Source of the DNA: a virus | Lineage: Duplodnaviria > Caudoviricetes | Strand: one strand, 5' to 3' | DNA length: 60,992 nt | IMG/VR virus record: IMGVR_UViG_3300030202_000714 | Coordinates: 1 to 60,992 of that record | Shown here: positions 1 through 60,992 of the stretch, piece by piece | How the letters are laid out: each line of letters opens with the position of its first letter | How positions within the stretch are numbered: position 1 is the stretch's first letter | Program-made: the position numbers and the translations under genes | Notes under the pieces: model-generated | Told to the model about the DNA's origin: nothing | Seen by the model: the letters and a program-made list of their open reading frames with translations, nothing else | The model's database searches: none

Positions 1-351
1 GAAGTCATATTCCATATCAGACCATAAATGAGGTTCTATCCACACACCACCACCTGATGTCATTTCACTAATAGCTCTTTCAGACCATTCAGCGTAGTCT
101 TCATACTGATAACCATCTTGTGATACATAAGGTCTCTCATCATGAGTACACCAGTATATATCATAGCTATCAGCTGTTGATTCACTGTATATTTTTAGTA
201 TATGGTTCTTATCACACCAGTCAGTTGTATTATCTAGGTTTCCGCCATATTCTGATTCGATGTACTCGATCAGCCAATTAGCATCTGGTTCCTGCATTAT
301 TCCATCGCTCTCAAGAGCTTCAATAATAATATCATCTGTTAGTAACTCCAT
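1..351 (-). CDS. Highly acidic early protein, partial (runs off the left edge); DNA-mimic candidate
   Basis: Manual translation from ATG at 351: MELLTDDIIIEALESDG...WSDMEYDF, open to the window edge; about 29 D/E versus 4 K/R in 117 aa. Confidence 0.75.
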   Translation of the reverse strand, partial: MELLTDDIIIEALESDGIMQEPDANWLIEYIESEYGGNLDNTTDWCDKNHILKIYSESTADSYDIYWCTHDERPYVSQDGYQYEDYAEWSERAISEMTSGGGVWIEPHLWSDMEYDF

Positions 352-590
352 TATTCTTCGATTAGCATTCTGCCACCGTACATAATGTCTTTGGCTGTTA
401 CATCACTTGTATAAAGACCTGCGTAGGACAATAGGGCACTAACATCAGATACTGATAGTTCATGCCATAATACACTACTCATGAGTTTATACTTTAATCT
501 TTTAGCGCTGTCATATTTTCTAGCACTAGCTTGCAACTCTGATTTAAGACTAGGTTGCAGTAAGTCGTAGATTGATTTCATTTTACTCAT
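351..590 (-). CDS. Hypothetical early protein
   Basis: 79-aa ORF just downstream of motif copy 619-650, with A-rich leader AACAATTAAATATAATAACA. Confidence 0.75.
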   Translation of the reverse strand: MSKMKSIYDLLQPSLKSELQASARKYDSAKRLKYKLMSSVLWHELSVSDVSALLSYAGLYTSDVTAKDIMYGGRMLIEE

Positions 591-618
591 TGTTATTATA
601 TTTAATTGTTTGTATATA

Positions 619-650
619 TATTATCCGACTATTGTCGTATTTAATTTGTA
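619..650 (-). promoter_or_regulatory. Early promoter-like motif, copy 1 (TACAA-N6-TAC-N10-GGATAATA)
   Basis: Reverse complement TACAA ATTAAA TAC GACAATAGTC GGATAATA; spacing identical in all six copies. Confidence 0.8.
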
Positions 651-700
651 TTGAGGACGTGGCGGGAGTCGAACCCGCACCTTAGTACCGTAGCACGTCC
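651..700 (-). ncRNA. Mini tRNA-like element (acceptor stem plus T arm, no anticodon arm)
   Basis: Reverse complement GGACGTG-CTACGGTACTAAGGT-GCGGG-TTCGACT-CCCGC-CACGTCC-TCAA: perfect 7-bp acceptor-like stem, 5-bp T stem, TTCGA loop. Confidence 0.7.
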
Positions 701-775
701 ATAACCTCTCTTGTTTTCATCACAAGGCCTACTGTGTATTCCCGAGAGGCGCCACCATGGGATTCCCTGGTTAGC

Positions 776-1018
776 TTAGTTATATATTTTATTAGACTTA
801 CATACCATCCACTCGCAGTTAGTAGGCTTATGTCCTTTTAAAGTCATTAAGTCTTCATAGTCTTCGCATTGTAGATCTGCTCGTCTAATATTGTACATGA
901 ATACTCTGCCTAATTCAAAGTCTAGTATCCATAGATAATTTCTTGCGTCAGAGTTTTCTATTACCTCTAATCTTTCTTCGTCTTGCATTTCATGCCATTT
1001 CTTTACTGAATCACTCAT
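776..1018 (-). CDS. Hypothetical early protein
   Basis: 80-aa ORF within a tightly packed minus-strand run. Confidence 0.7.
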   Translation of the reverse strand: MSDSVKKWHEMQDEERLEVIENSDARNYLWILDFELGRVFMYNIRRADLQCEDYEDLMTLKGHKPTNCEWMVCKSNKIYN

Positions 1019-1229
1019 CGTAATATTTATTAGTTGTTACATCTAGTTTGTTAGCGATGTGGCGAGCGACCAGTCTCATAAGATAACTATGAGTGTCGTT
1101 TGTAAGTGGGGACTCAGCATCTTTAGGTAGAAACTGACCGACTTGCCAATCACTTTGTTTGTATATTTCTTCTATTATATCTGTAGCTATTTCTTCTGCT
1201 ACTATATTCATTTGTTTTATTACTGCCAT
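1011..1229 (-). CDS. Hypothetical early protein
   Basis: 72-aa ORF overlapping the next gene by 8 nt. Confidence 0.7.
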   Translation of the reverse strand: MAVIKQMNIVAEEIATDIIEEIYKQSDWQVGQFLPKDAESPLTNDTHSYLMRLVARHIANKLDVTTNKYYDE

Positions 1230-1233
1230 ATTA

Positions 1234-1446
1234 TTATCTTAAGCATGTTCCATAACCTCTACGAGCGCCAAGCTTTCTTACACGTTTCGCCTGTTCTTTC
1301 GGCATAATTTGTATAGTGTTACCGGTTTTATGGTATGTAAGGGATATACAGCCATAAGGTTCTACTGTGCTACAGTCGACGCAAGAGGTGTACCCAAGTG
1401 CGAGGCGCTGCGGAGGTATTATATTTTTACATTTACATTTTGTCAT
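1234..1446 (-). CDS. Small zinc-finger protein (DksA/TraR C4-type-like)
   Basis: CKC...IPPQRLALGYTSCVDC resembles the C4 finger pattern IPxxRL...CxxC. Confidence 0.6.
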   Translation of the reverse strand: MTKCKCKNIIPPQRLALGYTSCVDCSTVEPYGCISLTYHKTGNTIQIMPKEQAKRVRKLGARRGYGTCLR

Positions 1447-1453
1447 ACAATTA

Positions 1454-1485
1454 TATTATCCAACTGTATTTGTATTTTGTTTGTA
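1454..1485 (-). promoter_or_regulatory. Early promoter-like motif, copy 2
   Basis: Reverse complement TACAA ACAAAA TAC AAATACAGTT GGATAATA; contains the stop codon of 1456..1917. Confidence 0.8.
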
Positions 1486-1917
1486 ATTCTTTAGATAGTA
1501 TTCTAACATATAGTTTAATCTAGCAAGACCTGAATAGATTCTAGCTCTTGATATAGTATTATATGTTTTAGTTACTGTCTTATTTCCTTCTAAAAATACC
1601 CACTTTTTCTTTCTTTTATATGTAGGATTTAGTTGATAAGGTGAGTAGCAACCATTTTGTTTTCTAACATAACCTGTTTTGAAACACGCTAATCTTAATT
1701 TAGGAAACTGATTTGGATTTACTCTTCCATACCTTGTTTTAGGTGCTAGCGAAGATACAGGAAACTCAAATTCTCTTGTACCATTGATCGCTTGTCTTTG
1801 CGTAGTTACTTCTTTAATATTGTATTTAATAAGCAATTGTCTCGCAAAAGCGTCTTCTAACATTTGCTTTTCTTGTTGCCAAGTATATTTATACTCGCCG
1901 TTTTCTAGTATTCTCAT
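1456..1917 (-). CDS. Hypothetical basic early protein
   Basis: 153-aa ORF. Confidence 0.75.
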   Translation of the reverse strand: MRILENGEYKYTWQQEKQMLEDAFARQLLIKYNIKEVTTQRQAINGTREFEFPVSSLAPKTRYGRVNPNQFPKLRLACFKTGYVRKQNGCYSPYQLNPTYKRKKKWVFLEGNKTVTKTYNTISRARIYSGLARLNYMLEYYLKNYKQNTNTVG

Positions 1918-1919
1918 AG

Positions 1920-2165
1920 TTATTTATTAAATTGTTGCATCCACTCCCAGTCTTTACCGAAAGTTTCAGGTGCATATTTGTTATATAGTTCGCATAATTC
2001 TTTTGTCCAACCACCTACTGATTTGACTTTATCTTCAATAATATCACGCTCCATTCTGCCAGATTCATAGTATCTGTTGTCATCACTCATCATATAAGTG
2101 TGGTCATGACACTCAAACATTTCTTCGAGTGATAAATCTTTAAAGTATCTTGGTTTATTCGACAT
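1920..2165 (-). CDS. Hypothetical early protein
   Basis: 81-aa ORF containing HDHTYMMSDD. Confidence 0.75.
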   Translation of the reverse strand: MSNKPRYFKDLSLEEMFECHDHTYMMSDDNRYYESGRMERDIIEDKVKSVGGWTKELCELYNKYAPETFGKDWEWMQQFNK

Positions 2166-2298
2166 AGCTAATTCCGTTTATAGTTATATATTTACGCCAC
2201 TCTTTTGCATAAGGTATTCTTTCATGTAGAACTCCATCAACTAACACGTGAGTAGGCACACCGTGTACATTATGGTTTATATATTTTATCTTTTTCAT
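2155..2298 (-). CDS. Small hypothetical protein (47 aa)
   Basis: Manual translation MKKIKYINHNVHGVPTHVLVDG...GISYVE, directly after motif copy 3. Confidence 0.6.
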   Translation of the reverse strand: MKKIKYINHNVHGVPTHVLVDGVLHERIPYAKEWRKYITINGISYVE

Positions 2299-2303
2299 AT
2301 TAT

Positions 2304-2335
2304 TATTATCCAACTATTTTTGTATTTAAATTGTA
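2304..2335 (-). promoter_or_regulatory. Early promoter-like motif, copy 3
   Basis: Reverse complement TACAA TTTAAA TAC AAAAATAGTT GGATAATA. Confidence 0.8.
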
Positions 2336-2437
2336 ATTTCTATTAAATCTATTAAACCACTCATCTTCAATCATCATTATTTGTTGACGAGTAAGTTTAA
2401 TAATCTTCTTACTTGTATGTTTTCTATAACGTGCCAT
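2306..2437 (-). CDS. Small basic hypothetical protein (43 aa)
   Basis: MARYRKHTSKKIIK...NLNTKIVG; stop lies in the GGATAA of motif copy 3. Confidence 0.5.
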   Translation of the reverse strand: MARYRKHTSKKIIKLTRQQIMMIEDEWFNRFNRNYNLNTKIVG

Positions 2438-2567
2438 AGTAAACATCAGTATATTCTTCAACAGTTACCCACTTATTTATATCGTGTGAGTAAATCATGC
2501 CATCAATCACATGCTCATCAGCAAATGACCATAGTTTCTCGTGTGTGTGTTTTCTAGTAGTTGTCAT
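2424..2567 (-). CDS. Small hypothetical protein (47 aa)
   Basis: MTTTRKHTHEKLWSFADEHVIDG...YYGTL; overlaps both neighbours. Confidence 0.55.
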   Translation of the reverse strand: MTTTRKHTHEKLWSFADEHVIDGMIYSHDINKWVTVEEYTDVYYGTL

Positions 2568-2673
2568 AGACAAGTTGATTTACGTGAGATTTCTCTTCAC
2601 TGGTTAGTAAATTGTAGTGTTTGTTATATATTCTAAACGCTACTTTTAATTTATATGTATTTATATGTGCCAT
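2554..2673 (-). CDS. Small hypothetical protein (39 aa)
   Basis: MAHINTYKLKVAFRIY...LVYDNY. Confidence 0.5.
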   Translation of the reverse strand: MAHINTYKLKVAFRIYNKHYNLLTSEEKSHVNQLVYDNY

Positions 2674-2682
2674 AGTTTAATT

Positions 2683-2784
2683 TTAGCATGGACAAAATAT
2701 CCATAGTGAGATGTATAATATGTAGAATATTAATGCTACAAATACAAAGTTTATTATTATATCTATTATTTTATTCTTTTTCAT
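2683..2784 (-). CDS. Single-pass membrane micropeptide (33 aa)
   Basis: MKKNKIIDIIINFVFVALIFYILYISLWIFCPC; ATGA overlap with the upstream ORF. Confidence 0.5.
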   Translation of the reverse strand: MKKNKIIDIIINFVFVALIFYILYISLWIFCPC

Positions 2785-2924
2785 CTTATTAATATATTAG
2801 CAGTTGCACCTTCGAATATAATAGCATAAATCATTATTGCAATTCCAGTAAATGCTAGTGTGCCAAGTGCACCGATGAATAGTTTGATTGCTACATTAAG
2901 AGCAATGTGAGTGAATTTTCTCAT
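2781..2924 (-). CDS. Membrane micropeptide (47 aa)
   Basis: MRKFTHIALNVAIKLFIGALGTLAFTGIAIMIYAIIF...; conserved A-rich leader. Confidence 0.55.
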   Translation of the reverse strand: MRKFTHIALNVAIKLFIGALGTLAFTGIAIMIYAIIFEGATANILIR

Positions 2925-2944
2925 AGTTAATTGTATTTAATTGT

Positions 2945-2991
2945 TAGTACTAGTGTGTGTAATCGAAACGCACCTCTGCTCCAAGACTAGT
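2945..2991 (-). ncRNA. Second, more degenerate mini tRNA-like element
   Basis: Reverse complement ACTAGT-CTTGGAGCAGAG-GTGCGT-TTCGATT-ACACAC-ACTAGT-ACTA; same architecture as 651-700 with one T-stem mismatch. Confidence 0.5.
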
Positions 2992-3051
2992 TATTCAACT
3001 GTATTTATACTCGAGAGAACTTTGAACGCCGAGTGAATAAAGAATTAGTTA

Positions 3052-3279
3052 TTAAACTAACTCTTTATCTCTAAGTACTAAAGGTATATTGTTAGTAGCA
3101 GTATACGATTTGTACTTTAACCAACATGGTAGTGTAGTTAGTGTATCTTTCATTATTGAAAATACTTTGTCGTGATTGTAAGTTATCTTGTCACCTTTTT
3201 TGTTAGTGAATTCGAATGTTACATTTTTACCGATTAGTGATTGTCTTACGACAAATCTTTTAGTGATTAAGTTACTCAT
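3052..3279 (-). CDS. Hypothetical early protein
   Basis: 75-aa ORF downstream of motif copy 4, with the conserved leader. Confidence 0.8.
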   Translation of the reverse strand: MSNLITKRFVVRQSLIGKNVTFEFTNKKGDKITYNHDKVFSIMKDTLTTLPCWLKYKSYTATNNIPLVLRDKELV

Positions 3280-3316
3280 AGTTATTATATTTAATTGTTA
3301 TTATTAGTTACATTTA

Positions 3317-3348
3317 TATTATCCAAGTTGTATTGTATTGTATTTGTA
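3317..3348 (-). promoter_or_regulatory. Early promoter-like motif, copy 4
   Basis: Reverse complement TACAA ATACAA TAC AATACAACTT GGATAATA. Confidence 0.8.
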
Positions 3349-3454
3349 AAAGTAGTATGTTTGTTTATTAGTAGTTTTAATGTTAGTAGTATTCCGCACA
3401 CTCTCACAACTTCTAATTTTATAATTCATAATTATTACTTTTTACTTACATTAT

Positions 3455-3486
3455 TATTATCCATTTAGTATTGTAGTGAGTTTGTA
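3455..3486 (-). promoter_or_regulatory. Early promoter-like motif, copy 5
   Basis: Reverse complement TACAA ACTCAC TAC AATACTAAAT GGATAATA. Confidence 0.8.
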
Positions 3487-3558
3487 ATAATATGTGAAAT
3501 GTTTTTATAAAATGAATATAAGTAGATGAGCGAGGTGAGCATAATAGTTAACATGTAT

Positions 3559-3590
3559 TACAGAGTAAATACGAAAAATCAAGGATAATA
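3559..3590 (+). promoter_or_regulatory. Promoter-like motif, copy 6, divergent (rightward)
   Basis: TACAG AGTAAA TAC GAAAAATCAA GGATAATA. Confidence 0.7.
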
Positions 3591-3700
3591 AGGGTATAAG
3601 CTGGCGGGGCTAGCTAAATAAAAGGCGTTTTCCTATATGGCATGGTGGTGGAGGGGAGGGGAGCAACACAAACTATCTAATTATCTTATAATTTTTTTTA

Positions 3701-3743
3701 TGACAGTAGCCTTATAGAGTACCCTAGTAATAGGCTAGTGTCA
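3701..3743. repeat. Imperfect inverted repeat in the strand-switch region
   Basis: TGACAgTAGCCT ... AGGCTAgTGTCA. Confidence 0.6.
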
Positions 3744-3786
3744 CTATAGCTTTAAATATCACTTTTTACGTGTAATTATATTGTAT

Positions 3787-4008
3787 ATGGCAAGAGCAAA
3801 TTCACAAGGACTGAGTCCAACAGCATTAAGAGCAAAGCGAGCTAGAGATTTAGCAGCAGCTAAAACACCTAAACGTAGAGCCCGTAAAGCTGAGAACCAG
3901 AGGATAGGTCAAAAACCAGGATCTGACTTGCATCATACATCCAGTGGAACAGTAATACGCACATCGATAGCTTATAATAGAGCTACACATGATAGAGGCG
4001 AAGTATAA
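3787..4008 (+). CDS. Small basic protein, possible degenerate HNH-like
   Basis: ATG at 3787; Arg/Lys-rich N-terminus followed by DLHH...NR. Confidence 0.55.
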   Translation: MARANSQGLSPTALRAKRARDLAAAKTPKRRARKAENQRIGQKPGSDLHHTSSGTVIRTSIAYNRATHDRGEV

Positions 4009-4110
4009 TGGATTTTATACTATGTTTATTATTAGTTGTGTTAAGTTTTGTCTTCCACATGGTAGTGTATGAAGATTAACCTAATTATTAACCCTTAAAA
4101 AACCAAAATT

Positions 4111-4395
4111 ATGACGTTTTTTTATTCGACTAGAACGTGGAATAGTCAACCACAAATTACCGATGAAACCATTTCTTGGTGGAAACATTTATCTACTAAG
4201 AAAAACTGGAGAATAGTTCAGTTACCAAATGGCTTTTATCAAACCGAATACCTAGATTTAGATGAAAACTGGGTAGATGTTACAAGAAGAGAAACAATTG
4301 AATCAGCTGAGGCTGCAATTGATGGTAGCATCGAACATTACAACAAAAAGTTAGAGTTCACAAAAGGACCTAAAGTTGTAAAAACATTTAAATAG
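4111..4395 (+). CDS. Hypothetical protein
   Basis: 94-aa ORF with an A-rich leader, upstream of groEL. Confidence 0.8.
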   Translation: MTFFYSTRTWNSQPQITDETISWWKHLSTKKNWRIVQLPNGFYQTEYLDLDENWVDVTRRETIESAEAAIDGSIEHYNKKLEFTKGPKVVKTFK

Positions 4396-4417
4396 TAACT
4401 AAATAAAATATAATTTA

Positions 4418-5977
4418 ATGGAATTTAATAACCCAAGTCAATTGGTCAAGCATCTTAACTTTGGTGATGATGCTAATGACAAAATAATGAGTGGTGTAGA
4501 TCAACTAGCTAAAGCTGTTAAATCTACACTAGGTGCTTCTGGTAAATGCGTTATATATGAAGATGCAACAGGAAGACCGGTGATTACAAAAGATGGTGTA
4601 ACCGTTGCGGAAAGCGTAGTCTTATATGATCCGGTCGAAAATATAGGTGCAACACTTATAAAGGAAGCAGCTAAAAACACGGTGAAAGAAGCTGGAGACG
4701 GTACCACAACGGCTATCGTCTTAGCTGAATCACTACTAAAAGAAGTAAATAACAGCGATAATGTACGAGAAATTAAAGAAGGTATTAACTCAGGACTTGA
4801 AAAAGTTAATAAATACCTTTCTAAACACTCCAAAGCAGTATCTGGCGATAATCTTAAATACGTATCAACAATAAGTTGTAACAATGATAGTGAATTAGGT
4901 GGTATTATAGCCGATGCTTACACGAAAGTAGGTAAAGATGGTGTAGTATTGATGGAGGAAAGTGAGACGGATGAAACTTATACAGACATCGTTGAAGGTG
5001 TACAGTTAGAAAATGGCTTAACATCGCCATATTTTGCTACAGACACTGAAAAACAAAAATGTGAATTAGAAAATCCGCTAATTTTAATAGTTTCTAGTGA
5101 AATTCCTAGTGTTAGGAAGATACAAAACATACTAGAACATGTAATTAAGAATAATAGATCGCTTTTAATAGTGGCTACTGTTGCTCAGCAGGTAAAATCT
5201 GCGCTTTTAATGAATAAAGTTAAAGGTAATATAAAAGTAAACATTATAAATCCACCAGGATTTGGCCCAACTAAGCGAGATACTATAGATGATTTAGCTA
5301 TTTTAACAGGGGCTAAGGTAATAAATGAAGAATTAGGTGACGATTTGGATCTAATTCAACCAGATTGTCTTGGTGAAGCTAAATTTTCAATAACTGACGA
5401 TAAAAATACAGTTATAACTACTTATAATGTACAAGAAGACATAGAGGGTAGGGTAAAAGAGGTTAAAAAGCTCATAAAAAATGAAAAAAATGGCTTTTTA
5501 AGAAAAAAATTAGAAAATAGACTTGCTATGTTATGCGGTTCTGTTGGTATTATACGTGTTGGTGCTAATTCTAAGGTAGAATTAAAAGAAAAGAAGGATA
5601 GAGTTGAAGATGCAATATACGCAGTTAAAGCCGCTTTGCAAGAAGGTATTGTCCCAGGTGGCGGTATCGCTCTTTTAAATGCTGCAAATAACATAAAGTT
5701 TGATAATATTGGGGAGAATATACTAGCTACAGCAATTCAAGCACCATTTAAAACCATTATGGCAAATGCTGGTATTGAAAACTACGATACGCCTAAAGAT
5801 TTAGGTGTTGGGTACAATGTAATTTCCGGTAAACTAGTTGATATGGTTGACTCTGGTATCGTAGACCCCGTCTTAGTTACAAAGACAGCACTAAAAAATG
5901 CAGTTAGTGTTGCAACTACTATATTTTCTGCAGATTGTGTAATTAATAATATAAGAGTAGAAAATGCGAGCAGTTAG
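4418..5977 (+). CDS. groEL: Phage-encoded chaperonin GroEL (Cpn60)
   Basis: ITKDGVTVA, AGDGTTTA, PGFG, EGIVPGGG and GIVDP motifs; no GGM tail. Confidence 0.97.
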   Translation: MEFNNPSQLVKHLNFGDDANDKIMSGVDQLAKAVKSTLGASGKCVIYEDATGRPVITKDGVTVAESVVLYDPVENIGATLIKEAAKNTVKEAGDGTTTAIVLAESLLKEVNNSDNVREIKEGINSGLEKVNKYLSKHSKAVSGDNLKYVSTISCNNDSELGGIIADAYTKVGKDGVVLMEESETDETYTDIVEGVQLENGLTSPYFATDTEKQKCELENPLILIVSSEIPSVRKIQNILEHVIKNNRSLLIVATVAQQVKSALLMNKVKGNIKVNIINPPGFGPTKRDTIDDLAILTGAKVINEELGDDLDLIQPDCLGEAKFSITDDKNTVITTYNVQEDIEGRVKEVKKLIKNEKNGFLRKKLENRLAMLCGSVGIIRVGANSKVELKEKKDRVEDAIYAVKAALQEGIVPGGGIALLNAANNIKFDNIGENILATAIQAPFKTIMANAGIENYDTPKDLGVGYNVISGKLVDMVDSGIVDPVLVTKTALKNAVSVATTIFSADCVINNIRVENASS

Positions 5978-6230
5978 TTTATATATAGTAGTAGAAAACA
6001 TAAAGCTAAAACCTAAAACAATAGGTGGCTTAGAAATATCTGATAACATAGACAGTGACAATAGATATTTAAAAGGAAAAGTTATTAGTAAAGGTGATCT
6101 TTGTCCTCCAGATGAGGTTTTAAAAGTAGACGATATTGTCTATTATGACAAACATGCTGGCCACGAGATAACATATAATAACAAACAATACTATGTCATG
6201 ACTATTAAAGACATAGTTTTAGTAGAATGA
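5964..6230 (+). CDS. groES: Co-chaperonin GroES (Cpn10)
   Basis: KTIGGLEI mobile loop, GKVIS.G, LKVDDIVYYDKHAG; adjacent to groEL. Confidence 0.85.
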   Translation: MRAVSLYIVVENIKLKPKTIGGLEISDNIDSDNRYLKGKVISKGDLCPPDEVLKVDDIVYYDKHAGHEITYNNKQYYVMTIKDIVLVE

Positions 6231-6667
6231 GATTAAGTGCATCCGATCTCAGAGAATTAAATATATTTAAGTATTACAGGCTCGTTCGTAAATGGGCTTG
6301 TAAAACTTATAATTTAAAGGATGCAGATTTAGAATTATTAATATACTTAGACTGTAAAGGTAAATTTACACGTCAAGAATTCATAGATGGTGTATACACT
6401 ATGTCTTGGGATAAAAACCGCTGGGAACGTTTAAAACGCGAAGGCTGGATAGAGACATGGAGACACCGTAACCGCACTTCAATAAAATATAGCATTTTTA
6501 AGACATCATTTAAATGCTCACAACTAATCACAAGAATATATAGAATCCTATTAGCAGAGGAAGACTTACCTACATCAGAACGTAGTATTTTTTATAAAAA
6601 TAATTCGTATACTGATAAGGTGTTTAATAAGGCTATAGATGACATGTTAAAAGATAATACAAGATAA
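6227..6667 (+). CDS. Hypothetical protein, possible winged-helix DNA-binding protein
   Basis: DLELLIYL...FTRQEF...WERLKREGWI pattern resembles MarR-like wHTH. Confidence 0.5.
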   Translation: MRLSASDLRELNIFKYYRLVRKWACKTYNLKDADLELLIYLDCKGKFTRQEFIDGVYTMSWDKNRWERLKREGWIETWRHRNRTSIKYSIFKTSFKCSQLITRIYRILLAEEDLPTSERSIFYKNNSYTDKVFNKAIDDMLKDNTR

Positions 6668-6668
6668 T

Positions 6669-8087
6669 ATGGCAAAACCTATTACAAATAAAGTAAAAAC
6701 AGGCCAAATACCTGTAATTAAGAAAGACTTAGACAGTGGTGTCATAGCTGAGGCTAATAATGACGGTACTATATATTTAGACAAGTCTGTTAAAAATGAC
6801 AGCCCTCTTGCAAAAGAAGCTATAGCACACGAAATGGTGCATATGGATCAAATGGCTAGAGGTGATCTAAACTACAATGACGATAAGGTTTTTTGGAAGG
6901 GTAAAGAATATGACCGCGACGATATGAACGAGGGGTCAAAACAATTACCATGGGAAAAAGAAGCTTACGATAAAACTAAAAATATGAAAAAATCCCCAAA
7001 CAAATACTCTCTTAGTAAAGGTGCAATAAGGACCAATAGAGATGTAGTTACTACTAAATTAAGAGCTGATGCTGATAAAACAGCAGCTATAGGCGCAGCC
7101 GTAGGTACGGTTACTAGTAAAATACCTAGTTTTGACGACTATGAGAATCAAAAAGATAATGATGTTGATGTAGGTACAGATGATCTAGTAACAGATTCTG
7201 GTGCTAACATGAACTTAAAAAACAAAAATAAATCAGCTATAAAGATGAAATCAACTCCTATTACACAAAAAGCTAAATCACCTGCGAAACTCGCACCGTT
7301 AGCCGCTATGGCTGGTAAAGCACTTATTGGTGCTGCCGCTAATAAAGTGGTTGATTCTGCTATGAAAATGAAATCTCCTTTACATGTTGAAACAACAGAA
7401 ACCAGAGAGTTTAAAGGTAACTTAGGTGATGAAACTGGAACGTTTACAGAAACAAAAACAACTAAGAAAAGTAAAGAAAAGAAAGAAAGTGTTAAAAACT
7501 TTGCTAATTCTTGTTATAACGAAGATGGTAGTAAAAAAGCTGAAGGAACAATTGTAGGTGATATAAAATGTAGCTGGAAAGATGATGAAGATTTTGATCC
7601 AGAAAGTGAGTATGAAACAAAAGAAGAAACTATATATGATACAGCTTTTCAAAACGAAAAAGATAAAGTTGTAACACCAGGCGATCCAGGTAGACCGAAT
7701 ATGGGGTATTACGAGTCTCTAGATAGCAAAATGGGTGCTGGTGTAAGAGGTAGATCTAACAAAAGAGTAAATAGAAAAGCTAACAGCGCTGGCGCTAAGT
7801 TTGACAGAATGGATGGTAGAGGTAAAACACCACTTAATCCTAAGACTGGTGAGCCTTACACTAGAGAAGAATATATTAAAAACGTATCTGGTGCTTTTGA
7901 AATACCAGATGCTTTTGTAGGTAAAAGAGAAAAAAGTACACCTGGATCTGAAAAAGAAGTTATAAAAGGGGCAGACCCAGATAAACAAACTTATAAAATA
8001 GTAGATGGCGAAGCTGTCGCTGTTATGAACAAAAATAATAAAAATAAAAGTGCTTTCAAAATGAAAGGTTGGAAAGCATATAATTAA
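6669..8087 (+). CDS. Zincin (HExxH) metalloprotease domain fused to a basic low-complexity region
   Basis: AIAHEMVH (6828-6842) with downstream PWEKEAY; repeated KS[AP]xK motifs. Confidence 0.7.
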   Translation: MAKPITNKVKTGQIPVIKKDLDSGVIAEANNDGTIYLDKSVKNDSPLAKEAIAHEMVHMDQMARGDLNYNDDKVFWKGKEYDRDDMNEGSKQLPWEKEAYDKTKNMKKSPNKYSLSKGAIRTNRDVVTTKLRADADKTAAIGAAVGTVTSKIPSFDDYENQKDNDVDVGTDDLVTDSGANMNLKNKNKSAIKMKSTPITQKAKSPAKLAPLAAMAGKALIGAAANKVVDSAMKMKSPLHVETTETREFKGNLGDETGTFTETKTTKKSKEKKESVKNFANSCYNEDGSKKAEGTIVGDIKCSWKDDEDFDPESEYETKEETIYDTAFQNEKDKVVTPGDPGRPNMGYYESLDSKMGAGVRGRSNKRVNRKANSAGAKFDRMDGRGKTPLNPKTGEPYTREEYIKNVSGAFEIPDAFVGKREKSTPGSEKEVIKGADPDKQTYKIVDGEAVAVMNKNNKNKSAFKMKGWKAYN

Positions 8088-8113
8088 TAAACAAGGACTA
8101 AACAATTAAAACA

Positions 8114-8851
8114 ATGGGAACAAAAGGAAACAAAGCCTCTAACATTTATCAAGTGTTAAAAGGTGCAGGTGCTTGGCAGAGTAAAGACTCGCAAGGACCT
8201 ATGATTAAAGGTGTTGGTATTAAATCACCACTAAATATGAAAGCTTCACCGGCAAAAATAATGCCTTCTCCAAAGGTGACTGAAAAAATAGATAAACCAG
8301 TAAAGAAAACTTCATACTCAGAAGCTTACAAAAAGCGTGATATGAAAACTTATGGTAATTTAACAGAAGCTGAATATACAGCAGAAGCTAAAAGACAAAA
8401 TAAGTCTAAAAAAGAAACTGGTAAGTGGGATGCGCCTAAAAAGCAAATGGAGTCTAAAGAAAATAAGAAGAAGGACGATCCAAAAGATACTACTACTACT
8501 ACGACTACAACAACTACTGATCCTAAGAAGGAGGAAAATGTTAAGTCTACTGAAGTTACTGTTAAGTCTAGAAAACAACTTAGAAATGAAAGAAGAGCTA
8601 AGAGGTTATCTGATAAAGCTAAAGATAAAGGTAGTTTAACAAAAGGTCAACAAAAAAGATTAGCTATTGCTGAAGAGAAAGCTTCTGGTAAGTCTGGTAA
8701 AGATGCTAGAGATGCTGCTAAGAAAAAGCTAGCACCAAAAGAAGAGGGTGATTCGCCTGCTAAAAAAGCTTTAGTTGGTAAGCAAAAGAACTTACCTGAG
8801 GACTTAAAAGCTAAAATTAAAGCTTCACCTGCTAAAAAATACAAAAAATAA
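8114..8851 (+). CDS. Lys-rich basic protein with SPAK repeats
   Basis: Three SPAK motifs, one SPLN, poly-Thr stretch. Confidence 0.7.
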   Translation: MGTKGNKASNIYQVLKGAGAWQSKDSQGPMIKGVGIKSPLNMKASPAKIMPSPKVTEKIDKPVKKTSYSEAYKKRDMKTYGNLTEAEYTAEAKRQNKSKKETGKWDAPKKQMESKENKKKDDPKDTTTTTTTTTTDPKKEENVKSTEVTVKSRKQLRNERRAKRLSDKAKDKGSLTKGQQKRLAIAEEKASGKSGKDARDAAKKKLAPKEEGDSPAKKALVGKQKNLPEDLKAKIKASPAKKYKK

Positions 8852-9259
8852 ATGTCAAAAATACTAGCTAAACTTTTCGGCGGTGCTGGAGGCAGTGTTG
8901 TCGAAAAGATAAGCGGTGTTGTAGATAAGTTCGTAAGAACTAAAGATGAGAAAGCAGCTTTTGAAAAAGAGATGACGCAAATTCTCATTGAAGCAGAAGC
9001 CGCTATGCAAAAAAACGTAACCGAAAGATGGAAAGCAGATCTAGAACATGGTAACTGGCTTACGCGAAGCGTACGTCCATTAGTCCTTGTTTTTTTAATA
9101 GTCAGTACTGTGATCATGGTTTTCATAGATAGTGGTTCAATAGCATTTGAAGTAGATGAAAAATGGACGGATTTACTTCAATTAGTGCTTATGACTACGA
9201 TCGGTGCCTATTTTGGCGGACGAAGCGTTGAAAAATTTAACAAAATAAAAAACAAATGA
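8852..9259 (+). CDS. Holin-like protein (GTA 3TM holin type)
   Basis: RWKAD...WLTRSVRP, two hydrophobic segments, GAYFGGRS.EK. Confidence 0.75.
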   Translation: MSKILAKLFGGAGGSVVEKISGVVDKFVRTKDEKAAFEKEMTQILIEAEAAMQKNVTERWKADLEHGNWLTRSVRPLVLVFLIVSTVIMVFIDSGSIAFEVDEKWTDLLQLVLMTTIGAYFGGRSVEKFNKIKNK

Positions 9260-9260
9260 A

Positions 9261-9965
9261 ATGGCTAGAATTAATCAGTATACAAAAGATACAAACATTA
9301 CTGGTTCAGACAAGTTTATTGGGTCTGATTCTAGCGGAGCTACTAGAAACTTTTTAGTAGAAGATTTACAAACCTTTCTAGCTGAAACAGCTACATCAGG
9401 TTCTAGTAGCCGTTTTTCATATAAGTACAAAACCGTTGGTACATCTAGTGGGGATATGGTATTCACTTTTTCTAGTGGTAGTACTTTTGCTAATGTAACA
9501 AGCATAAAAATAAGTAAGTATAATTATAGAAGACCATCTATTGATATAAGTAAAGCTTTAGAGCTTTTAAATGGTAAAGATATAATTATATATGATGTAA
9601 ATAATAGAAATAACTATGGTGTATATAAAGCTGGTAATATAGCTGTAGATAGTAATGATAGTAATTTTTATGATTTACCTATTACAATGAAAAAGAACAA
9701 TAGTTCTGTTACAATTGACAAAATATACGGTATAGATCTATTTGCTGGTAGCGATGTAAACTACGTACATCATCAAAATAACGCAGCTACTACTTGGTCA
9801 ATAAACCACAATCTTGGTAAATTTCCTAGTGTTAGTATAAAATTCTCAAGTTCTGATAATGTTTATACTAATGTTGGTGCTTTTGCTGGGGTTGTATATA
9901 CCGATGAAAATAACTTAACAATAAACTTAGCGGCCCAAGAAAGTGGATACGCATACTTAAACTAA
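9261..9965 (+). CDS. Virion/tail structural protein
   Basis: C-terminal W.INHNLGKFPSV...SGYAYLN module typical of phage fibre or collar proteins. Confidence 0.6.
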   Translation: MARINQYTKDTNITGSDKFIGSDSSGATRNFLVEDLQTFLAETATSGSSSRFSYKYKTVGTSSGDMVFTFSSGSTFANVTSIKISKYNYRRPSIDISKALELLNGKDIIIYDVNNRNNYGVYKAGNIAVDSNDSNFYDLPITMKKNNSSVTIDKIYGIDLFAGSDVNYVHHQNNAATTWSINHNLGKFPSVSIKFSSSDNVYTNVGAFAGVVYTDENNLTINLAAQESGYAYLN

Positions 9966-9972
9966 AAAAACA

Positions 9973-11622
9973 ATGGCAATACCTATTTTAAATCACTTAG
10001 ATCTACGAAGCGTATCGGAATTAAGAAATGCGATCCTTCATAAGACATCATCAGGATCAGCTACTCATGCTGCTGGTAAAATAATATATGACTCGGGGGC
10101 TGTAAAAGTTTCTGATGGATCAGCTTGGTTTGATCTTTCTGGAGATATAAAACAAGTTAAAGTAATTGCTGATAGTGGTGATTACGATGTTACAAATGGT
10201 AATTTCGTATTAACAATATCTGGAGATACTGGTATAACTACAAGCATTACTAGTTCTACGTTGTCAATTGATCTTGATGACACATCTACTGATATGACTG
10301 CTACAAACAGCGGTGTATATGGATCTTCTACAGCAATTCCAGTAATTACTGTTGACAGACAAGGTAGGTTAACAAACGCTACGACAACAAGTATATCCAC
10401 ATCGTTTACTATTAAAGATGACGACGACGACGATCTAGTTATCGATATGGGTAAAGAGATTAAATTCTTAGGTGATGGTATCGGTATTGACTGGACAGAC
10501 ATTGATACTGGTAATGATACTGATCCTTATGATTTAACATTTACAAACACAGATAAAGGTTCTGGTCAAAATATATTTAAAACAGTAGCTATAAACCCTT
10601 CACATAGTGGTACAACTACTTACGCATCAACAAGAGATCTTACAGCTGATAGCAATAATGATACTTTAAAGGTATTTGATGGTGATGGTATTGATGTTGT
10701 TGGTGCTGCTGAAGATGATATAATGAAAATATCTGTAGATAATACAGTTGTTAGAACATCAGGTGCTCAAACAATTGCTGGTACTAAAACGTTTAGCAAC
10801 GAGGTTATTATAAATGGTAACTTAACAGTATCTGGTACACAAACAACTAAAGCATCCGAAACAGTATTAATTGAAGATAATATAATTACATTAAATAGTA
10901 ATGAAACTGGTTCTGCTTCTGAAAATGCTGGTATTGAAATTGAAAGAGGAAGTGATACAAATGTATTATTAAGATGGACAGAGGGAAGTGATAGATGGCA
11001 GTTTACTAACGATGGTTCTACATACTACAATATTCCAATACCTAGTGAATATGATAATTTTAACTTTAGTGTAAAAGCATTAAACGGTTCTGGTAATTTA
11101 ACAACACAAGAGGTTGCTGACGGCGGAGTTGTTACTTTTACAGCTGGACAAGTTGCTAGCACGGATGGTATTGATGTTGTTATTAGTGGAGATGATACAA
11201 TTACTATATCACACCATGACACATCTAGTCAAGCTTCTGTAAACAATACAGGTAGAACTTATATTCAAGATATAACTTTAGATACATACGGTCACATTAC
11301 CGCTATTACCTCTGCTACAGAATCAGTAGTTGATACAAATACTCAATTAGTTACTAAATCAGCACTTATTGACGTAAGTGTAATGGATGACACCGCTACA
11401 CATAGAGCAGCTTCTATAGCTCACAATATGGACTCTGAAAAAATAATGGTTCAATTGTTTGATATATCAACTGGAGGTGTTGTTTTTGCTGATATAGTTC
11501 ATGTTGATGAAAACACTGTTAAAATAACATTTGCTTCAATACCAACAAATGATATTAGAGTTCTTATGATAGATCTTAAAGATACATTAAGTGATCTAAC
11601 ACCTACATACAGTAACTCATAG
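9973..11622 (+). CDS. Tail fibre protein
   Basis: GAQTIAGTKTFS, ITVDRQGRLT, GNLTVSG...EDNIITLN fibre modules. Confidence 0.75.
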   Translation: MAIPILNHLDLRSVSELRNAILHKTSSGSATHAAGKIIYDSGAVKVSDGSAWFDLSGDIKQVKVIADSGDYDVTNGNFVLTISGDTGITTSITSSTLSIDLDDTSTDMTATNSGVYGSSTAIPVITVDRQGRLTNATTTSISTSFTIKDDDDDDLVIDMGKEIKFLGDGIGIDWTDIDTGNDTDPYDLTFTNTDKGSGQNIFKTVAINPSHSGTTTYASTRDLTADSNNDTLKVFDGDGIDVVGAAEDDIMKISVDNTVVRTSGAQTIAGTKTFSNEVIINGNLTVSGTQTTKASETVLIEDNIITLNSNETGSASENAGIEIERGSDTNVLLRWTEGSDRWQFTNDGSTYYNIPIPSEYDNFNFSVKALNGSGNLTTQEVADGGVVTFTAGQVASTDGIDVVISGDDTITISHHDTSSQASVNNTGRTYIQDITLDTYGHITAITSATESVVDTNTQLVTKSALIDVSVMDDTATHRAASIAHNMDSEKIMVQLFDISTGGVVFADIVHVDENTVKITFASIPTNDIRVLMIDLKDTLSDLTPTYSNS

Positions 11623-11640
11623 TAATAAAATAAAAAAATA

Positions 11641-11666
11641 AGGCGGTACGTGAGTACCGTCTTTTT
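11641..11666 (+). terminator. Rho-independent terminator
   Basis: AGGCGGTAC-GTGA-GTACCGTCT followed by TTTT. Confidence 0.8.
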
Positions 11667-11684
11667 ATCAATTAAATAATAAAT

Positions 11685-14600
11685 ATGGCTCAACAATTTC
11701 TTACAGGTGTAAAAATAACCGCTGGCGACGAGAATACTTTATATCTCAACACTGGGTCTACTGGCCAAGAAACAGCTATTTTTTACCAAGTAAATGGTTC
11801 TTATAAATTTGAACAAAGAGTAGGAACTAACTGGGAATTGTATAATTATACTACATCTAATTGGGACTTTCATCTACAAGGTTCAACTGGTTATTTAGCT
11901 TTAGGTCATAATTCACCTGGAGCTGGACTTCACGTAAAAGGTACAACCAACCTAGCATCAAGATTTATATTCACGAAAGACTTATCTACAGACAAAATAC
12001 TATTTGGTGGTGCAGACCACGATAATTTTGATACTTTTGTAGGTTCCTCAAGCAATCATTCATTTACTATAACCCAAAATGGAGCAGCTGCTATAACTGT
12101 AGACACGTCTAAACACTCAACTTTTGCAGGTAATGTTACGTTGTCAAGCACTGGTCCTTTGTTACATCTCGCTAATACAACGTCTACAACTGGTAAAACT
12201 TGGAGGTTTAGTTCAGCAGCAAATGGTAAATTTTATATTACTCAAGAGGGTGTTGTAGATGCAGTTACACTTGATCACACAACAGGTAACGCAACTTTTG
12301 CAGGAGGTGTAACTGTTGAAGGTGGAACTTTAGAATTAGGTAAAGCAGATACATCATCTGGTCATATCAACGCTAAAGAGTTAATGACTTTTAATATTGA
12401 CACAGATAATGATGATACTAACAGATATTTTGCTTGGTATAAAAATAGTTCATCTGGTAGTGGTACTGAGTTAGTAAGAATAAAAGAAGACGGAACTGTC
12501 GGAATAGGAACTGACGATCCTGCATTTAATTTAGAAGTTTTTTCAGCCGCAAACAGTACTACAGCAATAGGTATAGGTAATTCAGGTACTGCTGCATCAA
12601 GATTATATTTAGACGCATCTAATGGTGATTATTCAGGTAGTGACTATATGTGGATTGGTCAAAATAATGACTTATCTGGTGAAATTTTTATGGCTCAAAA
12701 TGCTGGATCATTTAAAATAAAAACACAACCAGGTGGTGTATCAACAACTCAGTTTGAAATAGCTCAAAATGGTAATGCAACTTTTACAGGTAAAATATCA
12801 TCAAAGCATATAAAATATTGTAATAAATCTATATCAAATAGTTATGAAAGAATCTACTTTGCAGCAGCAAATACTTCTCAATTAGCTACTGCAGTTAGAT
12901 TAACAGGAACAACACATGGTAGTAGTCATGTTGCTAATTTTACAGCAGATATATTAGTAAACCACTATCAAGATGTTTTTATAACATCAAAGAGTGGGGC
13001 TTATACACAAGTTACATTAAAAGTTTCAAGTAATAATAATGGAGATTATACATTATTTGTAAAATCAGCTTCTTCTAGCGCATCTACTTATTATTTTAAA
13101 ATAGAAGCAATATCAGATAATGTAGATTTAACAACTTTACCATCATCAACCGCGTCAAGTAATACAACACATGAACATACTACTGTATTTGGTAGCAACG
13201 CAACTGGAACAGGTGGTACGTTAGAACATAAGCACGGAGGTAAACTTGGTATGTCAAGTGGATATGCTAGTGGAAAGTTTGCCGTAATGTCTAATAATGT
13301 TCATGGTTCATACGATTTTTATAATAATGGTACTTCTTATTTTAACGGCGGTGTAACAATTGATGCAAGCCTTAATCAAACAAGTGGTGCTTCTTCAAAT
13401 TTTTCAGGAGACATAACAATAAAAAAACCTGTAGATGGAGACTTTACAGGTCTACGTATTATGAACCAAAAAACATATGGTTCAGGTACAGGTATAAATG
13501 AAACAGCAAGATTAGTTTTAGGTATTGCAGAGAGCGGGCAAGCAGATTCTAATAGAGAAGGTTTTGTTATTGAAACATATACATCTACTGAAACTGACTC
13601 TTCTAATATAAATACTGAATTTAAAGTAAGAGATGGTGGCGCAATTGGTACTGCAGTAAAATTCCATGGTAATGATAAAAGTGTACAGTTTTATAGTCAT
13701 ATTAAAATTAACTCAGGTAAAGCACTTAGGTTATACAACGCGGCTGGAAGCGGTTGGGCTGAAATGGCTTTTAATGAAAGTCTTAATATGCTACAAATTC
13801 AAAGAGGTCTTGTAGCTTCAGGTGATAGCTCATTAAACTTAGGTACTAGTTCAGTTAGATGGGCTAATATTTGGGTAGACAATATAAACGGCGGCACACC
13901 TGTAAGTGGTAGTGGTGCTGATAATTATTTAGCTCTTTGGAATGGCACAGGCGCTATAGATCATGACACAGATTTTTATGTAGATAGTAGCACGTTGTAC
14001 ACAAACGCTTTAAGAATTACTAGTGATAATGCTTTTTATAGAGATACTATAAACAGTATTACTGGAGGAGAATCATGGAATGCAAGTAACGGATGGCATA
14101 GAATAATTGAAATATCAGGTGGTAGTGGTAGAGGTAAATGTCATTTCTTGATACAAACAGGTGGTGGTAGTGGTACACCGTGTAGAGTTGAAGCTATAGT
14201 TAATACAGCTTGGTCAAATTCTAACTCTACATTAACAATACTACATAATAGTTATCCAAACTTTATAACAGATATAAGAGTTGTAAGAAACGCAACAACT
14301 AATAAATCCTATGTAGATATAAAAGGTAGTGGTGAAGATTACGTTGATGTAACAATACTTCCAGATGGTTCTACAAGCGCAGCTATTGTAAACTTTACAA
14401 ACGTAAATTCATTACCAAGTAATGATACAATGGAAATACATCAAACATTGACAAATATGATTATGTCAATGTCTAGCGGACAAGGATCAGGTAATGGTTA
14501 TGATGGTAACGCTGGTACAGGACAAAAACCTTTCCAAGTAAAATATGATGGTTCAATTTTCGCTGAACAAGGGACTTTTGAAGGAACCATTTATACAAAT

Positions 14601-16385
14601 CAATATTTAACACATCTCGATGATGGAAATACATATTTAGAATTTGCAGGTGCTGATAATATAAAATTAGTTGCAGGTGGAAAAAATTATTTACACGCAC
14701 ATGATAATGGTAATTTATATTTATACGGTAATAATAGCACAGCGTTAACATTAGACGGTTCACAAAACGCAACTTTCGCAAATGATATTTTAACTGATGC
14801 AGATAGTTCAGCAGATATAGGAAAAACTGGTACACGTTGGGCTAATCTTTGGGTAGATAATATTAACGGAACTACACCGGTAACTGGTGGTCCTTTTTTA
14901 CCTTTAGTTGCTGGTTCAGGTTATCCTTTAACTGGAAGTCTTTATTTTAATAATTCTGTAAGATCTATAGTATGGCCTCACACATCTGGTCAAAGCTCTA
15001 GTAGATCATGGGCGTTTATAGGTGAACAAGGTTCTTATGGTAAGTTTGAATTAAGAAGATCTGATGCTGCCGACGATACACCAGATACTACTGTATTAGA
15101 ATTTGATTTAAATGGTAAAGCAACTTTTGCTAATGATGTAAGATTAGGTAGTTATACAGGTGCTAATACAGGTGGTGGCGGACAGACTGCGTATGGAGCG
15201 TTAAGTATATTTGAAAACTCTGGTACAGCTGCTTTATTTTTAGGTGTTAAAGATGCTAGTTATGCTAATAGAGGTTGGTCATTTAAAGCAACAGAAGTAG
15301 GTGTTAACTCTAAATTAGAATTAATAGAGCATGGGTTATCAGGAACTAGATTAACAATTACTAGCGGTGGTGACGTTGGTATAGGATATGGATCTCCTGG
15401 TTATAAATTAGAGGTTGCTGAAGATGTAGATGGTACGGCAGACTTATTAAGGTTAAGAAATTCTGATTCTACATATGCTCAAACTTGGGCGTTCCAATCA
15501 GATACAGCTAAAGATTTAGTAATTACAGGTTCAAGTAGTGCGGGTGGATTTAAAGTTGTTCCAGGATCAAGAGGATCAACATTTACAGGTAATGTAACAA
15601 TAACAGGTGATCTAACAGTTGGAGGAACTAACACTATATTAAACACACAAACAGTAGAAGTTGAAGATAATATACTACAACTTAACACAACACAAGGTTC
15701 ACCAGACACAGCTACGGCTACTACATCTGGTATATCTGTTTATAGAGGCAATGGTGTTACGCAAGCAAGTTTAATATTTGATGACGCAGACGATACATGG
15801 GATTTAACAAATAATTTTAAAGTTGATGGTAAAATAATTCCAAATGCTCATATTGAACTTCCTTATGGTGGTGAACTTAGAACATTAGATTCTAATGGTG
15901 CCGTAAGAACTATAGCTAGAGCAAACAGTAATAAATTACAATACGGTTGGAGTTACAACGGTGCAGTTGAGTTTATGGGTGGTGGTAGTTACTCACCTAA
16001 AATAACTATAAATACAGATGGTACAACAACTTTTGCAAATGCTATTGATGTTAATGGAAGTGTAACAGTACAAAGTGGTTTAGCTGCTTATTATTCACAA
16101 GCCACGTCTGCAACAACAACAACAACAATTGCTAGTGTAAACAAAACTACATACGGAGCTGCATTTTTTGACTATGTTGCTTATAAAGGTACTAATATTA
16201 GAGCTGGTACTATAACAGCGGTTAATGATGGAACGAATGTAGAGTATAATGAAACATCTACTACATCTTTAGGTGATACGTCTGATATAACATTTGAGGT
16301 TGTTATAGCTAGTACTCAAATGAGTCTACAAGCAACCACTACATCAAGCACGTGGACAATTAAAACAATGGTAAGAGCATTATAA
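11685..16385 (+). CDS. Long tail fibre protein (1566 aa, mosaic)
   Basis: Gly/Ser/Thr/Asn-rich; recurring GNATFAG and VGIGT..P motifs; duplicated RWAN[IL]WVDNING module. Confidence 0.8.
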   Translation: MAQQFLTGVKITAGDENTLYLNTGSTGQETAIFYQVNGSYKFEQRVGTNWELYNYTTSNWDFHLQGSTGYLALGHNSPGAGLHVKGTTNLASRFIFTKDLSTDKILFGGADHDNFDTFVGSSSNHSFTITQNGAAAITVDTSKHSTFAGNVTLSSTGPLLHLANTTSTTGKTWRFSSAANGKFYITQEGVVDAVTLDHTTGNATFAGGVTVEGGTLELGKADTSSGHINAKELMTFNIDTDNDDTNRYFAWYKNSSSGSGTELVRIKEDGTVGIGTDDPAFNLEVFSAANSTTAIGIGNSGTAASRLYLDASNGDYSGSDYMWIGQNNDLSGEIFMAQNAGSFKIKTQPGGVSTTQFEIAQNGNATFTGKISSKHIKYCNKSISNSYERIYFAAANTSQLATAVRLTGTTHGSSHVANFTADILVNHYQDVFITSKSGAYTQVTLKVSSNNNGDYTLFVKSASSSASTYYFKIEAISDNVDLTTLPSSTASSNTTHEHTTVFGSNATGTGGTLEHKHGGKLGMSSGYASGKFAVMSNNVHGSYDFYNNGTSYFNGGVTIDASLNQTSGASSNFSGDITIKKPVDGDFTGLRIMNQKTYGSGTGINETARLVLGIAESGQADSNREGFVIETYTSTETDSSNINTEFKVRDGGAIGTAVKFHGNDKSVQFYSHIKINSGKALRLYNAAGSGWAEMAFNESLNMLQIQRGLVASGDSSLNLGTSSVRWANIWVDNINGGTPVSGSGADNYLALWNGTGAIDHDTDFYVDSSTLYTNALRITSDNAFYRDTINSITGGESWNASNGWHRIIEISGGSGRGKCHFLIQTGGGSGTPCRVEAIVNTAWSNSNSTLTILHNSYPNFITDIRVVRNATTNKSYVDIKGSGEDYVDVTILPDGSTSAAIVNFTNVNSLPSNDTMEIHQTLTNMIMSMSSGQGSGNGYDGNAGTGQKPFQVKYDGSIFAEQGTFEGTIYTNQYLTHLDDGNTYLEFAGADNIKLVAGGKNYLHAHDNGNLYLYGNNSTALTLDGSQNATFANDILTDADSSADIGKTGTRWANLWVDNINGTTPVTGGPFLPLVAGSGYPLTGSLYFNNSVRSIVWPHTSGQSSSRSWAFIGEQGSYGKFELRRSDAADDTPDTTVLEFDLNGKATFANDVRLGSYTGANTGGGGQTAYGALSIFENSGTAALFLGVKDASYANRGWSFKATEVGVNSKLELIEHGLSGTRLTITSGGDVGIGYGSPGYKLEVAEDVDGTADLLRLRNSDSTYAQTWAFQSDTAKDLVITGSSSAGGFKVVPGSRGSTFTGNVTITGDLTVGGTNTILNTQTVEVEDNILQLNTTQGSPDTATATTSGISVYRGNGVTQASLIFDDADDTWDLTNNFKVDGKIIPNAHIELPYGGELRTLDSNGAVRTIARANSNKLQYGWSYNGAVEFMGGGSYSPKITINTDGTTTFANAIDVNGSVTVQSGLAAYYSQATSATTTTTIASVNKTTYGAAFFDYVAYKGTNIRAGTITAVNDGTNVEYNETSTTSLGDTSDITFEVVIASTQMSLQATTTSSTWTIKTMVRAL

Positions 16386-17698
16386 TGGGAATAGCAAGAG
16401 GAACAAATATAGTAACAAACGGTTTGATATATGGGCATGACACTGGTCATAATCCAAGTATAACTGGTTTAGATAGTCAACCTCATCATAATGATTATAG
16501 GTTTTACAAAGGCGTACCAGATACAAATGTAATTTCTTCTGGTATACCAGGTTATTTTGGATCAGGTGGAACGACTTTGTATCAAAAAACATTAAATGGG
16601 TTTTCATCAGCATCTGGCGTGTTTCAAAGAAATTATGTAACTAACCCAGCTCAAGCTAATACTGGTACGTATAACAATAACGCAGGTTTATTTCATAGTG
16701 GACTTTCATTTAATAGTCTTTCTGCTAACACAGAATACATAATGATTAGTTTTGATTTTTATATGATAACACCATATGTTAGACACTCAAGCTCAGGTAC
16801 TGGTTTAAATGGTTATCTAGGTGTAACATATACTGATGGATCAGGTGGTAATCATGGTTGGAATACTTCATTAGCTGGTAACGCTGGTGATGACTGGAAT
16901 AACAATAGTGCATATGTTGGTAAGTGGAGGAAAATAGCTTTAATAGCTGATTTAACAGATAGTAAAACACCTAGTTCTATTAACGCTATGTATATATATA
17001 ACGATAGAACTATTCAAGGAGAAGGTATATTTACAAACTTTGTTATAACTGAACATACAACACTACCTACATCACCTGTACAATGGATTGCTCAAAACGG
17101 AAGTAGAAGTAATACTCAGTGTTTAAATGATTTAGCAAGTTCATCGATTATAGATGTATCAAACGTTTCTTTTGATTCAACTGGTCAACCAACTTTTGAT
17201 GGAACAAGTGATTATTTTACTACATCACATCTTTCTACACCAAGTTCAACAAAATTAACATTTGAATCAATTTTTAAATTTAATGGTAGCTTAGATAGTA
17301 ATGATAGAAAAGTGTTTCACTGGGATAAAACAGGTTCATCTAACGCTGTTGCTCAAATAAGAAAAGGAACAAATAACGGTAGATTAATGTATCAACATCA
17401 CAACTCTCAATGGTACACATTATCTGTTGATGACGTTGTTACAGCAAATGATTTTATACATATAGTAGTTGTTCATAGTGGTACAACAGCAACTATGTAT
17501 AAAAATGGTACTCAGGTAGGTACTACAACCGTGGGCTCTTTAAATTATACTAACGCCGCTGAAATACTAGTGGGATATAGAGCTAATGCTGAGTATTGGA
17601 AAGGTGATATACCTGTGTTAAAAGTATATGATGTTGCGCTTTCTACAACTCAAATAACACAAAACTATAACGCATATAAAAACAGATTTAATTTATAA
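16385..17698 (+). CDS. LamG/ConA-like lectin-domain virion protein
   Basis: FDGTSDY...HIVVV...MYKNG...KGDI..LKVY..ALS. Confidence 0.75.
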   Translation: MGIARGTNIVTNGLIYGHDTGHNPSITGLDSQPHHNDYRFYKGVPDTNVISSGIPGYFGSGGTTLYQKTLNGFSSASGVFQRNYVTNPAQANTGTYNNNAGLFHSGLSFNSLSANTEYIMISFDFYMITPYVRHSSSGTGLNGYLGVTYTDGSGGNHGWNTSLAGNAGDDWNNNSAYVGKWRKIALIADLTDSKTPSSINAMYIYNDRTIQGEGIFTNFVITEHTTLPTSPVQWIAQNGSRSNTQCLNDLASSSIIDVSNVSFDSTGQPTFDGTSDYFTTSHLSTPSSTKLTFESIFKFNGSLDSNDRKVFHWDKTGSSNAVAQIRKGTNNGRLMYQHHNSQWYTLSVDDVVTANDFIHIVVVHSGTTATMYKNGTQVGTTTVGSLNYTNAAEILVGYRANAEYWKGDIPVLKVYDVALSTTQITQNYNAYKNRFNL

Positions 17699-17700
17699 TT

Positions 17701-18033
17701 ATGGCATTTGAAAATAGAAGATGGTTGGTACTACCAACTGACAAAATAGACGATATAAACTTTGATCAGGTTTTACAATCAAACAAAGATTCTTTAATTA
17801 AATCTTTAGACGAAAGTGAAACTTTTGTTAAGTATGATGTAACTATATTAGAAGAAGACGTTGTTAATGAATATACAGATGTGGAAACAAACGAAGAAGT
17901 ATCACATACTATAAAAGCTGGAACGTACGGTAGGCCAGATGTGTATAGCACAGATTACAAAGAATATAATCATGAAGATATGTTAGCTTTATTAGCTACA
18001 GATAAATGGACTGATAACACAGAACAAGAATAA
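17701..18033 (+). CDS. Small acidic protein within the tail adhesin cassette
   Basis: 110-aa ORF between LamG genes. Confidence 0.7.
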   Translation: MAFENRRWLVLPTDKIDDINFDQVLQSNKDSLIKSLDESETFVKYDVTILEEDVVNEYTDVETNEEVSHTIKAGTYGRPDVYSTDYKEYNHEDMLALLATDKWTDNTEQE

Positions 18034-18034
18034 A

Positions 18035-18634
18035 ATGGGAGCAATAACTGGACCAAACATAGTAACATTAGGGTTAGTATTATCTTTAGATGCTGGTAGC
18101 ACTAGATCTTATCCAGGTAGTGGAACAGTCTGGAAAGATTTAAGTGGAAATGGTTTTGATTTTACTATGGACAGTAGTGGTATAGCTGCTAATAGCTCTG
18201 AAGGCTCTTTTACATTAACGGGTGGCGGAGCTAGTTATAATGATATTATTACACAATCACAAGACTGTACATTTGTTTTTTGGATGAGAACAAATGATAG
18301 TACAGCGCTTTTTTGGCAAGGCCAAACTACTAGTTATTACTTAGGCGCATATCATGGTGGTAATAAAGAATATCATAATCTTTTTGGTAGCCCACAGTTT
18401 TTTAAAAATACAGTTGACACAGCTAATATATACGATAACATTAGAGATAATCAGTGGCACATGCTTGAGTTTAAAAATGTAAGCATGCTTGGTCACACGC
18501 AACAACATTTTAATCAATATGGTAGTTTTGAGTTTCAAGCTACAAGCGCTGTTGGTGCAATTATGGTATATAACAGAAACCTTACTGCAGCTGAAAGCGC
18601 TCAAAATTATAACGCACTTAAAAATAGATTTTAA
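18035..18634 (+). CDS. LamG-like lectin-domain protein
   Basis: LVLSLDAG..SYPGSGTVWKDLSGNG; VYNRNLTAAE. Confidence 0.75.
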   Translation: MGAITGPNIVTLGLVLSLDAGSTRSYPGSGTVWKDLSGNGFDFTMDSSGIAANSSEGSFTLTGGGASYNDIITQSQDCTFVFWMRTNDSTALFWQGQTTSYYLGAYHGGNKEYHNLFGSPQFFKNTVDTANIYDNIRDNQWHMLEFKNVSMLGHTQQHFNQYGSFEFQATSAVGAIMVYNRNLTAAESAQNYNALKNRF

Positions 18635-18639
18635 TAGAC

Positions 18640-19857
18640 ATGTACACAGGACCTAAATTAATAACGGAATCTTTAGCATTTGGATTTGACACTGGTTATG
18701 GTGTTGCAGATAAGCATACATCTACTATATACTATAAAGGTGAACCAGCTACAAATTTACAATCAGGCACTCAAACGTCTGGTATAATTCAAGGTATGTC
18801 TGGTGTTAGCATAGCCCATGTTGGTGAAGAAGATGGTTATCAAAAGTACTCTATGAACGGTACTTTTAGTGGAGGAAGTTATCCATATATAACATATTTA
18901 AATCAACAAAGTTTTACAGGTGGTGTTAAATATTCCACACAAGCTAAAGTAAAAACAAATGTTCCTGATAAATTTAATTATTTTGGTTCTAATGGTGTTA
19001 GTTATGTAAATCAACCTATGGATCATAGTGGTACGTTAAGTAGTACGCTTCAAGATGATGGTTGTTATTTAGTTAAAAGAGAAGGTTTTGCATATACTTC
19101 TACAACGTCTCAACCTGGTTATTTATGGACAAATCCAATTAATAATACGACCTTTAGTTCATCACAAGATTTTATTTATATAAAAGATTTTCAAATAGAA
19201 CAAAACGATCATTGTACACCTTATACACCAACATCTAGAGGTAATAATAATAGTTTAATTGATTTAACAAAAACTAGAGATATTCAGATAGACAACGCGT
19301 CATTCGACTCAACATGTCAACCTGTGTTAGACGGAACTGGTGATGATATTGATTTGGGTGCTGATGTTGATTTTGCTGGTGATAGAGAAGAGTGGACAGT
19401 AGAAAGTGTTGTTAAATATAACACAGTGGCTGCTGGTTACAATAATACTACATCTCCAGCTAACTTTATCGGCTCTGATAGTATTCAGCATAGTAGCTGG
19501 TATTGGAGTGTGTTGGGTAGTAAACTTGCTATTTGGAATATAAGTCCAGGAGTTTGGAAATATGGCTCAACAACGCTTGCTGCAAATACTTGGTACCATG
19601 TAGTTTTAACTGTTGGGCCTGGTGGAACAAGTTATCAAATGTATTTAAATGGTGTAGCAGAAGGTGGTGATCACGCTAGCTACTCGTTTAACGCTGATTA
19701 CTCAGGTTTAAGAGTTAGATATTTTGGTAGAGGAAACTCAGGTAACAGAAGAAACGTTGATGGAAACATAGCAGTAACAAGAATATACAAAAAAAGATTA
19801 ACAGCAGATGAAGTAAAACAAAACTTTAACGCATATAAAGAAAGATTTAATATATAA
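18640..19857 (+). CDS. LamG/ConA-like lectin-domain protein
   Basis: LDGTGD, WYHVVLT, MYLNG, RIYKKRLTADEV. Confidence 0.75.
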   Translation: MYTGPKLITESLAFGFDTGYGVADKHTSTIYYKGEPATNLQSGTQTSGIIQGMSGVSIAHVGEEDGYQKYSMNGTFSGGSYPYITYLNQQSFTGGVKYSTQAKVKTNVPDKFNYFGSNGVSYVNQPMDHSGTLSSTLQDDGCYLVKREGFAYTSTTSQPGYLWTNPINNTTFSSSQDFIYIKDFQIEQNDHCTPYTPTSRGNNNSLIDLTKTRDIQIDNASFDSTCQPVLDGTGDDIDLGADVDFAGDREEWTVESVVKYNTVAAGYNNTTSPANFIGSDSIQHSSWYWSVLGSKLAIWNISPGVWKYGSTTLAANTWYHVVLTVGPGGTSYQMYLNGVAEGGDHASYSFNADYSGLRVRYFGRGNSGNRRNVDGNIAVTRIYKKRLTADEVKQNFNAYKERFNI

Positions 19858-19878
19858 CCCGGAAAATGAAAGGTAATT

Positions 19879-22800
19879 ATGGCAAATGAATTTAAAGTAA
19901 GAAAAGGTCTCATAGTAGACGGATCAACACAAGTTCCAGCATTAGTTGGAACAGTCGTCGATGTTCAAGGAACAGCAGGACAGCTATTTTCTGTAACAGA
20001 TAGTTTGACAGGAGACTTGTTTTCTGTGTCAGACGTTTCTGGTGTACCTATATTTAATATAAATTCATCTGGTGAAATTAATATTGGTGATGACGATAAG
20101 TTGTACTTTGGTGCGTCTAATGATCTTCAAATATATCATGACGGTAGTAACAGTTATATAGCTGAAGTAGGATCAGGTGGGTTAGTATTTAAATCAAATC
20201 ACTATTATTTTCAAGATACTTCAGGTAATACAGCATTCAACGTAAGTGCACCTGCAGGTGATGCAACTTTTGAAGGTAGTATAACTTCTGGTGGTAATAT
20301 TATTTCTAACGATACTTTTTATTTACAAAATTCTAGTGGTAAAAAATGGCAATATCTTTTTGACGGAGATAATTCTCAATTTAGACACTACAATGGTTCA
20401 TCATGGGGTACACATGTATTAAAGCTTTTGGCTAGTAGTGGTATTAATGTAACAGGTGAATACACTACGTCAGCAGACTATGGTAACTCTGGATTTATAC
20501 AAACATGGAGAAACACTAATACAGGCGGTGGTGCTTACGTAGAACATATTATTGGAAATAGCGCTTCTAGTGAACTTCGTATAGGTCATGCACCTAATTA
20601 TGGCTCTGCTGACTGGAATGCATCATGGGTATATGCTGTTGGTAAACCGTTGTTTTTAAAATCAAGTAATGGTAACGTTGTTATATACGCAGGTGGCGCG
20701 GGTGCATCTGATGAGGTAGCAATATTTGATACTAGTCAAAATACAAGGTTTAAAGGTGATGTTCAAATTGATGGTGGGATAACAAGTGCTTTAAATAATA
20801 GTATATTAATAAGTTACAGTAGTAATGACGGAAATAACAATGACGCTGGATTAAAAATAATGAATGACAGCAACGATTGGGGTGCTTATATTAGAAAAAC
20901 TAGTAGTGGTAATTATGGTTTAAGAATAGATTCAGGCGGAGCAAGTGCTCTTAGTATATACTCAACAACTGGAGGTAGTACAAAAACTTTTGGTGTTGAT
21001 GGTTCTAACGGAAATACAGGTATTGCAGGTATTGTAACAACAGATAAAATATTTGTTGCTAAAGGTCAAAACGTAACACACGGAACAAGTCAAATTAAAA
21101 TAAGTCAAGAAAATTCAACTAAAAGTCAAATTAGATTTTATGGTGCTGATACTTCAACGGCAGGAATTTTAGAATTTACAGGTTCATCTTCTGATGGTTC
21201 TGCTGGTGGTGTAAGATTAACAATCAATGCTGATGGTTCATCAACTTTTTCAGGTGCTGCAACTTATCATAAAATTAAAACATACTATGATGGTGATTAT
21301 ACAAGTGGATTTAAATTTTCAGATTATAATGGTGGTATTTGGTATGATGCTGGTGCAGATGATTTAACTCTTAATGGTGGTCATGCTAATAGTCAAATTC
21401 TTTTTAATTCAGGTGGAGCGCTTGCTTTAACTTTAAATGCTAGCCAATTAGCAACTTTTGAAGGAACTATACTTATTGATGGTGTTTCTAATTATACAGG
21501 ATTAGAAGTAAAAGGAGCGGGTGCATCTAGACCATCAGTACAATTTTCAAATGCAAATCAAGGTGATTTAGGTCAGATTTATGGAACGGAAAGTAATGCT
21601 TTAGTTATTGCAACTGGTACTGGTAGCAACACTGCTGTTACTTTAAATTCAAATCAAACAGTTAATTTTCACAATTCAGTATATTTTAGTGGCTCTAACG
21701 TTGGATTAATTTCATGGGGAAGTATGGGCGGTGGAACTGGTTTTGGTATTAGAGGTGAAAGTGGTAGAGCATTAAGTCTGGGTTCTAATGGGGCATGGGA
21801 TAAACTTATTATTGATACAAGTGGCAATACAACTTTTGCAGGTAGCTTAACCATGAGCGCTAGTGGTAATGTATTTTCAGATAGTATATTTCAGTTTTTA
21901 AATACAGGTAGTGGAGCTCAATATGGTAAATTTAGAGGTATACAATTGTCTACCTCATATAGTGGTACAATACCTAGCCAAGGTATATTATTTGGTACAG
22001 ATACAAATTTATATAGATCAGCAGCTAACACTTTAAAAACAGATGATGATTTTGTAATTAATAGCTCATCAGCATCTGGTAGCACGGTGTTAGATGTACA
22101 AGGTTCTGAAGGTCAATTATTCTCAGTTACAAATAGTTTAAGTGGTGATTTATTTTCAGTATCAGATGTATCAGGTGTACCTATATTTAATGTTAATTCT
22201 AGTGGCGCAATAAGTGTTGACGGTTATATTGAAGGTAACTTAGAAATAAAATCAACCGGATCTGTAGGTTTAACTATCAATGCTGATACAGATAATGCTA
22301 CAGAAAGTGATATTCCGTTTTTATCATTTAAAATGGATGGTGCTATGGAAAGATTACGTATTGGTGTTGATGCTAGTAATAACCCGTACATAAGCACAGA
22401 CAGTGATAGTAATCTACCTTTAAAAATATTAACAGGTACCAATAACGGTAGTTGTGCTACTTTTAATGCTGATAAAACTACAACATTTCATGGTAATATA
22501 CATACAGACGTTGTAAATAACGGTGCTAATTCGCATAATATGATATACAGAACAGGTGGAAAAACACTTGTTGGTGGTGGTTCTTCTGCAAATAAACTTT
22601 ATGTAGATGATACCGGTAATGTTACTGTTGGTGGTAATAGCAACGCTACTACTAACGCATATGGAGGTACCGGGGTTAAATCACTTAACATACAAGCACC
22701 TGATTATCCTTTAATAGCTTTCTACGCTGGATCAACACCAGCTTTAAGAACGACTATGATAAGTTATTCTAATAGCACACTGTTCACTCACAATCATGCT

Positions 22801-23196
22801 ACTGCAAAATATACATTTCAAAATAGCACATCGAATACAGGTGAATTAAGCGGAACAGGAACATTCACAGTTAAAGGCGATGTTATAGCTTATGGATCTC
22901 CATCAGATATATCGTTAAAAGAAAATATAAAACCAATTGAATCAGCTTTAGATAAGGTAAATAAACTAAAAGGTGTAACATTTGATTGGAAAGAGTCTGA
23001 TAGTATATTAGATATAAAAGAAGATATAGGATTTATTGCTCAAGATGTACAAGAGGTATTACCAGAGCTTGTAAGAGAAAATGATAATGGTAAATTATCA
23101 CTTAGAGACAAAGGTATAGTGCCTGTATTAGTTGAAGCTATAAAAGAATTAAAAGAAGAAATTGAACAACTTAAAAAACAAATAAATAATGGCTAA
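19879..23196 (+). CDS. Tail fibre with C-terminal peptidase S74 intramolecular chaperone
   Basis: SDISLKENIKPIESALDKVNKLKGVTFDW...GFIAQDV...LVEAIKEL followed by a coiled coil. Confidence 0.85.
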   Translation: MANEFKVRKGLIVDGSTQVPALVGTVVDVQGTAGQLFSVTDSLTGDLFSVSDVSGVPIFNINSSGEINIGDDDKLYFGASNDLQIYHDGSNSYIAEVGSGGLVFKSNHYYFQDTSGNTAFNVSAPAGDATFEGSITSGGNIISNDTFYLQNSSGKKWQYLFDGDNSQFRHYNGSSWGTHVLKLLASSGINVTGEYTTSADYGNSGFIQTWRNTNTGGGAYVEHIIGNSASSELRIGHAPNYGSADWNASWVYAVGKPLFLKSSNGNVVIYAGGAGASDEVAIFDTSQNTRFKGDVQIDGGITSALNNSILISYSSNDGNNNDAGLKIMNDSNDWGAYIRKTSSGNYGLRIDSGGASALSIYSTTGGSTKTFGVDGSNGNTGIAGIVTTDKIFVAKGQNVTHGTSQIKISQENSTKSQIRFYGADTSTAGILEFTGSSSDGSAGGVRLTINADGSSTFSGAATYHKIKTYYDGDYTSGFKFSDYNGGIWYDAGADDLTLNGGHANSQILFNSGGALALTLNASQLATFEGTILIDGVSNYTGLEVKGAGASRPSVQFSNANQGDLGQIYGTESNALVIATGTGSNTAVTLNSNQTVNFHNSVYFSGSNVGLISWGSMGGGTGFGIRGESGRALSLGSNGAWDKLIIDTSGNTTFAGSLTMSASGNVFSDSIFQFLNTGSGAQYGKFRGIQLSTSYSGTIPSQGILFGTDTNLYRSAANTLKTDDDFVINSSSASGSTVLDVQGSEGQLFSVTNSLSGDLFSVSDVSGVPIFNVNSSGAISVDGYIEGNLEIKSTGSVGLTINADTDNATESDIPFLSFKMDGAMERLRIGVDASNNPYISTDSDSNLPLKILTGTNNGSCATFNADKTTTFHGNIHTDVVNNGANSHNMIYRTGGKTLVGGGSSANKLYVDDTGNVTVGGNSNATTNAYGGTGVKSLNIQAPDYPLIAFYAGSTPALRTTMISYSNSTLFTHNHATAKYTFQNSTSNTGELSGTGTFTVKGDVIAYGSPSDISLKENIKPIESALDKVNKLKGVTFDWKESDSILDIKEDIGFIAQDVQEVLPELVRENDNGKLSLRDKGIVPVLVEAIKELKEEIEQLKKQINNG

Positions 23197-23500
23197 AGTA
23201 TATACAACAACGATAGAAAGTTTAAGAGGTGCGCCTTCTTATGACAGTAAAACAAATGTTATTACAGCTGTTAATTTTCAAATAGTATGTGTAGATGGAG
23301 AATATAGTCATAATTATTATGGAGATATATCTATAGAATATGATGCTGATAATTTTATAGAGTTTAATAACTTAAAAGAATCAGATGTAATAGCTTGGGT
23401 TGAAGCACATCCAGCATATACAAGTGGTAAAAATTGGTTAAGCGATTTTATTGATAACATGAAAGTACCTATGGATGTAGGTCTAGAAAAACCTTGGTAA
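23189..23500 (+). CDS. Probable tail fibre assembly/accessory protein
   Basis: FIEFNNLKESDVIAWV...PW; directly follows the S74 fibre. Confidence 0.55.
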   Translation: MAKVYTTTIESLRGAPSYDSKTNVITAVNFQIVCVDGEYSHNYYGDISIEYDADNFIEFNNLKESDVIAWVEAHPAYTSGKNWLSDFIDNMKVPMDVGLEKPW

Positions 23501-23501
23501 T

Positions 23502-25262
23502 ATGGCAGTTCCTGCAAGTGGTAATCAGTTAAGTTTACTTAAAATAGCAAAAGAAAAAGTGGCTGATGATTATAATTCATCTAGTCCTGTTCAAAGTGCT
23601 ATAAGTTTAAAGCATGTAACTATAGGTGGCAATGATGGTGTTCATATGCACTCAGGTACTAGTTTTGATGTAACTAATGCCATTAGCCCCTCACACCCTG
23701 ACAACGAAGCTAGTTATGGCATGTCTGAGTTTTACAGTTATGACCATGATTTTGCAGCGCCAGGTTGTAATATAGCTTATTACGAAGGTAGCCAAGGAAC
23801 ATTTAATTATCCTATAAATTTAGGTAGTGCACAAGGAACTGTCACAATTGAATATCAATCTTTTGTAATACCAGATAAATTTGTATTTACATGGAATGGT
23901 AATACATACACAAGCGGTAGCACAAGTGGTAATTACGATGGATGGGTTGGTGGTCAAAGCTATTTATCCGCTTTAAGAGCCGCAACAGGTATTAGTGGTT
24001 TAGAAATAACAACTCATACAGGTGGACCTTATCCAGGTTCCTCAAGTAGTAGTCAGAATAGACAACTAGGAGGTAGAGGAGCAATTACATTTAATAAAAA
24101 CGCATCAGCTGGAAGTATGGTAGCTACTGTATCAGCGCCGTTAAGTAATACAGCTTGGTGGTTTAGTGTAAGTTGCCCTGGTCAAACAGTAGTCGTTGAC
24201 TCAACAAACGGTATTGGTATTGCACCTAGTATAACGGCGAGTAATGGTCAAGTTAGTTCAACTTCAATACAAATGTATGGTAATGTAACTGATAAAGGTA
24301 AAACAAGTAATTTTAGCACAACTGGAACTATATCAGCCAAAGGTTTTGTAGTTTTACCAGCTTCAAACTCTACTGCTCAATTTTACAAAGACACGTCAGG
24401 TGTTACTGTTATCAATGAAGATGATAGTACAATAAATACAACAGGTAGTTTTAATGAAAGTATAACTGGCTTAACAGTAGGTACACCTTCTATAGGTGCT
24501 GTAACAACATCTAGCATTGATGAAGATGAATTCGATGTTAGTTATAACTTATCTAGTGTTGGCGCATCACCAAACGCTTTTAGAGCTTGGGCTACTAATA
24601 CAGCTGGTACTACATATAGTGAAATTAAAAACTTAAGTAATACGGGTGAAGTAGCTGAGCATGGTGTTGTTTTTTGTAATCAAGCTTTTAGTTCTACACC
24701 TACAGCAGCTATATCGCTTGGTGTTTTAGATGATTCAACTGGATGTCAATTCACTCAAGTAGCTGGTACAACAACGACTACCGGTACTAAAACTGATACA
24801 ATACAAGAAGGCAGTGTTAGTTTACTAGCTAATAACACGTATAGAATTAGATCAGTATGTAGACAGGGTAGCACTGCAACTCATGGATCTATATCATCAT
24901 TTACAGTTCCTGCTAGTAATGATTTTAGCTCAACAATAACAACAGGAAGTAGTAGTTTTTACTCAACTACTTTTCATGGTTATATAACATCACCAGTTAC
25001 AGCTGGTAGCATGAGTAATAAGAGTTTTAATGGAGTATTAATAACTGGCATGTATTGGCAAAACAGTTCATCTGGTACAGATTATTTGTATATATATTTT
25101 AATGGAACAAAACCTAGTTGGAGTGCTTTAAGCATAAATGGACAGAGTATGGGAGCATCTAGTGCTTGGACAAGTATTAACAATGTTGCATGGAGAAAGG
25201 TATATACAAGTAACATATTTGGAAGTAATGGAAGTAGTATCTCTGTTACAGCCTCATATTAA
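23502..25262 (+). CDS. Probable distal adhesin/receptor-binding protein
   Basis: N-terminus MAVPASG..LSL...MSEFYSY resembles gp38-type adhesin anchors; FN3-like FRAWATN.AGT.YS. Confidence 0.6.
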   Translation: MAVPASGNQLSLLKIAKEKVADDYNSSSPVQSAISLKHVTIGGNDGVHMHSGTSFDVTNAISPSHPDNEASYGMSEFYSYDHDFAAPGCNIAYYEGSQGTFNYPINLGSAQGTVTIEYQSFVIPDKFVFTWNGNTYTSGSTSGNYDGWVGGQSYLSALRAATGISGLEITTHTGGPYPGSSSSSQNRQLGGRGAITFNKNASAGSMVATVSAPLSNTAWWFSVSCPGQTVVVDSTNGIGIAPSITASNGQVSSTSIQMYGNVTDKGKTSNFSTTGTISAKGFVVLPASNSTAQFYKDTSGVTVINEDDSTINTTGSFNESITGLTVGTPSIGAVTTSSIDEDEFDVSYNLSSVGASPNAFRAWATNTAGTTYSEIKNLSNTGEVAEHGVVFCNQAFSSTPTAAISLGVLDDSTGCQFTQVAGTTTTTGTKTDTIQEGSVSLLANNTYRIRSVCRQGSTATHGSISSFTVPASNDFSSTITTGSSSFYSTTFHGYITSPVTAGSMSNKSFNGVLITGMYWQNSSSGTDYLYIYFNGTKPSWSALSINGQSMGASSAWTSINNVAWRKVYTSNIFGSNGSSISVTASY

Positions 25263-25322
25263 AGTAAAAAACGTGAAAATAGCGTAATAATATAAACATA
25301 GAAATAACTTAAAATTTAAAAA

Positions 25323-25694
25323 ATGGCATTACAAGGAAAATTTGCATGGAAAGGTATTGAACTATCTGATGCGTATATTACTATAAATGAAGCTACATGT
25401 AAATGTGTATATAACTCTAAAATGATTGTAAAAACACCTGAGGTGTTAAATGAAGACGGCAGTGTTAAGACTGAAGCTGTTATGGAAAAAGAAATAACAA
25501 AAGTTCTTCATGGAAACTTTACAGCTTATATATATAAAGACAAAGCTTCTAAAGAAGCTAATCCTGATGAGGTTTTAGATACAATATTTAGTTATTATAC
25601 ACCTAAACATAACACATCAGCTAAAAATGATGTTGCACAAGCTTATGCTGCTTTAAAAGCATTAGAAGCGTATAAAGATCTTGCTGACGCTTAA
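25323..25694 (+). CDS. Hypothetical tail-associated protein
   Basis: MALQGK...AQAYAALK pattern; located in the tail cassette. Confidence 0.6.
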   Translation: MALQGKFAWKGIELSDAYITINEATCKCVYNSKMIVKTPEVLNEDGSVKTEAVMEKEITKVLHGNFTAYIYKDKASKEANPDEVLDTIFSYYTPKHNTSAKNDVAQAYAALKALEAYKDLADA

Positions 25695-25720
25695 TAGCGA
25701 GACAAATTAAATTTAATAAA

Positions 25721-26005
25721 ATGAAAGACGTAAAAGTAGAAGACATCGCTAAAGATGTAAAAAAGATTACTGATGAAGAATTAAAATCAGTACAAGATAA
25801 GGTAAATAAAATAAATCAAGCTCAAATGCAAGTTGGTGGTTTAGAGGTGCAAAAAAATGTAGCTTTAGAAACTTTAAAAGGTTTGCAAATGGATTTACAA
25901 GTAATTCAAAAAGATCTTGAAGAAAAATATGGTAAAGTATCTGTTAACTTAACTGATGGTACTATATCTGAAATACCTGAAGATGAGACTGATAAGAAAG
26001 ATTAG
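25721..26005 (+). CDS. Coiled-coil hypothetical protein
   Basis: Heptad-rich, LEEKYGKVSVNLTDGTI. Confidence 0.7.
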   Translation: MKDVKVEDIAKDVKKITDEELKSVQDKVNKINQAQMQVGGLEVQKNVALETLKGLQMDLQVIQKDLEEKYGKVSVNLTDGTISEIPEDETDKKD

Positions 26006-26201
26006 TATCGGTAAAGATTACAAAAATGAAGCTATGCACTACTCCGTAGATCAAGAGGTTTACGGAGGGCATATCATCGATTGTATAGTTGAGGAAGACG
26101 ACAAATACAGTGTTTATATTAAAAAAGAAAACGAGGTTTTACCTTGGAAAGATTTTAATAAAAACATGGCTATAGCTGTTGAGTACAATTTAGAATATTA
26201 A
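25983..26201 (+). CDS. Hypothetical protein
   Basis: Likely start ATG at 25983 (MRLIRKISIG...). Confidence 0.7.
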   Translation: MRLIRKISIGKDYKNEAMHYSVDQEVYGGHIIDCIVEEDDKYSVYIKKENEVLPWKDFNKNMAIAVEYNLEY

Positions 26202-26797
26202 TGCAAGGTCTTTATTATTTTGTAGTTAAACCAGTAAATTCAAGATATAACAATATTAAGAAAATAGGTGATAAATCACTTATTACAAATACTGAGAATT
26301 TTACACATCAAAATGTAAATAGAAACGCTATAGTTATATCTACACCTAAAGGTTTTGAAACTAATATAAATATAGGTGATGAAATTATCGTTCATCATAA
26401 TGTTTTTAGAAGGTGGAAAGATATAAGAGGCGTAGAGCAAAATAGTAAAGGATATTTTGAAGAAGATAAATATTTTGTTCAACTAGATCAAATATACTTA
26501 TATAAAAATAACAACACTTGGAAATCAGTAGATGAGTATTGTTTTGTTAAACCAATACATGCTATTGATAATTTTAGTATAGAAAAAGAGCAACCATTAA
26601 TTGGTGTTTTAAAATATACCAACAATCACGAATATTTAAATACTTTAAAACCTGGTGATTTAGTAGGATTCGTACCTCGTAGTGAATACGAGTTTATAAT
26701 AAACGATGAGCGTTTATATAGAGTTCAAACAAGTGCAATTACAATTAAATATGAATATCAAGGAAAAGAAAGAGAATATAATCCAAGCTGGTTATAA
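26201..26797 (+). CDS. Protein with two tandem GroES-like domains
   Basis: Both halves show FV.KP...[IL]..GD.[IV]; the second ends EYEFIINDERLYRV..SAI. Confidence 0.55.
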   Translation: MQGLYYFVVKPVNSRYNNIKKIGDKSLITNTENFTHQNVNRNAIVISTPKGFETNINIGDEIIVHHNVFRRWKDIRGVEQNSKGYFEEDKYFVQLDQIYLYKNNNTWKSVDEYCFVKPIHAIDNFSIEKEQPLIGVLKYTNNHEYLNTLKPGDLVGFVPRSEYEFIINDERLYRVQTSAITIKYEYQGKEREYNPSWL

Positions 26798-27026
26798 AGC
26801 TGTAGAGGAGTTAGTTAAAGTTGCTAAAGAGCCTATTGTTGATAGTGATGATGATATATCTGCAGATAGATTAAAAAATGCAGCAGCAACAAAAAAACTA
26901 GCTATATTTGACGCTTTTGAAATATTAACTAGGATACAGACTGAGCAAAGCATGATAGATGGAAAGCCAGTTGAAGAAACTAAAAAACAAACATTTAGTG
27001 GATTTGCTGAAAAAAGATCTAAGTAA
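26751..27026 (+). CDS. Probable terminase small subunit
   Basis: Helical 91-aa ORF (ATG at 26751) immediately upstream of TerL. Confidence 0.5.
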   Translation: MNIKEKKENIIQAGYKAVEELVKVAKEPIVDSDDDISADRLKNAAATKKLAIFDAFEILTRIQTEQSMIDGKPVEETKKQTFSGFAEKRSK

Positions 27027-29236
27027 TGTATCAGCAAAGTTTATATAGTATTATACAACCTATAAAGTTAAACACTATTAAGAGGTTGAATAAAAAAAAG
27101 GCTTGGAAATATGGTTACAATAAAGAAAATGATGTTGTTGTAATTAGTAAGACAGGACAGATAGGCGATGTGTATAGCATACAAGGTTTGAAAATAGCTT
27201 TGCCAAAAGTTCCAAAAGAAGTACACGTATTTAAGAATAATACTTGGCAGGTAACAGAATACCCTAAAGAGCTAAATAGAATTAAAACAATATTTGATTG
27301 GCGTGAGTATCCAGAGGACTTTAAAAAAAAGTATATTGGTTATATAGAAAATGAGTTTACGAAAAGAGAAAATGGTTTCTGGTTTAGTAATAATGATATA
27401 CCTACTTACATTACTGGCACACATTATATGTATCTTCAGTGGTCTAAAATTGATGTAGGACATCCAGATTTTAGAGAAGCAAATAGATTATTTTATATAT
27501 TCTGGGAAGCTTGTAAAGCTGATAATAGATGTTATGGTATGTGTTATCTTAAGAATAGACGATCTGGTTTTTCGTTTATGGCATCTGGTGAGACAGTTAA
27601 TTTAGCTACTATATCTAGTGACGCTAGATTTGGTATACTATCTAAATCTGGTCCTGATGCTAAAAAGATGTTTACAGACAAGGTAGTACCAATATCAGTT
27701 AACTATCCTTTCTTTTTTAAACCGATTCAAGATGGTATGGATCGACCTAAAACTGAGCTAGCGTATAGAGTACCAGCTAGTAAGTTAACAAGAAGAAACA
27801 TTACATCTACTGAAAACAGGCCTGAGGAATTAACAGGATTAGACACAACTATTGACTGGAAAAATACAGGTGATAATAGTTATGATGGTGAAAAATTAAA
27901 ACTGTTAGTACATGATGAGAGTGGTAAGTGGGAGAGACCAAACAATATATTAAACAACTGGCGTGTAACAAAAACTACATTAAGATTAGGTAGTAGAATT
28001 ATTGGTAAGTGTATGATGGGGTCAACATCAAATGCTTTAGATAAAGGAGGTGATAACTTTAAAAAACTATATTATGATTCAGACGTTACCAAAAGAAACC
28101 GCAATGGACAGACTAGCTCGGGATTATATAGTTTGTTCATACCTATGGAATGGAACTACGAAGGATTCATTGATTCTAATGGAATACCTGTATTCGAAAC
28201 GCCAACAGAAGAGGTTAAGGGACCATTTGGAGACTATATAGATATAGGTGTTATTGATCATTGGCAAAACGAAGCCGATGGATTAAAGAATGATCAAGAC
28301 GCATTAAATGAATTTTATAGACAATTTCCAAGAACTGAAGAACATGCTTTCAGAGATGAAACTAAAAACAGTATATTTAATTTAGTAAAAATATACGAGC
28401 AAATAGATATAAATGAAGAGGTTGCTAATTATAGTAGAGGTAATTTCCAATGGGCAGGTGGTATAAAAGATACTACTGTTAGGTTTTTACCAAATCAACA
28501 AGGTAGATTTAATATATCTTGGACCCCACCACTTCATCTACAAAATAAACAAGTAGTTAAAAACGGTTTAAAATATCCTGGTAATGAACACATGGGTGCT
28601 TTTGGTTGTGATAGCTACGATATATCAGGTACAGTTGATGGTAAAGGTTCTAAAGGAGCTTTACACGGATTAACAAAGTTTAGCATGGAAGATGCCCCTG
28701 CTAATTCTTTTTTCTTAGAGTACTTAGCTAGACCTCAGACATCCGAGATGTTCTTTGAGGACGTTCTAATGGCTTTAGTATTTTATGGGATGCCAATACT
28801 CGCTGAGAACAATAAACCTCGTCTATTGTATTATTTAAAAAGACGTGGTTATAGAGGTTATTCAATGAATAGACCTGATAAAGTTTGGAATAAATTATCT
28901 GTAGCAGAAAAAGAAGTTGGTGGAATGCCTAATTCAAGTGAAGATATTAAACAAGCTCACGCTGCTGCGATTGAAATGTATATAAATGATCATGTAGGTT
29001 TAAAAGCTGATGGTGAATATGGAGACATGGTATTTAACAACACATTAAATGATTGGGCTGGTTTTGATATAACAAGAAGAACTAAGTATGATGCAACAAT
29101 TAGTAGTGGTTTAGCTATTATGGCTTGTAATAGACATTTATACAACCCAAGATCAAATGTACAAAGAGATAAAATAAACTTAAAAATAGCTAAATATAAA
29201 AATAAAGGCTATAATTCAAAATTAATAAAACAATAA
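27026..29236 (+). CDS. terL: Terminase large subunit
   Basis: Walker A KNRRSGFS, Walker B LLVHDESGK, nuclease GCDSYD; upstream of the portal. Confidence 0.9.
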   Translation: MYQQSLYSIIQPIKLNTIKRLNKKKAWKYGYNKENDVVVISKTGQIGDVYSIQGLKIALPKVPKEVHVFKNNTWQVTEYPKELNRIKTIFDWREYPEDFKKKYIGYIENEFTKRENGFWFSNNDIPTYITGTHYMYLQWSKIDVGHPDFREANRLFYIFWEACKADNRCYGMCYLKNRRSGFSFMASGETVNLATISSDARFGILSKSGPDAKKMFTDKVVPISVNYPFFFKPIQDGMDRPKTELAYRVPASKLTRRNITSTENRPEELTGLDTTIDWKNTGDNSYDGEKLKLLVHDESGKWERPNNILNNWRVTKTTLRLGSRIIGKCMMGSTSNALDKGGDNFKKLYYDSDVTKRNRNGQTSSGLYSLFIPMEWNYEGFIDSNGIPVFETPTEEVKGPFGDYIDIGVIDHWQNEADGLKNDQDALNEFYRQFPRTEEHAFRDETKNSIFNLVKIYEQIDINEEVANYSRGNFQWAGGIKDTTVRFLPNQQGRFNISWTPPLHLQNKQVVKNGLKYPGNEHMGAFGCDSYDISGTVDGKGSKGALHGLTKFSMEDAPANSFFLEYLARPQTSEMFFEDVLMALVFYGMPILAENNKPRLLYYLKRRGYRGYSMNRPDKVWNKLSVAEKEVGGMPNSSEDIKQAHAAAIEMYINDHVGLKADGEYGDMVFNNTLNDWAGFDITRRTKYDATISSGLAIMACNRHLYNPRSNVQRDKINLKIAKYKNKGYNSKLIKQ

Positions 29237-29237
29237 T

Positions 29238-31664
29238 ATGGCTGAGTCTTACATGAGCAATTATTTTCCTAGTCAAGTTGTAAGCGACAAAGAGAAGATG
29301 TCTTTAAAATATGGTTTAAAGATAGGTAAAGCTATTGAAAGCGAGTGGTTTAAAAGAGACTCTGGCACAAATAGATTTGCTAGCAACCAAAACAACTTCC
29401 ACAAACTTAGACTTTACGCTAGGGGAGAACAAGCTATTCAAAAATATAAAGATGAATTATCAATTAACGGTGATTTATCATATCTTAATTTAGATTGGAA
29501 ACCAGTACCTATTATACCTAAATTTGTAGATATAGTAGTAAATGGCATATCAGAAAGAACTTTTGATATAAAAGCATATACACAGGATCCATATGGTGTT
29601 GATAAGAGAACTAAATATATGGAAGGTATATTAGCTGATATGAGATCTCAAGAGTTAAATGAATTTGCAGCAGAGGCTTTTGGTGTAAATTTACAATCAA
29701 GTAACGCTAACCCTTTACCTGATAACGAGGAAGAGCTACAGTTACACATGCAGTTAAATTATAAACAAGCTGTTGAAATAGCAGAAGAGCAAGCTATAAA
29801 TGTTTTATTAGATGGTAATAGATATGAGTTAGTCCGTAAAAAGGTTAACTATGATTTATGCGTTTTAGGTATAGGTTGTGTTAAAAATACTTTTAACAAA
29901 GCTGAGGGTGTTAAAGTAGAATATGTTGATCCTGCTAACGTAGTATATTCATATACTGAAGACCCGTATTTTGAGGATATATACTACTTTGGTGAGATTA
30001 AAACTCTACCTATAAACGAATTAATTAAAGAGTTTCCTCATTTAACAGAACAAGAATTAAAAAGTTTACATAACCAAGGTCATCAAACTACAGGTTTTTA
30101 TAATAGAAGTTTAGCTGAATCAGTTAATCAAGATAAAAATCAAATACAAGTTTTATATTTTAATTATAAAACTTATATGAATCAGGTTTATAAAACTAAA
30201 GAAACTTCTACAGGTGCTCACAAGGTTATAGTTAAAGATGACGAGTTTAATCCACCTACAGAATTATTAGAGGAAAGATTTGGTAAATTATCTAAACAAA
30301 TAGAAGTTTTATTTGAAGGTGCCATGGTTCTAGGTACTAAACAAATGTTAAGATGGAATTTAGCTAGCAACATGATGAGACCTAAGAGTGATTATACTAA
30401 AGTTAAAATGAATTATAGTATTGTTGCTCCTAGAATGTATAAAGGCAAAATAGAATCTTTAGTTAGTAGAATTACTACATTTGCTGATATGATTCAAATA
30501 ACACACCTTAAAATTCAACAGGTGATGTCTAGAATGGTTCCAGATGGTATATATTTAGACGCTGATGGATTAGCTGAAATAGATTTAGGTAATGGAACTA
30601 ATTATAATCCACAAGAAGCATTAAACATGTTTTTCCAAACTGGTAGTATAATTGGTAGATCATTTACATCTGATGGTGATATGAACCCAGGTAAAGTACC
30701 TATTCAAGAAATACAGAGTGGTGCTGGTGGTGCTAAATTACAGTCTCTAATACAAACGTATAACTATTATCTACAAATGATAAGAGACGTGACCGGATTA
30801 AATGAAGCAAGAGATGGTAGTATGCCAGATGCTAAAACATTAGTTGGTGTACAGAAATTAGCCGCAGCTAATAGTAACACAGCAACAAGACATATATTAC
30901 AAGCTGGTTTGTTTTTAACAACTGAATTAGCAGAATGTTTATCATTAAGAATATCTGATATACTAGAATACTCACCTACAAAAGACGCTTTTGTTCAAAA
31001 GTTAGGTAGACATAATGTTGCTACTTTAAAAGAAATGGCTGATTTACATTTATATGATTTTGGAATTTTTATAGAATTATCACCAGATGAAGAAGAAAAA
31101 GCAATGCTTGAAAATAATATTCAACAAGCACTACAACAACAAGGTATAAACCTAGAAGATGCTATTGATATTAGAGAAATAAAAAATGTTAAACTTGCAA
31201 ACCAGTTATTAAAACTAAAACGTAAGAGAAAAGCTGAAGAAGATGCAGCGGCTCAGCAAGCTAATATACAACAGCAAGCACAAGCCAATGCTCAAGCTCA
31301 GCAAGTTGCAGCTCAAGCAGAAGCACAAAAAAATCAAGTTGTAACGCAGAATCAAATGCAGTTAGAACAAACAAAGTCTCAACTTGAAACAGAAAAAATG
31401 ATTAAAGAAGCTCAGTTAAAGAAAGAGTTAATGAATCATGAATTTCAACTTAACATGCAGATAGAGCAAATGAAGGCTCAAACAGCAAAAGCAAGTGAAG
31501 ATAATAAAGAAAACCGTAAGGACGAAAGAACTAAAATCCAAGCGAGTCAACAATCTGAATTAATAGATCAAAGAAAAAGTAATAAACCACCTAAAAACTT
31601 TGAATCTTCAGGTAATGATATAATGGGTGGTGGGTTCGGCATGAATGCCTTTGAACCAAAATAA
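29238..31664 (+). CDS. Portal protein
   Basis: 808 aa after TerL; PIIPKFVDIVVNG, VTGLNEARDG, Gln-rich C-terminal helical barrel as in podovirus portals. Confidence 0.85.
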   Translation: MAESYMSNYFPSQVVSDKEKMSLKYGLKIGKAIESEWFKRDSGTNRFASNQNNFHKLRLYARGEQAIQKYKDELSINGDLSYLNLDWKPVPIIPKFVDIVVNGISERTFDIKAYTQDPYGVDKRTKYMEGILADMRSQELNEFAAEAFGVNLQSSNANPLPDNEEELQLHMQLNYKQAVEIAEEQAINVLLDGNRYELVRKKVNYDLCVLGIGCVKNTFNKAEGVKVEYVDPANVVYSYTEDPYFEDIYYFGEIKTLPINELIKEFPHLTEQELKSLHNQGHQTTGFYNRSLAESVNQDKNQIQVLYFNYKTYMNQVYKTKETSTGAHKVIVKDDEFNPPTELLEERFGKLSKQIEVLFEGAMVLGTKQMLRWNLASNMMRPKSDYTKVKMNYSIVAPRMYKGKIESLVSRITTFADMIQITHLKIQQVMSRMVPDGIYLDADGLAEIDLGNGTNYNPQEALNMFFQTGSIIGRSFTSDGDMNPGKVPIQEIQSGAGGAKLQSLIQTYNYYLQMIRDVTGLNEARDGSMPDAKTLVGVQKLAAANSNTATRHILQAGLFLTTELAECLSLRISDILEYSPTKDAFVQKLGRHNVATLKEMADLHLYDFGIFIELSPDEEEKAMLENNIQQALQQQGINLEDAIDIREIKNVKLANQLLKLKRKRKAEEDAAAQQANIQQQAQANAQAQQVAAQAEAQKNQVVTQNQMQLEQTKSQLETEKMIKEAQLKKELMNHEFQLNMQIEQMKAQTAKASEDNKENRKDERTKIQASQQSELIDQRKSNKPPKNFESSGNDIMGGGFGMNAFEPK

Positions 31665-31690
31665 TTTGTTTAATTTTATAATATTATATT

Positions 31691-32941
31691 ATGGCTAAAA
31701 AAGAAAAAGCTAAGGCGGTCGAAGAGATCGTTGAAGAAACACAAGAACAGCCTGTTGCTGAAGAGCAAAAGGTTGAGGAACCATCTAATCCTAATGAGGT
31801 TAAAGAAGATGGTACTATAAAAGTAGATTTAGATAAATGGGCTAAGGTTAGTAAAAAAGAAGATACTGATGTAGCTAAAGTTGATTTATCTGAGAAGAAA
31901 GAAGAAGAACAACCAAAAGAAGAAGTAAAAGAAGAAGTAAAAGAAGAACCTGTTGAAGAGGTTAAGGAAGAAGAAAAAACAGAAGAAGTGGTTGAAGAAA
32001 TACCAGCTGTTGAAGAAATTACTGAAATAGAGGTTGAAGAAAAAGTTGAAGAGGTTAAAGAAGCAGTTGAAGAAGCTGTTGCTGAAGCTAAAGAAACTGG
32101 TGAACCACTACCTGAAAATATACAAAAGGTAGTTGAATTCATTAATGAAACAGGAGGTACTCTTGATGATTATGTTAGATTAAATCAAGATTATGACAAG
32201 TTTGATGATAATGAACTCGTAAACGAGTACTTAAAACAAACTAAACCTCATTTAACAGATGAAGAAAGAGTTTTCGTTATGGAAGACTTGTATTCTTATA
32301 ATGAAGATGAGGACGATCCTAAAGACATTAGAAGAAAAAAACTGGCATTAAAAGAGCAAGTTGCGAATGCCAAAAGCCACTTGGACGGGCAAAAGTCCAA
32401 ATATTACGCTGAAGTCAAAGCTGGTTCAAGATTAAATCCTGAACAACAAAAAGCTGTTGACTTCTTTAATCGATATAATGAAGACGCTAAAGCTGTTGAA
32501 AAGAATAAGTCGATCTTTGAGAAAAAGTCAAATGAAGTTTTTAACAATGAATTCAAAGGTTTTGAATATAAAGTTGGTGAAAAACGTTTCAGACTTAATG
32601 TTAAAGAAGCTGATAAGGTTAAAGATAACCAAATGAACATTAACAACTTCGTGAGTAAATTTACTAATAAAGATACTCAAGTTGTTGAAGATGCCAAGGG
32701 TTATCATAAATCACTTTTTACAGCAATGAACCCTGATTTAGTTGCAAATCATTTTTATCAACAAGGTAAAGCTGATGCTATAAAAGAAAGTATGGCTAAA
32801 GCTAAAAATGTTGACATGTCTGCTAGACAAACTAACACTAACGTTATTCAGTCTGGTGGTATGAGTGTAAGAGCTATATCTGGTGATTCATCTAGTGACT
32901 TTAAAGTAAAGATTGGGAGAAATCCAAATAAAATAAGTTAA
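31691..32941 (+). CDS. Probable capsid scaffolding protein
   Basis: Extremely Glu-rich N-terminus; located between portal and major capsid gene. Confidence 0.7.
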   Translation: MAKKEKAKAVEEIVEETQEQPVAEEQKVEEPSNPNEVKEDGTIKVDLDKWAKVSKKEDTDVAKVDLSEKKEEEQPKEEVKEEVKEEPVEEVKEEEKTEEVVEEIPAVEEITEIEVEEKVEEVKEAVEEAVAEAKETGEPLPENIQKVVEFINETGGTLDDYVRLNQDYDKFDDNELVNEYLKQTKPHLTDEERVFVMEDLYSYNEDEDDPKDIRRKKLALKEQVANAKSHLDGQKSKYYAEVKAGSRLNPEQQKAVDFFNRYNEDAKAVEKNKSIFEKKSNEVFNNEFKGFEYKVGEKRFRLNVKEADKVKDNQMNINNFVSKFTNKDTQVVEDAKGYHKSLFTAMNPDLVANHFYQQGKADAIKESMAKAKNVDMSARQTNTNVIQSGGMSVRAISGDSSSDFKVKIGRNPNKIS

Positions 32942-32960
32942 ACATTAAAAATTAAAAGTT

Positions 32961-34433
32961 ATGCCTTTTATTAATCCTGCTCAAGGTGCTGAATTACAGC
33001 ACTTGACACCTCGCCCAACTCAATCGTTGTGGGGAGATAATTATTTGAGCTTCGATTCTGCATCTGGCGGTGGAACATTCGCACAGCAGTTTTTACCAGA
33101 AATTTATGAAAAGGAAGTAGAAAGATACGGAAAAAGAACTGTATCTGGTTTCCTTAAAATGGTAGGAGCTGAAATGCCTCTTGCTTCTGATCAAGTTATT
33201 TGGTCTGAACAAGGAAGATTACACATCGCTTATGATTCATTAGAATCTGGAGCTAACTCTGTACAAGTTGCAGTAGCTGCTGATAATACAATTACATTAC
33301 CTGCTGCTCACTTAGTACAACAATTTGATACAGTTATCATAGTAAACAATGAGTCTGCTAGATTAGGTAACACAATAAAATGTAGAGTATCTGCTATTAC
33401 AAATACAGGAGCTACATGTCTACCTTACTCAACTAATGACTTAGCTGACGGAGCTTTGTTTGCTAATGGTGATGATATTAAAGTATTCGTTTATGGTAAT
33501 GAATATCCAAAAGGTTCTTCAGGAATCGTTGGTAGTATAGATGCTGGGTTTACTCAGTTCTCTAACAGACCTATCATTTTGAGAGACAGATACCAAGTTA
33601 ATGGTTCTGACACTGCTCAAATCGGTTGGGTTGAGGTTACTACTGAAAACGGTGCTTCTGGTTACCTTTGGTATATGAAATCTGAACACGAAGCTAGATT
33701 AAGATTTGAAGACTACCTAGAAATGTCTATGTTAGAAGCTGAACAAGTAGCTTCTGGTTCTGCAATTTCTGGTGTTCAAGGTACTGAAGGTCTTTTCGCG
33801 GCTGTTGAATCAAGAGGTTTAGTATTTACTGGAACTGATTTTGACGTACAAACTGGATATAACTCTGCTGGAGTTGCTACAGCTTATGTCGTTAATGCTG
33901 GTTTAAGTGAGTTTGATACTATTCTTAATGAATTAGACAAGCAAGGTGCTATTGAAGAGAACATGATGTTCTTAGATAGAAACACTTCTTTAGAAATTGA
34001 TAACATGTTAGCGTCTGTAAATTCACACGTTGCTGGTGGTGCTTCTTATGGAGTATTCAACAACGCAGAAGATATGGCGTTAAATTTAGGTTTCTCTGGT
34101 TTCAGAAGAGGTTCTTATGACTTCTACAAATCTGACTGGAAATACTTAAATGATTCAACTACTAGAGGAAACTTGACTGATATTCAAGGTCTTTTAGTAC
34201 CAGCTGGTACATCTACTGTGTATGATCAATCTATGGGTAAAAATATCTCTAGACCATTCTTACATATTAGATATAGATCTTCTGAAGCTGATGATAGAAA
34301 AATGAAATCATGGATCACTGGATCTGTTGGTGGAAACTATACTTCTGACGCTGATGAGATGGTAGTTAACTTCTTATCTGAAAGATGTTTATGCGTTCAA
34401 GCAGCAAACAACTTCGTATTATTTAAGAGCTAA
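32961..34433 (+). CDS. Major capsid protein
   Basis: 490 aa after the scaffold, strongly biased codon usage, followed by a terminator-like hairpin. Confidence 0.8.
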   Translation: MPFINPAQGAELQHLTPRPTQSLWGDNYLSFDSASGGGTFAQQFLPEIYEKEVERYGKRTVSGFLKMVGAEMPLASDQVIWSEQGRLHIAYDSLESGANSVQVAVAADNTITLPAAHLVQQFDTVIIVNNESARLGNTIKCRVSAITNTGATCLPYSTNDLADGALFANGDDIKVFVYGNEYPKGSSGIVGSIDAGFTQFSNRPIILRDRYQVNGSDTAQIGWVEVTTENGASGYLWYMKSEHEARLRFEDYLEMSMLEAEQVASGSAISGVQGTEGLFAAVESRGLVFTGTDFDVQTGYNSAGVATAYVVNAGLSEFDTILNELDKQGAIEENMMFLDRNTSLEIDNMLASVNSHVAGGASYGVFNNAEDMALNLGFSGFRRGSYDFYKSDWKYLNDSTTRGNLTDIQGLLVPAGTSTVYDQSMGKNISRPFLHIRYRSSEADDRKMKSWITGSVGGNYTSDADEMVVNFLSERCLCVQAANNFVLFKS

Positions 34434-34457
34434 TTGCTAACAATTATTTATAAAGTT

Positions 34458-34497
34458 GAGAGGGCGGTATACGTATCGCCCCTCCTCTTTATTTTTT
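34458..34497 (+). terminator. Terminator-like hairpin after the major capsid gene
   Basis: GGGCGGTA-TACG-TATCGCCC followed by a T-rich tract. Confidence 0.7.
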
Positions 34498-34522
34498 ACA
34501 AACTTTTTAATTATATTATATC

Positions 34523-35254
34523 ATGGAAAAATACAAAGATAAATTGTATGAACTGACAGGTAGACATCAACCAATATTGAATAAAATACCATCAAGACAT
34601 ACTAGAAAAAATCCTTTAATGTGGTTTGACGAAGAAAAAGGTTACAATAGAGAATTAAGATATGCTACAAACCAAAAGTCACCATTCGTTGATGAACAAG
34701 TAGGTCCTGCAACTTTAGGACATATTGCTTTTAGAAACGGTAAACTTCACGTAGAAGGTAAACAACAAAACTTAATAAAGTTCTTAGAAAAACACCCACT
34801 AAATGGTAAGTTATTTAGAGAACATAATAAAGTTGAAATAGCAGAAGACGAATTAGATTACTTAGAATTTAAAGTAGAATCTATGAAATATGCTAAAGAA
34901 ATGGAAATAGATCAAGCTGAAGCTATTTTAAGAGTTGAAATAGGTAGTGAAGTTAGTAAGATGACTACTAAAGAAATTAGAAGAGATCTTATTGTAATGG
35001 CTGAAAGAAATCCTAAACTATTTTTAAGCTTAGTTCAAGACGATAACATTATGTTGAGAAACATAGGTATTAAAGCTACTGAAGCTGGTATATTAGAACT
35101 TACGCAAGATCAAAGAACATTTAAATGGAAATCAAATGGTAGAAAACTATTTGAAGTACCTCACGAGGAGCATCCTTATTCAGCGCTAGCCGCTTGGTTT
35201 AAAACTGATGAAGGTATGGCTGCTTTTAAAACAATTGAAAAAAGATTAAATTAA
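34523..35254 (+). CDS. Hypothetical protein (head module)
   Basis: 243-aa ORF. Confidence 0.8.
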   Translation: MEKYKDKLYELTGRHQPILNKIPSRHTRKNPLMWFDEEKGYNRELRYATNQKSPFVDEQVGPATLGHIAFRNGKLHVEGKQQNLIKFLEKHPLNGKLFREHNKVEIAEDELDYLEFKVESMKYAKEMEIDQAEAILRVEIGSEVSKMTTKEIRRDLIVMAERNPKLFLSLVQDDNIMLRNIGIKATEAGILELTQDQRTFKWKSNGRKLFEVPHEEHPYSALAAWFKTDEGMAAFKTIEKRLN

Positions 35255-35262
35255 TAATCACT

Positions 35263-35303
35263 TTATAGAGTAGTCACTCTATACGGGTGACTACTACTAT
35301 AAA
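35263..35303. terminator. Intergenic hairpin
   Basis: AGTAGTCAC-tctatacgg-GTGACTACT with TATAG/CTATA extension. Confidence 0.55.
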
Positions 35304-35313
35304 AAACAAAAAT

Positions 35314-36051
35314 ATGGTCAATATAAATACAGTATATCAAAGAGTATTAACCATTGCTAATAAAGAGCAACGAGGATATATAACTCCACAAGAGTTTAAT
35401 ATACTTGCTAATCAAGCTCAGATGGATATATTTGAGCAATACTTTTATGATTTAAATCAATTTCATAGAGTACAAAGCATAAATGAAACGATATACGCAG
35501 ACACTGTAGATATTCTTCAAGAAAAAATAGATCACTTTGAAAAGTTTAGAGCTGCAGTAGATATGAGCAACGGAGGTGGTGTAGGTATACTACCTGATTA
35601 CTATCGTATGGGAGCTTTATATTATAAGAAAGCTGGTCAGTATTACGAAATAGAAAACGTTGAACAAAACGAACATCATACTTATTTAAGATCACCATTA
35701 ACAGCACCTACATTTACAAGACCTATATATGTTAGGTTTTCAAACGCTGGTGATAATCAAGAAAATAGAGAACAAAGAATACAAATCTTCCCAATAACAA
35801 TTACCTCAACTGTTTACTGCAATTACATTGCAAGACCTAGTACGGCTAGATGGGGTTATACTATTGTTAATGATAAGCCTTTATATAATCCAGCGGCTAC
35901 ATATACAACACACTTTGAATTACATGAATCAGAAGAAACTGATTTAGTGTTTAAAATATGTGCTTTAGCTGGTATTGTTATAAAAGACGCTGCGTTTTAT
36001 CAACAAGCTGCTCAAGAAGAAATAAACCAAATACAACAAGAAAAACAATAA
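35314..36051 (+). CDS. Head-tail adaptor / ring-type structural protein
   Basis: ATG at 35314 preferred over the GTG in the hairpin; NKEQRGYITPQEFN..ANQAQ, YIARP. Confidence 0.6.
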   Translation: MVNINTVYQRVLTIANKEQRGYITPQEFNILANQAQMDIFEQYFYDLNQFHRVQSINETIYADTVDILQEKIDHFEKFRAAVDMSNGGGVGILPDYYRMGALYYKKAGQYYEIENVEQNEHHTYLRSPLTAPTFTRPIYVRFSNAGDNQENREQRIQIFPITITSTVYCNYIARPSTARWGYTIVNDKPLYNPAATYTTHFELHESEETDLVFKICALAGIVIKDAAFYQQAAQEEINQIQQEKQ

Positions 36052-36054
36052 GCC

Positions 36055-37146
36055 ATGCCATTATTTAACATAACACAACAACAATATTACGATAATAGTC
36101 AGATTTTAGTTAGTAATGGTAACGCAGCACTACCTCCTTTAACATTTGATCCACTACCTACTGTAGAAGCTCAAATAGCTGTGTTTGTTGGTGGTAATGA
36201 AATAGCTGCAAATTTATTTGCTTATAATGCTTCTAACGGTGTTATAACAATGAACCCTGCCTTAGCTAATGGTACTCAAGTTACCGTTAGACAAGTAGCT
36301 GATCAAAATGAACAACTTGGTAATTATCAATATATAGGTATAGATGATATAATAGCTAACTTTCAAGTTAATTACGTTGGTGAGGGTAAAATTATAAGAA
36401 AAGTAAAAATACCTGAAATATCTTTTCATGTACAAAGAGCTATTGCTGAGTTAAGTTATGATACATTAAGATCAGAAAAATCTCAAGAGATAGAAATACC
36501 ACCATCATTAACAATGAGATTACCTCATGACTACGTTAATTATGTTAAGTTAAGTTGGAAAGATAACGCTGGTATTGAAAGAGTTTTATACCCTGCTAGA
36601 AACACTAGTAATCCTTTAGCAATATTACAAGATGGTGATTATGATTATACTTTTAATGAGGACCAAACTTTATTAGAAGCTCTTGATTCTAACACGTGGA
36701 CTGATTTTAGAAACTCAGCTAGTACAGATAATACTGTTGAAAATGTAAGTGGTCCTGATGTTGATGCTACATTAGCAGAGGGTAGAAGATATGGTCTTCA
36801 ACCAGAGCATGCTCAATTTAATGGTTTGTATTTTATAGATAATTCTAGAGGTATGATATATTTTAGTTCTGGAGTAAGTGGTAAAACAGTAACTTTAAAA
36901 TACATAAGTGATAGTTTAGGTACTGAAGAAGAAATAAGGGTACATAAGTTTGCTGAAGAAGCAGTCTATAAATGGGTTGCACATGGTATATTGTCATCTA
37001 GAGTAAATACACCAGAATATATAATAGCTAGATTTAAAAAAGAAAGATTTGCTGCGGCAAGAAAAGCTAAGTTAAGATTATCAAATTTAAAAACAGAAGA
37101 GCTTAACTTAATAATGAAAAACAAATCAAAAATAATAAAACATTAG
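36055..37146 (+). CDS. Tail tubular/ring structural protein
   Basis: LPHDYVNYVKLS, LKYISD; position in the tail module. Confidence 0.6.
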   Translation: MPLFNITQQQYYDNSQILVSNGNAALPPLTFDPLPTVEAQIAVFVGGNEIAANLFAYNASNGVITMNPALANGTQVTVRQVADQNEQLGNYQYIGIDDIIANFQVNYVGEGKIIRKVKIPEISFHVQRAIAELSYDTLRSEKSQEIEIPPSLTMRLPHDYVNYVKLSWKDNAGIERVLYPARNTSNPLAILQDGDYDYTFNEDQTLLEALDSNTWTDFRNSASTDNTVENVSGPDVDATLAEGRRYGLQPEHAQFNGLYFIDNSRGMIYFSSGVSGKTVTLKYISDSLGTEEEIRVHKFAEEAVYKWVAHGILSSRVNTPEYIIARFKKERFAAARKAKLRLSNLKTEELNLIMKNKSKIIKH

Positions 37147-37147
37147 T

Positions 37148-40100
37148 ATGCCAGAATTAAAGAGACAATTTGGTGGAGGTGGTATGAATAAGGACCTCGA
37201 CGAAAGAATAGTTCCTAATGGTAAATATAGAGACGCGTTAAACATACAAGTGTCTAGTTCTGAAGCTAGTGATGTTGGTGCTGTGCAAAATATATTAGGT
37301 AATAGAAGACCGTATGGTAATGCTTTATCTAATCTAGGTAGTAATCCTATGTGTATTGGTGTTTACTCAAATACTAAAACAGAGATGATATACTGGTTTG
37401 TTGCGAGTGACACTAAGTCTTTAATACTAGAGTATGATCAAACATTAAATGTTGTTTCACCTATATTAGTAGATACGACTGGTGTTTTAGGTTTTAATGA
37501 AGCATTTTTAATAACTGGTATAAATATAATTGATGATCTATTATTTTGGACAGATGATCAAACTGAGCCAAAGAAAATAAATATAAAAACTTGGAAAGCT
37601 TATAATAGCTCTAATAGTAATTATACACACACACAAATAAGTAGTGCTAACTTTACAGAAGACCACATAACAGTAATAAAGAAAGCTCCAATCAAACCAC
37701 CAACTATAGCAATGTCAGCATCTAAAAGAACTGGTATTGTTGAAACTACATTATTACAAAAAAGATTTACAGAAACAACAGATCCTTTTGATGCTATAAG
37801 TACTGGTAATTACGGTGCTGTTACGTTTTCAACAACACCAAATTTTGAAGTTGGAGATAAATTAAGGGTAACATTACTTAGCGGTGCTGCAGATGAAGAG
37901 ATTATACTTAGTGTAACAGCTGTAGCAGGTGCCTCGTTTACAGTTAATGTAGATGTTATCTCAGAAAACATAGAAGAAGGTTTACAAGATTGGAAAGTTG
38001 AGTTAATAGAAGAAAAACCTATGTTTGAGTTTAAATTTCCTAGGTTTTCATATAGATATAAATTTGATGACAACGAATATTCAGCTATAGGACCTTATAG
38101 TAAAGTAGCATTTTTACCATCTGATTTTGATTATGCTCCTAAAAAAGGTTATAATAAAGGTATGGTTAACAATGTTAGATCTTTAAAAATAGGTGGTTTT
38201 ACAGAAGGAGCACCTCATGGTGTTAAAGAGATAGACATATTATATAAAGATACAGCTAGCAACAATATATACACAGTACAAAGTATAAAAACAACAGATG
38301 AAGAATATACAGCTGGTACCAATGGTGAAGTTGAAATAACTTCAGATGTTATATATAAAGTTTTACCTTCAATTCAAGCATTGAGACCATGGGATAATGT
38401 TCCTAGAAAAGCTAAAGCTCAAGCTATGTCAGCTAATAGGATTATGTATGGTAACTACTTAGAAAACTTTGATATGAAAGATTCTAGTGGTGATGATATA
38501 AGCGTTAGGTTTGATGTATCTATAGTTCAAAACCCCTCAGTATCAACTTTAGAAAAAGAACCATACCCATCTATCAAATCGCTTAGAACATATCAAGTTG
38601 GTGTTGTTTATAGAGACAAATATGGTAGAGAAACACCAGTGTTTACTGATACATCTGGTTCTTTTACATTAGATAAATTATCCGCTATAAACTACAATGT
38701 TTTAAAAGTAAAAATAACTAGTCCAATACCACATTGGGCTGAGTCATATAAATACTTTGTAAAAGAATCTTCAGACGAATATTATAATTTAGCTATGGAT
38801 AGACATTATCCAGCTGAAGATGGTAATGTTTGGATAGCTTTCCCTTCATCAGAAAGAAATAAAGTATCAGAAGAAACATTTTTAGTTTTAAAGAAAAGAC
38901 ATAATGATGATACGTTTGTTGAAGATGAAGCTAAATATAAAATAATAGCTATTGAAAACGAAGCTCCTGATTTTTTAAAAATAGAAAGAGTTACACAAGG
39001 TGTTTTAAATTCTACTAACTCTGGACAACAAAATGAAAACATATTTTTATCCACTGGTTTTCCTGAGCCAGATAGAACTTACATGCACATATTAAAAAGT
39101 AAGTGGAAGAAAGTTTTTGGAGGTGGTGAAAATGATTTTAATGAAAACACACCACCTGTTCATCATAAATCTGACTTAATAGTTAGAGTGTTATCAGCTG
39201 GTAATAAAACAAAATGGTATGATATTGCTAATTTAAAACTTGTTGAAGCAGGTAGCAATGATTATTATGAAGTCGAGTTAGAAGATAAATTAACAGAAGA
39301 TGATGTTTCTTTTATAGGTGCTTATAGCGCTAGTGATAATAGTTTATCTTTAGAGATTGCTCAAAAAAATATTAAAACACAACCTGAATTTGGTGGTAGA
39401 TTTTTTGCTAAAATAGAAAGAGATGGTGTTTTAGAATCAGCTATTTTAAATAATGAAAACACAGATGATTATAGTGTTATAGCTAACACACATATATACG
39501 CTAACAGTTTTGCACCTGATAAATCACAAGATTATTGGAGAAATGCTCAAAAAGGTGTTTATCCAGGTGGAGCAGGAAGAAATGATACATATCACGGTGA
39601 ATGGTTTTTATGTAGAAATATATATAGACATTATAAAGATGCTGGTGGTACTTTAGTTACTAACGGTAATAAATACAGAGGTGGTTTAGGTGGTGTTACA
39701 AGTCACAGCAATGCTCATGATGTTAGAGGTTTTGGAGCTCAATCTGGTAATGACTTTATTGAAATAGCTTATCACTGGTGGTATGATCAGGATAGAGAAG
39801 CTTGGCAAGGTGCTTGGAATAACTTTGAGTACCAACATAGACCTGCTTATAAAAATCTAGTAACCTCAATGCAAACAACAAACATGAAGTTTAGGTTTAC
39901 TGATGACCCTGATCAAACTGTTTATCAAATAAAAGGATATAGAAGAAGTAATATAGGTGCTTTTAAAGATGGTGCTATAGGTAGATGGGGTAGTATGAGA
40001 ATTATTAAATGGACTTTAAAACTAGATAAGCAAATACAATGGGCGCCAGAAGATAATGGACACACATCAAAAGCGTCGGCTACTCAAATAGAGTTTTTAG

Positions 40101-41422
40101 ATATATATGCTGGTGGTGACGAAAAAGGTTTTACAAGTGATAATCCAGCTATATTTGAAACAGAACCAAAAGATATAACAGATCTAAATCTATATTTTGA
40201 GACGGATCAAGCTTATAATAAATCAGTACATGGTAACGAGCAAACTTTAGATTATTCAAACTGTTGGAGTTTTGCTAACGGTGTAGAGTCTGATAGAATT
40301 AGAGATGATTTTAATGCTTTTAAATTAAACAAAGGCGTGAAAGCTAGTACTATATTAGAAACACCTTATGCTGAAGAAAGAAAATCAAACTTTGTTATAT
40401 TCTCTGGGCTTTATAATTCTATAAGTGGAACAAACAATACTAATCAATTTATACAAGCTGATAAAATAACAAAACAAATAAACCCTGTTTATGGATCAAT
40501 ACAATTAATGAGACATAGACATGGTGGTCTAGATGTTTTATGTGAAGATAAATGTTTTAAAATACCTACAAACAAAGATATATTATTTACAGCTGAAGGT
40601 AGCAAACAAGTAACAGTATCTTCAGATGTACTAGGAACAGTAAATCCTTACACTGGTGAGTTTGGTATTAGTAAAAATCCTGAGTCTTACACTCAATATG
40701 GTTACAGAGCGTACTTTTCAGATAAAGCCAGAGGAGTGATTCTAAGACTCTCTGCTGATGGTCTTGAGCCTATATCACGTTATGGTATGGAAGATTACTT
40801 TAAGGACAACCTAGAAGTGTCTACGACGGTTATAGGTAGTTATGATACTAATAAGAAAGAATATAATATAACTTTAAACCATAATACAATATCTTTTAAA
40901 GAAGATACTAATGCTTGGACAAGTAGAAAAAGTTTTTTACAAGAAGATGGTGTGAGTTTAAATAATAAATACTACACATTTAAACACGGTGATCTTTGGG
41001 TTCACGATAATGAAGTTAGAAATGAATTTTATGGTAATCCATATGACTCAAGTATTAAATTTATATTTAACGATGCTCCTGGTTCTGTCAAACAATTTAA
41101 AACTCTAAACTACGAAGGCTCACAAGCTAGAATATTCCAAGATAATAGTGGTAATGCTGACACAGATAATAACTTCTTTAACAAAAATAATACCGCTGGT
41201 TGGTGGAGTAATTCTATAGAGTCTGATAAACAAAGTGGTAATGTATTAAAGTTTGTAGAAAAAGAGGGTAAATGGTTTAACTATATACAAGGTACACAAA
41301 CAACATTGTCTAATTTAGATACAAGTGAGTTTAGTGTTCAAGGTTTAGGTAGTGGATCTGTATCCGCAAGTAGCGATTACTCATATAAAGTAACAATAAC
41401 AGTAAACGAAAATAACGACTAA
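37148..41422 (+). CDS. Tail nozzle/stabilisation protein (P22 gp10 / tubular protein B-like)
   Basis: MNKDLDER..P.G.YRDALN, LFWTD...PKKIN, FKTLNYEG, KEGKWFNYI. Confidence 0.7.
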   Translation: MPELKRQFGGGGMNKDLDERIVPNGKYRDALNIQVSSSEASDVGAVQNILGNRRPYGNALSNLGSNPMCIGVYSNTKTEMIYWFVASDTKSLILEYDQTLNVVSPILVDTTGVLGFNEAFLITGINIIDDLLFWTDDQTEPKKINIKTWKAYNSSNSNYTHTQISSANFTEDHITVIKKAPIKPPTIAMSASKRTGIVETTLLQKRFTETTDPFDAISTGNYGAVTFSTTPNFEVGDKLRVTLLSGAADEEIILSVTAVAGASFTVNVDVISENIEEGLQDWKVELIEEKPMFEFKFPRFSYRYKFDDNEYSAIGPYSKVAFLPSDFDYAPKKGYNKGMVNNVRSLKIGGFTEGAPHGVKEIDILYKDTASNNIYTVQSIKTTDEEYTAGTNGEVEITSDVIYKVLPSIQALRPWDNVPRKAKAQAMSANRIMYGNYLENFDMKDSSGDDISVRFDVSIVQNPSVSTLEKEPYPSIKSLRTYQVGVVYRDKYGRETPVFTDTSGSFTLDKLSAINYNVLKVKITSPIPHWAESYKYFVKESSDEYYNLAMDRHYPAEDGNVWIAFPSSERNKVSEETFLVLKKRHNDDTFVEDEAKYKIIAIENEAPDFLKIERVTQGVLNSTNSGQQNENIFLSTGFPEPDRTYMHILKSKWKKVFGGGENDFNENTPPVHHKSDLIVRVLSAGNKTKWYDIANLKLVEAGSNDYYEVELEDKLTEDDVSFIGAYSASDNSLSLEIAQKNIKTQPEFGGRFFAKIERDGVLESAILNNENTDDYSVIANTHIYANSFAPDKSQDYWRNAQKGVYPGGAGRNDTYHGEWFLCRNIYRHYKDAGGTLVTNGNKYRGGLGGVTSHSNAHDVRGFGAQSGNDFIEIAYHWWYDQDREAWQGAWNNFEYQHRPAYKNLVTSMQTTNMKFRFTDDPDQTVYQIKGYRRSNIGAFKDGAIGRWGSMRIIKWTLKLDKQIQWAPEDNGHTSKASATQIEFLDIYAGGDEKGFTSDNPAIFETEPKDITDLNLYFETDQAYNKSVHGNEQTLDYSNCWSFANGVESDRIRDDFNAFKLNKGVKASTILETPYAEERKSNFVIFSGLYNSISGTNNTNQFIQADKITKQINPVYGSIQLMRHRHGGLDVLCEDKCFKIPTNKDILFTAEGSKQVTVSSDVLGTVNPYTGEFGISKNPESYTQYGYRAYFSDKARGVILRLSADGLEPISRYGMEDYFKDNLEVSTTVIGSYDTNKKEYNITLNHNTISFKEDTNAWTSRKSFLQEDGVSLNNKYYTFKHGDLWVHDNEVRNEFYGNPYDSSIKFIFNDAPGSVKQFKTLNYEGSQARIFQDNSGNADTDNNFFNKNNTAGWWSNSIESDKQSGNVLKFVEKEGKWFNYIQGTQTTLSNLDTSEFSVQGLGSGSVSASSDYSYKVTITVNENND

Positions 41423-43299
41423 TGGCATTAACTAACTGTACAATAAATTCCACATCTGTTGAGGTTACACCATCACAAGCTTTAGGATCTGGTGTTGCTA
41501 ACCAAGTGTTAACAATAACACCTAATACTGGTTATAGAGTTGCTGCTGCTGATTTTGCTCAAAATACAGATTTATCAGCTGTTCCATTTGTTAATCAAAT
41601 TAACAACATAACATTAACAAATAGTGGTACGGCTTATGCTGAAAGTAATAAAGTTATTGTAACAATAGATCTTAAAGATACATTTAACCCAGGAACTAAC
41701 AATCATACTTTTACTATAGATATTGATGGTGCTGCTGTGTTAGAAAAAAATATACCTAAAACTTTATCAGGTGTTTTTAATGTAACTGTAAACAACGCTA
41801 CAACCGCAGCCTCAAATCAAGCTTATTCAGCTACAGCTACAAGTGGTACTACAGTAGATTTATTTACTAGAACTGTAACAGCTACTAGTGGTAATTACTT
41901 TGAAGTAGCACCAACAATTGAAGTTGCAACAGGAAACGTTGATAACTATGTAATAACAGCTACGCCTAACGGCACTGGTACTAATCACACTGCTACAACT
42001 TTTAATGTTGATGGTATAATACCTTTGATAACAGATACTTCTGATGTTATAAATATAGATGCAAGAGCTGTAACTATACCAGTTGCTTTAAATAGAATTA
42101 ATAGCTATAGCATGGATACTTCAGACGCTCCATATGTTTTAACTAAAAGAGGTTTAACTGTATACGGTGATGTAGGTGCTAAATTTGAAGTTAATATAAC
42201 TAGAACAGGTGATAGTCATACTTATGATTTTTCAGCGGGTAATTTTACTAGCTCTAATACTAACTCTGGTACTTTAACAATAGGTAGTAACGGACAACAT
42301 GCTCAGTTAATAACTTTACCTTTAGTTGTAGCTGACGTAACTTATACAATAACTATAAGTGAAAAACCTCCAACAGCTGATAACATATCACAAACAAATC
42401 CTTTTACTATAAACAGAAGAGGATTTAAAACTGTTACAGCTAGCGCTTCATCAACTAGTAGAGGAACATTAAGTTCTGTAGCTTCCACATATACTAATTA
42501 TGCTGGCACAACTATAAACCATAGCGCAGGAGCTAATGCGATAAATGGACAAAGTGGTACTGAAATTGAAAGTAATAACGGTGCTGAGTTTAATTTTGTT
42601 ACTGTTATACAAGATGATCAAGCTTTTACTTTTAGTGGGACTAATGCTCTTTCAAGTAGTATGACGTTAACATCAAGTCACTATGGTATAACCGGTAATG
42701 CTAACATAGTTGCTGGAACAATTACAGCTGTAAGATCTGCTGACAATAGTGGAAATGCTAATAGAAAACTAACAATAACTGGAACAGACTGGTATAATTG
42801 GCAACATGGAACAAGTAATACTGTTATAAACTTTAACATTGATCAATTTTGTGACGCAGGTGGTAGTAATCCAGGTGGTAGTAATGTACTTACTATAGGA
42901 AATACACAATTCCAAGATGTTACAGGTGGTAATAGCACAATATTATACCCTAGTGGTTATATACAAGGTGTCACTGGTAGAACATCTGGATCATCAACTA
43001 TAACATATACTTTAGCTGGTGTTCAGTTATCTAGTAATGATTTTCCTTCTTATGTAGATACAAGCGGTGATGTAACAATTACAGCGGGTAACTATGGCGC
43101 TACTACAACTAAATTTAATAGCGCTAACTACGCTACTTCATTAACTAGTTTTAACGTTGCTAATCAAGGTACAAGCTCAAGGGTTTTAACTATGGATATA
43201 ACTGTAACAATAACTAGCTTTAGTCCGAATGTAGCGGCTAACGATGTACACAACTTAAAAGTTATGATTGCTTTCGCTAACGACGGTGCTAACCCATAA
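41422..43299 (+). CDS. Thr/Asn-rich beta-sandwich virion protein
   Basis: LTITPNTGY and other Ig-like strand patterns. Confidence 0.6.
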   Translation: MALTNCTINSTSVEVTPSQALGSGVANQVLTITPNTGYRVAAADFAQNTDLSAVPFVNQINNITLTNSGTAYAESNKVIVTIDLKDTFNPGTNNHTFTIDIDGAAVLEKNIPKTLSGVFNVTVNNATTAASNQAYSATATSGTTVDLFTRTVTATSGNYFEVAPTIEVATGNVDNYVITATPNGTGTNHTATTFNVDGIIPLITDTSDVINIDARAVTIPVALNRINSYSMDTSDAPYVLTKRGLTVYGDVGAKFEVNITRTGDSHTYDFSAGNFTSSNTNSGTLTIGSNGQHAQLITLPLVVADVTYTITISEKPPTADNISQTNPFTINRRGFKTVTASASSTSRGTLSSVASTYTNYAGTTINHSAGANAINGQSGTEIESNNGAEFNFVTVIQDDQAFTFSGTNALSSSMTLTSSHYGITGNANIVAGTITAVRSADNSGNANRKLTITGTDWYNWQHGTSNTVINFNIDQFCDAGGSNPGGSNVLTIGNTQFQDVTGGNSTILYPSGYIQGVTGRTSGSSTITYTLAGVQLSSNDFPSYVDTSGDVTITAGNYGATTTKFNSANYATSLTSFNVANQGTSSRVLTMDITVTITSFSPNVAANDVHNLKVMIAFANDGANP

Positions 43300-43310
43300 A
43301 ATAAATAGAT

Positions 43311-43697
43311 ATGCCAAGTATAACAGTAACATTTACTAACGAATTAAACGAATCAGTGCAATTAGGAGACGTATTATACTATGTTAATCCTAGTAGTGAA
43401 ACTATGCAAGGAGATCATGGATCTAGTGGAACTCAAACACCTATACTAAATAGTAATAATATTATTGAGGTTGGCGTAATAACAGCTATAAACTATGCTA
43501 CAAATGTAATAACAGCTGATATAGATAACTCTACAGCTTTACCAACTGGTAGCAGTTTCTTTTTATTTAGTAAAGATAATAGAGCTAATATGTCTAGTTT
43601 ACTAGGATATTATGCTGAAGTTGAGATGACAAATAACTCTAATATAAAAGCAGAGTTATTTAGCGTAGGATCAGAAATATTTGAATCTAGCAAATAA
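43311..43697 (+). CDS. Small tail structural protein
   Basis: LLGYYAEVEM.N....AELFSVGSEIFESS. Confidence 0.6.
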   Translation: MPSITVTFTNELNESVQLGDVLYYVNPSSETMQGDHGSSGTQTPILNSNNIIEVGVITAINYATNVITADIDNSTALPTGSSFFLFSKDNRANMSSLLGYYAEVEMTNNSNIKAELFSVGSEIFESSK

Positions 43698-43725
43698 TGT
43701 GTAATAATAATATAAATAATTTAAA

Positions 43726-44379
43726 ATGAAAAAATACCAAGGATCTTCACCATTAAAATTTATACCACAAGCGGCTCAAGCGGTTGGAATAGCTGCTAAA
43801 ATAGGTATGGGTTTAGCTGGTAGAAAAAAGAAAAAAGCTCAATTGAAGAACGCTCAAGGAGCATATGATATGCAAAGACAACAATTTGAAAACATGGATA
43901 CGTCTAATTTATACATGGATAAAGAAAATGTATTTGAAGATGCTACTGTAAGTACACAGGCTGCAGATTTTGCTAAAGCTCAAGCTTTACAAAGTCAATC
44001 AAACACTATGGATCAGTTTAGTCAAGCTGCAGGTGGTTCTGGTATTGCCGCTCTAGCTCAAGCAATGGCTGGTTCATCAAATCAACAAGCTCAAGCAAGT
44101 TCTGGTGATTTGAAAAAACAAGAAATAACCAACGAAAGAAATACTATGGCTGAAGCTGGTAGAATACAAGACCAACAAATAGAAGGAGAATATACAAAGA
44201 GAGATCATGAGTTAGGAAAAATAGATACTCTAATGCAATTAACTGGTCAAGAGCTTCAAGCTGCGCAAGCTGCTAAGTCAGCAAGTGATCAAATGTTAAT
44301 AGGTGGTGTTGGTGATGCATTAGGTATGGCTACTCCAAACATGGCTCAATTTTTAAAAGGTAAACCAAAAAACGTATAG
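43726..44379 (+). CDS. Probable ejection (DNA pilot) protein
   Basis: Ala/Gly/Gln-rich with a hydrophobic N-terminal segment after SPLK; first of three genes in the podovirus core-protein position. Confidence 0.6.
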   Translation: MKKYQGSSPLKFIPQAAQAVGIAAKIGMGLAGRKKKKAQLKNAQGAYDMQRQQFENMDTSNLYMDKENVFEDATVSTQAADFAKAQALQSQSNTMDQFSQAAGGSGIAALAQAMAGSSNQQAQASSGDLKKQEITNERNTMAEAGRIQDQQIEGEYTKRDHELGKIDTLMQLTGQELQAAQAAKSASDQMLIGGVGDALGMATPNMAQFLKGKPKNV

Positions 44380-44385
44380 AATATT

Positions 44386-45642
44386 ATGTATTATAATCAA
44401 CAATCAATTTACGACGCTGCTGGTGGTGGTAGATCTGTAAACGTTAAAACAGCTTTTGATATAGGTTATGAAGCAGCTACGGGAGGTAAAGGTAGTGACA
44501 ATCCAACTAGATCTGTAAAAAACTTTTATGAACAGAAGCTAGCTAACTACCTAAAAAAATTACCAGCTGATGTTGACTTAGCTGCAGTACCTAATAAGTA
44601 TAGAGGTGGTATATCTCAGTTTTTATCAAAGCAAAAACAAGCATATGTTGATGCTGCTAATAGCGTTGACGAATATGAGGTTGGTAGCGAAGATTATATG
44701 AATAGAGTTGCTATAATGAATCAAATAAAAAGTTCGTTTGAAAATTTAGATAAACAAATGAAACTTTATGGTGAAAACAAAAAAGAATTAATAGAAGATA
44801 TTGAAGGTCAACAAACTTCTATGTATGGTGAAAATCAAGCTAATGTAAATTTACTAAGAAGTATTTTTAATGAAGAACTTGATATGGTTATAGATGAAAC
44901 CGGTAACGTTAAATTTGTAGGTGATGATGGTGAGTTATCTTTAAATGACTTACCTGATTATGCTATAAAAGATTATGAAACAGCTACAGCTATGACTAAA
45001 ATGGGTGTTGATGTTTATAAAAATTCTTTAAAAACAGGACAAGTTTTAAACGTAAATAATCCCATGTATTTTCAATATCAAAACCAATTAAAAACAGCTA
45101 TTGATCAAGGTGGTACTTCAACTCTAATGTCTATACTACATGACGGCTTAGTTGGTAATGTGGTTTTAGCTGATGGTATGAAAGATCAAATTCAAGCATA
45201 TAAAGATGGTAACTTAAGTTTTAGTGAGTTAAGAGATCAAGTTGTAAATAACTACATGGACGTTTTGGTTAAACAATCACAAACAGGCGTTAGTCAAAGA
45301 AAAGTAAATCCAAGTAAGTTAAATACAGGTGGTGGTACTGGCGGTAGCTCGACTGATATTAAAAATCAAAATAAAGTAAATAAACTTACTGATGCTTGGA
45401 ATAATAAAAATATAAATGATATAGAGCTATATTTACCTACAAATTTAGAAATAAAACAATTGGGAGAAAATTTCTACATAAATGATAAGCTTATAGATCT
45501 TAATAACCCCGATTCTTTCTTTGATGTTTTAAGATATGCTAGAATTGATCCTATATACTGGCCGCAGCTTACAGAGCAAGAAAATACAGAAGAAATAAAC
45601 CAGCAAACTAACTCCAACGTTGGTGCAGCTGATAACTTTTAA
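44386..45642 (+). CDS. Probable internal virion/ejection protein
   Basis: 418-aa helical protein between the pilot-like gene and the giant gene. Confidence 0.55.
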   Translation: MYYNQQSIYDAAGGGRSVNVKTAFDIGYEAATGGKGSDNPTRSVKNFYEQKLANYLKKLPADVDLAAVPNKYRGGISQFLSKQKQAYVDAANSVDEYEVGSEDYMNRVAIMNQIKSSFENLDKQMKLYGENKKELIEDIEGQQTSMYGENQANVNLLRSIFNEELDMVIDETGNVKFVGDDGELSLNDLPDYAIKDYETATAMTKMGVDVYKNSLKTGQVLNVNNPMYFQYQNQLKTAIDQGGTSTLMSILHDGLVGNVVLADGMKDQIQAYKDGNLSFSELRDQVVNNYMDVLVKQSQTGVSQRKVNPSKLNTGGGTGGSSTDIKNQNKVNKLTDAWNNKNINDIELYLPTNLEIKQLGENFYINDKLIDLNNPDSFFDVLRYARIDPIYWPQLTEQENTEEINQQTNSNVGAADNF

Positions 45643-45652
45643 ATAAATAAAT

Positions 45653-48600
45653 ATGAGTGATGCTAAGTTTATGACACGTCAGTATAATGTTGCTGGCGCT
45701 AGCTACAACATTACTGATAAACATCAAGAAATGCAAGATGATTACGATGAGTATCTTGTGGAACAAGAAAGATTAGAAGAAGAGGAAAGAAGATTACATC
45801 TTGAAAAAACTCAAAAAAGCTTACCTAAACTATATAAATATTTAGTTGAAAACGGTATATATACTAAGCCGTTTAATAATTTCACAGAACAGTTTTACAA
45901 TGAACAAAGTAGAGAAAAACTACATAGTTATTTACAAGAACAAAAAGCATACACTAAAGGTTATGAAGCTTTTAATGAACAGTTTTTTTCTGACGATGTT
46001 GAATATTATGGTGATTATTCAATTGATGGATCATACACTAATAATACTATAGAAAGTGATTATTCTAAATCTTTAGCTGGTATTGGTCATGCTATTTGGG
46101 GAGGCGCTAAACAAGGTTACTGGAGAGCTTCTTCTATGGACGATATAGCTAATGTTATGGAGTTTAATCCTGAAGGTATAACTGATGAAGATATATCTAA
46201 ATTTATAACTGCAGCAGAAGAATTAGAAGAAATGGGTGGACCTAGTAGAGTTACTAAACTTTGGCAAAAAGTTTATGATGAAGAAATGGACAAGGGCACT
46301 AATGGTGTTGTTGCTTGGCTTAGAGCTACAGAAGCAACTGGTGGTGTTTCTTATATTGCAGAAAATTTTCTAGCGAGTATGGGAGGTATGATTAACTTTG
46401 AGAGTGCAAAAGCCGCTGTAGCTGGTGGAGCTACAGGTGCTGGTGGAGGTTTTATGGTTGGTGGACCAAAAGGAGCTGCTGTTGGTGGAGTCGCTGGCGC
46501 TTGGGGTGGTGTTAATGCTTACAATGATGCGTTGATGAGTTTTAAAGCTTCTTTAGACGAAGAACTACAAGAAAGGGGTTTGCCTAGAAATATAGAGAAT
46601 TTAAGAGTATTATTTAGAGATGAAGAGTTTTATGATAAAGCTCGTAATCAAGCTGTAGCAAGAGGTGTAGCTATTGGCGTTATCGAATCTGTTTTTACAG
46701 TGGCTGGTGGTAAAGGAGCTACAGCAATTATAAGAAGCGCACCTAAAACAACCGTGGTTAGAGGTTCAAGAATAATACCAAAAGCTAGTACTATAAAAGC
46801 AAGTGGTGTGGTTGGTGTTTCAGAAGTTGCTGGCGGTATGACCGGTGAAGCTGTTGGTTTAAAAATACAAGGCAAAGAACTAGATGCTGGTGAAATAATT
46901 AACGAGGGTGTTATAGGACTAGGTGGCGCTCCTGTTACTGGAGCGGTTAGTTTGTTATCAAACGTTAGAAAAGGTGAATATTCTATTGATGGTAAAAATG
47001 TTACACCTCAACAAATGCAAGATATTATTGATACAGCTACAAACGAGGAGGTAACAGCTATGGACATTGTTATTAAAAACGACAATGAATTATCACAGTA
47101 TGTAAATAAAATACAACAAGAAACACAATTAAAAGCATCCATAGATCCAAGAGTTACAAATAAAACAGATAGAGATGCTTTGTTTGAATTAGAAAGAAGA
47201 GCACTAAAATTTATAGGTAATGATTCATCTTTTGCTAAATCTCAATTAGCGGATATACAAAGTCAAATAAAAGATATAAATTCTAAGTACTCAAGAAAAG
47301 GTAGAAAGTCAAAAGCTACTTTACAAAACGAAGCGGATAGATCAAGAGTTGCTAACGCTATTAAAAAAAGAAAAGCAGAAGAACAAGCTAGATTTGCTGA
47401 AACTGGTGCTAAAAAACTTGGTTTAAAAACCGTAGCAGCAAACACTACAAAAGGTCTTAACAAAATAATAAAAGACAATAAAATAAATCTAACAAAAAAA
47501 CAAAAATCTCAATTAAATCTTATAGGTGGTTTTATTGATAAAGGTGTAATATATATAAATAAAGAAGCCGCAGCTAATACGCTTCAATTTAATGTTGGTG
47601 CGCATGAGTTGCTTCATGGTATTTTAAACGCTAAAGTAAAAAATCAAAAGGCTTTAATGAACGATATACAAAGAATATTACCAGATAATATCAATGCTGC
47701 TATTATAAAAAGGATGCAAGACAGAGGTTATGAAAGAGGCAAACAGCATCAAGAATATCTTACAGTTATGTCAGACATGCTAAACCCTAATGATAAATCT
47801 GCAGCTGCTATGGAAGTAAAAAGTTTGTTTAAAGACAAAGGTATTGTAGATAATATAAAGCAGTTTATTATAAATATACTCAGAAGATTTGGTTATAAAA
47901 ATATAGACTTTAATAAAGCAGAAGATGTATTAAAGTTTATGCAAGAGTATACAGATAGTGTTAAAGAAGGTCAAATATCACAAGCTTTAGTAGATGAAAT
48001 AGGACCAATAACAGCTGAACAAGCTACACTTTCAGAAGCACAACTTTCTTTAAACGCTGTAGATTCACAATTAGTAAATGAAATATATAGAGAGCAAGGT
48101 ATAACAGATCTTAGTGCTTTTGAAATGTTAAATGTATTAAGACCTACAGCTCAAGGTATAGCTCGTAGATATGAGCAAAGACCTAATTATTCTGAGTTTG
48201 CAGATATACTTGTAGATGAAATACAAACAGGTGAAAGAGGTATGCTAGATGTTATAAGAAGTTATCCTGAGTACGTTAAGAAACAACAACTAAAAGGTAA
48301 AGAACCTGCACCATTGTCCGGCTATTTAAATAATGCTTTTTCTACAAAAACAGGTTTTAAAAGGTATGTTGAAATAGCTGATAGAATTTTAGGTAAAGAC
48401 GAGGGTAGTCAGTTTACAACAAGTATAGATGATACAACTCAACAAATAGCAGATCAACCTGTAGAAACAAAAAAGACTAAACCAGTTACAAAGATAGATC
48501 CTAGAGATATAGTAAAACCTAAGTTTAAAAAAGCTTATAACGAAACTGTGACTTTAGATAATGTAGATCTTGAAAACCCAAGCTTTAAAAAAATAAAAGG

Positions 48601-51600
48601 ACAAGGTGAAGCTATTATGGCTGAGGCTGTAGGCATACCTGTTAGCAAATTAAAACCAGCTAACAACTTTAGTAAAGCTGATTTAGAAAAATCATCTAAG
48701 TTTATATTTGATTCTAAAACTTTATTTAGAAAGCTTATGCCAAAAGGCGCTGTACTAGAAGCTGCTTCAGATAAATTAATAGGTACATCAACTGGTGTTC
48801 AAAAATCTTTATTGAATGCTTATTATACTAAACAAGACAGAGCAGATAACTTATACCCACATGCTTTAGATAAATTAAATGATACTCAGTTTTTAGAAAA
48901 AGCTGGTATAGATCCAAAAACAGGTAAACCAATAAAAGGTTTATCACCTAGATCGGCTGAAGCACAGGTGCAAAAAGCTTTATTGAACATGGGTGATAAG
49001 TTAATTACAAACACTATAATTAAAGAACAACTAAAACAAATAGATGCTTCACCAAACGTTATTCAAGATGTAGCCGCGGGTACTCAAGAAATACAACTTA
49101 GTAAAACAAGTATAGATTTAGCTAATGAATTTGATTTAATAAATACATATCCTGGTGTGCGTGAAAATGCTGCAAAAAGTATAGATGCTGGTATTTTAGC
49201 TTCTGATTTTTATTTTGATGGCTTTTATAAATATATATATCCTGTTTTTGAAAAAAATCACCCAGGACTACTAACAGCTGGTGAGGCTTATAACGGTATT
49301 AATTTAAGAAACTATAAACCGGTTTTATATTATTTACGAGAAAAGTTTAAAAGTATAAAATATTCAACGGGTAATTATCCTAAAAGAGATTTTGCTGAGT
49401 TTGTTGGTAAAACAGTAAAAGACATACAAAAAAATAAATCAAAAATACCTGAATATAATAAACAAGCAAGTATAAATTTTGATGCTTTTTGGAATAATAT
49501 TAATGAAATATTAGTTAAAAATCCTGAAGCACTTGGTGTTGTTTTACAATTTTTAGAAAACGCTATAAGCTCTAAAACACATCCACACAGAAATGGTGCA
49601 GAGTTTATGTATTACGATCAGACTAACACTGGTAATGTTTATTTAGAACACGCTTTACAAAATAAAAACGCTTACGTTACTTTGATACGTTCTATTATGA
49701 ATCCAGATCAAAACTTTCAATCTACATTAGCTGCTGTAAAAAAGAACTATAAGCTTATTGGTATAACTTATGCTGATAACAAAAGTCTAGATAATAGTGA
49801 TTTAAAAAACAATATGGATCTTACTGGTGAGTGGAACGTGTTTGATAATAACTGGTTTGAAAGATATTTTAATGAAACGATGGCTGCGTTAGGTTTTGTA
49901 GGTACAGAAAATTTAATAAATGCAGAAACAGGTAAATCATTTTTAGAAGAGTTCAATATAAACAACGAGGGTTTAAAAATATCACCTCAGTTACAATTAT
50001 CTATAAACGAGGTTAATAAAAATAGTAAAATATTAGAAGCTAAACAACAAGGTAGATTAAAAAACAAACCTGAAAAAGGTATCAGTGTATTTGACTTTGA
50101 TGACACTTTAGCTCAAACAAACAGTCAAGTTATAGTAACTATGCCTGATGGTAGTACTAATAAAATAAATGCTACTGAGTTTGCTTTACAGTCTGCAGAT
50201 CTTGAAGCGGCTGGAGCTGTATTTGATTTTAGTGAGTTCAATAAAATTATTGATGGTAAGAAAGGTCCTTTATTTGAACTAGCATTAAGAAGACAAGATA
50301 AGTTTACTAGCAAAGACATATTTGTACTAACAGCAAGACCACAAGAAGCAGCTTATGCAATACATGCTTTTTTAAAAGGTATAGGATTAGAAATACCTAT
50401 AGAAAATATAACTGGCTTAGAAGATGGTAGACCTCAAGCAAAAGCTGACTGGATTATAGATAAAGCAGCTGAAGGTTATAATAATTTTTATTTTGCTGAT
50501 GATGCTTATAAAAACGTAAAAGCAGTACAAGATGTTTTAAATCAAATAGATGTTAAATCCGACGTGCAACAAGCTAAGATACAGTTTAGTTTAGGTGAAG
50601 GTTTTAATAACATATTAGAGCAAACAAAAGGCATAGAAGCACAAAAAGTATTTTCTGATGCTGCTGCAAAATCAAGAGGTCGAGGTGCTGATAAGTTTAC
50701 TTTCTTTTTACCACCTTCAGCTGAAGACTTTGTTGGTCTTATATACAGCTTTTTAGGTAAAGGCAAACAAGGTGAAACTCAATTAAAATTCTTTGAAGAT
50801 AACTTAATAAAACCTTTTACTAGAGGTATACAGGAAATAAATAGTGCTAAAGAAGCTTATGCTAAAAACTACAGAGAGCTTGGTAAGTTTTATCCTCAAG
50901 TTAAAAAACTATTATCAAGAAAAACAGCTTATAATGATTTTACATATGACGCTGCTATTAGAGTTTATTTGTGGGATAAATTAGGTTATAAAATACCTGG
51001 TATATCAAAGACTGATCAAAAAAGATTATCAGAGATAGTAGCAGCTGATATTGATTTAAAAAGCTACGCTGAAGTATTAAACAATATTACTGGTAAGAAA
51101 AACTTTCCTGAACCAAGTGAAAACTGGGTGATAGGTACTATTGTATCTGATATAAATGATATAACTCAAAGAGTTGGTAGAAAAAAATATTTAGGTGACT
51201 TTATAGAAAACAAAAACGAAATATTTAGTAAAGATAACTTAAATAAAATCCAAGCTACATATGGTGATAATTTTAGAAGTGCGTTAGAAGACATATTATA
51301 TCGTATGGAAAACGGTACTAATAGACAAAGTGGTAACAATAAGCTTACAAACTCGTTTTTAAACTGGGTTAACAACTCTGTTGGTGCTATCATGTTTTTT
51401 AACTTTAGATCAGCGACTTTACAAACAATATCTTTATTTAACTTTATCAACTGGTCAGATAATAATCCAGTTAAGTTTGGTAAAGCTATATTAAATACAA
51501 AGCAATACGCTAAAGATTTTGCTATGATATTTAATTCAGACATGTTAAAACAAAGAAGAAGAGGTTTACAGACAGATGTAAACGAAGCTGAAATAGCACA

Positions 51601-52591
51601 AGCGATGAGTACATCTAATAACAAGCCAGCTGCTATATTAAGGTATTTATTACAAAAAGGTTTTATACCCACACAAATGGCTGATAGTTTTGCTATCGCT
51701 TCAGGTGGTGCTACGTTCTATAGAAATAGATTAAACACATACTTAAAACAAGGTTTAAATCAAAAACAAGCTGAAAACAAAGCTTTTGCTGATTTTGCCG
51801 ATGCTTCAGAAAAAGCACAGCAGTCAGCTAGACCTGATATGATCTCACAACAACAAGCAAGCCCATTAGGTAGATTAATATTAGCTTTTCAAAATACACC
51901 AATGCAGTATATGAGATTAACTAAAAAAGCTTTTCTTGATCTTAAAAATGGTAGAGGTGATTGGAAAACAAATGTTTCTAAAATAGCTTATTACGCAGCT
52001 ATACAAAATTTAATATTCTCTACACTATCTAACGCTATGTTTGGTATGTTGTTTGATGATACTGAAGAGGATATGTGGGATAAAAAGAAAGATAGAGTTG
52101 TTAATAACATGATGGATACTGTTTTAAGAGGTTCCGGTGTTTACGGTGCTATCGTCTCTACAATAAAAAATATGATAATGAGATTTTCATATGAAGCTGG
52201 TAAAGATAGAAATCCAGATTACACCTATGTATTAGTAGAAGGTTTAAATCTATCACCACCAGTTGGATCTAAAGCTAGAAAACTATACAACGCTTTACAG
52301 TCTTACAAGTTTGATGCTGATGAAATGAAAGAAGCAGGATTTAGTTTAGATAATCCTGGTTTATTAGCAATTGGTAATGTGTTGTCAGCTACGGCAAATA
52401 TACCTTTAGATAGAGCTGTAATGATATTAAACAATTTAAAAGAAGCTTCTAACAGTGAAAATGAAGCGTGGCAAAGAATAGCTATGGTATTAGGTTGGAA
52501 CACTTGGGATGTAGGTGTCGATCCTTATGAATCTAAAAGCCAAATAAGAAAAAAGAATACAAAAAGAATACAAAGAGTTAAGAAAAATTAA
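45653..52591 (+). CDS. Giant polyvalent ejection protein (2312 aa): zincin HExxH, sigma-like domain, HAD domain, helical C-terminus
   Basis: GAHELLH at 47603; PTAQGIARRY...GMLDVIRSY...PLSGYLN at about 48130-48335; VFDFDDTL/LTAR/FADD HAD motifs at 50080-50505; Gly/Ala hydrophobic segments near the N-terminus. Confidence 0.7.
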   Translation: MSDAKFMTRQYNVAGASYNITDKHQEMQDDYDEYLVEQERLEEEERRLHLEKTQKSLPKLYKYLVENGIYTKPFNNFTEQFYNEQSREKLHSYLQEQKAYTKGYEAFNEQFFSDDVEYYGDYSIDGSYTNNTIESDYSKSLAGIGHAIWGGAKQGYWRASSMDDIANVMEFNPEGITDEDISKFITAAEELEEMGGPSRVTKLWQKVYDEEMDKGTNGVVAWLRATEATGGVSYIAENFLASMGGMINFESAKAAVAGGATGAGGGFMVGGPKGAAVGGVAGAWGGVNAYNDALMSFKASLDEELQERGLPRNIENLRVLFRDEEFYDKARNQAVARGVAIGVIESVFTVAGGKGATAIIRSAPKTTVVRGSRIIPKASTIKASGVVGVSEVAGGMTGEAVGLKIQGKELDAGEIINEGVIGLGGAPVTGAVSLLSNVRKGEYSIDGKNVTPQQMQDIIDTATNEEVTAMDIVIKNDNELSQYVNKIQQETQLKASIDPRVTNKTDRDALFELERRALKFIGNDSSFAKSQLADIQSQIKDINSKYSRKGRKSKATLQNEADRSRVANAIKKRKAEEQARFAETGAKKLGLKTVAANTTKGLNKIIKDNKINLTKKQKSQLNLIGGFIDKGVIYINKEAAANTLQFNVGAHELLHGILNAKVKNQKALMNDIQRILPDNINAAIIKRMQDRGYERGKQHQEYLTVMSDMLNPNDKSAAAMEVKSLFKDKGIVDNIKQFIINILRRFGYKNIDFNKAEDVLKFMQEYTDSVKEGQISQALVDEIGPITAEQATLSEAQLSLNAVDSQLVNEIYREQGITDLSAFEMLNVLRPTAQGIARRYEQRPNYSEFADILVDEIQTGERGMLDVIRSYPEYVKKQQLKGKEPAPLSGYLNNAFSTKTGFKRYVEIADRILGKDEGSQFTTSIDDTTQQIADQPVETKKTKPVTKIDPRDIVKPKFKKAYNETVTLDNVDLENPSFKKIKGQGEAIMAEAVGIPVSKLKPANNFSKADLEKSSKFIFDSKTLFRKLMPKGAVLEAASDKLIGTSTGVQKSLLNAYYTKQDRADNLYPHALDKLNDTQFLEKAGIDPKTGKPIKGLSPRSAEAQVQKALLNMGDKLITNTIIKEQLKQIDASPNVIQDVAAGTQEIQLSKTSIDLANEFDLINTYPGVRENAAKSIDAGILASDFYFDGFYKYIYPVFEKNHPGLLTAGEAYNGINLRNYKPVLYYLREKFKSIKYSTGNYPKRDFAEFVGKTVKDIQKNKSKIPEYNKQASINFDAFWNNINEILVKNPEALGVVLQFLENAISSKTHPHRNGAEFMYYDQTNTGNVYLEHALQNKNAYVTLIRSIMNPDQNFQSTLAAVKKNYKLIGITYADNKSLDNSDLKNNMDLTGEWNVFDNNWFERYFNETMAALGFVGTENLINAETGKSFLEEFNINNEGLKISPQLQLSINEVNKNSKILEAKQQGRLKNKPEKGISVFDFDDTLAQTNSQVIVTMPDGSTNKINATEFALQSADLEAAGAVFDFSEFNKIIDGKKGPLFELALRRQDKFTSKDIFVLTARPQEAAYAIHAFLKGIGLEIPIENITGLEDGRPQAKADWIIDKAAEGYNNFYFADDAYKNVKAVQDVLNQIDVKSDVQQAKIQFSLGEGFNNILEQTKGIEAQKVFSDAAAKSRGRGADKFTFFLPPSAEDFVGLIYSFLGKGKQGETQLKFFEDNLIKPFTRGIQEINSAKEAYAKNYRELGKFYPQVKKLLSRKTAYNDFTYDAAIRVYLWDKLGYKIPGISKTDQKRLSEIVAADIDLKSYAEVLNNITGKKNFPEPSENWVIGTIVSDINDITQRVGRKKYLGDFIENKNEIFSKDNLNKIQATYGDNFRSALEDILYRMENGTNRQSGNNKLTNSFLNWVNNSVGAIMFFNFRSATLQTISLFNFINWSDNNPVKFGKAILNTKQYAKDFAMIFNSDMLKQRRRGLQTDVNEAEIAQAMSTSNNKPAAILRYLLQKGFIPTQMADSFAIASGGATFYRNRLNTYLKQGLNQKQAENKAFADFADASEKAQQSARPDMISQQQASPLGRLILAFQNTPMQYMRLTKKAFLDLKNGRGDWKTNVSKIAYYAAIQNLIFSTLSNAMFGMLFDDTEEDMWDKKKDRVVNNMMDTVLRGSGVYGAIVSTIKNMIMRFSYEAGKDRNPDYTYVLVEGLNLSPPVGSKARKLYNALQSYKFDADEMKEAGFSLDNPGLLAIGNVLSATANIPLDRAVMILNNLKEASNSENEAWQRIAMVLGWNTWDVGVDPYESKSQIRKKNTKRIQRVKKN

Positions 52592-52627
52592 AAACAAGTA
52601 ATATTAAAAGAATAAACCTACTTTACT

Positions 52628-53806
52628 ATGAAAAAACTATTATTGATTATAGCATTGCTAATTTCTAGCAATGTTCAAGCACAATTTTTAAAAGAAATAT
52701 ACAAAGACTTCCTTAAGTACGGTACGTTCTATGCTGCTGGTAATATAGAAAACGCACAAGCAGTACAACCAAACTATTTCATACGTACAAATCCTGATGA
52801 TTTTTATGGTATACCTCAAGTAGAGGATAGAGCTCAATACCACCCGTTTAATTATAGATATGGTATAGGTATACGTAAATTAGCTAGATTTGATTACGAG
52901 GTAAAACCTGGAACGTTTTGGACAGGTGATAACAAAAAAGAAAAACAAATAGGTTTGTCTGCACCTACATCAGCTGTAGAAGGTTTTGAGTACTTGTTAC
53001 ACTGGGAAAAAGAAAGACATAATGGTAAAGAGTTTAATAATAAAAGATTATTTGTTAGACATACTGGTGATTATCATATAGCTAAGTTTGAAGCTAGAGA
53101 AACTGGTAAAATAGATTTTGAATACATGTCTGGTGAATTAAGAGCCAGGTTACCTATTGGTAAGAAATTTAGTATATCTGCTGGCGCAATATATAGAACA
53201 CACCAACGTCCTTATGGTTATAACCCTGTAGAAATATGGTTAAACATGGAAGATGAAGATGGAGACGCATTAAATCCATGGTATAGCTTAGGGTATGAGT
53301 ATGGTTATCAAGACATATACTACGCACAAAATGATGAGTTTGGAAATAATGTTTATGATTGGTACTGGATAAATCAAGATGGAGTTGTTGTTGCTTATAC
53401 TGATCGTGACTTCAGAGACAGGATAATGCCTGGACTTATGAATCGATATAACCAAGAAGCATGGGCTGATTTAGATGCTTTCGCTGAGATTGCACCTATT
53501 GTCGGTTTTGACTTCTACCACTACAAAGCTAACTTTTGGATGCATGCTTATGGTAGTTGGATATTACCTTATCACAAATATGTACAAGGTAATGAGGACT
53601 TTAGTTATTTACATAGAAATAGCTGGGGTAAGGGTGGTCACAATGATTTGCTTGAAGGAGAGCAGTGGAGTGATTACCAAGCAGGTTTAGTATTTGGTGT
53701 AAAAATTAGTAAATCAATTGGTTTATTTATTGAAGGTGAATACACTAAATTCTGGGACTCAGAAATGTTTAACTCAAATTTCGGTATTAACTATACCTTT
53801 AGATAA
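52628..53806 (+). CDS. Secreted, probable outer-membrane beta-barrel protein
   Basis: Signal peptide MKKLLLIIALLISSNVQA; aromatic-rich alternating strands; C-terminus NFGINYTFR. Confidence 0.6.
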   Translation: MKKLLLIIALLISSNVQAQFLKEIYKDFLKYGTFYAAGNIENAQAVQPNYFIRTNPDDFYGIPQVEDRAQYHPFNYRYGIGIRKLARFDYEVKPGTFWTGDNKKEKQIGLSAPTSAVEGFEYLLHWEKERHNGKEFNNKRLFVRHTGDYHIAKFEARETGKIDFEYMSGELRARLPIGKKFSISAGAIYRTHQRPYGYNPVEIWLNMEDEDGDALNPWYSLGYEYGYQDIYYAQNDEFGNNVYDWYWINQDGVVVAYTDRDFRDRIMPGLMNRYNQEAWADLDAFAEIAPIVGFDFYHYKANFWMHAYGSWILPYHKYVQGNEDFSYLHRNSWGKGGHNDLLEGEQWSDYQAGLVFGVKISKSIGLFIEGEYTKFWDSEMFNSNFGINYTFR

Positions 53807-54114
53807 TGGAAGAAAAAATGCTATCAGAAAAATCTGAAGTAAAACTTGATATAAAAACATTAATAGGTATCGTAATAGGTATTGTAACTGTAGCAGGTAT
53901 ATGGTTTGATCTAACAGCTAAAATAAGTAACATAGAAAGTACATTAGTTAGATTAGAATACAACCAAACACTAAATGATGAGTTTAGAATCAAATGGCCT
54001 CGTGGTGAAATGGGTGCATTACCTGATGACGCAAAGCAAGATTTACGAATTGAATATTTACAGAAAGATGTAGAAAAATTACAGGCAATAATTGAAGAAT
54101 TAAAAGATAAATAA
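53806..54114 (+). CDS. Single-TM coiled-coil protein (paralog 1)
   Basis: LDIKTLIGIVIGIVTVAGIWFDL followed by a coiled coil. Confidence 0.65.
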   Translation: MEEKMLSEKSEVKLDIKTLIGIVIGIVTVAGIWFDLTAKISNIESTLVRLEYNQTLNDEFRIKWPRGEMGALPDDAKQDLRIEYLQKDVEKLQAIIEELKDK

Positions 54115-54115
54115 A

Positions 54116-54397
54116 ATGGCAAAGCAAATAGGTGAAGAAACCAAGGTAACGTTAGATTTAAAAACATTAGGCACTATAGCTGTCGGTATAGCCGCTTTAG
54201 TAGGTATGTGGTTTGCTTTGCAAGCTGATATAGCTCTTGCAAAAGAACTTCCAGCGCCTGTTATTGATAGAGTAGAATATGATCTAAAAGACGAATTAAT
54301 TCGTCAGACCATAATGGATACTCAAGATGATGTAGAAGAAATAAAAGAGAGTCTAGAAAAAATAGACGAAAGATTGTACGAACTACAAAAGAAATAA
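54116..54397 (+). CDS. Single-TM coiled-coil protein (paralog 2)
   Basis: LDLKTLGTIAVGIAALVGMWFAL followed by a coiled coil. Confidence 0.65.
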   Translation: MAKQIGEETKVTLDLKTLGTIAVGIAALVGMWFALQADIALAKELPAPVIDRVEYDLKDELIRQTIMDTQDDVEEIKESLEKIDERLYELQKK

Positions 54398-54399
54398 AA

Positions 54400-54810
54400 A
54401 TGAAATACTTAATATTACTCTTAATACCATTTATATCATTTTCACAAAGTGACGTTCCTGATGAATATTGGTTAGATGATTCAAATTTTGAAGATAGAAT
54501 AAATACCAATAACGCTTTTGGTGATGATGATGTTAAACCTGTTGTTATAGAGTTTTGGGCTAAGTTTAATGAAGCTAATTGTTTTGCTGAGTGGGAAGAG
54601 CTAGAAGACGCTGTTTATTATAGGGTTGACATAGCTAAAGCACCTGAAACTAAAAAGAAATATAGGGTTCGTATGGCACCCACAGTAATAATATTTAAAG
54701 ATGGTATAAAAGAAACTGTCTTTAAAGCTGGTTTAGATTTAATGCTACCAGCAGACTTAAACGATATTCAAGAAGCTATAAATGAAATTAATAACGCAAG
54801 TAAATTTTAA
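54400..54810 (+). CDS. Exported thioredoxin-fold protein lacking CxxC
   Basis: Signal peptide; PVVIEFWAKFN (cf. VLVDFWAxWCxxC), YRVDI, VRMAPTVIIFKDG. Confidence 0.7.
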   Translation: MKYLILLLIPFISFSQSDVPDEYWLDDSNFEDRINTNNAFGDDDVKPVVIEFWAKFNEANCFAEWEELEDAVYYRVDIAKAPETKKKYRVRMAPTVIIFKDGIKETVFKAGLDLMLPADLNDIQEAINEINNASKF

Positions 54811-55135
54811 ATTATGTGTCCTATTTGTAATGGGTATTGTGGGCTTTGCTAATGCTCAGATACCAAGAGATAAACAACTACATTTTGCCGCAGGTACTAT
54901 AGCCGGGAGTACTGGTTACACGTATGTTTGGCAAAAAACAAAAGATAAAAAGAAAGCTATGCTAGCAGGCATAGGTACAGCTATTTTAGCCGGTACAATA
55001 AAAGAATTAGTAGACTCTTCTCAATCAAACAATAGGTTTGATACAAAAGATCTAGCCGCGACAGCACTCGGCGGTATAACAGTGAGTGTTACAATTAATT
55101 TATTTAATAAAAAGAAGTATGTGGAAATTAACTAA
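54782..55135 (+). CDS. Membrane protein, YfiM/DUF2279-like
   Basis: DKQLHFAAG...KELVD...FDTKDLAATALGG. Confidence 0.55.
   Translation: MKLITQVNFKLCVLFVMGIVGFANAQIPRDKQLHFAAGTIAGSTGYTYVWQKTKDKKKAMLAGIGTAILAGTIKELVDSSQSNNRFDTKDLAATALGGITVSVTINLFNKKKYVEIN
54814..54852 (+). CDS. Candidate 12-aa Cys-rich micropeptide MCPICNGYCGLC
   Basis: Starts 3 nt after the thioredoxin-like stop, in the same frame; TAA-ATT-ATG context; two CxxC motifs. Confidence 0.35.
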   Translation: MCPICNGYCGLC

Positions 55136-55343
55136 ACAATACTGGAAAGATATGTGGAAAGCTCTATGGAGCAAAACTACAATTGATGAGAAAGCTATAG
55201 CTACGCTAGCTGAAATAAAGAAAAGAAAAAAACTTACTGAGGCAGAAATAAAAGATGTCATTAGCGCTATAAAGCAGGTAGGTAATCAAATTGATGATAT
55301 ACCCGGAGCTTTAAAAGGTAACGCTAGAAAAGGTAGAAAATAA
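55119..55343 (+). CDS. Basic helical hypothetical protein
   Basis: Likely start MWKLTKQYWKDMW (ATG at 55119). Confidence 0.6.
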   Translation: MWKLTKQYWKDMWKALWSKTTIDEKAIATLAEIKKRKKLTEAEIKDVISAIKQVGNQIDDIPGALKGNARKGRK

Positions 55344-55804
55344 TGGATAAAATAAGTAAACACGTAAGTTACCGCGAAGGTGTGTATAGCAGAACAGCAG
55401 AGAGGCTTGGATTAAAAAACGATCCCTCTGATGATCATTTAGCTAACATGAAGCTTATTGCAGAAAAAGTATTTGAACCTCTTAGAATACACGTAGGAGG
55501 TCCTATAAAGATCAATTCGTTTTATCGTGGACCAGAACTTAATGCTGCTATTGGTGGATCATCTAAGTCACAACATTGCCACGGGCAAGCTATTGATATT
55601 GATGATACATATGGTCACGCTTCTAATGCTGAAATGTATAACTGGATTAAAGCTAATTTAGATTATGATCAGATGATATGGGAATTTGGTACAGATGAAA
55701 ACCCTAACTGGGTACACGTAAGTTATGTAAACGCAGAAGCAAACAGAAACAGGTGTTTAAAAGCTTATAAAGATAATGGTAAAACTAAATACATGGTAAT
55801 ATGA
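55343..55804 (+). CDS. Endolysin, peptidase M15 family
   Basis: SFYR...N..IGG...SQH..GQAID and WVHVSY zinc-ligand motifs. Confidence 0.9.
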   Translation: MDKISKHVSYREGVYSRTAERLGLKNDPSDDHLANMKLIAEKVFEPLRIHVGGPIKINSFYRGPELNAAIGGSSKSQHCHGQAIDIDDTYGHASNAEMYNWIKANLDYDQMIWEFGTDENPNWVHVSYVNAEANRNRCLKAYKDNGKTKYMVI

Positions 55805-56241
55805 ACAGATATGATATAAAACAATACGAATCAGCTATAACAAAAGCTTTTCTAGTTTTTTTAGGAGTAGTTTTTATGTTATTGTGTTACGCTTGTTCAC
55901 CATATTATTATCAAAGTAAAGGACCTGAAATAACACATGTATTAGCTTTGACAAAAGAAGGCGATACATTAAAAATACCTATTAAAGATATAAAACCAAA
56001 TGTAGTATATAATGTAATCGGATATGATTGGTATCATGTGCCATCTGGATATTATAACAGATGGAACAATCCATATTATCACCCACATTTGTATAATCCA
56101 CCTAAACCTATATATAATGGTAATAGTAATTATAATAATAACAATAATAACAATACGCCAAATATTACAACGCCCACAATCAAACCGGGAGGATCGGTAG
56201 TTACACCACCATCTACACCAGTTAATCCTAGAAAAAATTAA
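55801..56241 (+). CDS. Probable lipoprotein with Pro/Asn-rich tail (spanin-like candidate)
   Basis: Hydrophobic segment ending LCYAC (lipobox-like); follows the endolysin. Confidence 0.5.
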   Translation: MNRYDIKQYESAITKAFLVFLGVVFMLLCYACSPYYYQSKGPEITHVLALTKEGDTLKIPIKDIKPNVVYNVIGYDWYHVPSGYYNRWNNPYYHPHLYNPPKPIYNGNSNYNNNNNNNTPNITTPTIKPGGSVVTPPSTPVNPRKN

Positions 56242-56243
56242 TT

Positions 56244-56534
56244 ATGTACGTACAAAAAAATAATCCTTTTAAAGTAACAAGCTGTGGTAGACGTAGAACG
56301 TTTATGCAAGATGGTGGCAAGTCTCCTTTTAAAAGAACAGCTAAAAGCTGGACACAAAAAGATAGAGATGAATACAATAGAGAAACGGGTAGTAATTTAA
56401 AACCACCTCAACCACAAGGTGGATCGCGTAGGGATAGTTATTGCGCTAGATCTGCTGGTATAAAAAAATGTAAAAATCCAGATAAAAATGGCGATTGTCC
56501 AAATGACATTGCTAGAAGAAAATGGAACTGTTAA
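56244..56534 (+). CDS. Small basic protein
   Basis: NLKPPQP..G.RRDSYCARS...ARRKWNC mini-domain preceded by KSPFK. Confidence 0.65.
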   Translation: MYVQKNNPFKVTSCGRRRTFMQDGGKSPFKRTAKSWTQKDRDEYNRETGSNLKPPQPQGGSRRDSYCARSAGIKKCKNPDKNGDCPNDIARRKWNC

Positions 56535-56544
56535 ATAAATAATT

Positions 56545-56781
56545 ATGGGAAAAAAAGGATTGTGGGCAAATATGCACGCTAAAAGAAAAAGGGGTGAAGC
56601 ACCGGCAAAACCTGGTGATAAAGATTACCCAACAGACAAAGCTTTAAAAGACTCAGCTGCTAAAATGAAGTCTCCATTTAAAATGACACCTAGTCCTTCA
56701 GCATTAAAATGTTGGAAAGGATTTGAAAGAGTACCTGGTACTAAAGAATATTCTGATGGTAGTTGTAGAAAAAAACAATAA
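56545..56781 (+). CDS. Small basic protein with two mini-modules
   Basis: GLWANMHAKRKRG and CWKGFERVPG modules separated by SAAKMKSPFK. Confidence 0.65.
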   Translation: MGKKGLWANMHAKRKRGEAPAKPGDKDYPTDKALKDSAAKMKSPFKMTPSPSALKCWKGFERVPGTKEYSDGSCRKKQ

Positions 56782-56784
56782 ATT

Positions 56785-57003
56785 ATGTGGGCACTATTTA
56801 AAGATAAAAACGAAATTAATGAAAAAAATGTTATAGGATTTATGTCATTTATAGTAATGACATTGTTTGCTATTGCAGATCTTGTAACTAGCTTTTTATT
56901 TGTAGATGGACAATTAGTAATAAATGAAGTAATATACAATTCATTTGTATGGGTTACACTAGGTTGCTTTGGAATATCTGCTTTTGAAAAAGTTAAGAAA
57001 TAA
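56785..57003 (+). CDS. Two-TM membrane protein, holin candidate
   Basis: Two hydrophobic helices and a basic C-terminus; last gene of the lysis block. Confidence 0.6.
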   Translation: MWALFKDKNEINEKNVIGFMSFIVMTLFAIADLVTSFLFVDGQLVINEVIYNSFVWVTLGCFGISAFEKVKK

Positions 57004-57027
57004 AAAAAGGGGCTTTCGCCCCTTTAA
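57004..57027. terminator. Bidirectional rho-independent terminator
   Basis: AAAGGGGC-TTTC-GCCCCTTT between convergent genes. Confidence 0.85.
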
Positions 57028-57029
57028 TT

Positions 57030-58751
57030 TTACCCGTCACAACTCATACAGTCTTCACTAGTAGCTTGAGCTGCTATATCTCCTCTCAGTACTGACTCAG
57101 TACGCATATAATACAAAGTCTTAATACCTTTTTTATGAGCTTCAAGATGAACCTTGTTTATAAACTTAGGTTCTGCTTGTGCAGGAAAAGCTAAATTTAA
57201 ACTAACAGATTGATCTATATATTGTTGTCTTATACCAGCTTGATTAACTAGTTCTAACTGATTTATTTCCTTGAAAGTTTTGAATACTTCTTTGATTGGT
57301 ATATCGTGATCTCCCAACGTAATTTTCTCTAATTGTTTGATACCTTGTATTGAACCACCGTCCTCTAAAATTTTGTTCCATATTTTATTAGTATTTAAAT
57401 CATGTTCTTTTAACACATCTACTAAAGTTGGATTTTTGCGGATGAAAGTTCCTTTTGCACTTTGGTCTGTAAAGACGTTAGCTGCCCATGGTTCAATCCC
57501 GGGAGAGATATTCCCAGCAAGCTTGCTATTAGATACAGTGGGAGCGATGGCACGTAAATGAGTATTGCGCATACCAGAGCCAACACACCAAAGAGGTTCT
57601 CCATAAGCTTCAGCAAGAGCCATTGAAGCTCTTTCAGACTCGATTTTAATTTGACTAAAAATTCTTCTTGTTTCATATTGTGCTAATAATCCTTCGAAAG
57701 GTATTCCTTTTTGCTGTAGATATGTATGCCAACCTAGAACACCTAAACCTAGTGCCCTACCTTTTTCAGCAGATCTTACAGCATTTTCAAATCCCCTTCT
57801 ATTTTTTGCTTTTTGTATAAATTCCTCTAATACACCGTCTAAAAACCATATACTATCATATATTAAATTAGAATCTTTCCATTCATGGTATTTAGCTAGA
57901 TTTAAACTAGATAAACAACATACAAAGCTATGGTTTTCATCCGTGTGTAATACAATCTCTGAACATATATTGGTCATAAAGACCTTCAGAGCATTATCCT
58001 TATACATGCTAGGATTCTGTTTATTAACATTACCCTTAAACATAATATAAGGCTCTCCAGTTGCCTTACGTTTCTGAAGTAATTTACTCCATTTACGTCT
58101 TGCAACCTTATCACCGTCTCTAAGTTTACGCATAAACTTATCACCGATTATAGTACATTGATGTAGGTTTAATGATTGTCTATTAACATCACCCTTGGGT
58201 TCTCTTATTTCCAACCAGTCTTCCCAATCTTTGTGGTCTATATTTAAATTAACTGATGCAGCTCCTCTACGTACAGCTCCTTGATTAGTAGCTAATATAC
58301 TAGAGTCATATAATTTACAAAATGGCACAACACCATCAGATGTTCCATTCATTGTAATTTCTGCACCAGAAGGTCTGATCTGATTGATACCAATACCAAC
58401 TCCTCCTCCATGTTTAGCTAACAACATCATCTCTAAATTCTTAGTTCCGATGTCTAATATGCTATCAGCTACATCGATACCAAAGCATGATATAGGTAAT
58501 CCTCGTTCAGTTCCTGTATTTGACAACACTGGAGAAGCTAGACATAACCAACCTTTCCATATGTAATCAAAAAATGTATCAGCCATTTCTGGCTTTTTTA
58601 ATCTCATAGCGACTGTTTTTGCAACTCGCTTATAAGCTTCTTTAGGTGTTTCTCCATTATATAGATAACCACCTACTATAGTTTTTTTATATACTTCGGC
58701 GTCTGCCCACTCTGGGTAATCAACACCTTTTTTCCATCTGTTACTCCACAT
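57030..58751 (-). CDS. nrdA: Ribonucleotide reductase class Ia alpha subunit (compact, no ATP cone)
   Basis: LPISCF, TNICSEI, AIAPT, KTLYY, C-terminal CMSCDG. Confidence 0.95.
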   Translation of the reverse strand: MWSNRWKKGVDYPEWADAEVYKKTIVGGYLYNGETPKEAYKRVAKTVAMRLKKPEMADTFFDYIWKGWLCLASPVLSNTGTERGLPISCFGIDVADSILDIGTKNLEMMLLAKHGGGVGIGINQIRPSGAEITMNGTSDGVVPFCKLYDSSILATNQGAVRRGAASVNLNIDHKDWEDWLEIREPKGDVNRQSLNLHQCTIIGDKFMRKLRDGDKVARRKWSKLLQKRKATGEPYIMFKGNVNKQNPSMYKDNALKVFMTNICSEIVLHTDENHSFVCCLSSLNLAKYHEWKDSNLIYDSIWFLDGVLEEFIQKAKNRRGFENAVRSAEKGRALGLGVLGWHTYLQQKGIPFEGLLAQYETRRIFSQIKIESERASMALAEAYGEPLWCVGSGMRNTHLRAIAPTVSNSKLAGNISPGIEPWAANVFTDQSAKGTFIRKNPTLVDVLKEHDLNTNKIWNKILEDGGSIQGIKQLEKITLGDHDIPIKEVFKTFKEINQLELVNQAGIRQQYIDQSVSLNLAFPAQAEPKFINKVHLEAHKKGIKTLYYMRTESVLRGDIAAQATSEDCMSCDG

Positions 58752-59002
58752 TATTTTAATAAATGATTTATCCAGGCGATAAGCCCATTAATATTCAATG
58801 CTACTAAGTTCCATTGTTTTCTACTTGCTACTTGAACTAACACACAACAAAAGCCAGCTATGTATAGCACTGGTTCTACGGTCCATTGTGCAGCTACTAA
58901 AAAGCCCGCACCCATATAACCTACTCTACTAGCTAGTCTTTCGCCAGGTGATAGTTTTTTATTTCTTACTAAAAATTTTAGTACTTTATACTTCCAACTC
59001 AT
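58751..59002 (-). CDS. Small membrane protein inserted between nrdB and nrdA
   Basis: 83 aa with about three hydrophobic segments. Confidence 0.6.
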   Translation of the reverse strand: MSWKYKVLKFLVRNKKLSPGERLASRVGYMGAGFLVAAQWTVEPVLYIAGFCCVLVQVASRKQWNLVALNINGLIAWINHLLK

Positions 59003-59971
59003 TTACCAGATATTCTCGAAGTCTTCGCCTTCATTTGCTTTGCTGTAGTCGGTCGGCCTAATAGCAAAAAAGTCAGTATGGGTATGACCACCAGTAAGAT
59101 GATAAAACCAATCCAAGTTTTTCGCGGCTTCTTTGTCGTACTTAAATTCTTTTGCGAGCTCTTTGTAACCCAGCTCAACAAGTTTTTCATTTAATCGTTT
59201 CTTTATAAATTGTTTAAGATCATAAGATTTTAACCCCTCTATATCTCCAGCTTCAAACATCTTATCTATGTATTTCATTTCAGCATCATGCATAACATGT
59301 GCTGCGTCTATTATGTGTGGTTTACAAGACTCTTTTAAAAAGTCTTTTTCTTCACACATATGTCTATATAATCTACAACCCATACGTGAGTGTAGACTTT
59401 CGTCTCTTACAGACCATTTCATTTGTTGCCCAATACCTTTAAGTAAATTACGTAGCTGAAAAGAATAAAGTACTGCAAAAGCACTATATAAAGAAACTCC
59501 TTCAGCGAAAGCACTAAAAATAGCCAATGATCTGCCAATGTCAACAGGATCGGAGCCATCATATGCAACGAGATTATCAAAACGCTCAGCCGTAGCTGGC
59601 TCATGTAAAAAAGCTTCAAAGTCTTCAAGTCCCAATGTCTCATTTAAATAACTATAAGCTACAGCATGTATTGTCTCTTGACTTCCAAACATCATGGCCA
59701 TTTGCTGTATTTCGTGTTTAGGAAACCATGACACTACTTTCTGAGTCCAGTAATCACTTACTGCACATTCAGTCTGAGCAAAACCTAGTAGGATGTTTCC
59801 TACTAAGTTCTTCTCTCCTTTTGTTAACTTTTCGTTCCAGTCTTTAACATCACCTGACATAGGTATTTCTGTATGTAACCAAAATGCTTGAGCTTGTTTC
59901 AACCAACCCTCAGTATAATACTCAGGGTACTCAAAAGGTTTATATGCTATTCTGTTATCAAATAATCCCAT
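59003..59971 (-). CDS. nrdB: Ribonucleotide reductase class I beta subunit
   Basis: ETIH..AY, AEGV, RDESLH, DFFA. Confidence 0.95.
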   Translation of the reverse strand: MGLFDNRIAYKPFEYPEYYTEGWLKQAQAFWLHTEIPMSGDVKDWNEKLTKGEKNLVGNILLGFAQTECAVSDYWTQKVVSWFPKHEIQQMAMMFGSQETIHAVAYSYLNETLGLEDFEAFLHEPATAERFDNLVAYDGSDPVDIGRSLAIFSAFAEGVSLYSAFAVLYSFQLRNLLKGIGQQMKWSVRDESLHSRMGCRLYRHMCEEKDFLKESCKPHIIDAAHVMHDAEMKYIDKMFEAGDIEGLKSYDLKQFIKKRLNEKLVELGYKELAKEFKYDKEAAKNLDWFYHLTGGHTHTDFFAIRPTDYSKANEGEDFENIW

Positions 59972-59974
59972 ATT

Positions 59975-60115
59975 TTAATATTGTAATGTTAAACAAATGT
60001 CGAATATGAACACGTAAAATACGTGATCAACTTTATTATTTTCTTCGTCTGGATAATTTCTATATCCAAACAATAGGCCTTCAAAAAGGCCAAAACTTAA
60101 TTCCCATCTTTTCAT
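59975..60115 (-). CDS. Small hypothetical protein (46 aa)
   Basis: Manual translation MKRWELSFGLFEGLLFGYR...CLTLQY. Confidence 0.55.
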   Translation of the reverse strand: MKRWELSFGLFEGLLFGYRNYPDEENNKVDHVFYVFIFDICLTLQY

Positions 60116-60116
60116 A

Positions 60117-60254
60117 TTATCTTCCTTGTCCACGGTAAGGCGTACCTGCGTAATACTTACCTGATTTTTGTTTTGTATTTCTGTTTTTGCTATGGATACC
60201 TGGTCTTTTCTTTTTAGGTTTCCATTTATATGCTTGTAATACTATTCTTGCCAT
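60117..60254 (-). CDS. Basic micro-protein ending YRGQGR (45 aa)
   Basis: MARIVLQAYKWKPKKKRPGIHSK...TPYRGQGR. Confidence 0.65.
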   Translation of the reverse strand: MARIVLQAYKWKPKKKRPGIHSKNRNTKQKSGKYYAGTPYRGQGR

Positions 60255-60421
60255 TTTATACCATATTTTTCGTATTGTTCTTTTAAATGTTTCCATTTTA
60301 AATAACCTCTACCTTCAATGGTCCATTTTATAAACCTATCTATTTGTCTTATAGCATACATACGTCTTGCTACTTCTTTGTTGCGTTGTTCTTTAAAATT
60401 AGTCTTACTGTTTCGTCGCAT
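60242..60421 (-). CDS. Small basic hypothetical protein (59 aa)
   Basis: MRRNSKTNFKEQRNKEVARR...YGIKWQE; fills the gap between neighbours. Confidence 0.5.
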   Translation of the reverse strand: MRRNSKTNFKEQRNKEVARRMYAIRQIDRFIKWTIEGRGYLKWKHLKEQYEKYGIKWQE

Positions 60422-60825
60422 TCTTTTTGATTTTGTGGTTTATATAATATAACATTAGGTAAATGTTCTTGAACATATTTCTTAAACATCTTCCAACGTA
60501 ATGGGAAGCTTTCATTAGCTCTACCTTTACATTCAATGATAAATCCTTTACCTATAAAGTCTGGTGTATAAGATATATTTAATATCTTTTTATGTCCACG
60601 ATCTTTATAATCACCTTTACCATTAGCACATCTCTCAAAAGCTGAAGACTCAAATTGATATGCTGGAAATATCTCGTAAGTATGTCCTTCATATACAGCT
60701 TGTATCTTAGCTTTTTTAAGAGCAATGTGCATATATTTTTCTAGTCCTGATGCAAAGGTTATCCCGTCAACCACGACTTTACGTGATTGAACAGGACCTT
60801 TTTTTCTTCTAAACTTTTTTCTCAT
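60370..60825 (-). CDS. PD-(D/E)xK nuclease, T7 endonuclease I / resolvase-like
   Basis: FASGLE...YTPDF...IIECKG. Confidence 0.8.
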   Translation of the reverse strand: MRKKFRRKKGPVQSRKVVVDGITFASGLEKYMHIALKKAKIQAVYEGHTYEIFPAYQFESSAFERCANGKGDYKDRGHKKILNISYTPDFIGKGFIIECKGRANESFPLRWKMFKKYVQEHLPNVILYKPQNQKECDETVRLILKNNATKK

Positions 60826-60992
60826 CTTCTAAACATTTTTTAGCTGCTTCGATATACAATAATGCATCCATTATTTCTTCTTGTACATCGGTTAAAAACA
60901 TAAGTAAGTCTTTCTTACCAGTTTCTATTTCGTTTTGCATTGTTTGACCATATTTCTTTTGACCAATAATGCTACGATCGTCCATCTTCCTT
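60809..60992 (-). CDS. MazG-like nucleotide pyrophosphohydrolase-fold small protein, partial
   Basis: DRSIIGQKKYG...QEEIMDALLY. Confidence 0.5.
   Translation of the reverse strand, partial: RKMDDRSIIGQKKYGQTMQNEIETGKKDLLMFLTDVQEEIMDALLYIEAAKKCLEDEKKV

Follow-up and report, generated by a model that had tools for sequence, protein, structure and literature searches.

Bacteroidota use a promoter code of their own, and to our knowledge the promoters of marine Bacteroidota phages are almost unknown. Promoter classes that depend on a phage sigma factor are known from Bacillus phage SPO1 (gp28 and gp33/34), T4 (gp55), and the coliphage phiEco32 (gp36). In these classes, the phage sigma redirects the host core polymerase to a phage-only consensus unlike that of the host; the T4 gp55 late promoter, TATAAATA, occupies about −13 to −6.

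The crAss-like Cellulophaga phage phi14:2 provides a second point of comparison. The portion of the phi14:2 study considered here (bioRxiv 10.1101/2020.03.07.982082) assigns the middle promoters of this phage to the host polymerase, states that crAss-like phages inject a giant RNA polymerase for early-gene transcription, and describes no common motif among phi14:2 early transcripts. For sigma-28, the consensus in Table 1 of PMC2859248, the part of that source used here, is TAAAGTTT-n11-GCCGATAA. Our own search of the literature on Flavobacterium-phage promoters, Pervagoviridae, Callevirus, and Elemovirus found nothing on the motif described below; the supplementary promoter files for phi14:2, which may contain related logos, lay outside its scope.

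A fixed-spacing motif array

An exact-match search for TACAR-N6-TAC-N10-GGATAATA across the window, the whole 60,992-bp stretch of phage DNA analyzed here, returned six copies, all but one of them on the minus strand (expected by chance from 100 shuffles of the record, 0.27; maximum, 2). Spacing is the same in all six, and the starts of the two TAC elements lie 11 bp apart, which bears out the copies, coordinates, strands, and spacing that an earlier note had read from the letters alone. A family weight matrix built from 213 motif instances on other contigs recovered the same six sites, and only these, at or above 8 bits (33.5–45.8 bits; 0 matches in 20 shuffles). Every one of the six GGATAATA octamers in the record falls within a motif copy, and the octamer count by itself is not significant (6 versus 3.36 expected). 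A seventh match, with two mismatches, at position 27211 is probably due to chance.

The minus-strand copies are located at 619..650 (copy 1, 41.6 bits), 1454..1485 (copy 2, 45.8 bits), 2304..2335 (copy 3, 36.8 bits), 3317..3348 (copy 4, 37.2 bits), and 3455..3486 (copy 5, 35.7 bits), the last of these being the first of the leftward array. The array heads a block of small ORFs on the minus strand (1..3486) that runs off the left end of the record. Copy 6 (3559..3590, plus strand, 33.5 bits) is divergent from copy 5, with 72 bp between them. We considered and rejected a role for copy 6 as a small-RNA promoter, as 3596–3695 fold no better than shuffles (z = −0.06). Among other searches, an Rfam scan of 1–5000 gave a sole, sub-threshold, tmRNA-like match at 651–700, ARAGORN detected no tRNA, megablast of 1–6000 against isolate phages returned no match, and k-mer counts revealed no multi-copy late motif within single genomes.

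Conservation across relatives and the predicted start site

A search of relatives, which the earlier note had proposed alongside that of the genome, found exact matches in at least 181 IMG/VR stretches. Five relatives (94%–100% complete) contain six to eight matches each, all on a single strand, with none for a reversed-pattern control; one of them (G004) has a one-mismatch match at 33609, far away from its motif cluster, that is probably a chance occurrence. Bacterial genomes yielded scattered single matches only. Judged from their sequences, the phages sharing the motif form a large, uncultured, marine group with genomes of about 60–70 kb. Their large terminase (TerL) is approximately 45% identical to that of Flavobacterium and Cellulophaga podophages, and at least 599 IMG/VR stretches are related through TerL. 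Relatives that lack the motif include MW202828.1, in which we noted a 16-bp palindrome.

The family consensus is tTACAAAcTAAATACGA-N7-tGGATAATA-N5-R. Over 213 instances, conservation extends to positions outside the fixed letters of the search pattern, and positions 17–23 are unconserved. The upstream block differs between lineages and changes in concert inside individual phage genomes, whereas the −10 region is invariant: the base before GATAA differs by lineage (G, A, or C), and GATAA itself does not vary. Across 80 GroEL-anchored loci, 164 matches are oriented divergently from GroEL and 4 in its direction, such that plus-strand copies like copy 6 are rare among relatives (4/168).

Two features bear on the site of initiation. 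Position 38, 6 nt past the motif, is a purine in 96% of the 213 instances, and the ATG of an ORF of at least 30 aa falls exactly there in 41 of 222 cases, compared with 8, 3, and 2 at neighboring offsets. Because of these features, we place the predicted start at position 38, within the range of 5–8 nt past GGATAATA that the earlier note had anticipated. This placement would put GATAAT (positions 26–31) at −12 to −7, the interval in which a sigma-70-family promoter, characterized by A at −11, T at −7, and a purine start, has its −10-like element, and it would make many messages leaderless. The hexamer 18 bp ahead of the −10, ACAAAC, is unlike TTGACA.

Applied to the window, the predicted start for copy 1 is 613 (A), with a 23-nt leader to the ATG at 590 (ORF 351–590; ATG 28 nt past the motif). 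Copy 2 would start at 1448 (G), 2 nt ahead of the ATG at 1446 (ORF 1234–1446; 7 nt past the motif), giving a nearly leaderless message. Copy 3 would start at 2298, the A of the ATG of ORF 2155–2298 (5 nt past the motif), giving a leaderless message with the offset of the 41/222 class. For copy 4, the predicted start is 3311 (the G of TGTAA), followed by a 32-nt leader to the ATG at 3279 (ORF 3052–3279; 37 nt past the motif). The corresponding position for copy 5 is 3449, again the G of TGTAA, with only a doubtful 36-aa ORF (3319–3429) downstream; ATGTAA is also present 3 nt past the motif in copies 4 and 5. Copy 6 would start at 3596, leaving a 191-nt leader to the first plus-strand ORF (ATG at 3787, 196 nt past the motif).

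A conserved element of this kind might instead act as an operator, as a repeat used in replication or packaging, or as a joint at which gene cassettes recombine. Such a role is in keeping with the poor conservation of the early ORFs between copies, evident in synteny with the relative G001, and with RNA-run contigs from relatives that break or join at motif edges (joints 547/1449 and 1486/3228). However, these joints have short sides (31–34 nt at 90% likeness) and are unreliable. The four public RNA runs yielded only short contigs of related phages, 90%–99% alike, that carry no end, strand, or expression-level information and leave uncovered parts uninformative. The strict strand bias, the position before ORFs, the ATG spike at a single offset, and the AT-rich −10-like core argue against a non-promoter role, as do the lack of a hairpin, inverted repeat, or palindrome and the spread of copies over 3–8 kb, unlike clustered iterons. 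We consider such a role quite improbable.

The candidate sigma factor and alternative readers

The motif contains neither TTTG nor TAnnTTTG, which supports the earlier note's claim of a phage-specific, promoter-like element outside the Bacteroidota consensus (−33 TTTG/−7 TAnnTTTG). TAnnTTTG, which in that consensus lies about 5–7 nt ahead of the start, is absent from all six copies on either strand; as a positive control, it was found in the upstream regions of phi14:2 g070, g075, g108, and g110. The extended pattern TTG-N17-22-TAnnTTTG, modeled on a TTG or TTTG some 19–21 bp before the −7 box, is not enriched in the record (5 plus-strand and 8 minus-strand matches versus 3.7 per strand in shuffles) and has no match at the gene starts of the motif array. 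A scan for TTGACA-N16-18-TATAAT neither called the six motif sites nor showed enrichment (28 versus 25.1). With respect to sigma-28, whose −35 element is TAAA(GTTT) with 15 bp separating TAAA from GCCGATAA, the TAAA at positions 8–11 lies 14 nt from GATAA instead of 18 and is 4 bp too close; the correct distance holds CAAA or AAAC, and the GC of the extended −10 GCCGATAA is missing.

Promoters of phage polymerases do not fit either. A T7-like single-subunit polymerase promoter, a continuous block from −17 to +6, is ruled out by the unconserved positions 17–23, and an N4-type virion-polymerase promoter, with its 5–7 bp hairpin, by the lack of an inverted repeat. Pfam and PHROG scans of the record and of the G001 sigma block revealed no RNA polymerase gene. 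Sigma-54, ECF, and T7-type readings were rejected by eye on the basis of spacing or unconserved positions. As hundreds of related phages have the motif ahead of a sigma-factor gene of their own, it probably represents a promoter specific to the phage, unlike those of the host.

A candidate reader is encoded by the relatives. G001, G002, G003, and G005 each encode a 250-aa sigma-70-family factor with regions 2 and 4 (PF04542, 24.4 bits, cut-off 24; PF04545, 29.2 bits, cut-off 24.1; TIGR02937, 64.3 bits, cut-off 42.9; phrog_351, E = 3.5e-25). This factor is conserved across 19 aligned homologues, and at least 418 IMG/VR stretches bear it. Its best solved relative is FliA (1rp3, E = 1.8e-8), with SigA barely behind (8.7e-8), and its score against the FliA/WhiG family, 55.9 bits, is far under the cut-off of 189.6. 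A search of five Flavobacteriales genomes with the phage sigma protein gave no match at E ≤ 0.001 but, lacking a positive control, shows little. In the window itself the sigma gene does not appear, as the record stops short of the site this gene occupies in relatives. Synteny with G001 indicates that ~8.5 kb, the block that bears the sigma gene in relatives, is absent between the two ends of the record. Of 12 close relatives, 8 have sigma 2–6 kb beyond the homologue of ORF 1–351, and the other 4 have at most 2 kb of flank. The family sigma HMM gave no hit in the window; its best match, at E = 1.5, was in ORFs other than the giant 2312-aa protein discussed below.

Motif and sigma gene are directly observed to co-occur. 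Among the 56 sigma loci whose upstream flank reaches at least 8 kb, 53 contain the pattern.AC[AG][AG]-N20-GATAATA twice or more on the sigma strand (326 matches, against 2 on the opposite strand), and the remaining 3 have 10–15 GATAATA sites with a variant upstream block. The motif-less relatives MW202828.1, phi38:1, and elemoA also lack a sigma gene. This co-occurrence is confounded by shared ancestry, as both features may mark one clade.

Our leading model, to which we assign about an even chance, is that the array consists of promoters read by the host core RNA polymerase together with the phage family's 250-aa sigma. GATAAT would function as the −10 element, with transcription starting at the purine at motif position 38, and the upstream block (positions 1–16, −37 to −22) would substitute for a −35 element. 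Messages would in many cases be leaderless or have leaders of 2–35 nt. Once a first round of transcription has taken place, the array would amplify its own sigma. In favor of the model, the −10 core GATAA is shared with the sigma-28 consensus, and a survey of 101 Flavobacteriaceae genomes found no sigma of the FliA/WhiG class that reached the family cut-off.

On the strand that both share, the motif array comes first and the sigma gene follows, an order compatible with early promoters that the host reads as well as with middle promoters that amplify themselves. The early timing that the earlier note gave the motif is therefore only one possibility. Because no other promoter was found for sigma, a sigma-dependent array needs a first transcription round that is unexplained. 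Two general tendencies also count against the model: phage sigmas mostly act on middle or late genes, and rows of tiny genes next to a divergent control region tend to be early ones. The order of array and sigma gene is the textbook one for early promoters read by a host holoenzyme, whether with the primary sigma or with a second RpoD-like paralogue, and with the phage sigma reserved for a later class on the structural strand: the array heads tiny genes at a divergent region, upstream of sigma. We found no terminator-like sites in 1–4500, and the structural strand bears a second conserved element, ATTATATTRTATY, that abuts an ATG and might be the target of sigma. A −10 invariant over hundreds of genomes would also suit a highly conserved host reader, and many Flavobacteriaceae genomes have two RpoD-like matches of about 287–295 aa. 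However, the motif lacks the TTTG/TAnnTTTG elements carried by the phi14:2 promoters that the cited portion of that study assigns to the host, its −35-like block lies 18–20 bp from the −10 at sites that a sigma-70 scan does not call, its upstream block shifts in concert within single phage genomes, and relatives without sigma do not use it. Recognition by a host holoenzyme thus seems to us rather unlikely.

The contrast between a lineage-variable upstream block and an invariant −10 would also be expected if the host holoenzyme read the −10 only, with a phage activator bound to two TACRA direct repeats replacing −35 recognition, as happens at the middle promoters of T4 (MotA/AsiA) or at pho-box promoters. 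The repeats are 11 bp, or one helical turn, apart in a block centered near −30, and a candidate activator exists: in G001, the start codon of sigma lies within the end of a gene for a 206-aa HTH protein (PF08279, E = 1.8e-4, short of the Pfam cut-off). Yet this protein occurs with and without the TACGA block, L500 has TACGA but no HTH protein, and Pfam and PHROG scans detected no relatives of MotA or AsiA, making an activator improbable. We looked for a correlation of upstream-block type with either the HTH protein or the region 4.2 recognition helix of sigma and found no clean one; the helix does not vary with the block, a point against sigma as the reader, and L547, L522, and L534 keep the common form.

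The timing puzzle would be solved by delivery in the virion. The earlier note had proposed as the reader a sigma-like domain of the giant ejection protein, which is 2312 aa long; a polymerase inside this protein is another form of the idea. The structural module is crAss-like (PF25729 muzzle domain in the record, E = 5e-9), crAss-like phages inject a giant RNA polymerase according to the portion of the phi14:2 study cited above, and ~2300 residues of the giant protein are without annotation. However, this protein contains no Pfam family at E ≤ 0.01, no DxDxD motif, and no sequence match to a solved structure at E ≤ 1; it shows no BLASTP similarity to phi14:2 gp66 or gp67 and none to phi38:1 gp101, and the family sigma HMM finds nothing in it at E ≤ 10. 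The same portion of the phi14:2 study describes early transcripts with no common motif. A factor housed in the giant protein is thus highly unlikely. The earlier note's suggestion of a phage-encoded reader survives as the best candidate, but its sigma-like domain was not found, and what accompanies the motif in relatives is a separate sigma gene.

A further reading would make the array true immediate-early promoters unreadable by any host sigma, with a virion-carried phage sigma or another factor needed for the first round. We judge this very doubtful. If true, a virion-borne sigma would parallel the RNA polymerases that crAss-like and N4-like phages inject, and a lineage with a crAss-like structural module would have lost, or never had, a virion polymerase.

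Significance and comparison with described systems

The analysis provides a precise consensus conserved over hundreds of genomes of an abundant, uncultured phage group, and it predicts a start site and names a candidate sigma. In phage genomes from metagenomes, the consensus can help to annotate early regions and leaderless genes, and the sigma/promoter pair may serve as an orthogonal pair for Bacteroidota genetics. With the candidate promoters lying ahead of the gene for their own sigma, the question arises of how infection starts.

Phage phi14:2 infects Flavobacteriia and has a related structural module, and its middle promoters are also extended, tripartite motifs, some near an ATG. Its motifs carry the canonical TTG...TAnnTTTG, which the present motif lacks, and it has a virion polymerase, of which there is no sign in the present phage.

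Sigma-28/FliA promoters, as far as the table cited above represents them, share the −10 core GATAA, extended to CGATAA in lineages with C at position 25, and the upstream block covers the place of a sigma-28-type −35 element. The sequence and spacing of that element differ, and the genes that the motif would drive are unrelated to flagella.

The candidate phage-only consensus differs from that of the host, as in the sigma-dependent classes of SPO1, T4, and phiEco32, and its predicted −10 element would take up much the same place as the T4 late element. Unlike in those classes, the sigma gene lies downstream of the candidate promoters, and the genes behind these are tiny and look early; region 4 is retained in the sigma, and the upstream block is conserved. 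The host phylum also sets this system apart, as the inferred hosts are Bacteroidota, with their own unusual promoter code.

The motif array and its genomic setting

The window carries six exact matches to TACAR-N6-TAC-N10-GGATAATA, against 0.27 expected (100 shuffles), and they lie where the earlier note had placed them: five on the minus strand (619-650, 1454-1485, 2304-2335, 3317-3348 and 3455-3486; copies 1-5) and one on the plus strand (3559-3590; copy 6). Every occurrence of GGATAATA in the record falls inside these copies, and a weight matrix trained on other contigs reaches at least 8 bits at the six sites only, with no such site in 20 shuffles. Copies 1-4 precede an ORF start by 28, 7, 5 and 37 nt, respectively; downstream of copy 5 there is only a doubtful 36-aa ORF.

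Immediately upstream of copy 1 is a structured stretch of about 130 nt (645-790, minus strand) containing a tRNA-like minihelix (core 651-700, minus), which comprises a 7-bp acceptor stem and a T arm and ends in ...CACGUCCUCAA. The Rfam tmRNA model scores 18.1 bits here (E 2e-4; below gathering), the fold z-score is -2.1 and ARAGORN yields nothing. Parts of the stretch are kept in close relatives, there too just upstream of a motif copy.

The record is linear, and CheckV estimates its completeness at 94%. On the minus strand, genes fill 1-3500 and 56,600-60,992 (small ORFs, ribonucleotide reductase and a resolvase-like gene), and plus-strand genes extend from 3787 to about 56,240 (GroEL, GroES, holin, tail fibres, TerL, portal, capsid-like proteins, a crAss muzzle C-terminal domain protein, the giant putative ejection protein and endolysin). 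By TerL, the nearest isolates are the uncultured podovirus MW202828.1 (63%) and the Flavobacterium elemo and Cellulophaga phages (about 45%); GroEL is common to the window and Cellulophaga phage phi38:1 (Pervagoviridae). The start codons of the window lack Shine-Dalgarno sequences, and the host is likely a member of the Bacteroidota. Comparison with four near-complete relatives shows that about 8.5 kb is missing between the two ends of the window, and the completeness of the record is below the CheckV figure. In relatives, the missing block encodes a ligase, a DNA-binding protein, a 206-aa helix-turn-helix (HTH) protein, a 250-aa sigma-70-family factor, Erf, an exonuclease, a primase-helicase, thymidylate synthase (ThyA) and MazG.

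At least 181 IMG/VR stretches contain exact motif matches, often several per contig and on one strand. Five relatives, whose completeness is rated at 94-100%, each have 6-8 matches, all on one strand and almost all within 3-8 kb, and the reversed-pattern control in these genomes gives 0; a match with one mismatch at 33609 in relative G004 lies outside that record's cluster. The count for relative G001 is raised by two through its repeated record ends: 61.9-66.4 kb repeats 0.4-5 kb with sequence divergence (L475-L478), with paired ORFs of 283/286, 206/206, 250/250 and 180/180 aa, which may represent terminal redundancy or a two-strain assembly. Across 80 GroEL-anchored loci, with up to two mismatches allowed, 164 matches lie on the strand divergent from GroEL versus 4 on the other. 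When relaxed, the pattern finds single scattered matches in bacterial genomes of all phyla and in archaea, with no sign of a host regulon among the 121 matches listed.

Consensus and predicted start sites

The consensus of 213 non-window instances, t-TACAAAcTAAATACGA-N7-t-GGATAATA-taaat-R, extends past the search pattern; positions that the search left free are thus also conserved. Natural variants show position 1, where T, C or A occurs, and position 25, with G, A or C, to be soft and define a core of ACAA-N7-TAC(G)A-N9-GATAATA.

At position 38 of the motif, the sixth base past GGATAATA, 50% of instances have A and 46% have G. An ORF of at least 30 aa has its ATG exactly there in 41 of 222 instances, two bases earlier in 8, and at the next later offsets in 3 and 2; 24 of the 222 have no such ORF within 200 nt downstream. 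In 64 further instances an ATG two bases before position 38 opens a dead-end ATGTAA, which we read as the conserved tGTAA of a putative start site and not as a gene. We infer that transcription starts at position 38, which would place GATAAT at -12 to -7 and GGATAATA at -13 to -6, with the upstream block spanning -37 to -22. In the window, copy 3 would give a leaderless message, copy 2 a message with a 2-nt leader, and copies 1, 4 and 5 messages with leaders of 20-32 nt. Four RNA runs yielded short contigs of relatives only. We consider it improbable that the motif is something other than a promoter.

Other upstream elements

A second promoter-like element, ATTATATTRTAT(Y), adjoins the ATG of three structural-strand genes (3771-3789, 31678-31693 and 34510-34525, plus strand), one copy coming after the terminator behind a capsid-like gene. 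It is weakly significant in the window alone (4 matches versus 1.26 expected), and many relatives keep it before the homologous gene; it may represent a late, leaderless promoter class. Directly 5' of the ATG of the 94-aa ORF preceding GroEL is TTATTAACC-N5-8-AAAACCAAA (4081-4110, plus), kept in 28-36 of 48 relatives. In the divergent control region, an inverted repeat, GACAnTAGCCTTAT...ATAGGCTAnTGTC (3700-3745, plus), may act as an operator or form an RNA hairpin; similar words recur in G001 at 58830-58900 and 59390-59440.

MW202828.1 has 14 copies of a perfect 16-bp palindrome, GTGTCGTTAACGACAC (L007/L008, 43748-55157), most of them 15-35 nt ahead of the starts of early and replication genes, in places equivalent to those of the motif; the palindrome seems to be a regulatory element of another kind, specific to its lineage. 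A further lineage-specific upstream element is AACTAAAATTTATACAYT-ATG, found with close variants before three early genes of the Flavobacterium phage elemoA (L511, NC_055852.1; 28400-29505).

Candidate readers of the motif

The earlier note had proposed that a sigma-like domain of the 2312-aa giant protein reads the motif, a proposal that found no support. This protein (45653-52591, plus) matches no Pfam family at E<=0.01 and no solved-structure sequence at E<=1, lacks a DxDxD motif and has no BLASTP similarity to phi14:2 gp66 and gp67 or phi38:1 gp101; polymerase or sigma features are not recognisable in it. It is 43-50% identical to 2723-aa-class homologues in relatives, and its features include an N-terminal segment rich in glycine, an HExxH motif near residue 651 and a HAD-like DxDxT near residue 1481. 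A profile of the phage family's own sigma likewise found nothing in any window frame (best E 1.5). Reading of the motif by a virion-delivered factor seems to us very improbable.

The sigma of the relatives, encoded at 3695-4447 in G001, exceeds the Pfam region 2, Pfam region 4 and TIGR02937 cut-offs. Among solved structures, FliA is its closest match (1rp3, E 1.8e-8), with SigA close behind. A profile search found this sigma in at least 418 IMG/VR stretches. Among the closest relatives of the window (69-78% identity over ORF 1-351), the sigma gene lies 2-6 kb beyond that ORF in 8 of 12 loci, the other four having at most 2 kb of flank there, and additional motif copies lie between the two genes. 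The co-occurrence with a sigma that the earlier note had suggested looking for was borne out with this gene: where at least 8 kb was available upstream of sigma, at least two motif copies lie on the sigma strand in 53 of 56 loci (326 matches, versus 2 on the opposite strand). The remaining three loci, on two contigs, have 10-15 GATAATA sites with an altered upstream block. Neither motif nor sigma gene was found in MW202828.1, phi38:1 or elemoA (41.5 of 61.7 kb scanned for the motif in the last). The association is complete in this sample but confounded by shared ancestry.

GATAATA is invariant across lineages, as is the sigma region 2.3-2.4 segment, and the upstream block varies in a genome-concerted manner. 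Some lineages have lost TACGA (TTACAAACAAAA...), one replaces TACAA with TCGAA or ACGAA in all six copies, in one the first block is C-rich, and CACAAAyTAAAT occurs in others. Neither the recognition helix of sigma region 4.2 nor the presence of the HTH protein changes in step with the block, which weakens a simple picture of sigma region 4 reading the block and leaves room for a second factor. A model in which an activator acts at the motif strikes us as quite unlikely.

That the motif is unlike the Bacteroidota promoter, as first noticed, holds: TAnnTTTG is absent from all six copies, the window shows no enrichment of the full pattern, which does not match at array gene starts, and the six sites are not called in a scan for the sigma-70 consensus. 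The upstream regions of phi14:2 g070, g075, g108 and g110, taken as a positive control, all contain TTG...TAnnTTTG; the phi14:2 preprint attributes the tripartite middle promoters of these genes to host polymerase (bioRxiv 10.1101/2020.03.07.982082). The textbook order, with the array read by the host and the phage sigma reserved for late genes, draws support from the second conserved element adjoining ATG on the structural strand, ATTATATTRTATY; against it, the motif is wholly without host consensus, and we regard this order as rather unlikely. Many Flavobacteriaceae genomes (G006-G110) have two separate RpoD-looking matches to the FliA/WhiG model (~287-300 aa, about 125-142 bits). These suggest that a second primary-like sigma paralogue exists; which promoters it prefers may bear on early transcription of the phages.

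The sigma-28 promoter consensus, given in Table 1 of PMC2859248 as TAAAGTTT-n11-GCCGATAA, has the same -10 core, GATAA, as the motif. FliA/WhiG-class sigmas above cut-off occur in 0 of 101 Flavobacteriaceae genomes. Because of this core, the lack of such sigmas in those genomes and the co-occurrence, the phage sigma is the best candidate reader, a proposal to which we give about even odds. The main objection concerns order: the array precedes the sigma gene, for which no other promoter can be seen, and an array that depended on sigma would require a seed.

Outside the promoter supplement of the phi14:2 preprint, the literature searched gave no account of the motif. Promoters specific to phage sigma factors are already known as a class. 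The present case stands apart by its consensus, its likely host phylum, the frequency of predicted leaderless starts and a sigma gene lying behind its own candidate promoters.

Follow-up and report, generated by a model that had tools for sequence, protein, structure and literature searches.

The closest described counterpart of the RNA reported here is the tmRNA of Mycobacterium phage DS6A, which is reduced to the tRNA-like domain (TLD) and carries no coding sequence (Mao et al. 2009, as cited in PMC4131195 and PMC11915505). It is the only tag-less phage mini-tmRNA that we found discussed in the literature searched. Located at about 28478-28560 of NC_023744.1 and unannotated in that RefSeq record, the DS6A element is 83 nt long and scores 43.2 bits on the Rfam tmRNA model. 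Tag-less tmRNAs of jakobid and other mitochondria, together with forms of about 65 bp in two Mallomonadaceae plastids, are treated in PMC11915505; these too are natural RNAs reduced to little beyond the tRNA-like domain, with no tag frame. Full-length tmRNAs also occur in phages (Cellulophaga phi38:1 and Calle_1; the mycobacteriophage cluster with Bxz1), and the gene counts in Bartlau 2021 give one tmRNA for phage Calle (PMC8776804). Outside the tmRNAs, YrlA-type Y RNAs are non-coding and contain a tRNA-like module without decoding function; in M. smegmatis, YrlA bears an acceptor stem of 7 bp and is a substrate of RNase P and of CCA addition (PMC4201824).

We analysed a 60,992-nt stretch of viral DNA (the window), positions 1 to 60,992 of IMG/VR record IMGVR_UViG_3300030202_000714 (Duplodnaviria; Caudoviricetes), a record that is 94% complete. 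The phage is a podovirus of about 60-70 kb related to Flavobacteriia phages, and at 651-700 on the minus strand it carries a gene for an RNA of about 50 nt that corresponds to no more than the top half of a tRNA or tmRNA. Like the DS6A RNA, it is phage-encoded, combines an acceptor stem, a single-stranded D-loop analogue and a T-arm without tag frame or pseudoknots, does not encode CCA (the DS6A tail is ACTA), and by analogy would be expected to interfere with host tmRNA-SmpB. However, DS6A has G3:U70, A73 and a paired helix-2 stub, whereas the window RNA has A3:U70, U73 and no stub, and belongs to a separate covarying family whose typical acceptor sequences are not tmRNA-like. It is the longer genes in relatives of the window phage, called type 1 below, whose design DS6A closely matches. 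The organellar RNAs, compared here by description, differ in their organellar location, in co-occurring with SmpB and in being thought to aid incomplete mRNAs. The full-length phage tmRNAs belong to a related phage assemblage (terminase 37-38% identical) and end in ACTAA, also without CCA, but are 362 nt long and predicted to contain a tag reading frame, and their scores of 87-88 bits exceed the Rfam threshold. Synthetic minihelices of acceptor stem and T-arm serve as substrates for RNase P, for some synthetases and for the CCA-adding enzyme, and have in common with the window RNA the 12-bp coaxial helix that is the minimal unit for tRNA end-processing enzymes; they are made in the laboratory and lack its conserved elbow linker of 15 nt, whereas the window RNA represents a natural gene family. 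Unlike the window RNA, YrlA has an adjoining Ro60 gene, a Ro-binding stem, a GNCGAAN0-1G motif and a D arm (PMC4201824). Our literature searches returned no earlier account of an anticodon-less 50-nt tRNA-like family or of mini-tmRNAs in flavobacterial phages.

The element at 651-700 and its surroundings

Read from 700 to 651 on the minus strand, the element consists of GGACGTG, CTACGGTACTAAGGT, GCGGG TTCGACT CCCGC, CACGTCC and T CAA, exactly the arrangement of 7-bp and 5-bp stems, T-loop, 15-nt GG-containing linker and TCAA tail that a sequence-only reading of this DNA had described. Its parts and neighbours are as follows.

651..700, minus strand: type-2 tRNA-like element, whole 50 nt (acceptor stem, linker, T-arm, discriminator and tail)
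694..700, minus strand: acceptor 5′ strand GGACGTG, with A at position 3 paired with U70
679..693, minus strand: single-stranded 15-nt linker CTACGGTACTAAGGT, the D-loop analogue, with GG 4 nt past the acceptor stem
662..678, minus strand: T-arm GCGGG / TTCGACT / CCCGC, read directly and in the minimum-free-energy fold
655..661, minus strand: acceptor 3′ strand CACGTCC, the same in type-1 elements and many tmRNAs
651..654, minus strand: discriminator T (654) and genomic tail CAA (653-651), CCA not encoded; putative site of 3′ processing and CCA addition
706..748, minus strand: conserved upstream hairpin block CTCTCGGGAATACACAGTAGGCCTTGTGATGAAAACAAGAGAG, near-invariant in the window and relatives L049, L043 and L053
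751..775, minus strand: extra GC-rich hairpin GCTAACCAGGGAATCCCATGGTGGC, present in the window only, among four aligned slots
619..641, minus strand: promoter-like motif AATACGA-N8-GGATAATA, 10 nt downstream of the element, preceding ORF 351-590

The 7-bp acceptor stem and the 5-bp T stem are both perfect and directly stacked, the T-loop is canonical, and the linker stands in place of the D arm, the anticodon arm and helix 2. In the type-1 mini-tmRNAs that occupy the same slot of relatives, position 3 is a G. The minimum-free-energy fold coincides with the proposed structure, with an unexceptional energy (z = -1.57, equalled by 17 of 200 shuffles; z = -1.72 for a fold of 620-800, also not significant). 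Positions 651-750 have 54% GC against 24-41% in the adjoining bins, bearing out the description of a GC-rich island in an AT-rich region. A scan for the architecture (a T-arm, a stacked 7-bp acceptor stem and a linker of at most 30 nt) finds one element in the window; dinucleotide shuffles contain 0.025 on average, and 5 of 200 have one. The case that the element exceeds chance comes from comparative data and not from the single window sequence.

The element sits in a 185-nt gap (591-775) between the minus-strand ORFs 776-1018 and 351-590. The hairpin block at 706..748 shows one compensated change, in the outer stem of L053; a block of this type precedes the same-slot type-1 gene in relatives, and it may be a leader. 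The promoter-like motif has 10 matches in the window against 4.0 expected (none of 100 shuffles reaches 10), seven of which, including all those with at most one mismatch, cluster in 619-3590. It is kept in relatives, and on these sequence grounds the copy at 619..641 is a putative promoter. Going by this motif, the element closes the upstream transcription unit. We found no intrinsic terminator in 1-4200, and none of 63 contexts upstream of type-2 genes matches a relaxed form of the motif that could serve as their own promoter. The window proteins scanned include no SmpB, rescue factor, RNA enzyme or RNA polymerase, and the 49 ORFs scanned no integrase.

Two of the checks that had been proposed, ARAGORN and Rfam, return nothing at standard thresholds: ARAGORN reports no tRNA or tmRNA gene in the window, and Rfam has no match there at gathering scores. 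At permissive thresholds the sole match in the whole window is the Rfam tmRNA model (RF00023), which covers exactly 651-700 end to end at 18.1 bits, below the gathering score of 47 (E 0.0028 for 61 kb); the alignment uses model positions 1-17 and 346-374 and deletes the 328 internal positions. The window copy has what defines the tRNA-like domain of tmRNA, a 7-bp acceptor stem on a T-arm with a stemless D-loop analogue. It lacks the alanine identity of tmRNA (G3:U70 and A73), having A3:U70 and T73, and the mere 15 nt between acceptor stem and T-arm hold no mRNA-like domain, helix 2 or pseudoknots. It is thus of the DS6A kind in being a phage-encoded tRNA-like domain without a tag reading frame, and keeps none of the extras of that kind (G3:U70, A73, helix-2 stub). 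Neither RF00005 nor ARAGORN recovers a tRNA cloverleaf, and the tRNA-clan score in the window lies below the tmRNA score. For typical members of the family the balance differs: Rfam tRNA gives five of them 20-24 bits against a threshold of 29, with the D and anticodon arms both deleted, and the tmRNA model slightly less to any member (15.7-19 bits), all sub-threshold.

The sequence-only reading had likened the element to tmRNA, Y RNA or mascRNA; the tmRNA domain fits best among these models, and the other two likenesses fall away. No Rfam Y RNA family matches 400-1000 up to E 10, no Ro60-type protein is found among the window proteins (49 compared with PHROGs, 40 with Pfam), and a YrlA-type identity is not supported. 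The mascRNA/MEN-beta model (RF01684), which belongs to the 3′ ends of eukaryotic nuclear lncRNAs, has no match in the window, and one relative gives 19.3 bits (E 7.5) against a gathering score of 42.5. A model of the 50-nt family itself, R1, scores 77.7 bits on the window copy by construction, since the window is among its 30 seed sequences. All R1 features are present there: the 7-bp acceptor stem, the linker CTACGGTA(C/T)TAA(A/G)GT, the 5-bp T stem, a TTCRANT loop, no G3:U70 and no encoded CCA. Genes of this sort are missed by standard annotation, as ARAGORN, the Rfam gathering thresholds and the DS6A RefSeq record illustrate.

A covarying 50-nt family and the mini-tmRNAs of the same slot

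The 50-nt form (type 2) recurs in contigs of uncultured marine phages as 91 copies with 30 distinct sequences. The acceptor stem is paired at all seven positions in 28 of the 30 distinct variants and the T stem at all five in 29, so that 98.6% of 360 cells are paired, compared with 39-55% in slid registers. Both sides change in 7 of the 12 pairs, and the covariation score of 0.330, against 0.152, is reached by none of 500 shuffles. The comparative sequences thus indicate that the type-2 structure is conserved by selection across a marine phage family, as the intact pairing had suggested to the earlier reader. The 15-nt linker is the same in all 24 distinct members compared, save one A/G position and a C/T in one variant, a conservation that is partly an artefact because the retrieval pattern fixed 20 of the 50 positions and restricted 2 more; four copies found without the linker pattern (the window, L047, L056 and L057) belong to this linker-identical set.

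Other positions vary. The discriminator is T in 18, C in 3 and A in 3 of 24 distinct variants; among the 30 variants G1:C72 and G3:C70 each occur in 25, and pair 2:71 is A:U in 24 and C:G in 3. The window copy has G2:C71 and A3:U70, and its stem is unique among the 30. Typical acceptor stems (e.g. GAGCATA/TATGCTC) and the mostly U73 discriminators are unlike tmRNA, and the 3′ part of the linker, AAGGT, is nearer to a tRNA variable loop than to the tmRNA junction, which reads ttcggac in host genes. Each genome has a single copy, and type-2 genes lie 4-9 nt from tRNA genes, like members of tRNA clusters.

Model R1 gives nothing at E <= 1e-5 in 151 sampled Bacteroidota genomes, a search of low power (39 candidates per genome scored, without positive control), and no real match in 5 deposited relatives. 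Against the phage collection, positions 1-6000 of the window have no megablast match, the 50-mer has only partial blastn matches of 26-29 nt in 6 Porphyromonas phages, and a type-1 gene has T-arm-sized blastn matches only. None of the cultured phages covered by these searches carried the 50-nt gene. A pattern of GGACGTG, a 5-30-nt gap and the T-arm finds 19 loci in viral contigs and no mini-element among them; all 19 are internal pieces of tRNA or tmRNA with the 3′ strand unpaired.

In close relatives the same slot holds a tag-less mini-tmRNA of 77-101 nt, type 1, which Rfam tmRNA aligns end to end at 27.5-39 bits. The window flanks are collinear and near-identical with those of L049, where the slot contains a 77-nt mini-tmRNA at 2864-2940, and apart from G3->A and A73->T the stem of the window copy is that of type 1. 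G3:U70 and A73 are present in every one of the 18 distinct type-1 variants; G3:U70 occurs in none of 24 type-2 variants. Bacterial alanine determinants include G3.U70 and A73 (PMC9976931, Table 1), and type 1 is by sequence a mini-tmRNA predicted to accept alanine. The acceptor stem lies 4 nt from GGTA in type 2 and most type 1, and 4-6 nt in sampled host tmRNAs. Intermediates exist in L051 and L068, where type-1-like genes have A3:U70. The sequence-only reading had named a full tRNA at this place in relatives as the sign of a recent deletion pseudogene. The slot does hold a longer gene, but that gene is a mini-tmRNA and no tRNA, and the 50-nt form is no deletion pseudogene because it is itself a conserved, covarying family.

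Every one of 16 records, the window and 15 relatives, has some tmRNA-like element, although G158 has only a weak, 16-bit type-1-like form. Four carry both types, five type 1 only (six with G158) and six type 2 only, and five of the six type-2-only records are at least 95% complete; in the window, a type-1 gene may lie in the missing part of the record. Since four relatives carry both, the two types are not simple substitutes. Among the Bacteroidota tmRNA genes examined, 31 of 32 have other acceptor stems and 21 of 32 do not encode CCA. Many tmRNA genes end in exactly the same 24 nt as the T-arm plus 3′ strand; terminated by ACCA, this sequence occurs in 56 genome contigs of many phyla, none of them Flavobacteriia, and is for that reason not diagnostic.

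RNA of the type-2 family is present in RNA libraries, once with a non-templated CCA. In this metatranscriptome contig (X17, record 14), a non-templated C-A-(A)23 follows T654-C653, so that the RNA reads ...CACGTCC-T-C-C-A-(A)n where the genome has TCAATAC. CCA and an A-tail after the discriminator suggest tRNA-style processing, in agreement with the proposed RNase P/Z-type maturation and with the anticipated RNA bearing an added CCA. This support consists of one contig from one run; DNA may be present in RNA libraries, and 5′ ends cannot be fixed from contigs. Depth in the RNA-run contigs is unusable for ranking regions, and uncovered stretches, such as that of X18 over the element, are uninformative. 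Overall, 651-700 is very probably a real, processed small-RNA gene of a conserved family.

Candidate functions of the 50-nt RNA

Our preferred, still tentative reading, made by analogy, is that the 50-nt RNA would titrate SmpB by mimicking, in uncharged form, the tRNA-like domain of tmRNA. Its transcription would fall within the early-looking leftward block; RNase P would free its 5′ end, the tRNA 3′ endonuclease would cut after the discriminator, and a host enzyme would add CCA. Uncharged with alanine, the stable mimic would bind SmpB through its elbow and D-loop surface in competition with host tmRNA, dampening or redirecting trans-translation (tagging and rescue) during infection. Engineered TLDs titrate SmpB whether chargeable or not, according to the summary of earlier experiments in PMC4131195, and according to PMC3968760 SmpB contacts the TLD elbow and the single-stranded D-loop, helix 2 only mimicking the variable arm. 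Type 2 retains the elbow and the single-stranded D-loop analogue, without helix 2. A decoy had also been proposed in the sequence-only reading, and in that respect the two accounts agree, but a decoy for anticodon-directed toxins makes little sense for an RNA without an anticodon. Several observations run against an SmpB-binding role: helix 2 is missing, though present in every natural or engineered TLD checked; the window proteins scanned give no SmpB, rescue-factor or RNA-enzyme link; and typical members are less tmRNA-like than the window copy. As for an antisense action, the longest reverse-complement match of the linker in 3.3-kb Bacteroidota tmRNA loci is 9 nt, at chance level.

The absorbed host factor could be something other than SmpB, bound by a CCA-tailed minihelix through the acceptor end, T-arm or elbow. 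Candidates would be anti-phage toxins that cut or modify tRNA at the acceptor stem or 3′ end, or defence systems whose RNA-binding domains resemble SmpB. Toxins directed at the acceptor end of tRNA exist. PMC10542128 describes defence systems that contain SmpB-like OB folds, for which binding of tmRNA or of tRNA-like RNA is predicted. Such a general decoy of the tRNA top half would suit an RNA that keeps exactly the acceptor, T-arm, elbow and processed CCA, lacks the whole anticodon half, belongs to a family whose typical members show no special likeness to tmRNA, and is encoded among small early-type ORFs typical of host-takeover regions. It leaves unexplained, however, the slot-sharing and chimerism with mini-tmRNA genes and the retention of a TLD-like gene by every relative, and the window shows no link to such a toxin or system; we regard it as unlikely. 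We also hold improbable that the element works in cis, as an RNase P or 3′-endonuclease cut site or an exonuclease block whose excised RNA has no role in trans, separating transcripts or determining where the upstream mRNA ends or the downstream one begins. Its place at the end of a unit, just ahead of the next promoter-like motif in a region where no intrinsic terminator was found, would fit, as would treatment as a tRNA-like substrate in the CCA-tailed contig and an ATG, a possible ORF start, at most 30 nt downstream in 12 of 30 distinct contexts (by eye, frames unchecked). Yet a cut site does not need a near-invariant linker, which is what persists while both stems drift; the element is also found between tRNA genes, which bring their own cut sites; the mixture downstream (ORFs of different families, tRNAs, other RNAs, promoter-like motifs) offers no single cis target; and each genome carries a single copy instead of a copy at every transcript junction.

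Charging with an amino acid other than alanine is quite improbable. Glycine or cysteine, accepted via U73, would turn the minihelix into an amino-acid donor or a ligand of EF-Tu or the ribosome, and rules for minihelix charging are available (PMC9976931). The prevalence of U73, G1:C72 and G3:C70 and the added CCA of the one metatranscriptome contig are in keeping with this, but the discriminator is not fixed, pair 2:71 is mostly A:U and seldom C:G, the G2:C71 and A3:U70 of the window fit neither set, and the RNA has no anticodon, which GlyRS and CysRS use strongly. A non-functional, decaying remnant of a type-1 mini-tmRNA (or tRNA) after internal deletion and point mutations could account for the longer gene in the slot of close relatives, the unique window stem, the two type-1 differences that destroy alanine identity and the unremarkable fold energy. 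The linker, however, is no deletion product of type 1 but the exact linker of an independent, strongly covarying family, both stems are still perfect, and type 2 is the only type in 6 of 16 records, five of them at least 95% complete; decay is very improbable. That the 3′ end of a host tmRNA or tRNA gene persists here as the attachment site of an integrating phage is hardly credible: the T-arm and 3′ strand do equal the terminus of many tmRNA genes, but no integrase was found among the ORFs scanned, the complementary 5′ strand lies 15 nt upstream and covaries, none of the 56 contigs with that terminus is from Flavobacteriia, and the sampled Bacteroidota tmRNAs use other acceptors.

Extending the SmpB-titration reading, the two types would form a two-part RNA toolkit of marine Flavobacteriia phages against host ribosome rescue, derived by stepwise reduction of a phage tmRNA: from a tmRNA of about 360 nt, through a mini-tmRNA of about 75-165 nt that has no tag and accepts alanine, down to 50 nt in a form stripped of alanine identity, a CCA-tailed decoy that binds SmpB (or an SmpB-like defence sensor) and is never charged. 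We consider this scheme possible but doubtful. Under it, alanine identity would have been actively removed, since the window copy differs from the mini-tmRNA stem exactly at positions 3 and 73.

Mini-tmRNA-like genes occur commonly among uncultured marine phages of a widespread group, where they appear from their sequences to come in two designs, chargeable and non-chargeable, the latter cut down to 50 nt. The part that host-mimicking phage RNAs play in host takeover has been little mapped so far. Should the RNA titrate SmpB, trans-translation, which is being pursued as a target for antibiotics, would have a minimal inhibitor of natural origin, and the RNA would offer a handle on why phages sometimes boost and sometimes block ribosome rescue. 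If the two-part toolkit is real, no natural family of tRNA-like genes smaller than the 50-nt form would be known, and that form would be a pure RNA decoy against rescue or defence.

A 50-nt tRNA-like element with tmRNA features

On the minus strand, window 700-651 reads GGACGTG / CTACGGTACTAAGGT / GCGGG-TTCGACT-CCCGC / CACGTCC / T-CAA. The sequence-only reading is upheld in its two stacked, perfect stems of 7 and 5 bp, the shorter closed by a canonical T-loop, its linker of 15 unpaired bases, its non-CCA 3′ end (T-CAA) and its GC-rich island (54% GC versus 24-41% around). Two minus-strand ORFs, 776-1018 and 351-590, flank the 185-nt gap that holds the element. Folding predicts the proposed structure, with unremarkable energy (z = -1.57), and an architecture scan finds one such element in the window versus 0.025 per shuffle, 5/200 shuffles containing one; from this single sequence the case is therefore suggestive, not decisive. 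ARAGORN reports no gene for the window, and Rfam at gathering scores gives zero matches in it.

Structures beside the element
706-748, minus: conserved 43-nt hairpin block directly upstream of the slot, also in the related loci L049, L043 and L053; may be a leader
751-775, minus: extra GC-rich hairpin, in the window alone relative to those three loci

At permissive Rfam thresholds, the tmRNA model gives the only match in the whole window; the alignment covers exactly 651-700, from first to last model position, and deletes 328 internal positions (18.1 bits, with E 2.8e-5 for 601 nt and 0.0028 for 61 kb). The 24 bases of T-arm and 3′ strand recur unchanged as the terminus of RNA genes on 22 further viral contigs, 17 of which have an ARAGORN tmRNA call at this 24-mer or a few bases from it; in 19 the 24-mer continues with ACCA. 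Compared with those genes, the window copy has A rather than G at position 3 (opposite U70), T rather than A as discriminator, and no CCA. The absent CCA is no defect: ACTA, ACAA, ACTT and similar tails replace it in 21 of 32 Bacteroidota tmRNA genes examined and the phage tRNA-Met genes of these arrays likewise lack it.

The 60,992-bp record, a viral contig, is 94% complete and codes for GroEL/GroES, ribonucleotide reductase, terminase, portal, tail fibres and lysis genes. Phage GroEL (519 aa; PHROG E 4.8e-135) and GroES lie at 4418-6230 (plus), and a second GroES-annotated ORF at 26201-26797. The terminase is 63% identical to one uncultured record, 45% to Flavobacterium 'elemo' podophages, 37-38% to Cellulophaga phages and 33% to a Tenacibaculum phage, and the hosts are therefore likely to be marine Flavobacteriia.

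Two designs in related phages

Relatives were located through flanking proteins, and in them the intergenic region of the element is a variable array of small structured RNAs. Tag-less mini-tmRNA genes (type 1; ~75-165 nt) carry G3:U70, A73 and a helix-2 stub without encoded CCA. They start with GGGCGTG or compensated variants (e.g. GGGAGTG/CACTTCC, GGGTGTG/CACATCC), followed by a D-loop analogue such as ATATGGTAAG and a variable insert; in total 41-129 nt separate acceptor stem from T-arm, and their tail reads ACTAA or ACAA. Their end-to-end matches to Rfam tmRNA score 27.5-39 bits and retain the acceptor, D-loop, T-arm and base of helix 2. Of 15 relative records scanned or read, at least 9 have type 1, and all loci surveyed together give 18 distinct variants.

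Type-1 genes in stretches of related contigs
L049 2864-2940
L043 3289-3379
L053 2843-2943
L050 323-425
L046 2723-2801
L054 1975-2050
L057 3909-4042

The published TLD-only (tRNA-like domain) tmRNA of mycobacteriophage DS6A has the same design (83 nt, G3:U70, A73, helix-2 stub, tail ACTA, 43.2 bits). Its locus, between gp33 and gp34 (L290 179-261; NC_023744.1 about 28478-28560), has no annotated feature in the RefSeq record. The type-1 acceptor of locus L128, GGGGGTG/CACCTCC, is unlike other phage copies and is the commonest among sampled Bacteroidota host tmRNAs (19/32). A Saprospiraceae MAG (G001) has two tmRNA genes, the second of which (L239; contig C12 52052-52453; acceptor GGGCGTG/CACGTCC) may be prophage-borne because its acceptor and junction resemble tmRNAs of viral contigs (L002, L009 and others).

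The 50-nt design (type 2), which includes the window element, was collected with a linker-based pattern that returned 11 viral loci and 112 metagenome stretches, 80 of them retrieved. The resulting 91 elements, window included, comprise 30 distinct 50-mers. The acceptor stem is fully paired (7/7) in 28 and the T stem (5/5) in 29 of these; 98.6% of 360 alignment cells are paired versus 39-55% in slid registers. Both-sided changes occur in 7 of 12 pairs (6 of 7 acceptor pairs; 34 cells), and the covariation score of 0.330 versus 0.152 in shuffles was reached by 0/500, which bears out the suggested selection on pairing. The linker is invariant partly by construction, since the pattern left no freedom at 20 of 50 positions and limited the choice at 2 more. 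Four copies found without a linker pattern share the same linker: the window, L056 (picked up by covariance model, its T stem lying outside the pattern), and L047 and L057 (by synteny). Scanning blind to the linker revealed no further class with a short linker. A divergent 46-nt acceptor/T-arm minihelix at L049 669-714 (10-nt linker TGGTACACGA, T stem GTGTG/CACAC) scores 26.4 bits on the type-2 covariance model and may be a further reduced relative.

We surveyed identity positions in 146 elements (61 distinct) from the window and loci L043-L149. G3:U70 with A73 is present in 18/18 distinct type-1 variants, whereas G:U at 3:70 is found in 0/24 distinct type-2 variants (G:C 18, A:U 4, U:A 2; discriminator T 18, C 3, A 3). 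A3:U70 occurs in two type-1-like genes, L051 and L068, both with long inserts. Bacterial alanine determinants include G3.U70 and A73 (PMC9976931, Table 1), and by this contrast type 1 presumably accepts alanine whereas type 2 presumably does not.

Both window flanks, the 43-nt hairpin block (748-706) and the stretch from a promoter-like motif to the next ORF's start, are collinear with those of L049 and almost the same in sequence; there a 77-nt type-1 gene occupies the slot. The sequence-only reading had named a full tRNA in relatives, pointing to a deletion pseudogene, as a refutation; relatives do have a longer gene here, but it is a mini-tmRNA, and a deletion pseudogene is disfavoured. The window acceptor is the type-1 acceptor except for G3→A, T replaces A as discriminator, and the linker is that of type 2, so the copy is a hybrid of type-1 stem and type-2 linker. 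Because this linker is not a deletion product of type-1 sequence and the stem is unique among the 30 variants, the comparison argues for a type-1 slot replaced by, or converted to, a seemingly non-chargeable design rather than randomly deleted.

Distribution in 15 relatives (85-100% complete) and the window; proportions are biased because 7 records were picked for having type 2
Both types: G152, G154, G161, G163 (n=4)
Type 1 only: G153, G155, G156, G157, G159 (n=5)
Only a weak A3:U70 type-1-like form (16 bits): G158 (n=1)
Type 2 only: G160, G162, G164, G165, G166, window (n=6)
No tmRNA-like element whatever: none (n=0)

Type 2 is single-copy in every record of this tally that has it; the window's missing 6% could conceal a type-1 gene. 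Among five deposited relatives, in which no type 2 was found, phi38:1 and Calle_1 each carry a tmRNA of full length (362 nt; 87-88 bits; tail ACTAA), whereas MW202828, an elemo phage and phi13:2 give no end-to-end tmRNA-model match, phi13:2 showing only two T-arm matches (13-15 bits). Type 2 was likewise not found in a low-power search of 151 sampled Bacteroidota genomes, or by blastn in a phage collection of 50,697 records.

Other candidate RNA elements occur in the surveyed loci. A third tRNA-like family (L057, L067, L068, L070, L074, L076, L088, L104), matching no Rfam family, has acceptor AACTAGG/TCTAGTT or a near variant, discriminator A, T-arm AGAGG-TTCRATT-CCTCT (TGAGG/CCTCA in L070) and a 45-85-nt insert ending ...CGACGGATA(A/T) or ...TGACG(A/G)GTA(A/T). 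A conserved, structured block between RNA genes, GGGT(T)AAAACA(C/A)GAAGGACGG ... AGCGTGG ... TGCAC ... CACCC with variable insert, has no Rfam match at E <= 1 (L058 about 2800-2875; L047 about 2840-2960; also L046, L050, L056, L057). A ~75-nt conserved block closed by ACCGGC/GCCGGT (…AAATCGACGCCTTGGCTTCCTTGAGGTATCAGTTGTACAAAGCCAGTCGTAGTGACA…), without Rfam match, lies at L043 about 3385-3460 and in L054, L047 and L056.

Transcripts and transcription setting

Parts of window 300-2300 occur in 14 marine/seawater DNA runs and 6 metatranscriptome runs. Contigs of four RNA runs were aligned to this region, and those of X15, X16 and X17 cover the element; their loose ends indicate several relatives, in type-2 and type-1 contexts. 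Record 14 of X17, a 67-nt contig of depth 12.8, matches 653-695; beyond this, read in RNA sense, come C-A and 22 more A's where the genome reads TCAATAC. The RNA thus ends in discriminator-C-C-A plus an A-tail, a non-templated ending. The added CCA anticipated in the sequence-only reading is thus seen, in one contig of one run; the 5′ end cannot be defined from contigs, and DNA may be present in RNA libraries. This end matches tRNA-type 3′ processing, CCA addition and polyadenylation, the last in the cell or in library preparation. For RNase P, an acceptor stem of 7 bp is a major determinant, and in vivo the tRNA-like module of a Y RNA is cut and receives CCA (PMC4201824). Within arrays, 4-9 nt separate type-2 genes from tRNA genes.

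A recurring motif, AATAC(G/A)A-N8-GGATAATA, has 10 matches versus 4.0 expected (0/100 shuffles get to 10) and is a candidate promoter.

Motif copies in the divergent early-looking region
619-641, 1454-1476, 2304-2326, 3317-3339, 3455-3477, minus
3568-3590, plus

The motif does not conform to a sigma-70 scan, and among window genes no RNA polymerase was recognised. The next motif starts 10 nt beyond the element and no intrinsic terminator was found in 1-4200, so the element would be the last feature of its unit. Among 63 type-2 contexts the motif has 0 matches; a small hairpin ends 3-5 nt upstream in ~44 (counted from dot-bracket strings), reaching <= -3 kcal/mol in 34, and the window copy lacks it.

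Possible roles

In a review (PMC3968760), SmpB, the tmRNA partner in ribosome rescue, is described as binding the TLD elbow and as stabilising a D-loop that is single-stranded; D/T-loop contacts are said to be a requirement, and helix 2 to imitate a variable arm. Helix 2 is all that type 2 lacks: the acceptor stem, the T-loop and a GG linker, stemless and spaced as in tmRNA, are retained. We therefore favour, tentatively and short of calling it probable, an uncharged TLD mimic that would compete for SmpB. Direct precedent comes from two papers by the curators of a tmRNA database (PMC4131195, PMC11915505); according to PMC4131195, engineered molecules of this kind act in this way whether or not they can be charged. 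Typical type-2 acceptors that are not tmRNA-like, U73, and a linker 3′ part resembling a tRNA variable loop weaken this reading, as do scans of window proteins, which found no partner encoded nearby. The Rfam tRNA model gives 20-24 bits on five typical members and the tmRNA model 15.7-19 bits, only on A73 variants and the window, all below threshold; ancestry could lie in either a tRNA or a TLD.

The same acceptor end and elbow could be a decoy for other factors that bind them, including defence systems with SmpB-like folds (PMC10542128). A purely cis-acting processing module is another candidate. U73 rules would suit a minihelix accepting glycine or cysteine. A pseudogene would have to accommodate the type-2 linker and the family's covariation, and for an attachment-site remnant, no integrase was found among 49 ORFs scanned.

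The tag-less phage mini-tmRNA of the DS6A kind is already known; we found no prior description of the 50-nt family in the literature. New here is a 50-nt family that covaries, lacks helix 2 and alanine identity, is widespread in uncultured marine phage contigs and co-resides with the presumably chargeable kind, with first evidence of CCA addition to a type-2 RNA.

Follow-up and report, generated by a model that had tools for sequence, protein, structure and literature searches.

The window, by which we mean the whole stretch of phage DNA analyzed (60,992 nucleotides), carries a giant open reading frame, P0001, downstream of a crAss-type muzzle gene. The muzzle protein matches PF25729 crAss_MUZ_C (36.8 bits versus a cutoff of 27) and phrog_14478 (E value of 7.8e−148), and the gene order is muzzle gene, four small or medium open reading frames, giant open reading frame, and lysis genes. 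This bears out the initial annotation, which had placed a giant multimodule protein in a crAss-type slot, and all of the motifs that it named were found in place within the frame at 45653..52591. The following features were delineated.

37148..41422, + strand: crAss-type muzzle protein, 1424 aa, five genes upstream of the giant ORF
45653..52591, + strand: giant ORF P0001, 2312 aa, a single ATG-to-stop frame in the slot after the muzzle gene
46091..47335, + strand: N-terminal Gly/Ala-rich region, aa 147-561; PHROG 32588 (function unknown), E value of 7.9e−29
47450..48022, + strand: zincin-like metallopeptidase module, aa 600-790; H651, E652, H655 (47603-47617), E701 (47753-47755)
48041..48049, + strand: junction J1, EAQLS at aa 795-799 (Q797-L-S), border of zincin and sigma-like domain
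48053..48400, + strand: sigma region-2-like helical domain, aa 801-916; region-2.2-like helix ADILVDEIQTGERGMLD at aa 845-861
48401..48475, + strand: disordered acidic/basic linker, aa 917-941; pLDDT of <50 at model residues 120-144
48476..49096, + strand: domain 2, aa 942-1148; conserved core GTSTGV..SLL..(F/Y)YTK..R
49094..49102, + strand: junction J2, EIQLS at aa 1146-1150 (Q1148-L-S), end of domain 2
49097..49993, + strand: module X, aa 1149-1447, covered by just 41 to 74 of 119 listed relatives
49994..50002, + strand: junction J3, QLQLS at aa 1446-1450 (Q1448-L-S), upstream of the HAD module
50060..50572, + strand: HAD-type phosphatase module, aa 1470-1640; D1481, D1483, T1485; T1560; K1597; D1616, D1617
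50582..50590, + strand: junction J4, KIQFS at aa 1642-1646 (Q1644-F-S), after the HAD module
50585..52588, + strand: C-terminal module, aa 1645-2312, conserved and more widely shared in the family than any other part

Independently folding modules are strung collinearly along P0001 on short exposed linkers, in the order Gly/Ala-rich N terminus, zincin-like metallopeptidase, sigma region-2-like domain, domain 2, variable module, HAD-type phosphatase, and C-terminal module. The virus record is 94% complete, with about 8 kb absent from the contig. Strong PHROG matches were obtained for TerL, portal, and capsid, and the nearest isolates are podophages of Flavobacterium, Cellulophaga, Tenacibaculum, and Maribacter with genomes of 60 to 77 kb. 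The phage is probably a marine ∼67-kb podophage of Flavobacteriaceae with a crAss-like head-tail module and without a virion RNA polymerase, and the giant is probably its cargo protein. In Cellulophaga phage phi40:1, gp101 (1691 aa) in the same slot and the three preceding proteins are annotated as structural by experimental tandem mass spectrometry (MS/MS), and the post-muzzle genes of PhiCrAss001 are described, in part of one report, as encoding cargo proteins detected in virions (PMC10172136). Because no sequence similarity was found between P0001 and the MS-verified gp101, it is gene position only that places P0001 in the virion. By analogy with these phages, the giant protein is probably a virion component, and it is probably ejected.

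Modules and the motif at their borders

More than 4048 relatives of P0001 were found at an E value of ≤0.001 among 8000 candidates scored. Module order is fixed among the relatives while modules come and go; other enzymes found in them are an AAA_33/Zeta-like kinase, GH16 with CBM, and PEBP. The P-loop kinase (AAA_33/Zeta_toxin) occurs in 2 of 17 relatives scanned, and that of P0119 lies at aa 1626-1780, in a kinase-then-phosphatase order. All 119 listed relatives cover the C-terminal module, and of 222 long relatives 214 have it. Hydropathy analysis gave one moderately hydrophobic helix in this module (aa 2116-2134) and two moderately hydrophobic stretches in the N-terminal region (aa 334-352 and 420-438, with peaks of 1.54 and 1.44). 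No solved-structure match was found for domain 2, which contains IMAEAVGIPVSKL at aa 988 (48614-48652), and module X had no Pfam match and an unnamed best match in the ESM Atlas (score of 0.86).

Both enzymes that had been read from short motifs withstood comparison across the family. The putative metallopeptidase motif GAHELLH spans aa 649-655 (47597-47617, the HELLH part being 47603-47617); HExxH is retained in 28 of 28 aligned sequences, and all of a set of 15 diverse sequences have the H, E, H, and downstream E. The sole match of a zincin module profile in the PDB was the zincin IrrE, which was not significant (E value of 2.3). The full invariant HAD motif set is present (DFDDT at aa 1481, LTAR at aa 1559, and FADD at aa 1614), its residues being invariant or nearly so in 14 of 14 members and 28 of 28 aligned sequences. 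Pfam DUF2608 matches all 14 members (best E value of 1.8e−5); the P0001 copy scores 14.3 bits, below the 22.6 cutoff, and none of the Pfam HAD models passes its cutoff on this copy. DFDDT, the only look-alike of the RNA polymerase motif DFDxD, was rejected as such, because it has an invariant Thr and is HAD motif I.

P0001 contains exactly four Q[LF]S sites versus 0.85 expected from composition, a mild excess when taken by itself, given that the motif was picked after inspection of the sequence. The relatives lift the pattern above chance. In an alignment of P0001 with 27 full-length relatives, the columns of J1, J2, and J4 read [QMK][FLY]S[KR] ("QFSK" and "MFSK") in divergent members, while the exact position of J3 is kept in the 5 closest relatives only; more distant ones have xFS[RK] about 12 aa ahead of DFDDT in its place. 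[FY]S[KR] occurs 525 times over 120 family proteins versus 193 expected, and the density of [FYL]S[KR] in 158 nonredundant giants is 14.0 sites per 1000 aa near module borders (within 30 aa) versus 2.0 elsewhere, a sevenfold difference. Border by border, the end of domain 2 carries [QMK][FLYMTA]S in 87 of 108 relatives; the corresponding counts are 84 of 102 after the HAD module, 53 of 103 ahead of the HAD module, and 42 of 96 ahead of the sigma-like domain. The junctions proposed from P0001 are thus conserved in homologs, J3 in its exact place in the closest ones only, and as judged from these alignments the four Q[LF]S sites represent, in this protein, a linker motif that runs through the whole family, h-[QMK]-[FLY]-S-[KR].

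These linkers are probably cut by P0001's own zincin, which would free the modules before or after ejection. The motif occurs at four different borders, in exposed linkers that structure models place just outside folded domains (J1 and J2 sit 4 to 7 residues away), and the zincin residues are invariant. Thermolysin-like zincins prefer a hydrophobic P1′ residue, which Q/M/K before and F/L/Y after the putative scissile bond would fit. Processing of fused crAss cargo polyproteins has already been proposed in published discussion of these phages. We give somewhat less than an even chance to the alternative that the protein stays uncleaved, the motif being a linker or docking signal (e.g., for packaging or tail threading) or a relic of once-separate gene starts and the zincin acting on peptidoglycan or host proteins. 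Met is the residue that most often precedes F-S-K at the domain-2 border (62 of 87), so that many copies read M-F-S-K, and the phi14:2 authors, in a passage of their report, also allow a peptidoglycan role for their zincin protein. A zincin, moreover, does not imply processing, because a passage in PMC5512222 describes the N4 virion RNA polymerase as packaged in uncut form despite its zincin domain.

A sigma region-2-like domain and its predicted partner

The initial annotation had aligned the segment after the first junction by eye with region 2 of the sigma-70 family. This segment, with MLNVLRP at aa 825 and APLSGYLN at aa 886, was modeled with AF2 on a 31-row alignment (mean pLDDT of 85.6), and the aa 801-916 model superposes on sigma-2 of SigB, sigma-28, sigma-32, ECF sigmas, and others. 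In a structure search of 48,161 chains, chains named as sigma factors filled 22 of the 50 rows listed and 13 of the first 15, and row 5 was a chain of the T4 late-transcription complex. Sigma70_r2 clusters made up 15 of 30 named ESM Atlas matches, at 0.93. Shared-feature counts in the Atlas were low, at 120 to 136 of 256. The predicted fold is region-2-like, as the alignment by eye had suggested, but a Foldseek search of the PDB with the model gave nothing at an E value of ≤0.001, and phage sigma factors appeared in BFVD at E values of >0.1 only.

No sequence profile places the P0001 copy in the sigma-70 family, and that part of the earlier assignment was not supported. Pfam gave no match on the P0001 protein, Pfam Sigma70_r2 gave none in the six frames of the window at an E value of ≤10, and a 14-row profile of the sigma-like module retrieved no sigma factor from all PDB sequences at an E value of ≤10. 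When 14 members were searched singly with Pfam, 1 matched (E value of 0.19). Family member P0104 passes Sigma70_r2 (26 bits versus a cutoff of 24, aa 768-816), and hhalign places the sigma-like module profile on its residues 721-826 (E value of 0.0061).

Docking with residues 180-400 of RpoC from F. johnsoniae gave ipSAE values of 0.75, 0.68, and 0.75, with partner pLDDT values of 80 to 82 and at least 80% of contacts agreeing between runs; all three controls stayed at ≤0.01. By the docking tool's own account, 58 of 80 solved complexes and only 2 of 110 mismatched pairs attain this mark, a calibration that holds only roughly here because an author-made alignment was used. The pass may also stem from the model's having memorized sigma-RNA polymerase complexes, many of which are solved. 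In the predicted interface, the DEIQTGERG helix (module residues 48-69) faces beta-prime residues 288-319 with helical spacing, and the DEIQTGERGML helix is thus predicted on the clamp-helix region. D-x-I-Q-x-G-x-x-G-h-h, the most conserved stretch of the domain, lies exactly on this predicted interface; in module numbering, E59, I60, G63, and D69 are nearly invariant and G66 is invariant.

We consider it improbable that the sigma resemblance reflects a common helical arrangement, with aa 801-916 forming a structural or scaffolding bundle without an RNA polymerase partner. Such a bundle would agree with the uniformly negative profile tests on the P0001 copy and the negative Foldseek result, and the docking score could stem from likeness to training complexes. 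Yet sigma factors rather than mixed bundles top the 48,161-chain search, the language-model search independently indicates Sigma70_r2, and a paralogous copy at the same position in P0104 passes the Pfam threshold. The placement of the most conserved stretch on the predicted interface and the three docking controls also argue against a mere bundle.

Early transcription

As the earlier reading had supposed for this phage, no virion RNA polymerase was recognizable in this record, nor was one recognizable in three complete relatives. No DFDxD was found in ORFs of >300 aa of the 94%-complete record, and tblastn with phi14:2 gp077 gave no match there. BLAST of phi14:2 proteins gave no matches in the three 100%-complete relatives, whose sole DFDxD-like matches, in ORFs of 608 and 457 aa, are attributable to chance. 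A normal stand-alone sigma factor is encoded in 5 of 5 relatives (4 above the Pfam cutoff; 28.9 bits in G001), in a genome stretch absent from this contig, and this phage very probably also encodes one in the missing 8 kb. Because close relatives encode such a factor, the phage does not depend on the giant for sigma activity in general, which weakens the earlier reading. In sum, the modules, the border motif, the predicted region-2-like fold, and the lack of a recognizable virion RNA polymerase are supported, but placement in the sigma-70 family by sequence profile is not.

All six GGATAATA sites of the window fall in a tripartite motif, TACA-N7-ATACR-N9-GGATAATA, which is conserved at the head of the early arm. 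It recurs in G001, G003, and G004, each time on the strand of the stand-alone sigma gene and ∼3 kb ahead of that gene. In phi14:2, the primary-sigma holoenzyme reads a tripartite promoter motif, according to part of one report (10.1101/2020.03.07.982082). By analogy, the host holoenzyme may likewise suffice for the early motif here.

In a reading that we regard as unlikely, though less so than the bundle, the sigma-2-like domain does bind the host beta-prime clamp helices, without serving in initiation. The domain might be a decoy that blocks rebinding of host sigma (shutoff) or a core tether at the ejection channel, where transcription would help to pull in the genome. Host sigma-A would then read the early promoters, and the phage stand-alone sigma would read the later ones. 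The predicted interface comprises the core-binding helix only, no region-4 equivalent was found in P0001, and the phage group has a complete sigma of its own. The tryptophan pair of region 2.3, including the equivalent of W433 in sigma-70 numbering, is by eye not kept; the equivalent of Tyr430 (Y94 of the module), again by eye, is kept in the family. Without a region-4 equivalent, promoter recognition would fall to region 2 by itself or to domain 2, but T4 gp55, a sigma with region 2 only, reportedly works without region 4. Furthermore, the early-arm motif, whose last element is a −10-like GGATAATA, is conserved even among divergent relatives, a pattern that fits a phage-borne specificity factor.

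The best explanation of the whole, to which we give about an even chance, is that the cargo giant with its sigma-2-like domain gives the phage a first hold on host core RNA polymerase. Anatomy, conservation, fold resemblance, and in silico docking are observed; RNA polymerase binding in the cell and promoter use, like virion location, ejection, cleavage, and the phosphatase substrate, are inferred. The delivered domain would bind the host beta-prime clamp helices via its region-2.2-like helix, which would give the phage, on entry, the first claim to the host core enzyme. Its most likely use would be to start or favor transcription at the tripartite sites at the head of the early arm, which would lead to the phage's own stand-alone sigma gene.

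Comparison with known systems

The P0001 domain resembles sigma-2 of sigma-70 (regions 2.1 to 2.4) and minimal phage sigmas such as T4 gp55 in its ∼115-aa helical fold, the region-2.2-like D-x-I-Q-x-G-x-x-G, and the predicted contact with the beta-prime clamp-helix region. As is said of gp55, region 4 is not evident. Rather than being a free protein of 180 to 300 aa, it lies midway in a putative virion protein of 2312 aa, ahead of an unrelated 200-aa domain without a solved-structure match; it also fails Pfam Sigma70_r2 and by eye lacks the region-2.3 tryptophans.

The HAD module has all four motifs of HAD-superfamily phosphatases but differs in scoring below the Pfam HAD cutoffs. T4 polynucleotide kinase-phosphatase is an architectural parallel to the kinase and HAD module order of relatives such as P0119, whereas P0001 itself is without a kinase module.

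Polyvalent proteins with a zincin-like MPTase, as described in passages of Iyer et al. 2017 (PMC5512222), are likewise giant and multidomain, with a zincin (HExxH and a downstream Glu) as the hub domain and with proposed self-processing and delivery alongside DNA. In P0001, too, modules come and go in fixed order and relatives carry further enzymes. The words "sigma" and "phosphatase" do not occur in the main text of that paper, and the repeated conserved linker motif at module borders is a difference from its relevant passages.

The crAss-like cargo block comprises, in published descriptions, a zincin protein, a virion RNA polymerase (phi14:2 gp66, PDB 6VR4), and a third protein, fused as one polyprotein in some phages. 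Similarity to gp66 or 6VR4 was not found. P0001 shares with this cargo its post-muzzle position, giant size, zincin module, and a putative part in launching early transcription from within the virion. It differs in a phage genome of ∼67 kb versus ∼100 kb and in that transcription would use host core RNA polymerase; if this is true, the giant may let a phage seize host RNA polymerase at entry without a polymerase of its own.

Gene neighborhood and modules of the giant protein

The virus record is a single contig, rated 94% complete and without a terminal repeat. Its ORFs include TerL (phrog_6681, E = 3.9e-170), the portal protein (phrog_6547, E = 7.8e-155), a structural protein of the capsid block (phrog_13704, E = 6.5e-95), and a muzzle protein of 1424 aa that scores above the Pfam crAss_MUZ_C cutoff (36.8 bits versus 27). 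By these sequence matches, the head-tail module of the phage is crAss-like. The muzzle gene is followed by ORFs of 625, 128, 217, and 418 aa, by the gene for the giant protein considered here (P0001), and then by a 392-aa ORF, small ORFs, and an M15 endolysin. P0001 and other features of the window are as follows.

4418-5977: GroEL (phrog_5725, E = 4.8e-135)
11685-16385: 1566-aa ORF without a PHROG or Pfam match
16385-17698 and 18640-19857: two proteins of the tail-fiber block with Laminin_G_3 (concanavalin-like lectin) domains
26201-26797: 198-aa ORF without a Pfam match; the syntenic ORF of the elemo phage, adjoining TerL, is annotated as co-chaperonin GroES
45653-52591, + strand: P0001, 2312 aa
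54400-54810: thioredoxin-fold ORF (PF00085, 27.9 bits), between the giant and the endolysin

The isolates closest in TerL and muzzle are podophages of 60 to 77 kb, and the 87 matched records comprise 68 Flavobacterium “elemo” phages, 15 Cellulophaga, 2 Tenacibaculum, 1 Maribacter, and 1 uncultured phage. The genome position after the muzzle gene, the slot in which crAss-like phages keep their virion RNA polymerase cargo, is also occupied by giants in the nearest isolates (3694 aa in elemo, 3859 aa in MW202828, 1691 aa in phi40:1, and 1990 aa in phi13:2). BLAST and HMM comparison of P0001 with these four proteins found no real similarity; the sole matches were marginal, to the N-terminal Gly-rich part (E = 2e-5) and the zincin (E = 0.007). 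In phi40:1, the giant and the three genes preceding it carry structural annotations based on experimental tandem mass spectrometry (MS/MS). For PhiCrAss001, cargo and RNA polymerase-associated proteins encoded after the muzzle are described as found in virions (PMC10172136). A muzzle domain is also encoded by all five near-complete relatives that carry the sigma-like module of P0001. Judged by the position of its gene, P0001 is probably virion cargo that is ejected into the host.

All motifs that the initial annotation had listed for this region lie where it placed them, in the single ORF of P0001 (45653-52591, + strand, 2312 aa). From the N terminus, the protein consists of a Gly/Ala-rich part, a zincin-like module, a sigma-like module (aa 801 to 916), a second domain (domain 2, aa 942 to 1148), module X, a HAD domain, and a C-terminal module. 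At an E value of ≤0.001, more than 4048 relatives of the whole protein were found among 8000 scored candidates. Megablast and tblastn searches of the phage collection with the whole protein returned no match. The region from about aa 1450 to 2300, containing the HAD and C-terminal modules, is common to 119 of the 119 relatives listed; the zincin is present in most of them, and the middle part is variable. Among 221 long relatives, a sample biased by the way it was collected, the order zincin, sigma-like module, domain 2, HAD, and C terminus is fixed and modules are gained or lost. All five modules are present in 64 of these proteins, 33 lack domain 2, and another 33 lack both middle domains; 43 of the 221 have domain 2 but not the sigma-like part, and 26 have it with neither the sigma-like domain nor the HAD. 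Pfam searches of 17 diverse giants detected an AAA_33/Zeta-like P-loop kinase in two proteins, GH16 with CBM_4_9 in one, PEBP in one, and Sigma70_r2 in one. Exchange of modules in this family is the same as described for polyvalent proteins in the account of PMC5512222. Domain 2 was modeled with confidence and its predicted structure resembles no solved one, and the best ESM Atlas match to module X was unnamed (score, 0.86).

Border motif, zincin, and HAD module

The initial annotation had proposed that P0001 is split at four Q[LF]S junctions (window positions 48041, 49094, 49994, and 50582). Four such sites against 0.85 expected are weak evidence taken alone. When relatives were aligned, the junction columns read [QMK][FLY]S[KR], and the motif proved to be conserved at module borders: its density there was 14.0 per 1000 aa versus 2.0 elsewhere in 158 nonredundant giants, and its overall enrichment was 525 observed versus 193 expected in 120 proteins. 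At the end of domain 2, 87 of 108 relatives have the motif, with the consensus K-S-x-h-[MQ]-F-S-K; after the HAD, 84 of 102 have it, with the consensus Q-A-K-h-[KQ]-F-S-K. It was found less regularly before the sigma-like domain (42/96 relatives) and before the HAD (53/103), counts obtained with a loose pattern that also admits chance matches. In the predicted structures, the junction motifs fall just outside the folded parts.

In the h-[QMK]-[FLY]-S-[KR] linkers, a long unbranched residue precedes the putative cut and a large hydrophobic one follows it, which would suit cleavage by a thermolysin-like zincin. The zincin of P0001 has an HExxH helix followed, in the next helix that is conserved, by a Glu; all 15 of the 15 diverse sequences compared share H651, E652, H655, and E701. 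Pfam gave no match for this region, and a search of PDB sequences with its profile returned only the zincin IrrE, which was not significant (E = 2.3) and aligned on the strand and HExxH helix. The arrangement in P0001 agrees with the HExxH-plus-Glu signature described for the MPTase domains of polyvalent proteins (PMC5512222). The same account describes the N4 virion RNA polymerase as a zincin-bearing cargo protein that stays whole (PMC5512222). Self-processing has long been proposed for polyvalent proteins, and the border motif offers a concrete candidate cleavage rule for it.

On its motifs, the region from aa 1470 to 1640 is accepted as a HAD-type phosphatase. HAD motifs I (DxDxT), II (S/T), III (K), and IV (DD) are all present; 14 of 14 sequences share D1481, D1483, T1485, K1597, D1616, and D1617, with T1560 nearly invariant, and 28 of 28 have DFD[DQE]T, LTAR, and [AGVT]DD. 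Pfam DUF2608, a member of the HAD clan, matched 14 of 14 members (best E = 1.8e-5), with the P0001 copy at 14.3 bits against a cutoff of 22.6. HAD_2, HAD, and Hydrolase each matched 1/14 (E = 0.05 to 0.12), and the HAD profile found no HAD among PDB sequences. The DFDDT of motif I was also considered as an RNA polymerase DFDxD site; this reading was rejected, since an invariant Thr occupies position 5 and HAD motifs II to IV follow.

One other member of the family, P0119, carries an AAA_33/Zeta_toxin-type P-loop kinase at aa 1626 to 1780, N-terminal to its conserved C-terminal part. T4 polynucleotide kinase-phosphatase has a kinase-then-phosphatase order. The kinase before the HAD in P0119 recalls this order, which is a lead to the substrate and nothing more.

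The sigma-like module

AlphaFold2 with a 31-row alignment produced a two-domain model (mean pLDDT, 85.6) with a helical domain at residues 1 to 119, a domain at 145 to 351, and a disordered linker between them. The helical domain is predicted to have the fold of sigma region 2. In the ESM Atlas, Sigma70_r2 clusters made up 15 of the 30 named matches at 0.93, with low counts of shared features. P0104, the one of the 17 scanned giants with Sigma70_r2 (26 bits versus a Pfam cutoff of 24), has it at aa 768 to 816, after its zincin as in P0001, and hhalign placed the profile of the P0001 module at 721 to 826 of P0104 (E = 0.0061). The region 2.2 signature of sigma factors is D-L-I-Q-E-G-N-x-G-L-M-x-A-V-x-K-F, and DEIQTGERGMLDVIRSY of the module lines up with it by eye; within the module, E59, I60, G63, G66, and D69 are fully or almost fully conserved.

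Docking of the module with residues 180 to 400 of Flavobacterium johnsoniae RpoC predicted an interface in three runs (ipSAE of 0.75, 0.68, and 0.75; median, 0.75), versus 0.01 for the best control. Partner pLDDT was 80 to 82, and at least 80% of the contacts agreed between runs. Of 80 solved complexes, 58 reach this ipSAE mark, as do 2 of 110 mismatched pairs, a calibration that holds only roughly given the custom alignment used here. The contacts join module residues 48 to 69 with residues 288 to 319 of beta-prime (RPOC_FLAJ1), the putative clamp helices by the helical spacing of the contacts. A region 2.2 helix bound to the beta-prime clamp helices is predicted in silico. What the docking records is likeness to the sigma-2/clamp-helix interface, not binding, and the pass may reflect memory of solved holoenzymes.

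Sequence searches of P0001 itself did not place the module in the sigma-70 family. No Pfam model, Sigma70_r2 (PF04542) included, matched P0001 at an E value of ≤1, so the gathering score of PF04542 was not reached, and Sigma70_r2 found nothing at an E value of ≤10 in six frames of the window, with controls positive in 11 of 14 genomes. Searched against 14 module sequences, Sigma70_r2 matched one (E = 0.19); the 14-row module profile retrieved no sigma at an E value of ≤10 from all PDB sequences. Foldseek against the PDB returned nothing at an E value of ≤0.001 for either model, and in BFVD one family member matched at 2.2e-6, with all others above 0.1. Of the region 2.3/2.4 residues that serve melting and -10 recognition (sigma-70 numbering), alignment by eye shows the Y430 equivalent kept as Y94 of the module, with N or K in place of W433 and F or A in place of W434.

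A phmmer search with the module of 1.84 billion representatives gave 193 matches at an E value of ≤0.001. No free sigma was recognized among the 150 of these that were listed, which are mostly longer than 1000 aa with some shorter. When free-standing homologs of 193 to 615 aa were sought, only five proteins were found, of 296 to 607 aa and covering 39 to 61% of the module; these are probably pieces of giants. The segment IMAEAVGIPVSKL, first read as a possible HTH, sits in domain 2 and was set aside, as no HTH or sigma-4 match appeared among the rows listed for that domain; this is absence, not exclusion.

Together, the fold, docking, and profile results make the module sigma-2-like only. The domain that comes after it, domain 2, is conserved and matches no solved structure.

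Search for a virion polymerase, stand-alone sigma, and putative early promoters

The initial annotation had supposed that no RNA polymerase is packaged, and none is recognizable in the window: [DN][FY]DxD is absent from ORFs of >300 aa, and gp077 of phi14:2 has no tblastn match. BLASTP against phi14:2 gp076 to gp082 gave nothing below an E value of 1, and phmmer of P0001 against the PDB gave nothing, gp66 (6VR4) included, so that P0001 has neither the DFDxD catalytic motif nor the gp66 similarity of a crAss-like virion RNA polymerase. A crAss-type virion polymerase hidden elsewhere was sought in the window and in three 100%-complete relatives (67 to 72 kb) and was not found. In these relatives, phi14:2 proteins had no BLAST match, and the only DFDxD-like matches, in a 608-aa and a 457-aa ORF, are chance ones. 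The T7-type polymerase model PF00940 had no match either, a result of little weight since the control genomes were silent too.

A stand-alone sigma ORF of 251 to 265 aa with Sigma70_r2 was found in all five near-complete relatives carrying the module, above the cutoff in four. The closest relative, G001, is 78 to 90% identical to the window in DNA, and its first 8089 bases have no counterpart there. This stretch, which would fall beyond both ends of the window, encodes a 255-aa sigma (Sigma70_r2, 28.9 bits), a DNA ligase domain, a Pyr_excise-like (pyrimidine-dimer glycosylase-like) protein, ERF, a PDDEXK protein, a primase-helicase, thymidylate synthase (ThyA), and MazG. By these findings in its relatives, the phage very probably has a free sigma of its own. 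This weakens the idea that the giant supplies the phage's sigma, but it may still supply the first one. When the module was aligned with the free sigma of G001 by hhalign, 20 columns matched at region 2.1 (E = 0.02), too weak for paralogs.

Six copies of a 32-nt motif, TACA-N7-ATACR-N9-GGATAATA, lie at 619-3590 of the window, where two transcription arms diverge. Each of the six GGATAATA octamers in the window falls within this motif, five facing the leftward arm and one the rightward. Three complete, divergent relatives have the motif too: G001 (six copies, 63756-66639), G004 (five copies, 62950-67949), and G003 (two full copies and nine GGATAATA sites, 6964-11948). In all three, the stand-alone sigma gene follows on the same strand, about 3 kb downstream of the motif. 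This placement fits a cascade of early promoters followed by the phage sigma. For phi14:2, a tripartite motif is described as read by the primary-sigma holoenzyme (10.1101/2020.03.07.982082).

In the proposed mechanism, the virion would hold a sigma-2-like module inside a cargo polyprotein that cleaves itself and so releases the module at the h-[QMK]-[FL]-S-[KR] linkers. The freed module would load the host core RNA polymerase onto the TACA-N7-ATACR-N9-GGATAATA early promoters, and the early arm, once switched on, would then express the phage's own free sigma. We judge the chances to be even that P0001 travels in the virion as cargo and that its sigma-2-like domain engages the host core RNA polymerase. 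The fuller claim, that an injected sigma freed by self-cleavage fires the early promoters, we consider rather unlikely. Overall, what the initial annotation had observed in the giant was confirmed and strengthened, and its interpretation was borne out in part.

Among the main texts searched, no report was found of a virion protein with a sigma-like domain, or of a cargo domain of this type in a polyvalent protein of the crAss slot, which is not proof of absence. The module forms 193 clusters at 50% identity, with 166 confirmed loci in viral contigs, and a family this large may matter to the takeover of cells in the sea by flavobacterial phages. Since the module occupies the crAss polymerase slot, it also bears on the evolution of the cargo block. 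The proposed mechanism, if true, would make the module the first sigma factor delivered from a virion, and in the design of the crAss-like virion a sigma would functionally replace the crAss/N4 virion RNA polymerase. Transcription before phage proteins are made is known to rely on the host holoenzyme, on injected modifiers such as T4 Alt, or on a whole polymerase, as in N4, crAss-like phages, and PhiKZ. A virion-carried, sigma-like module that binds the host core would be a fourth, much cheaper solution.
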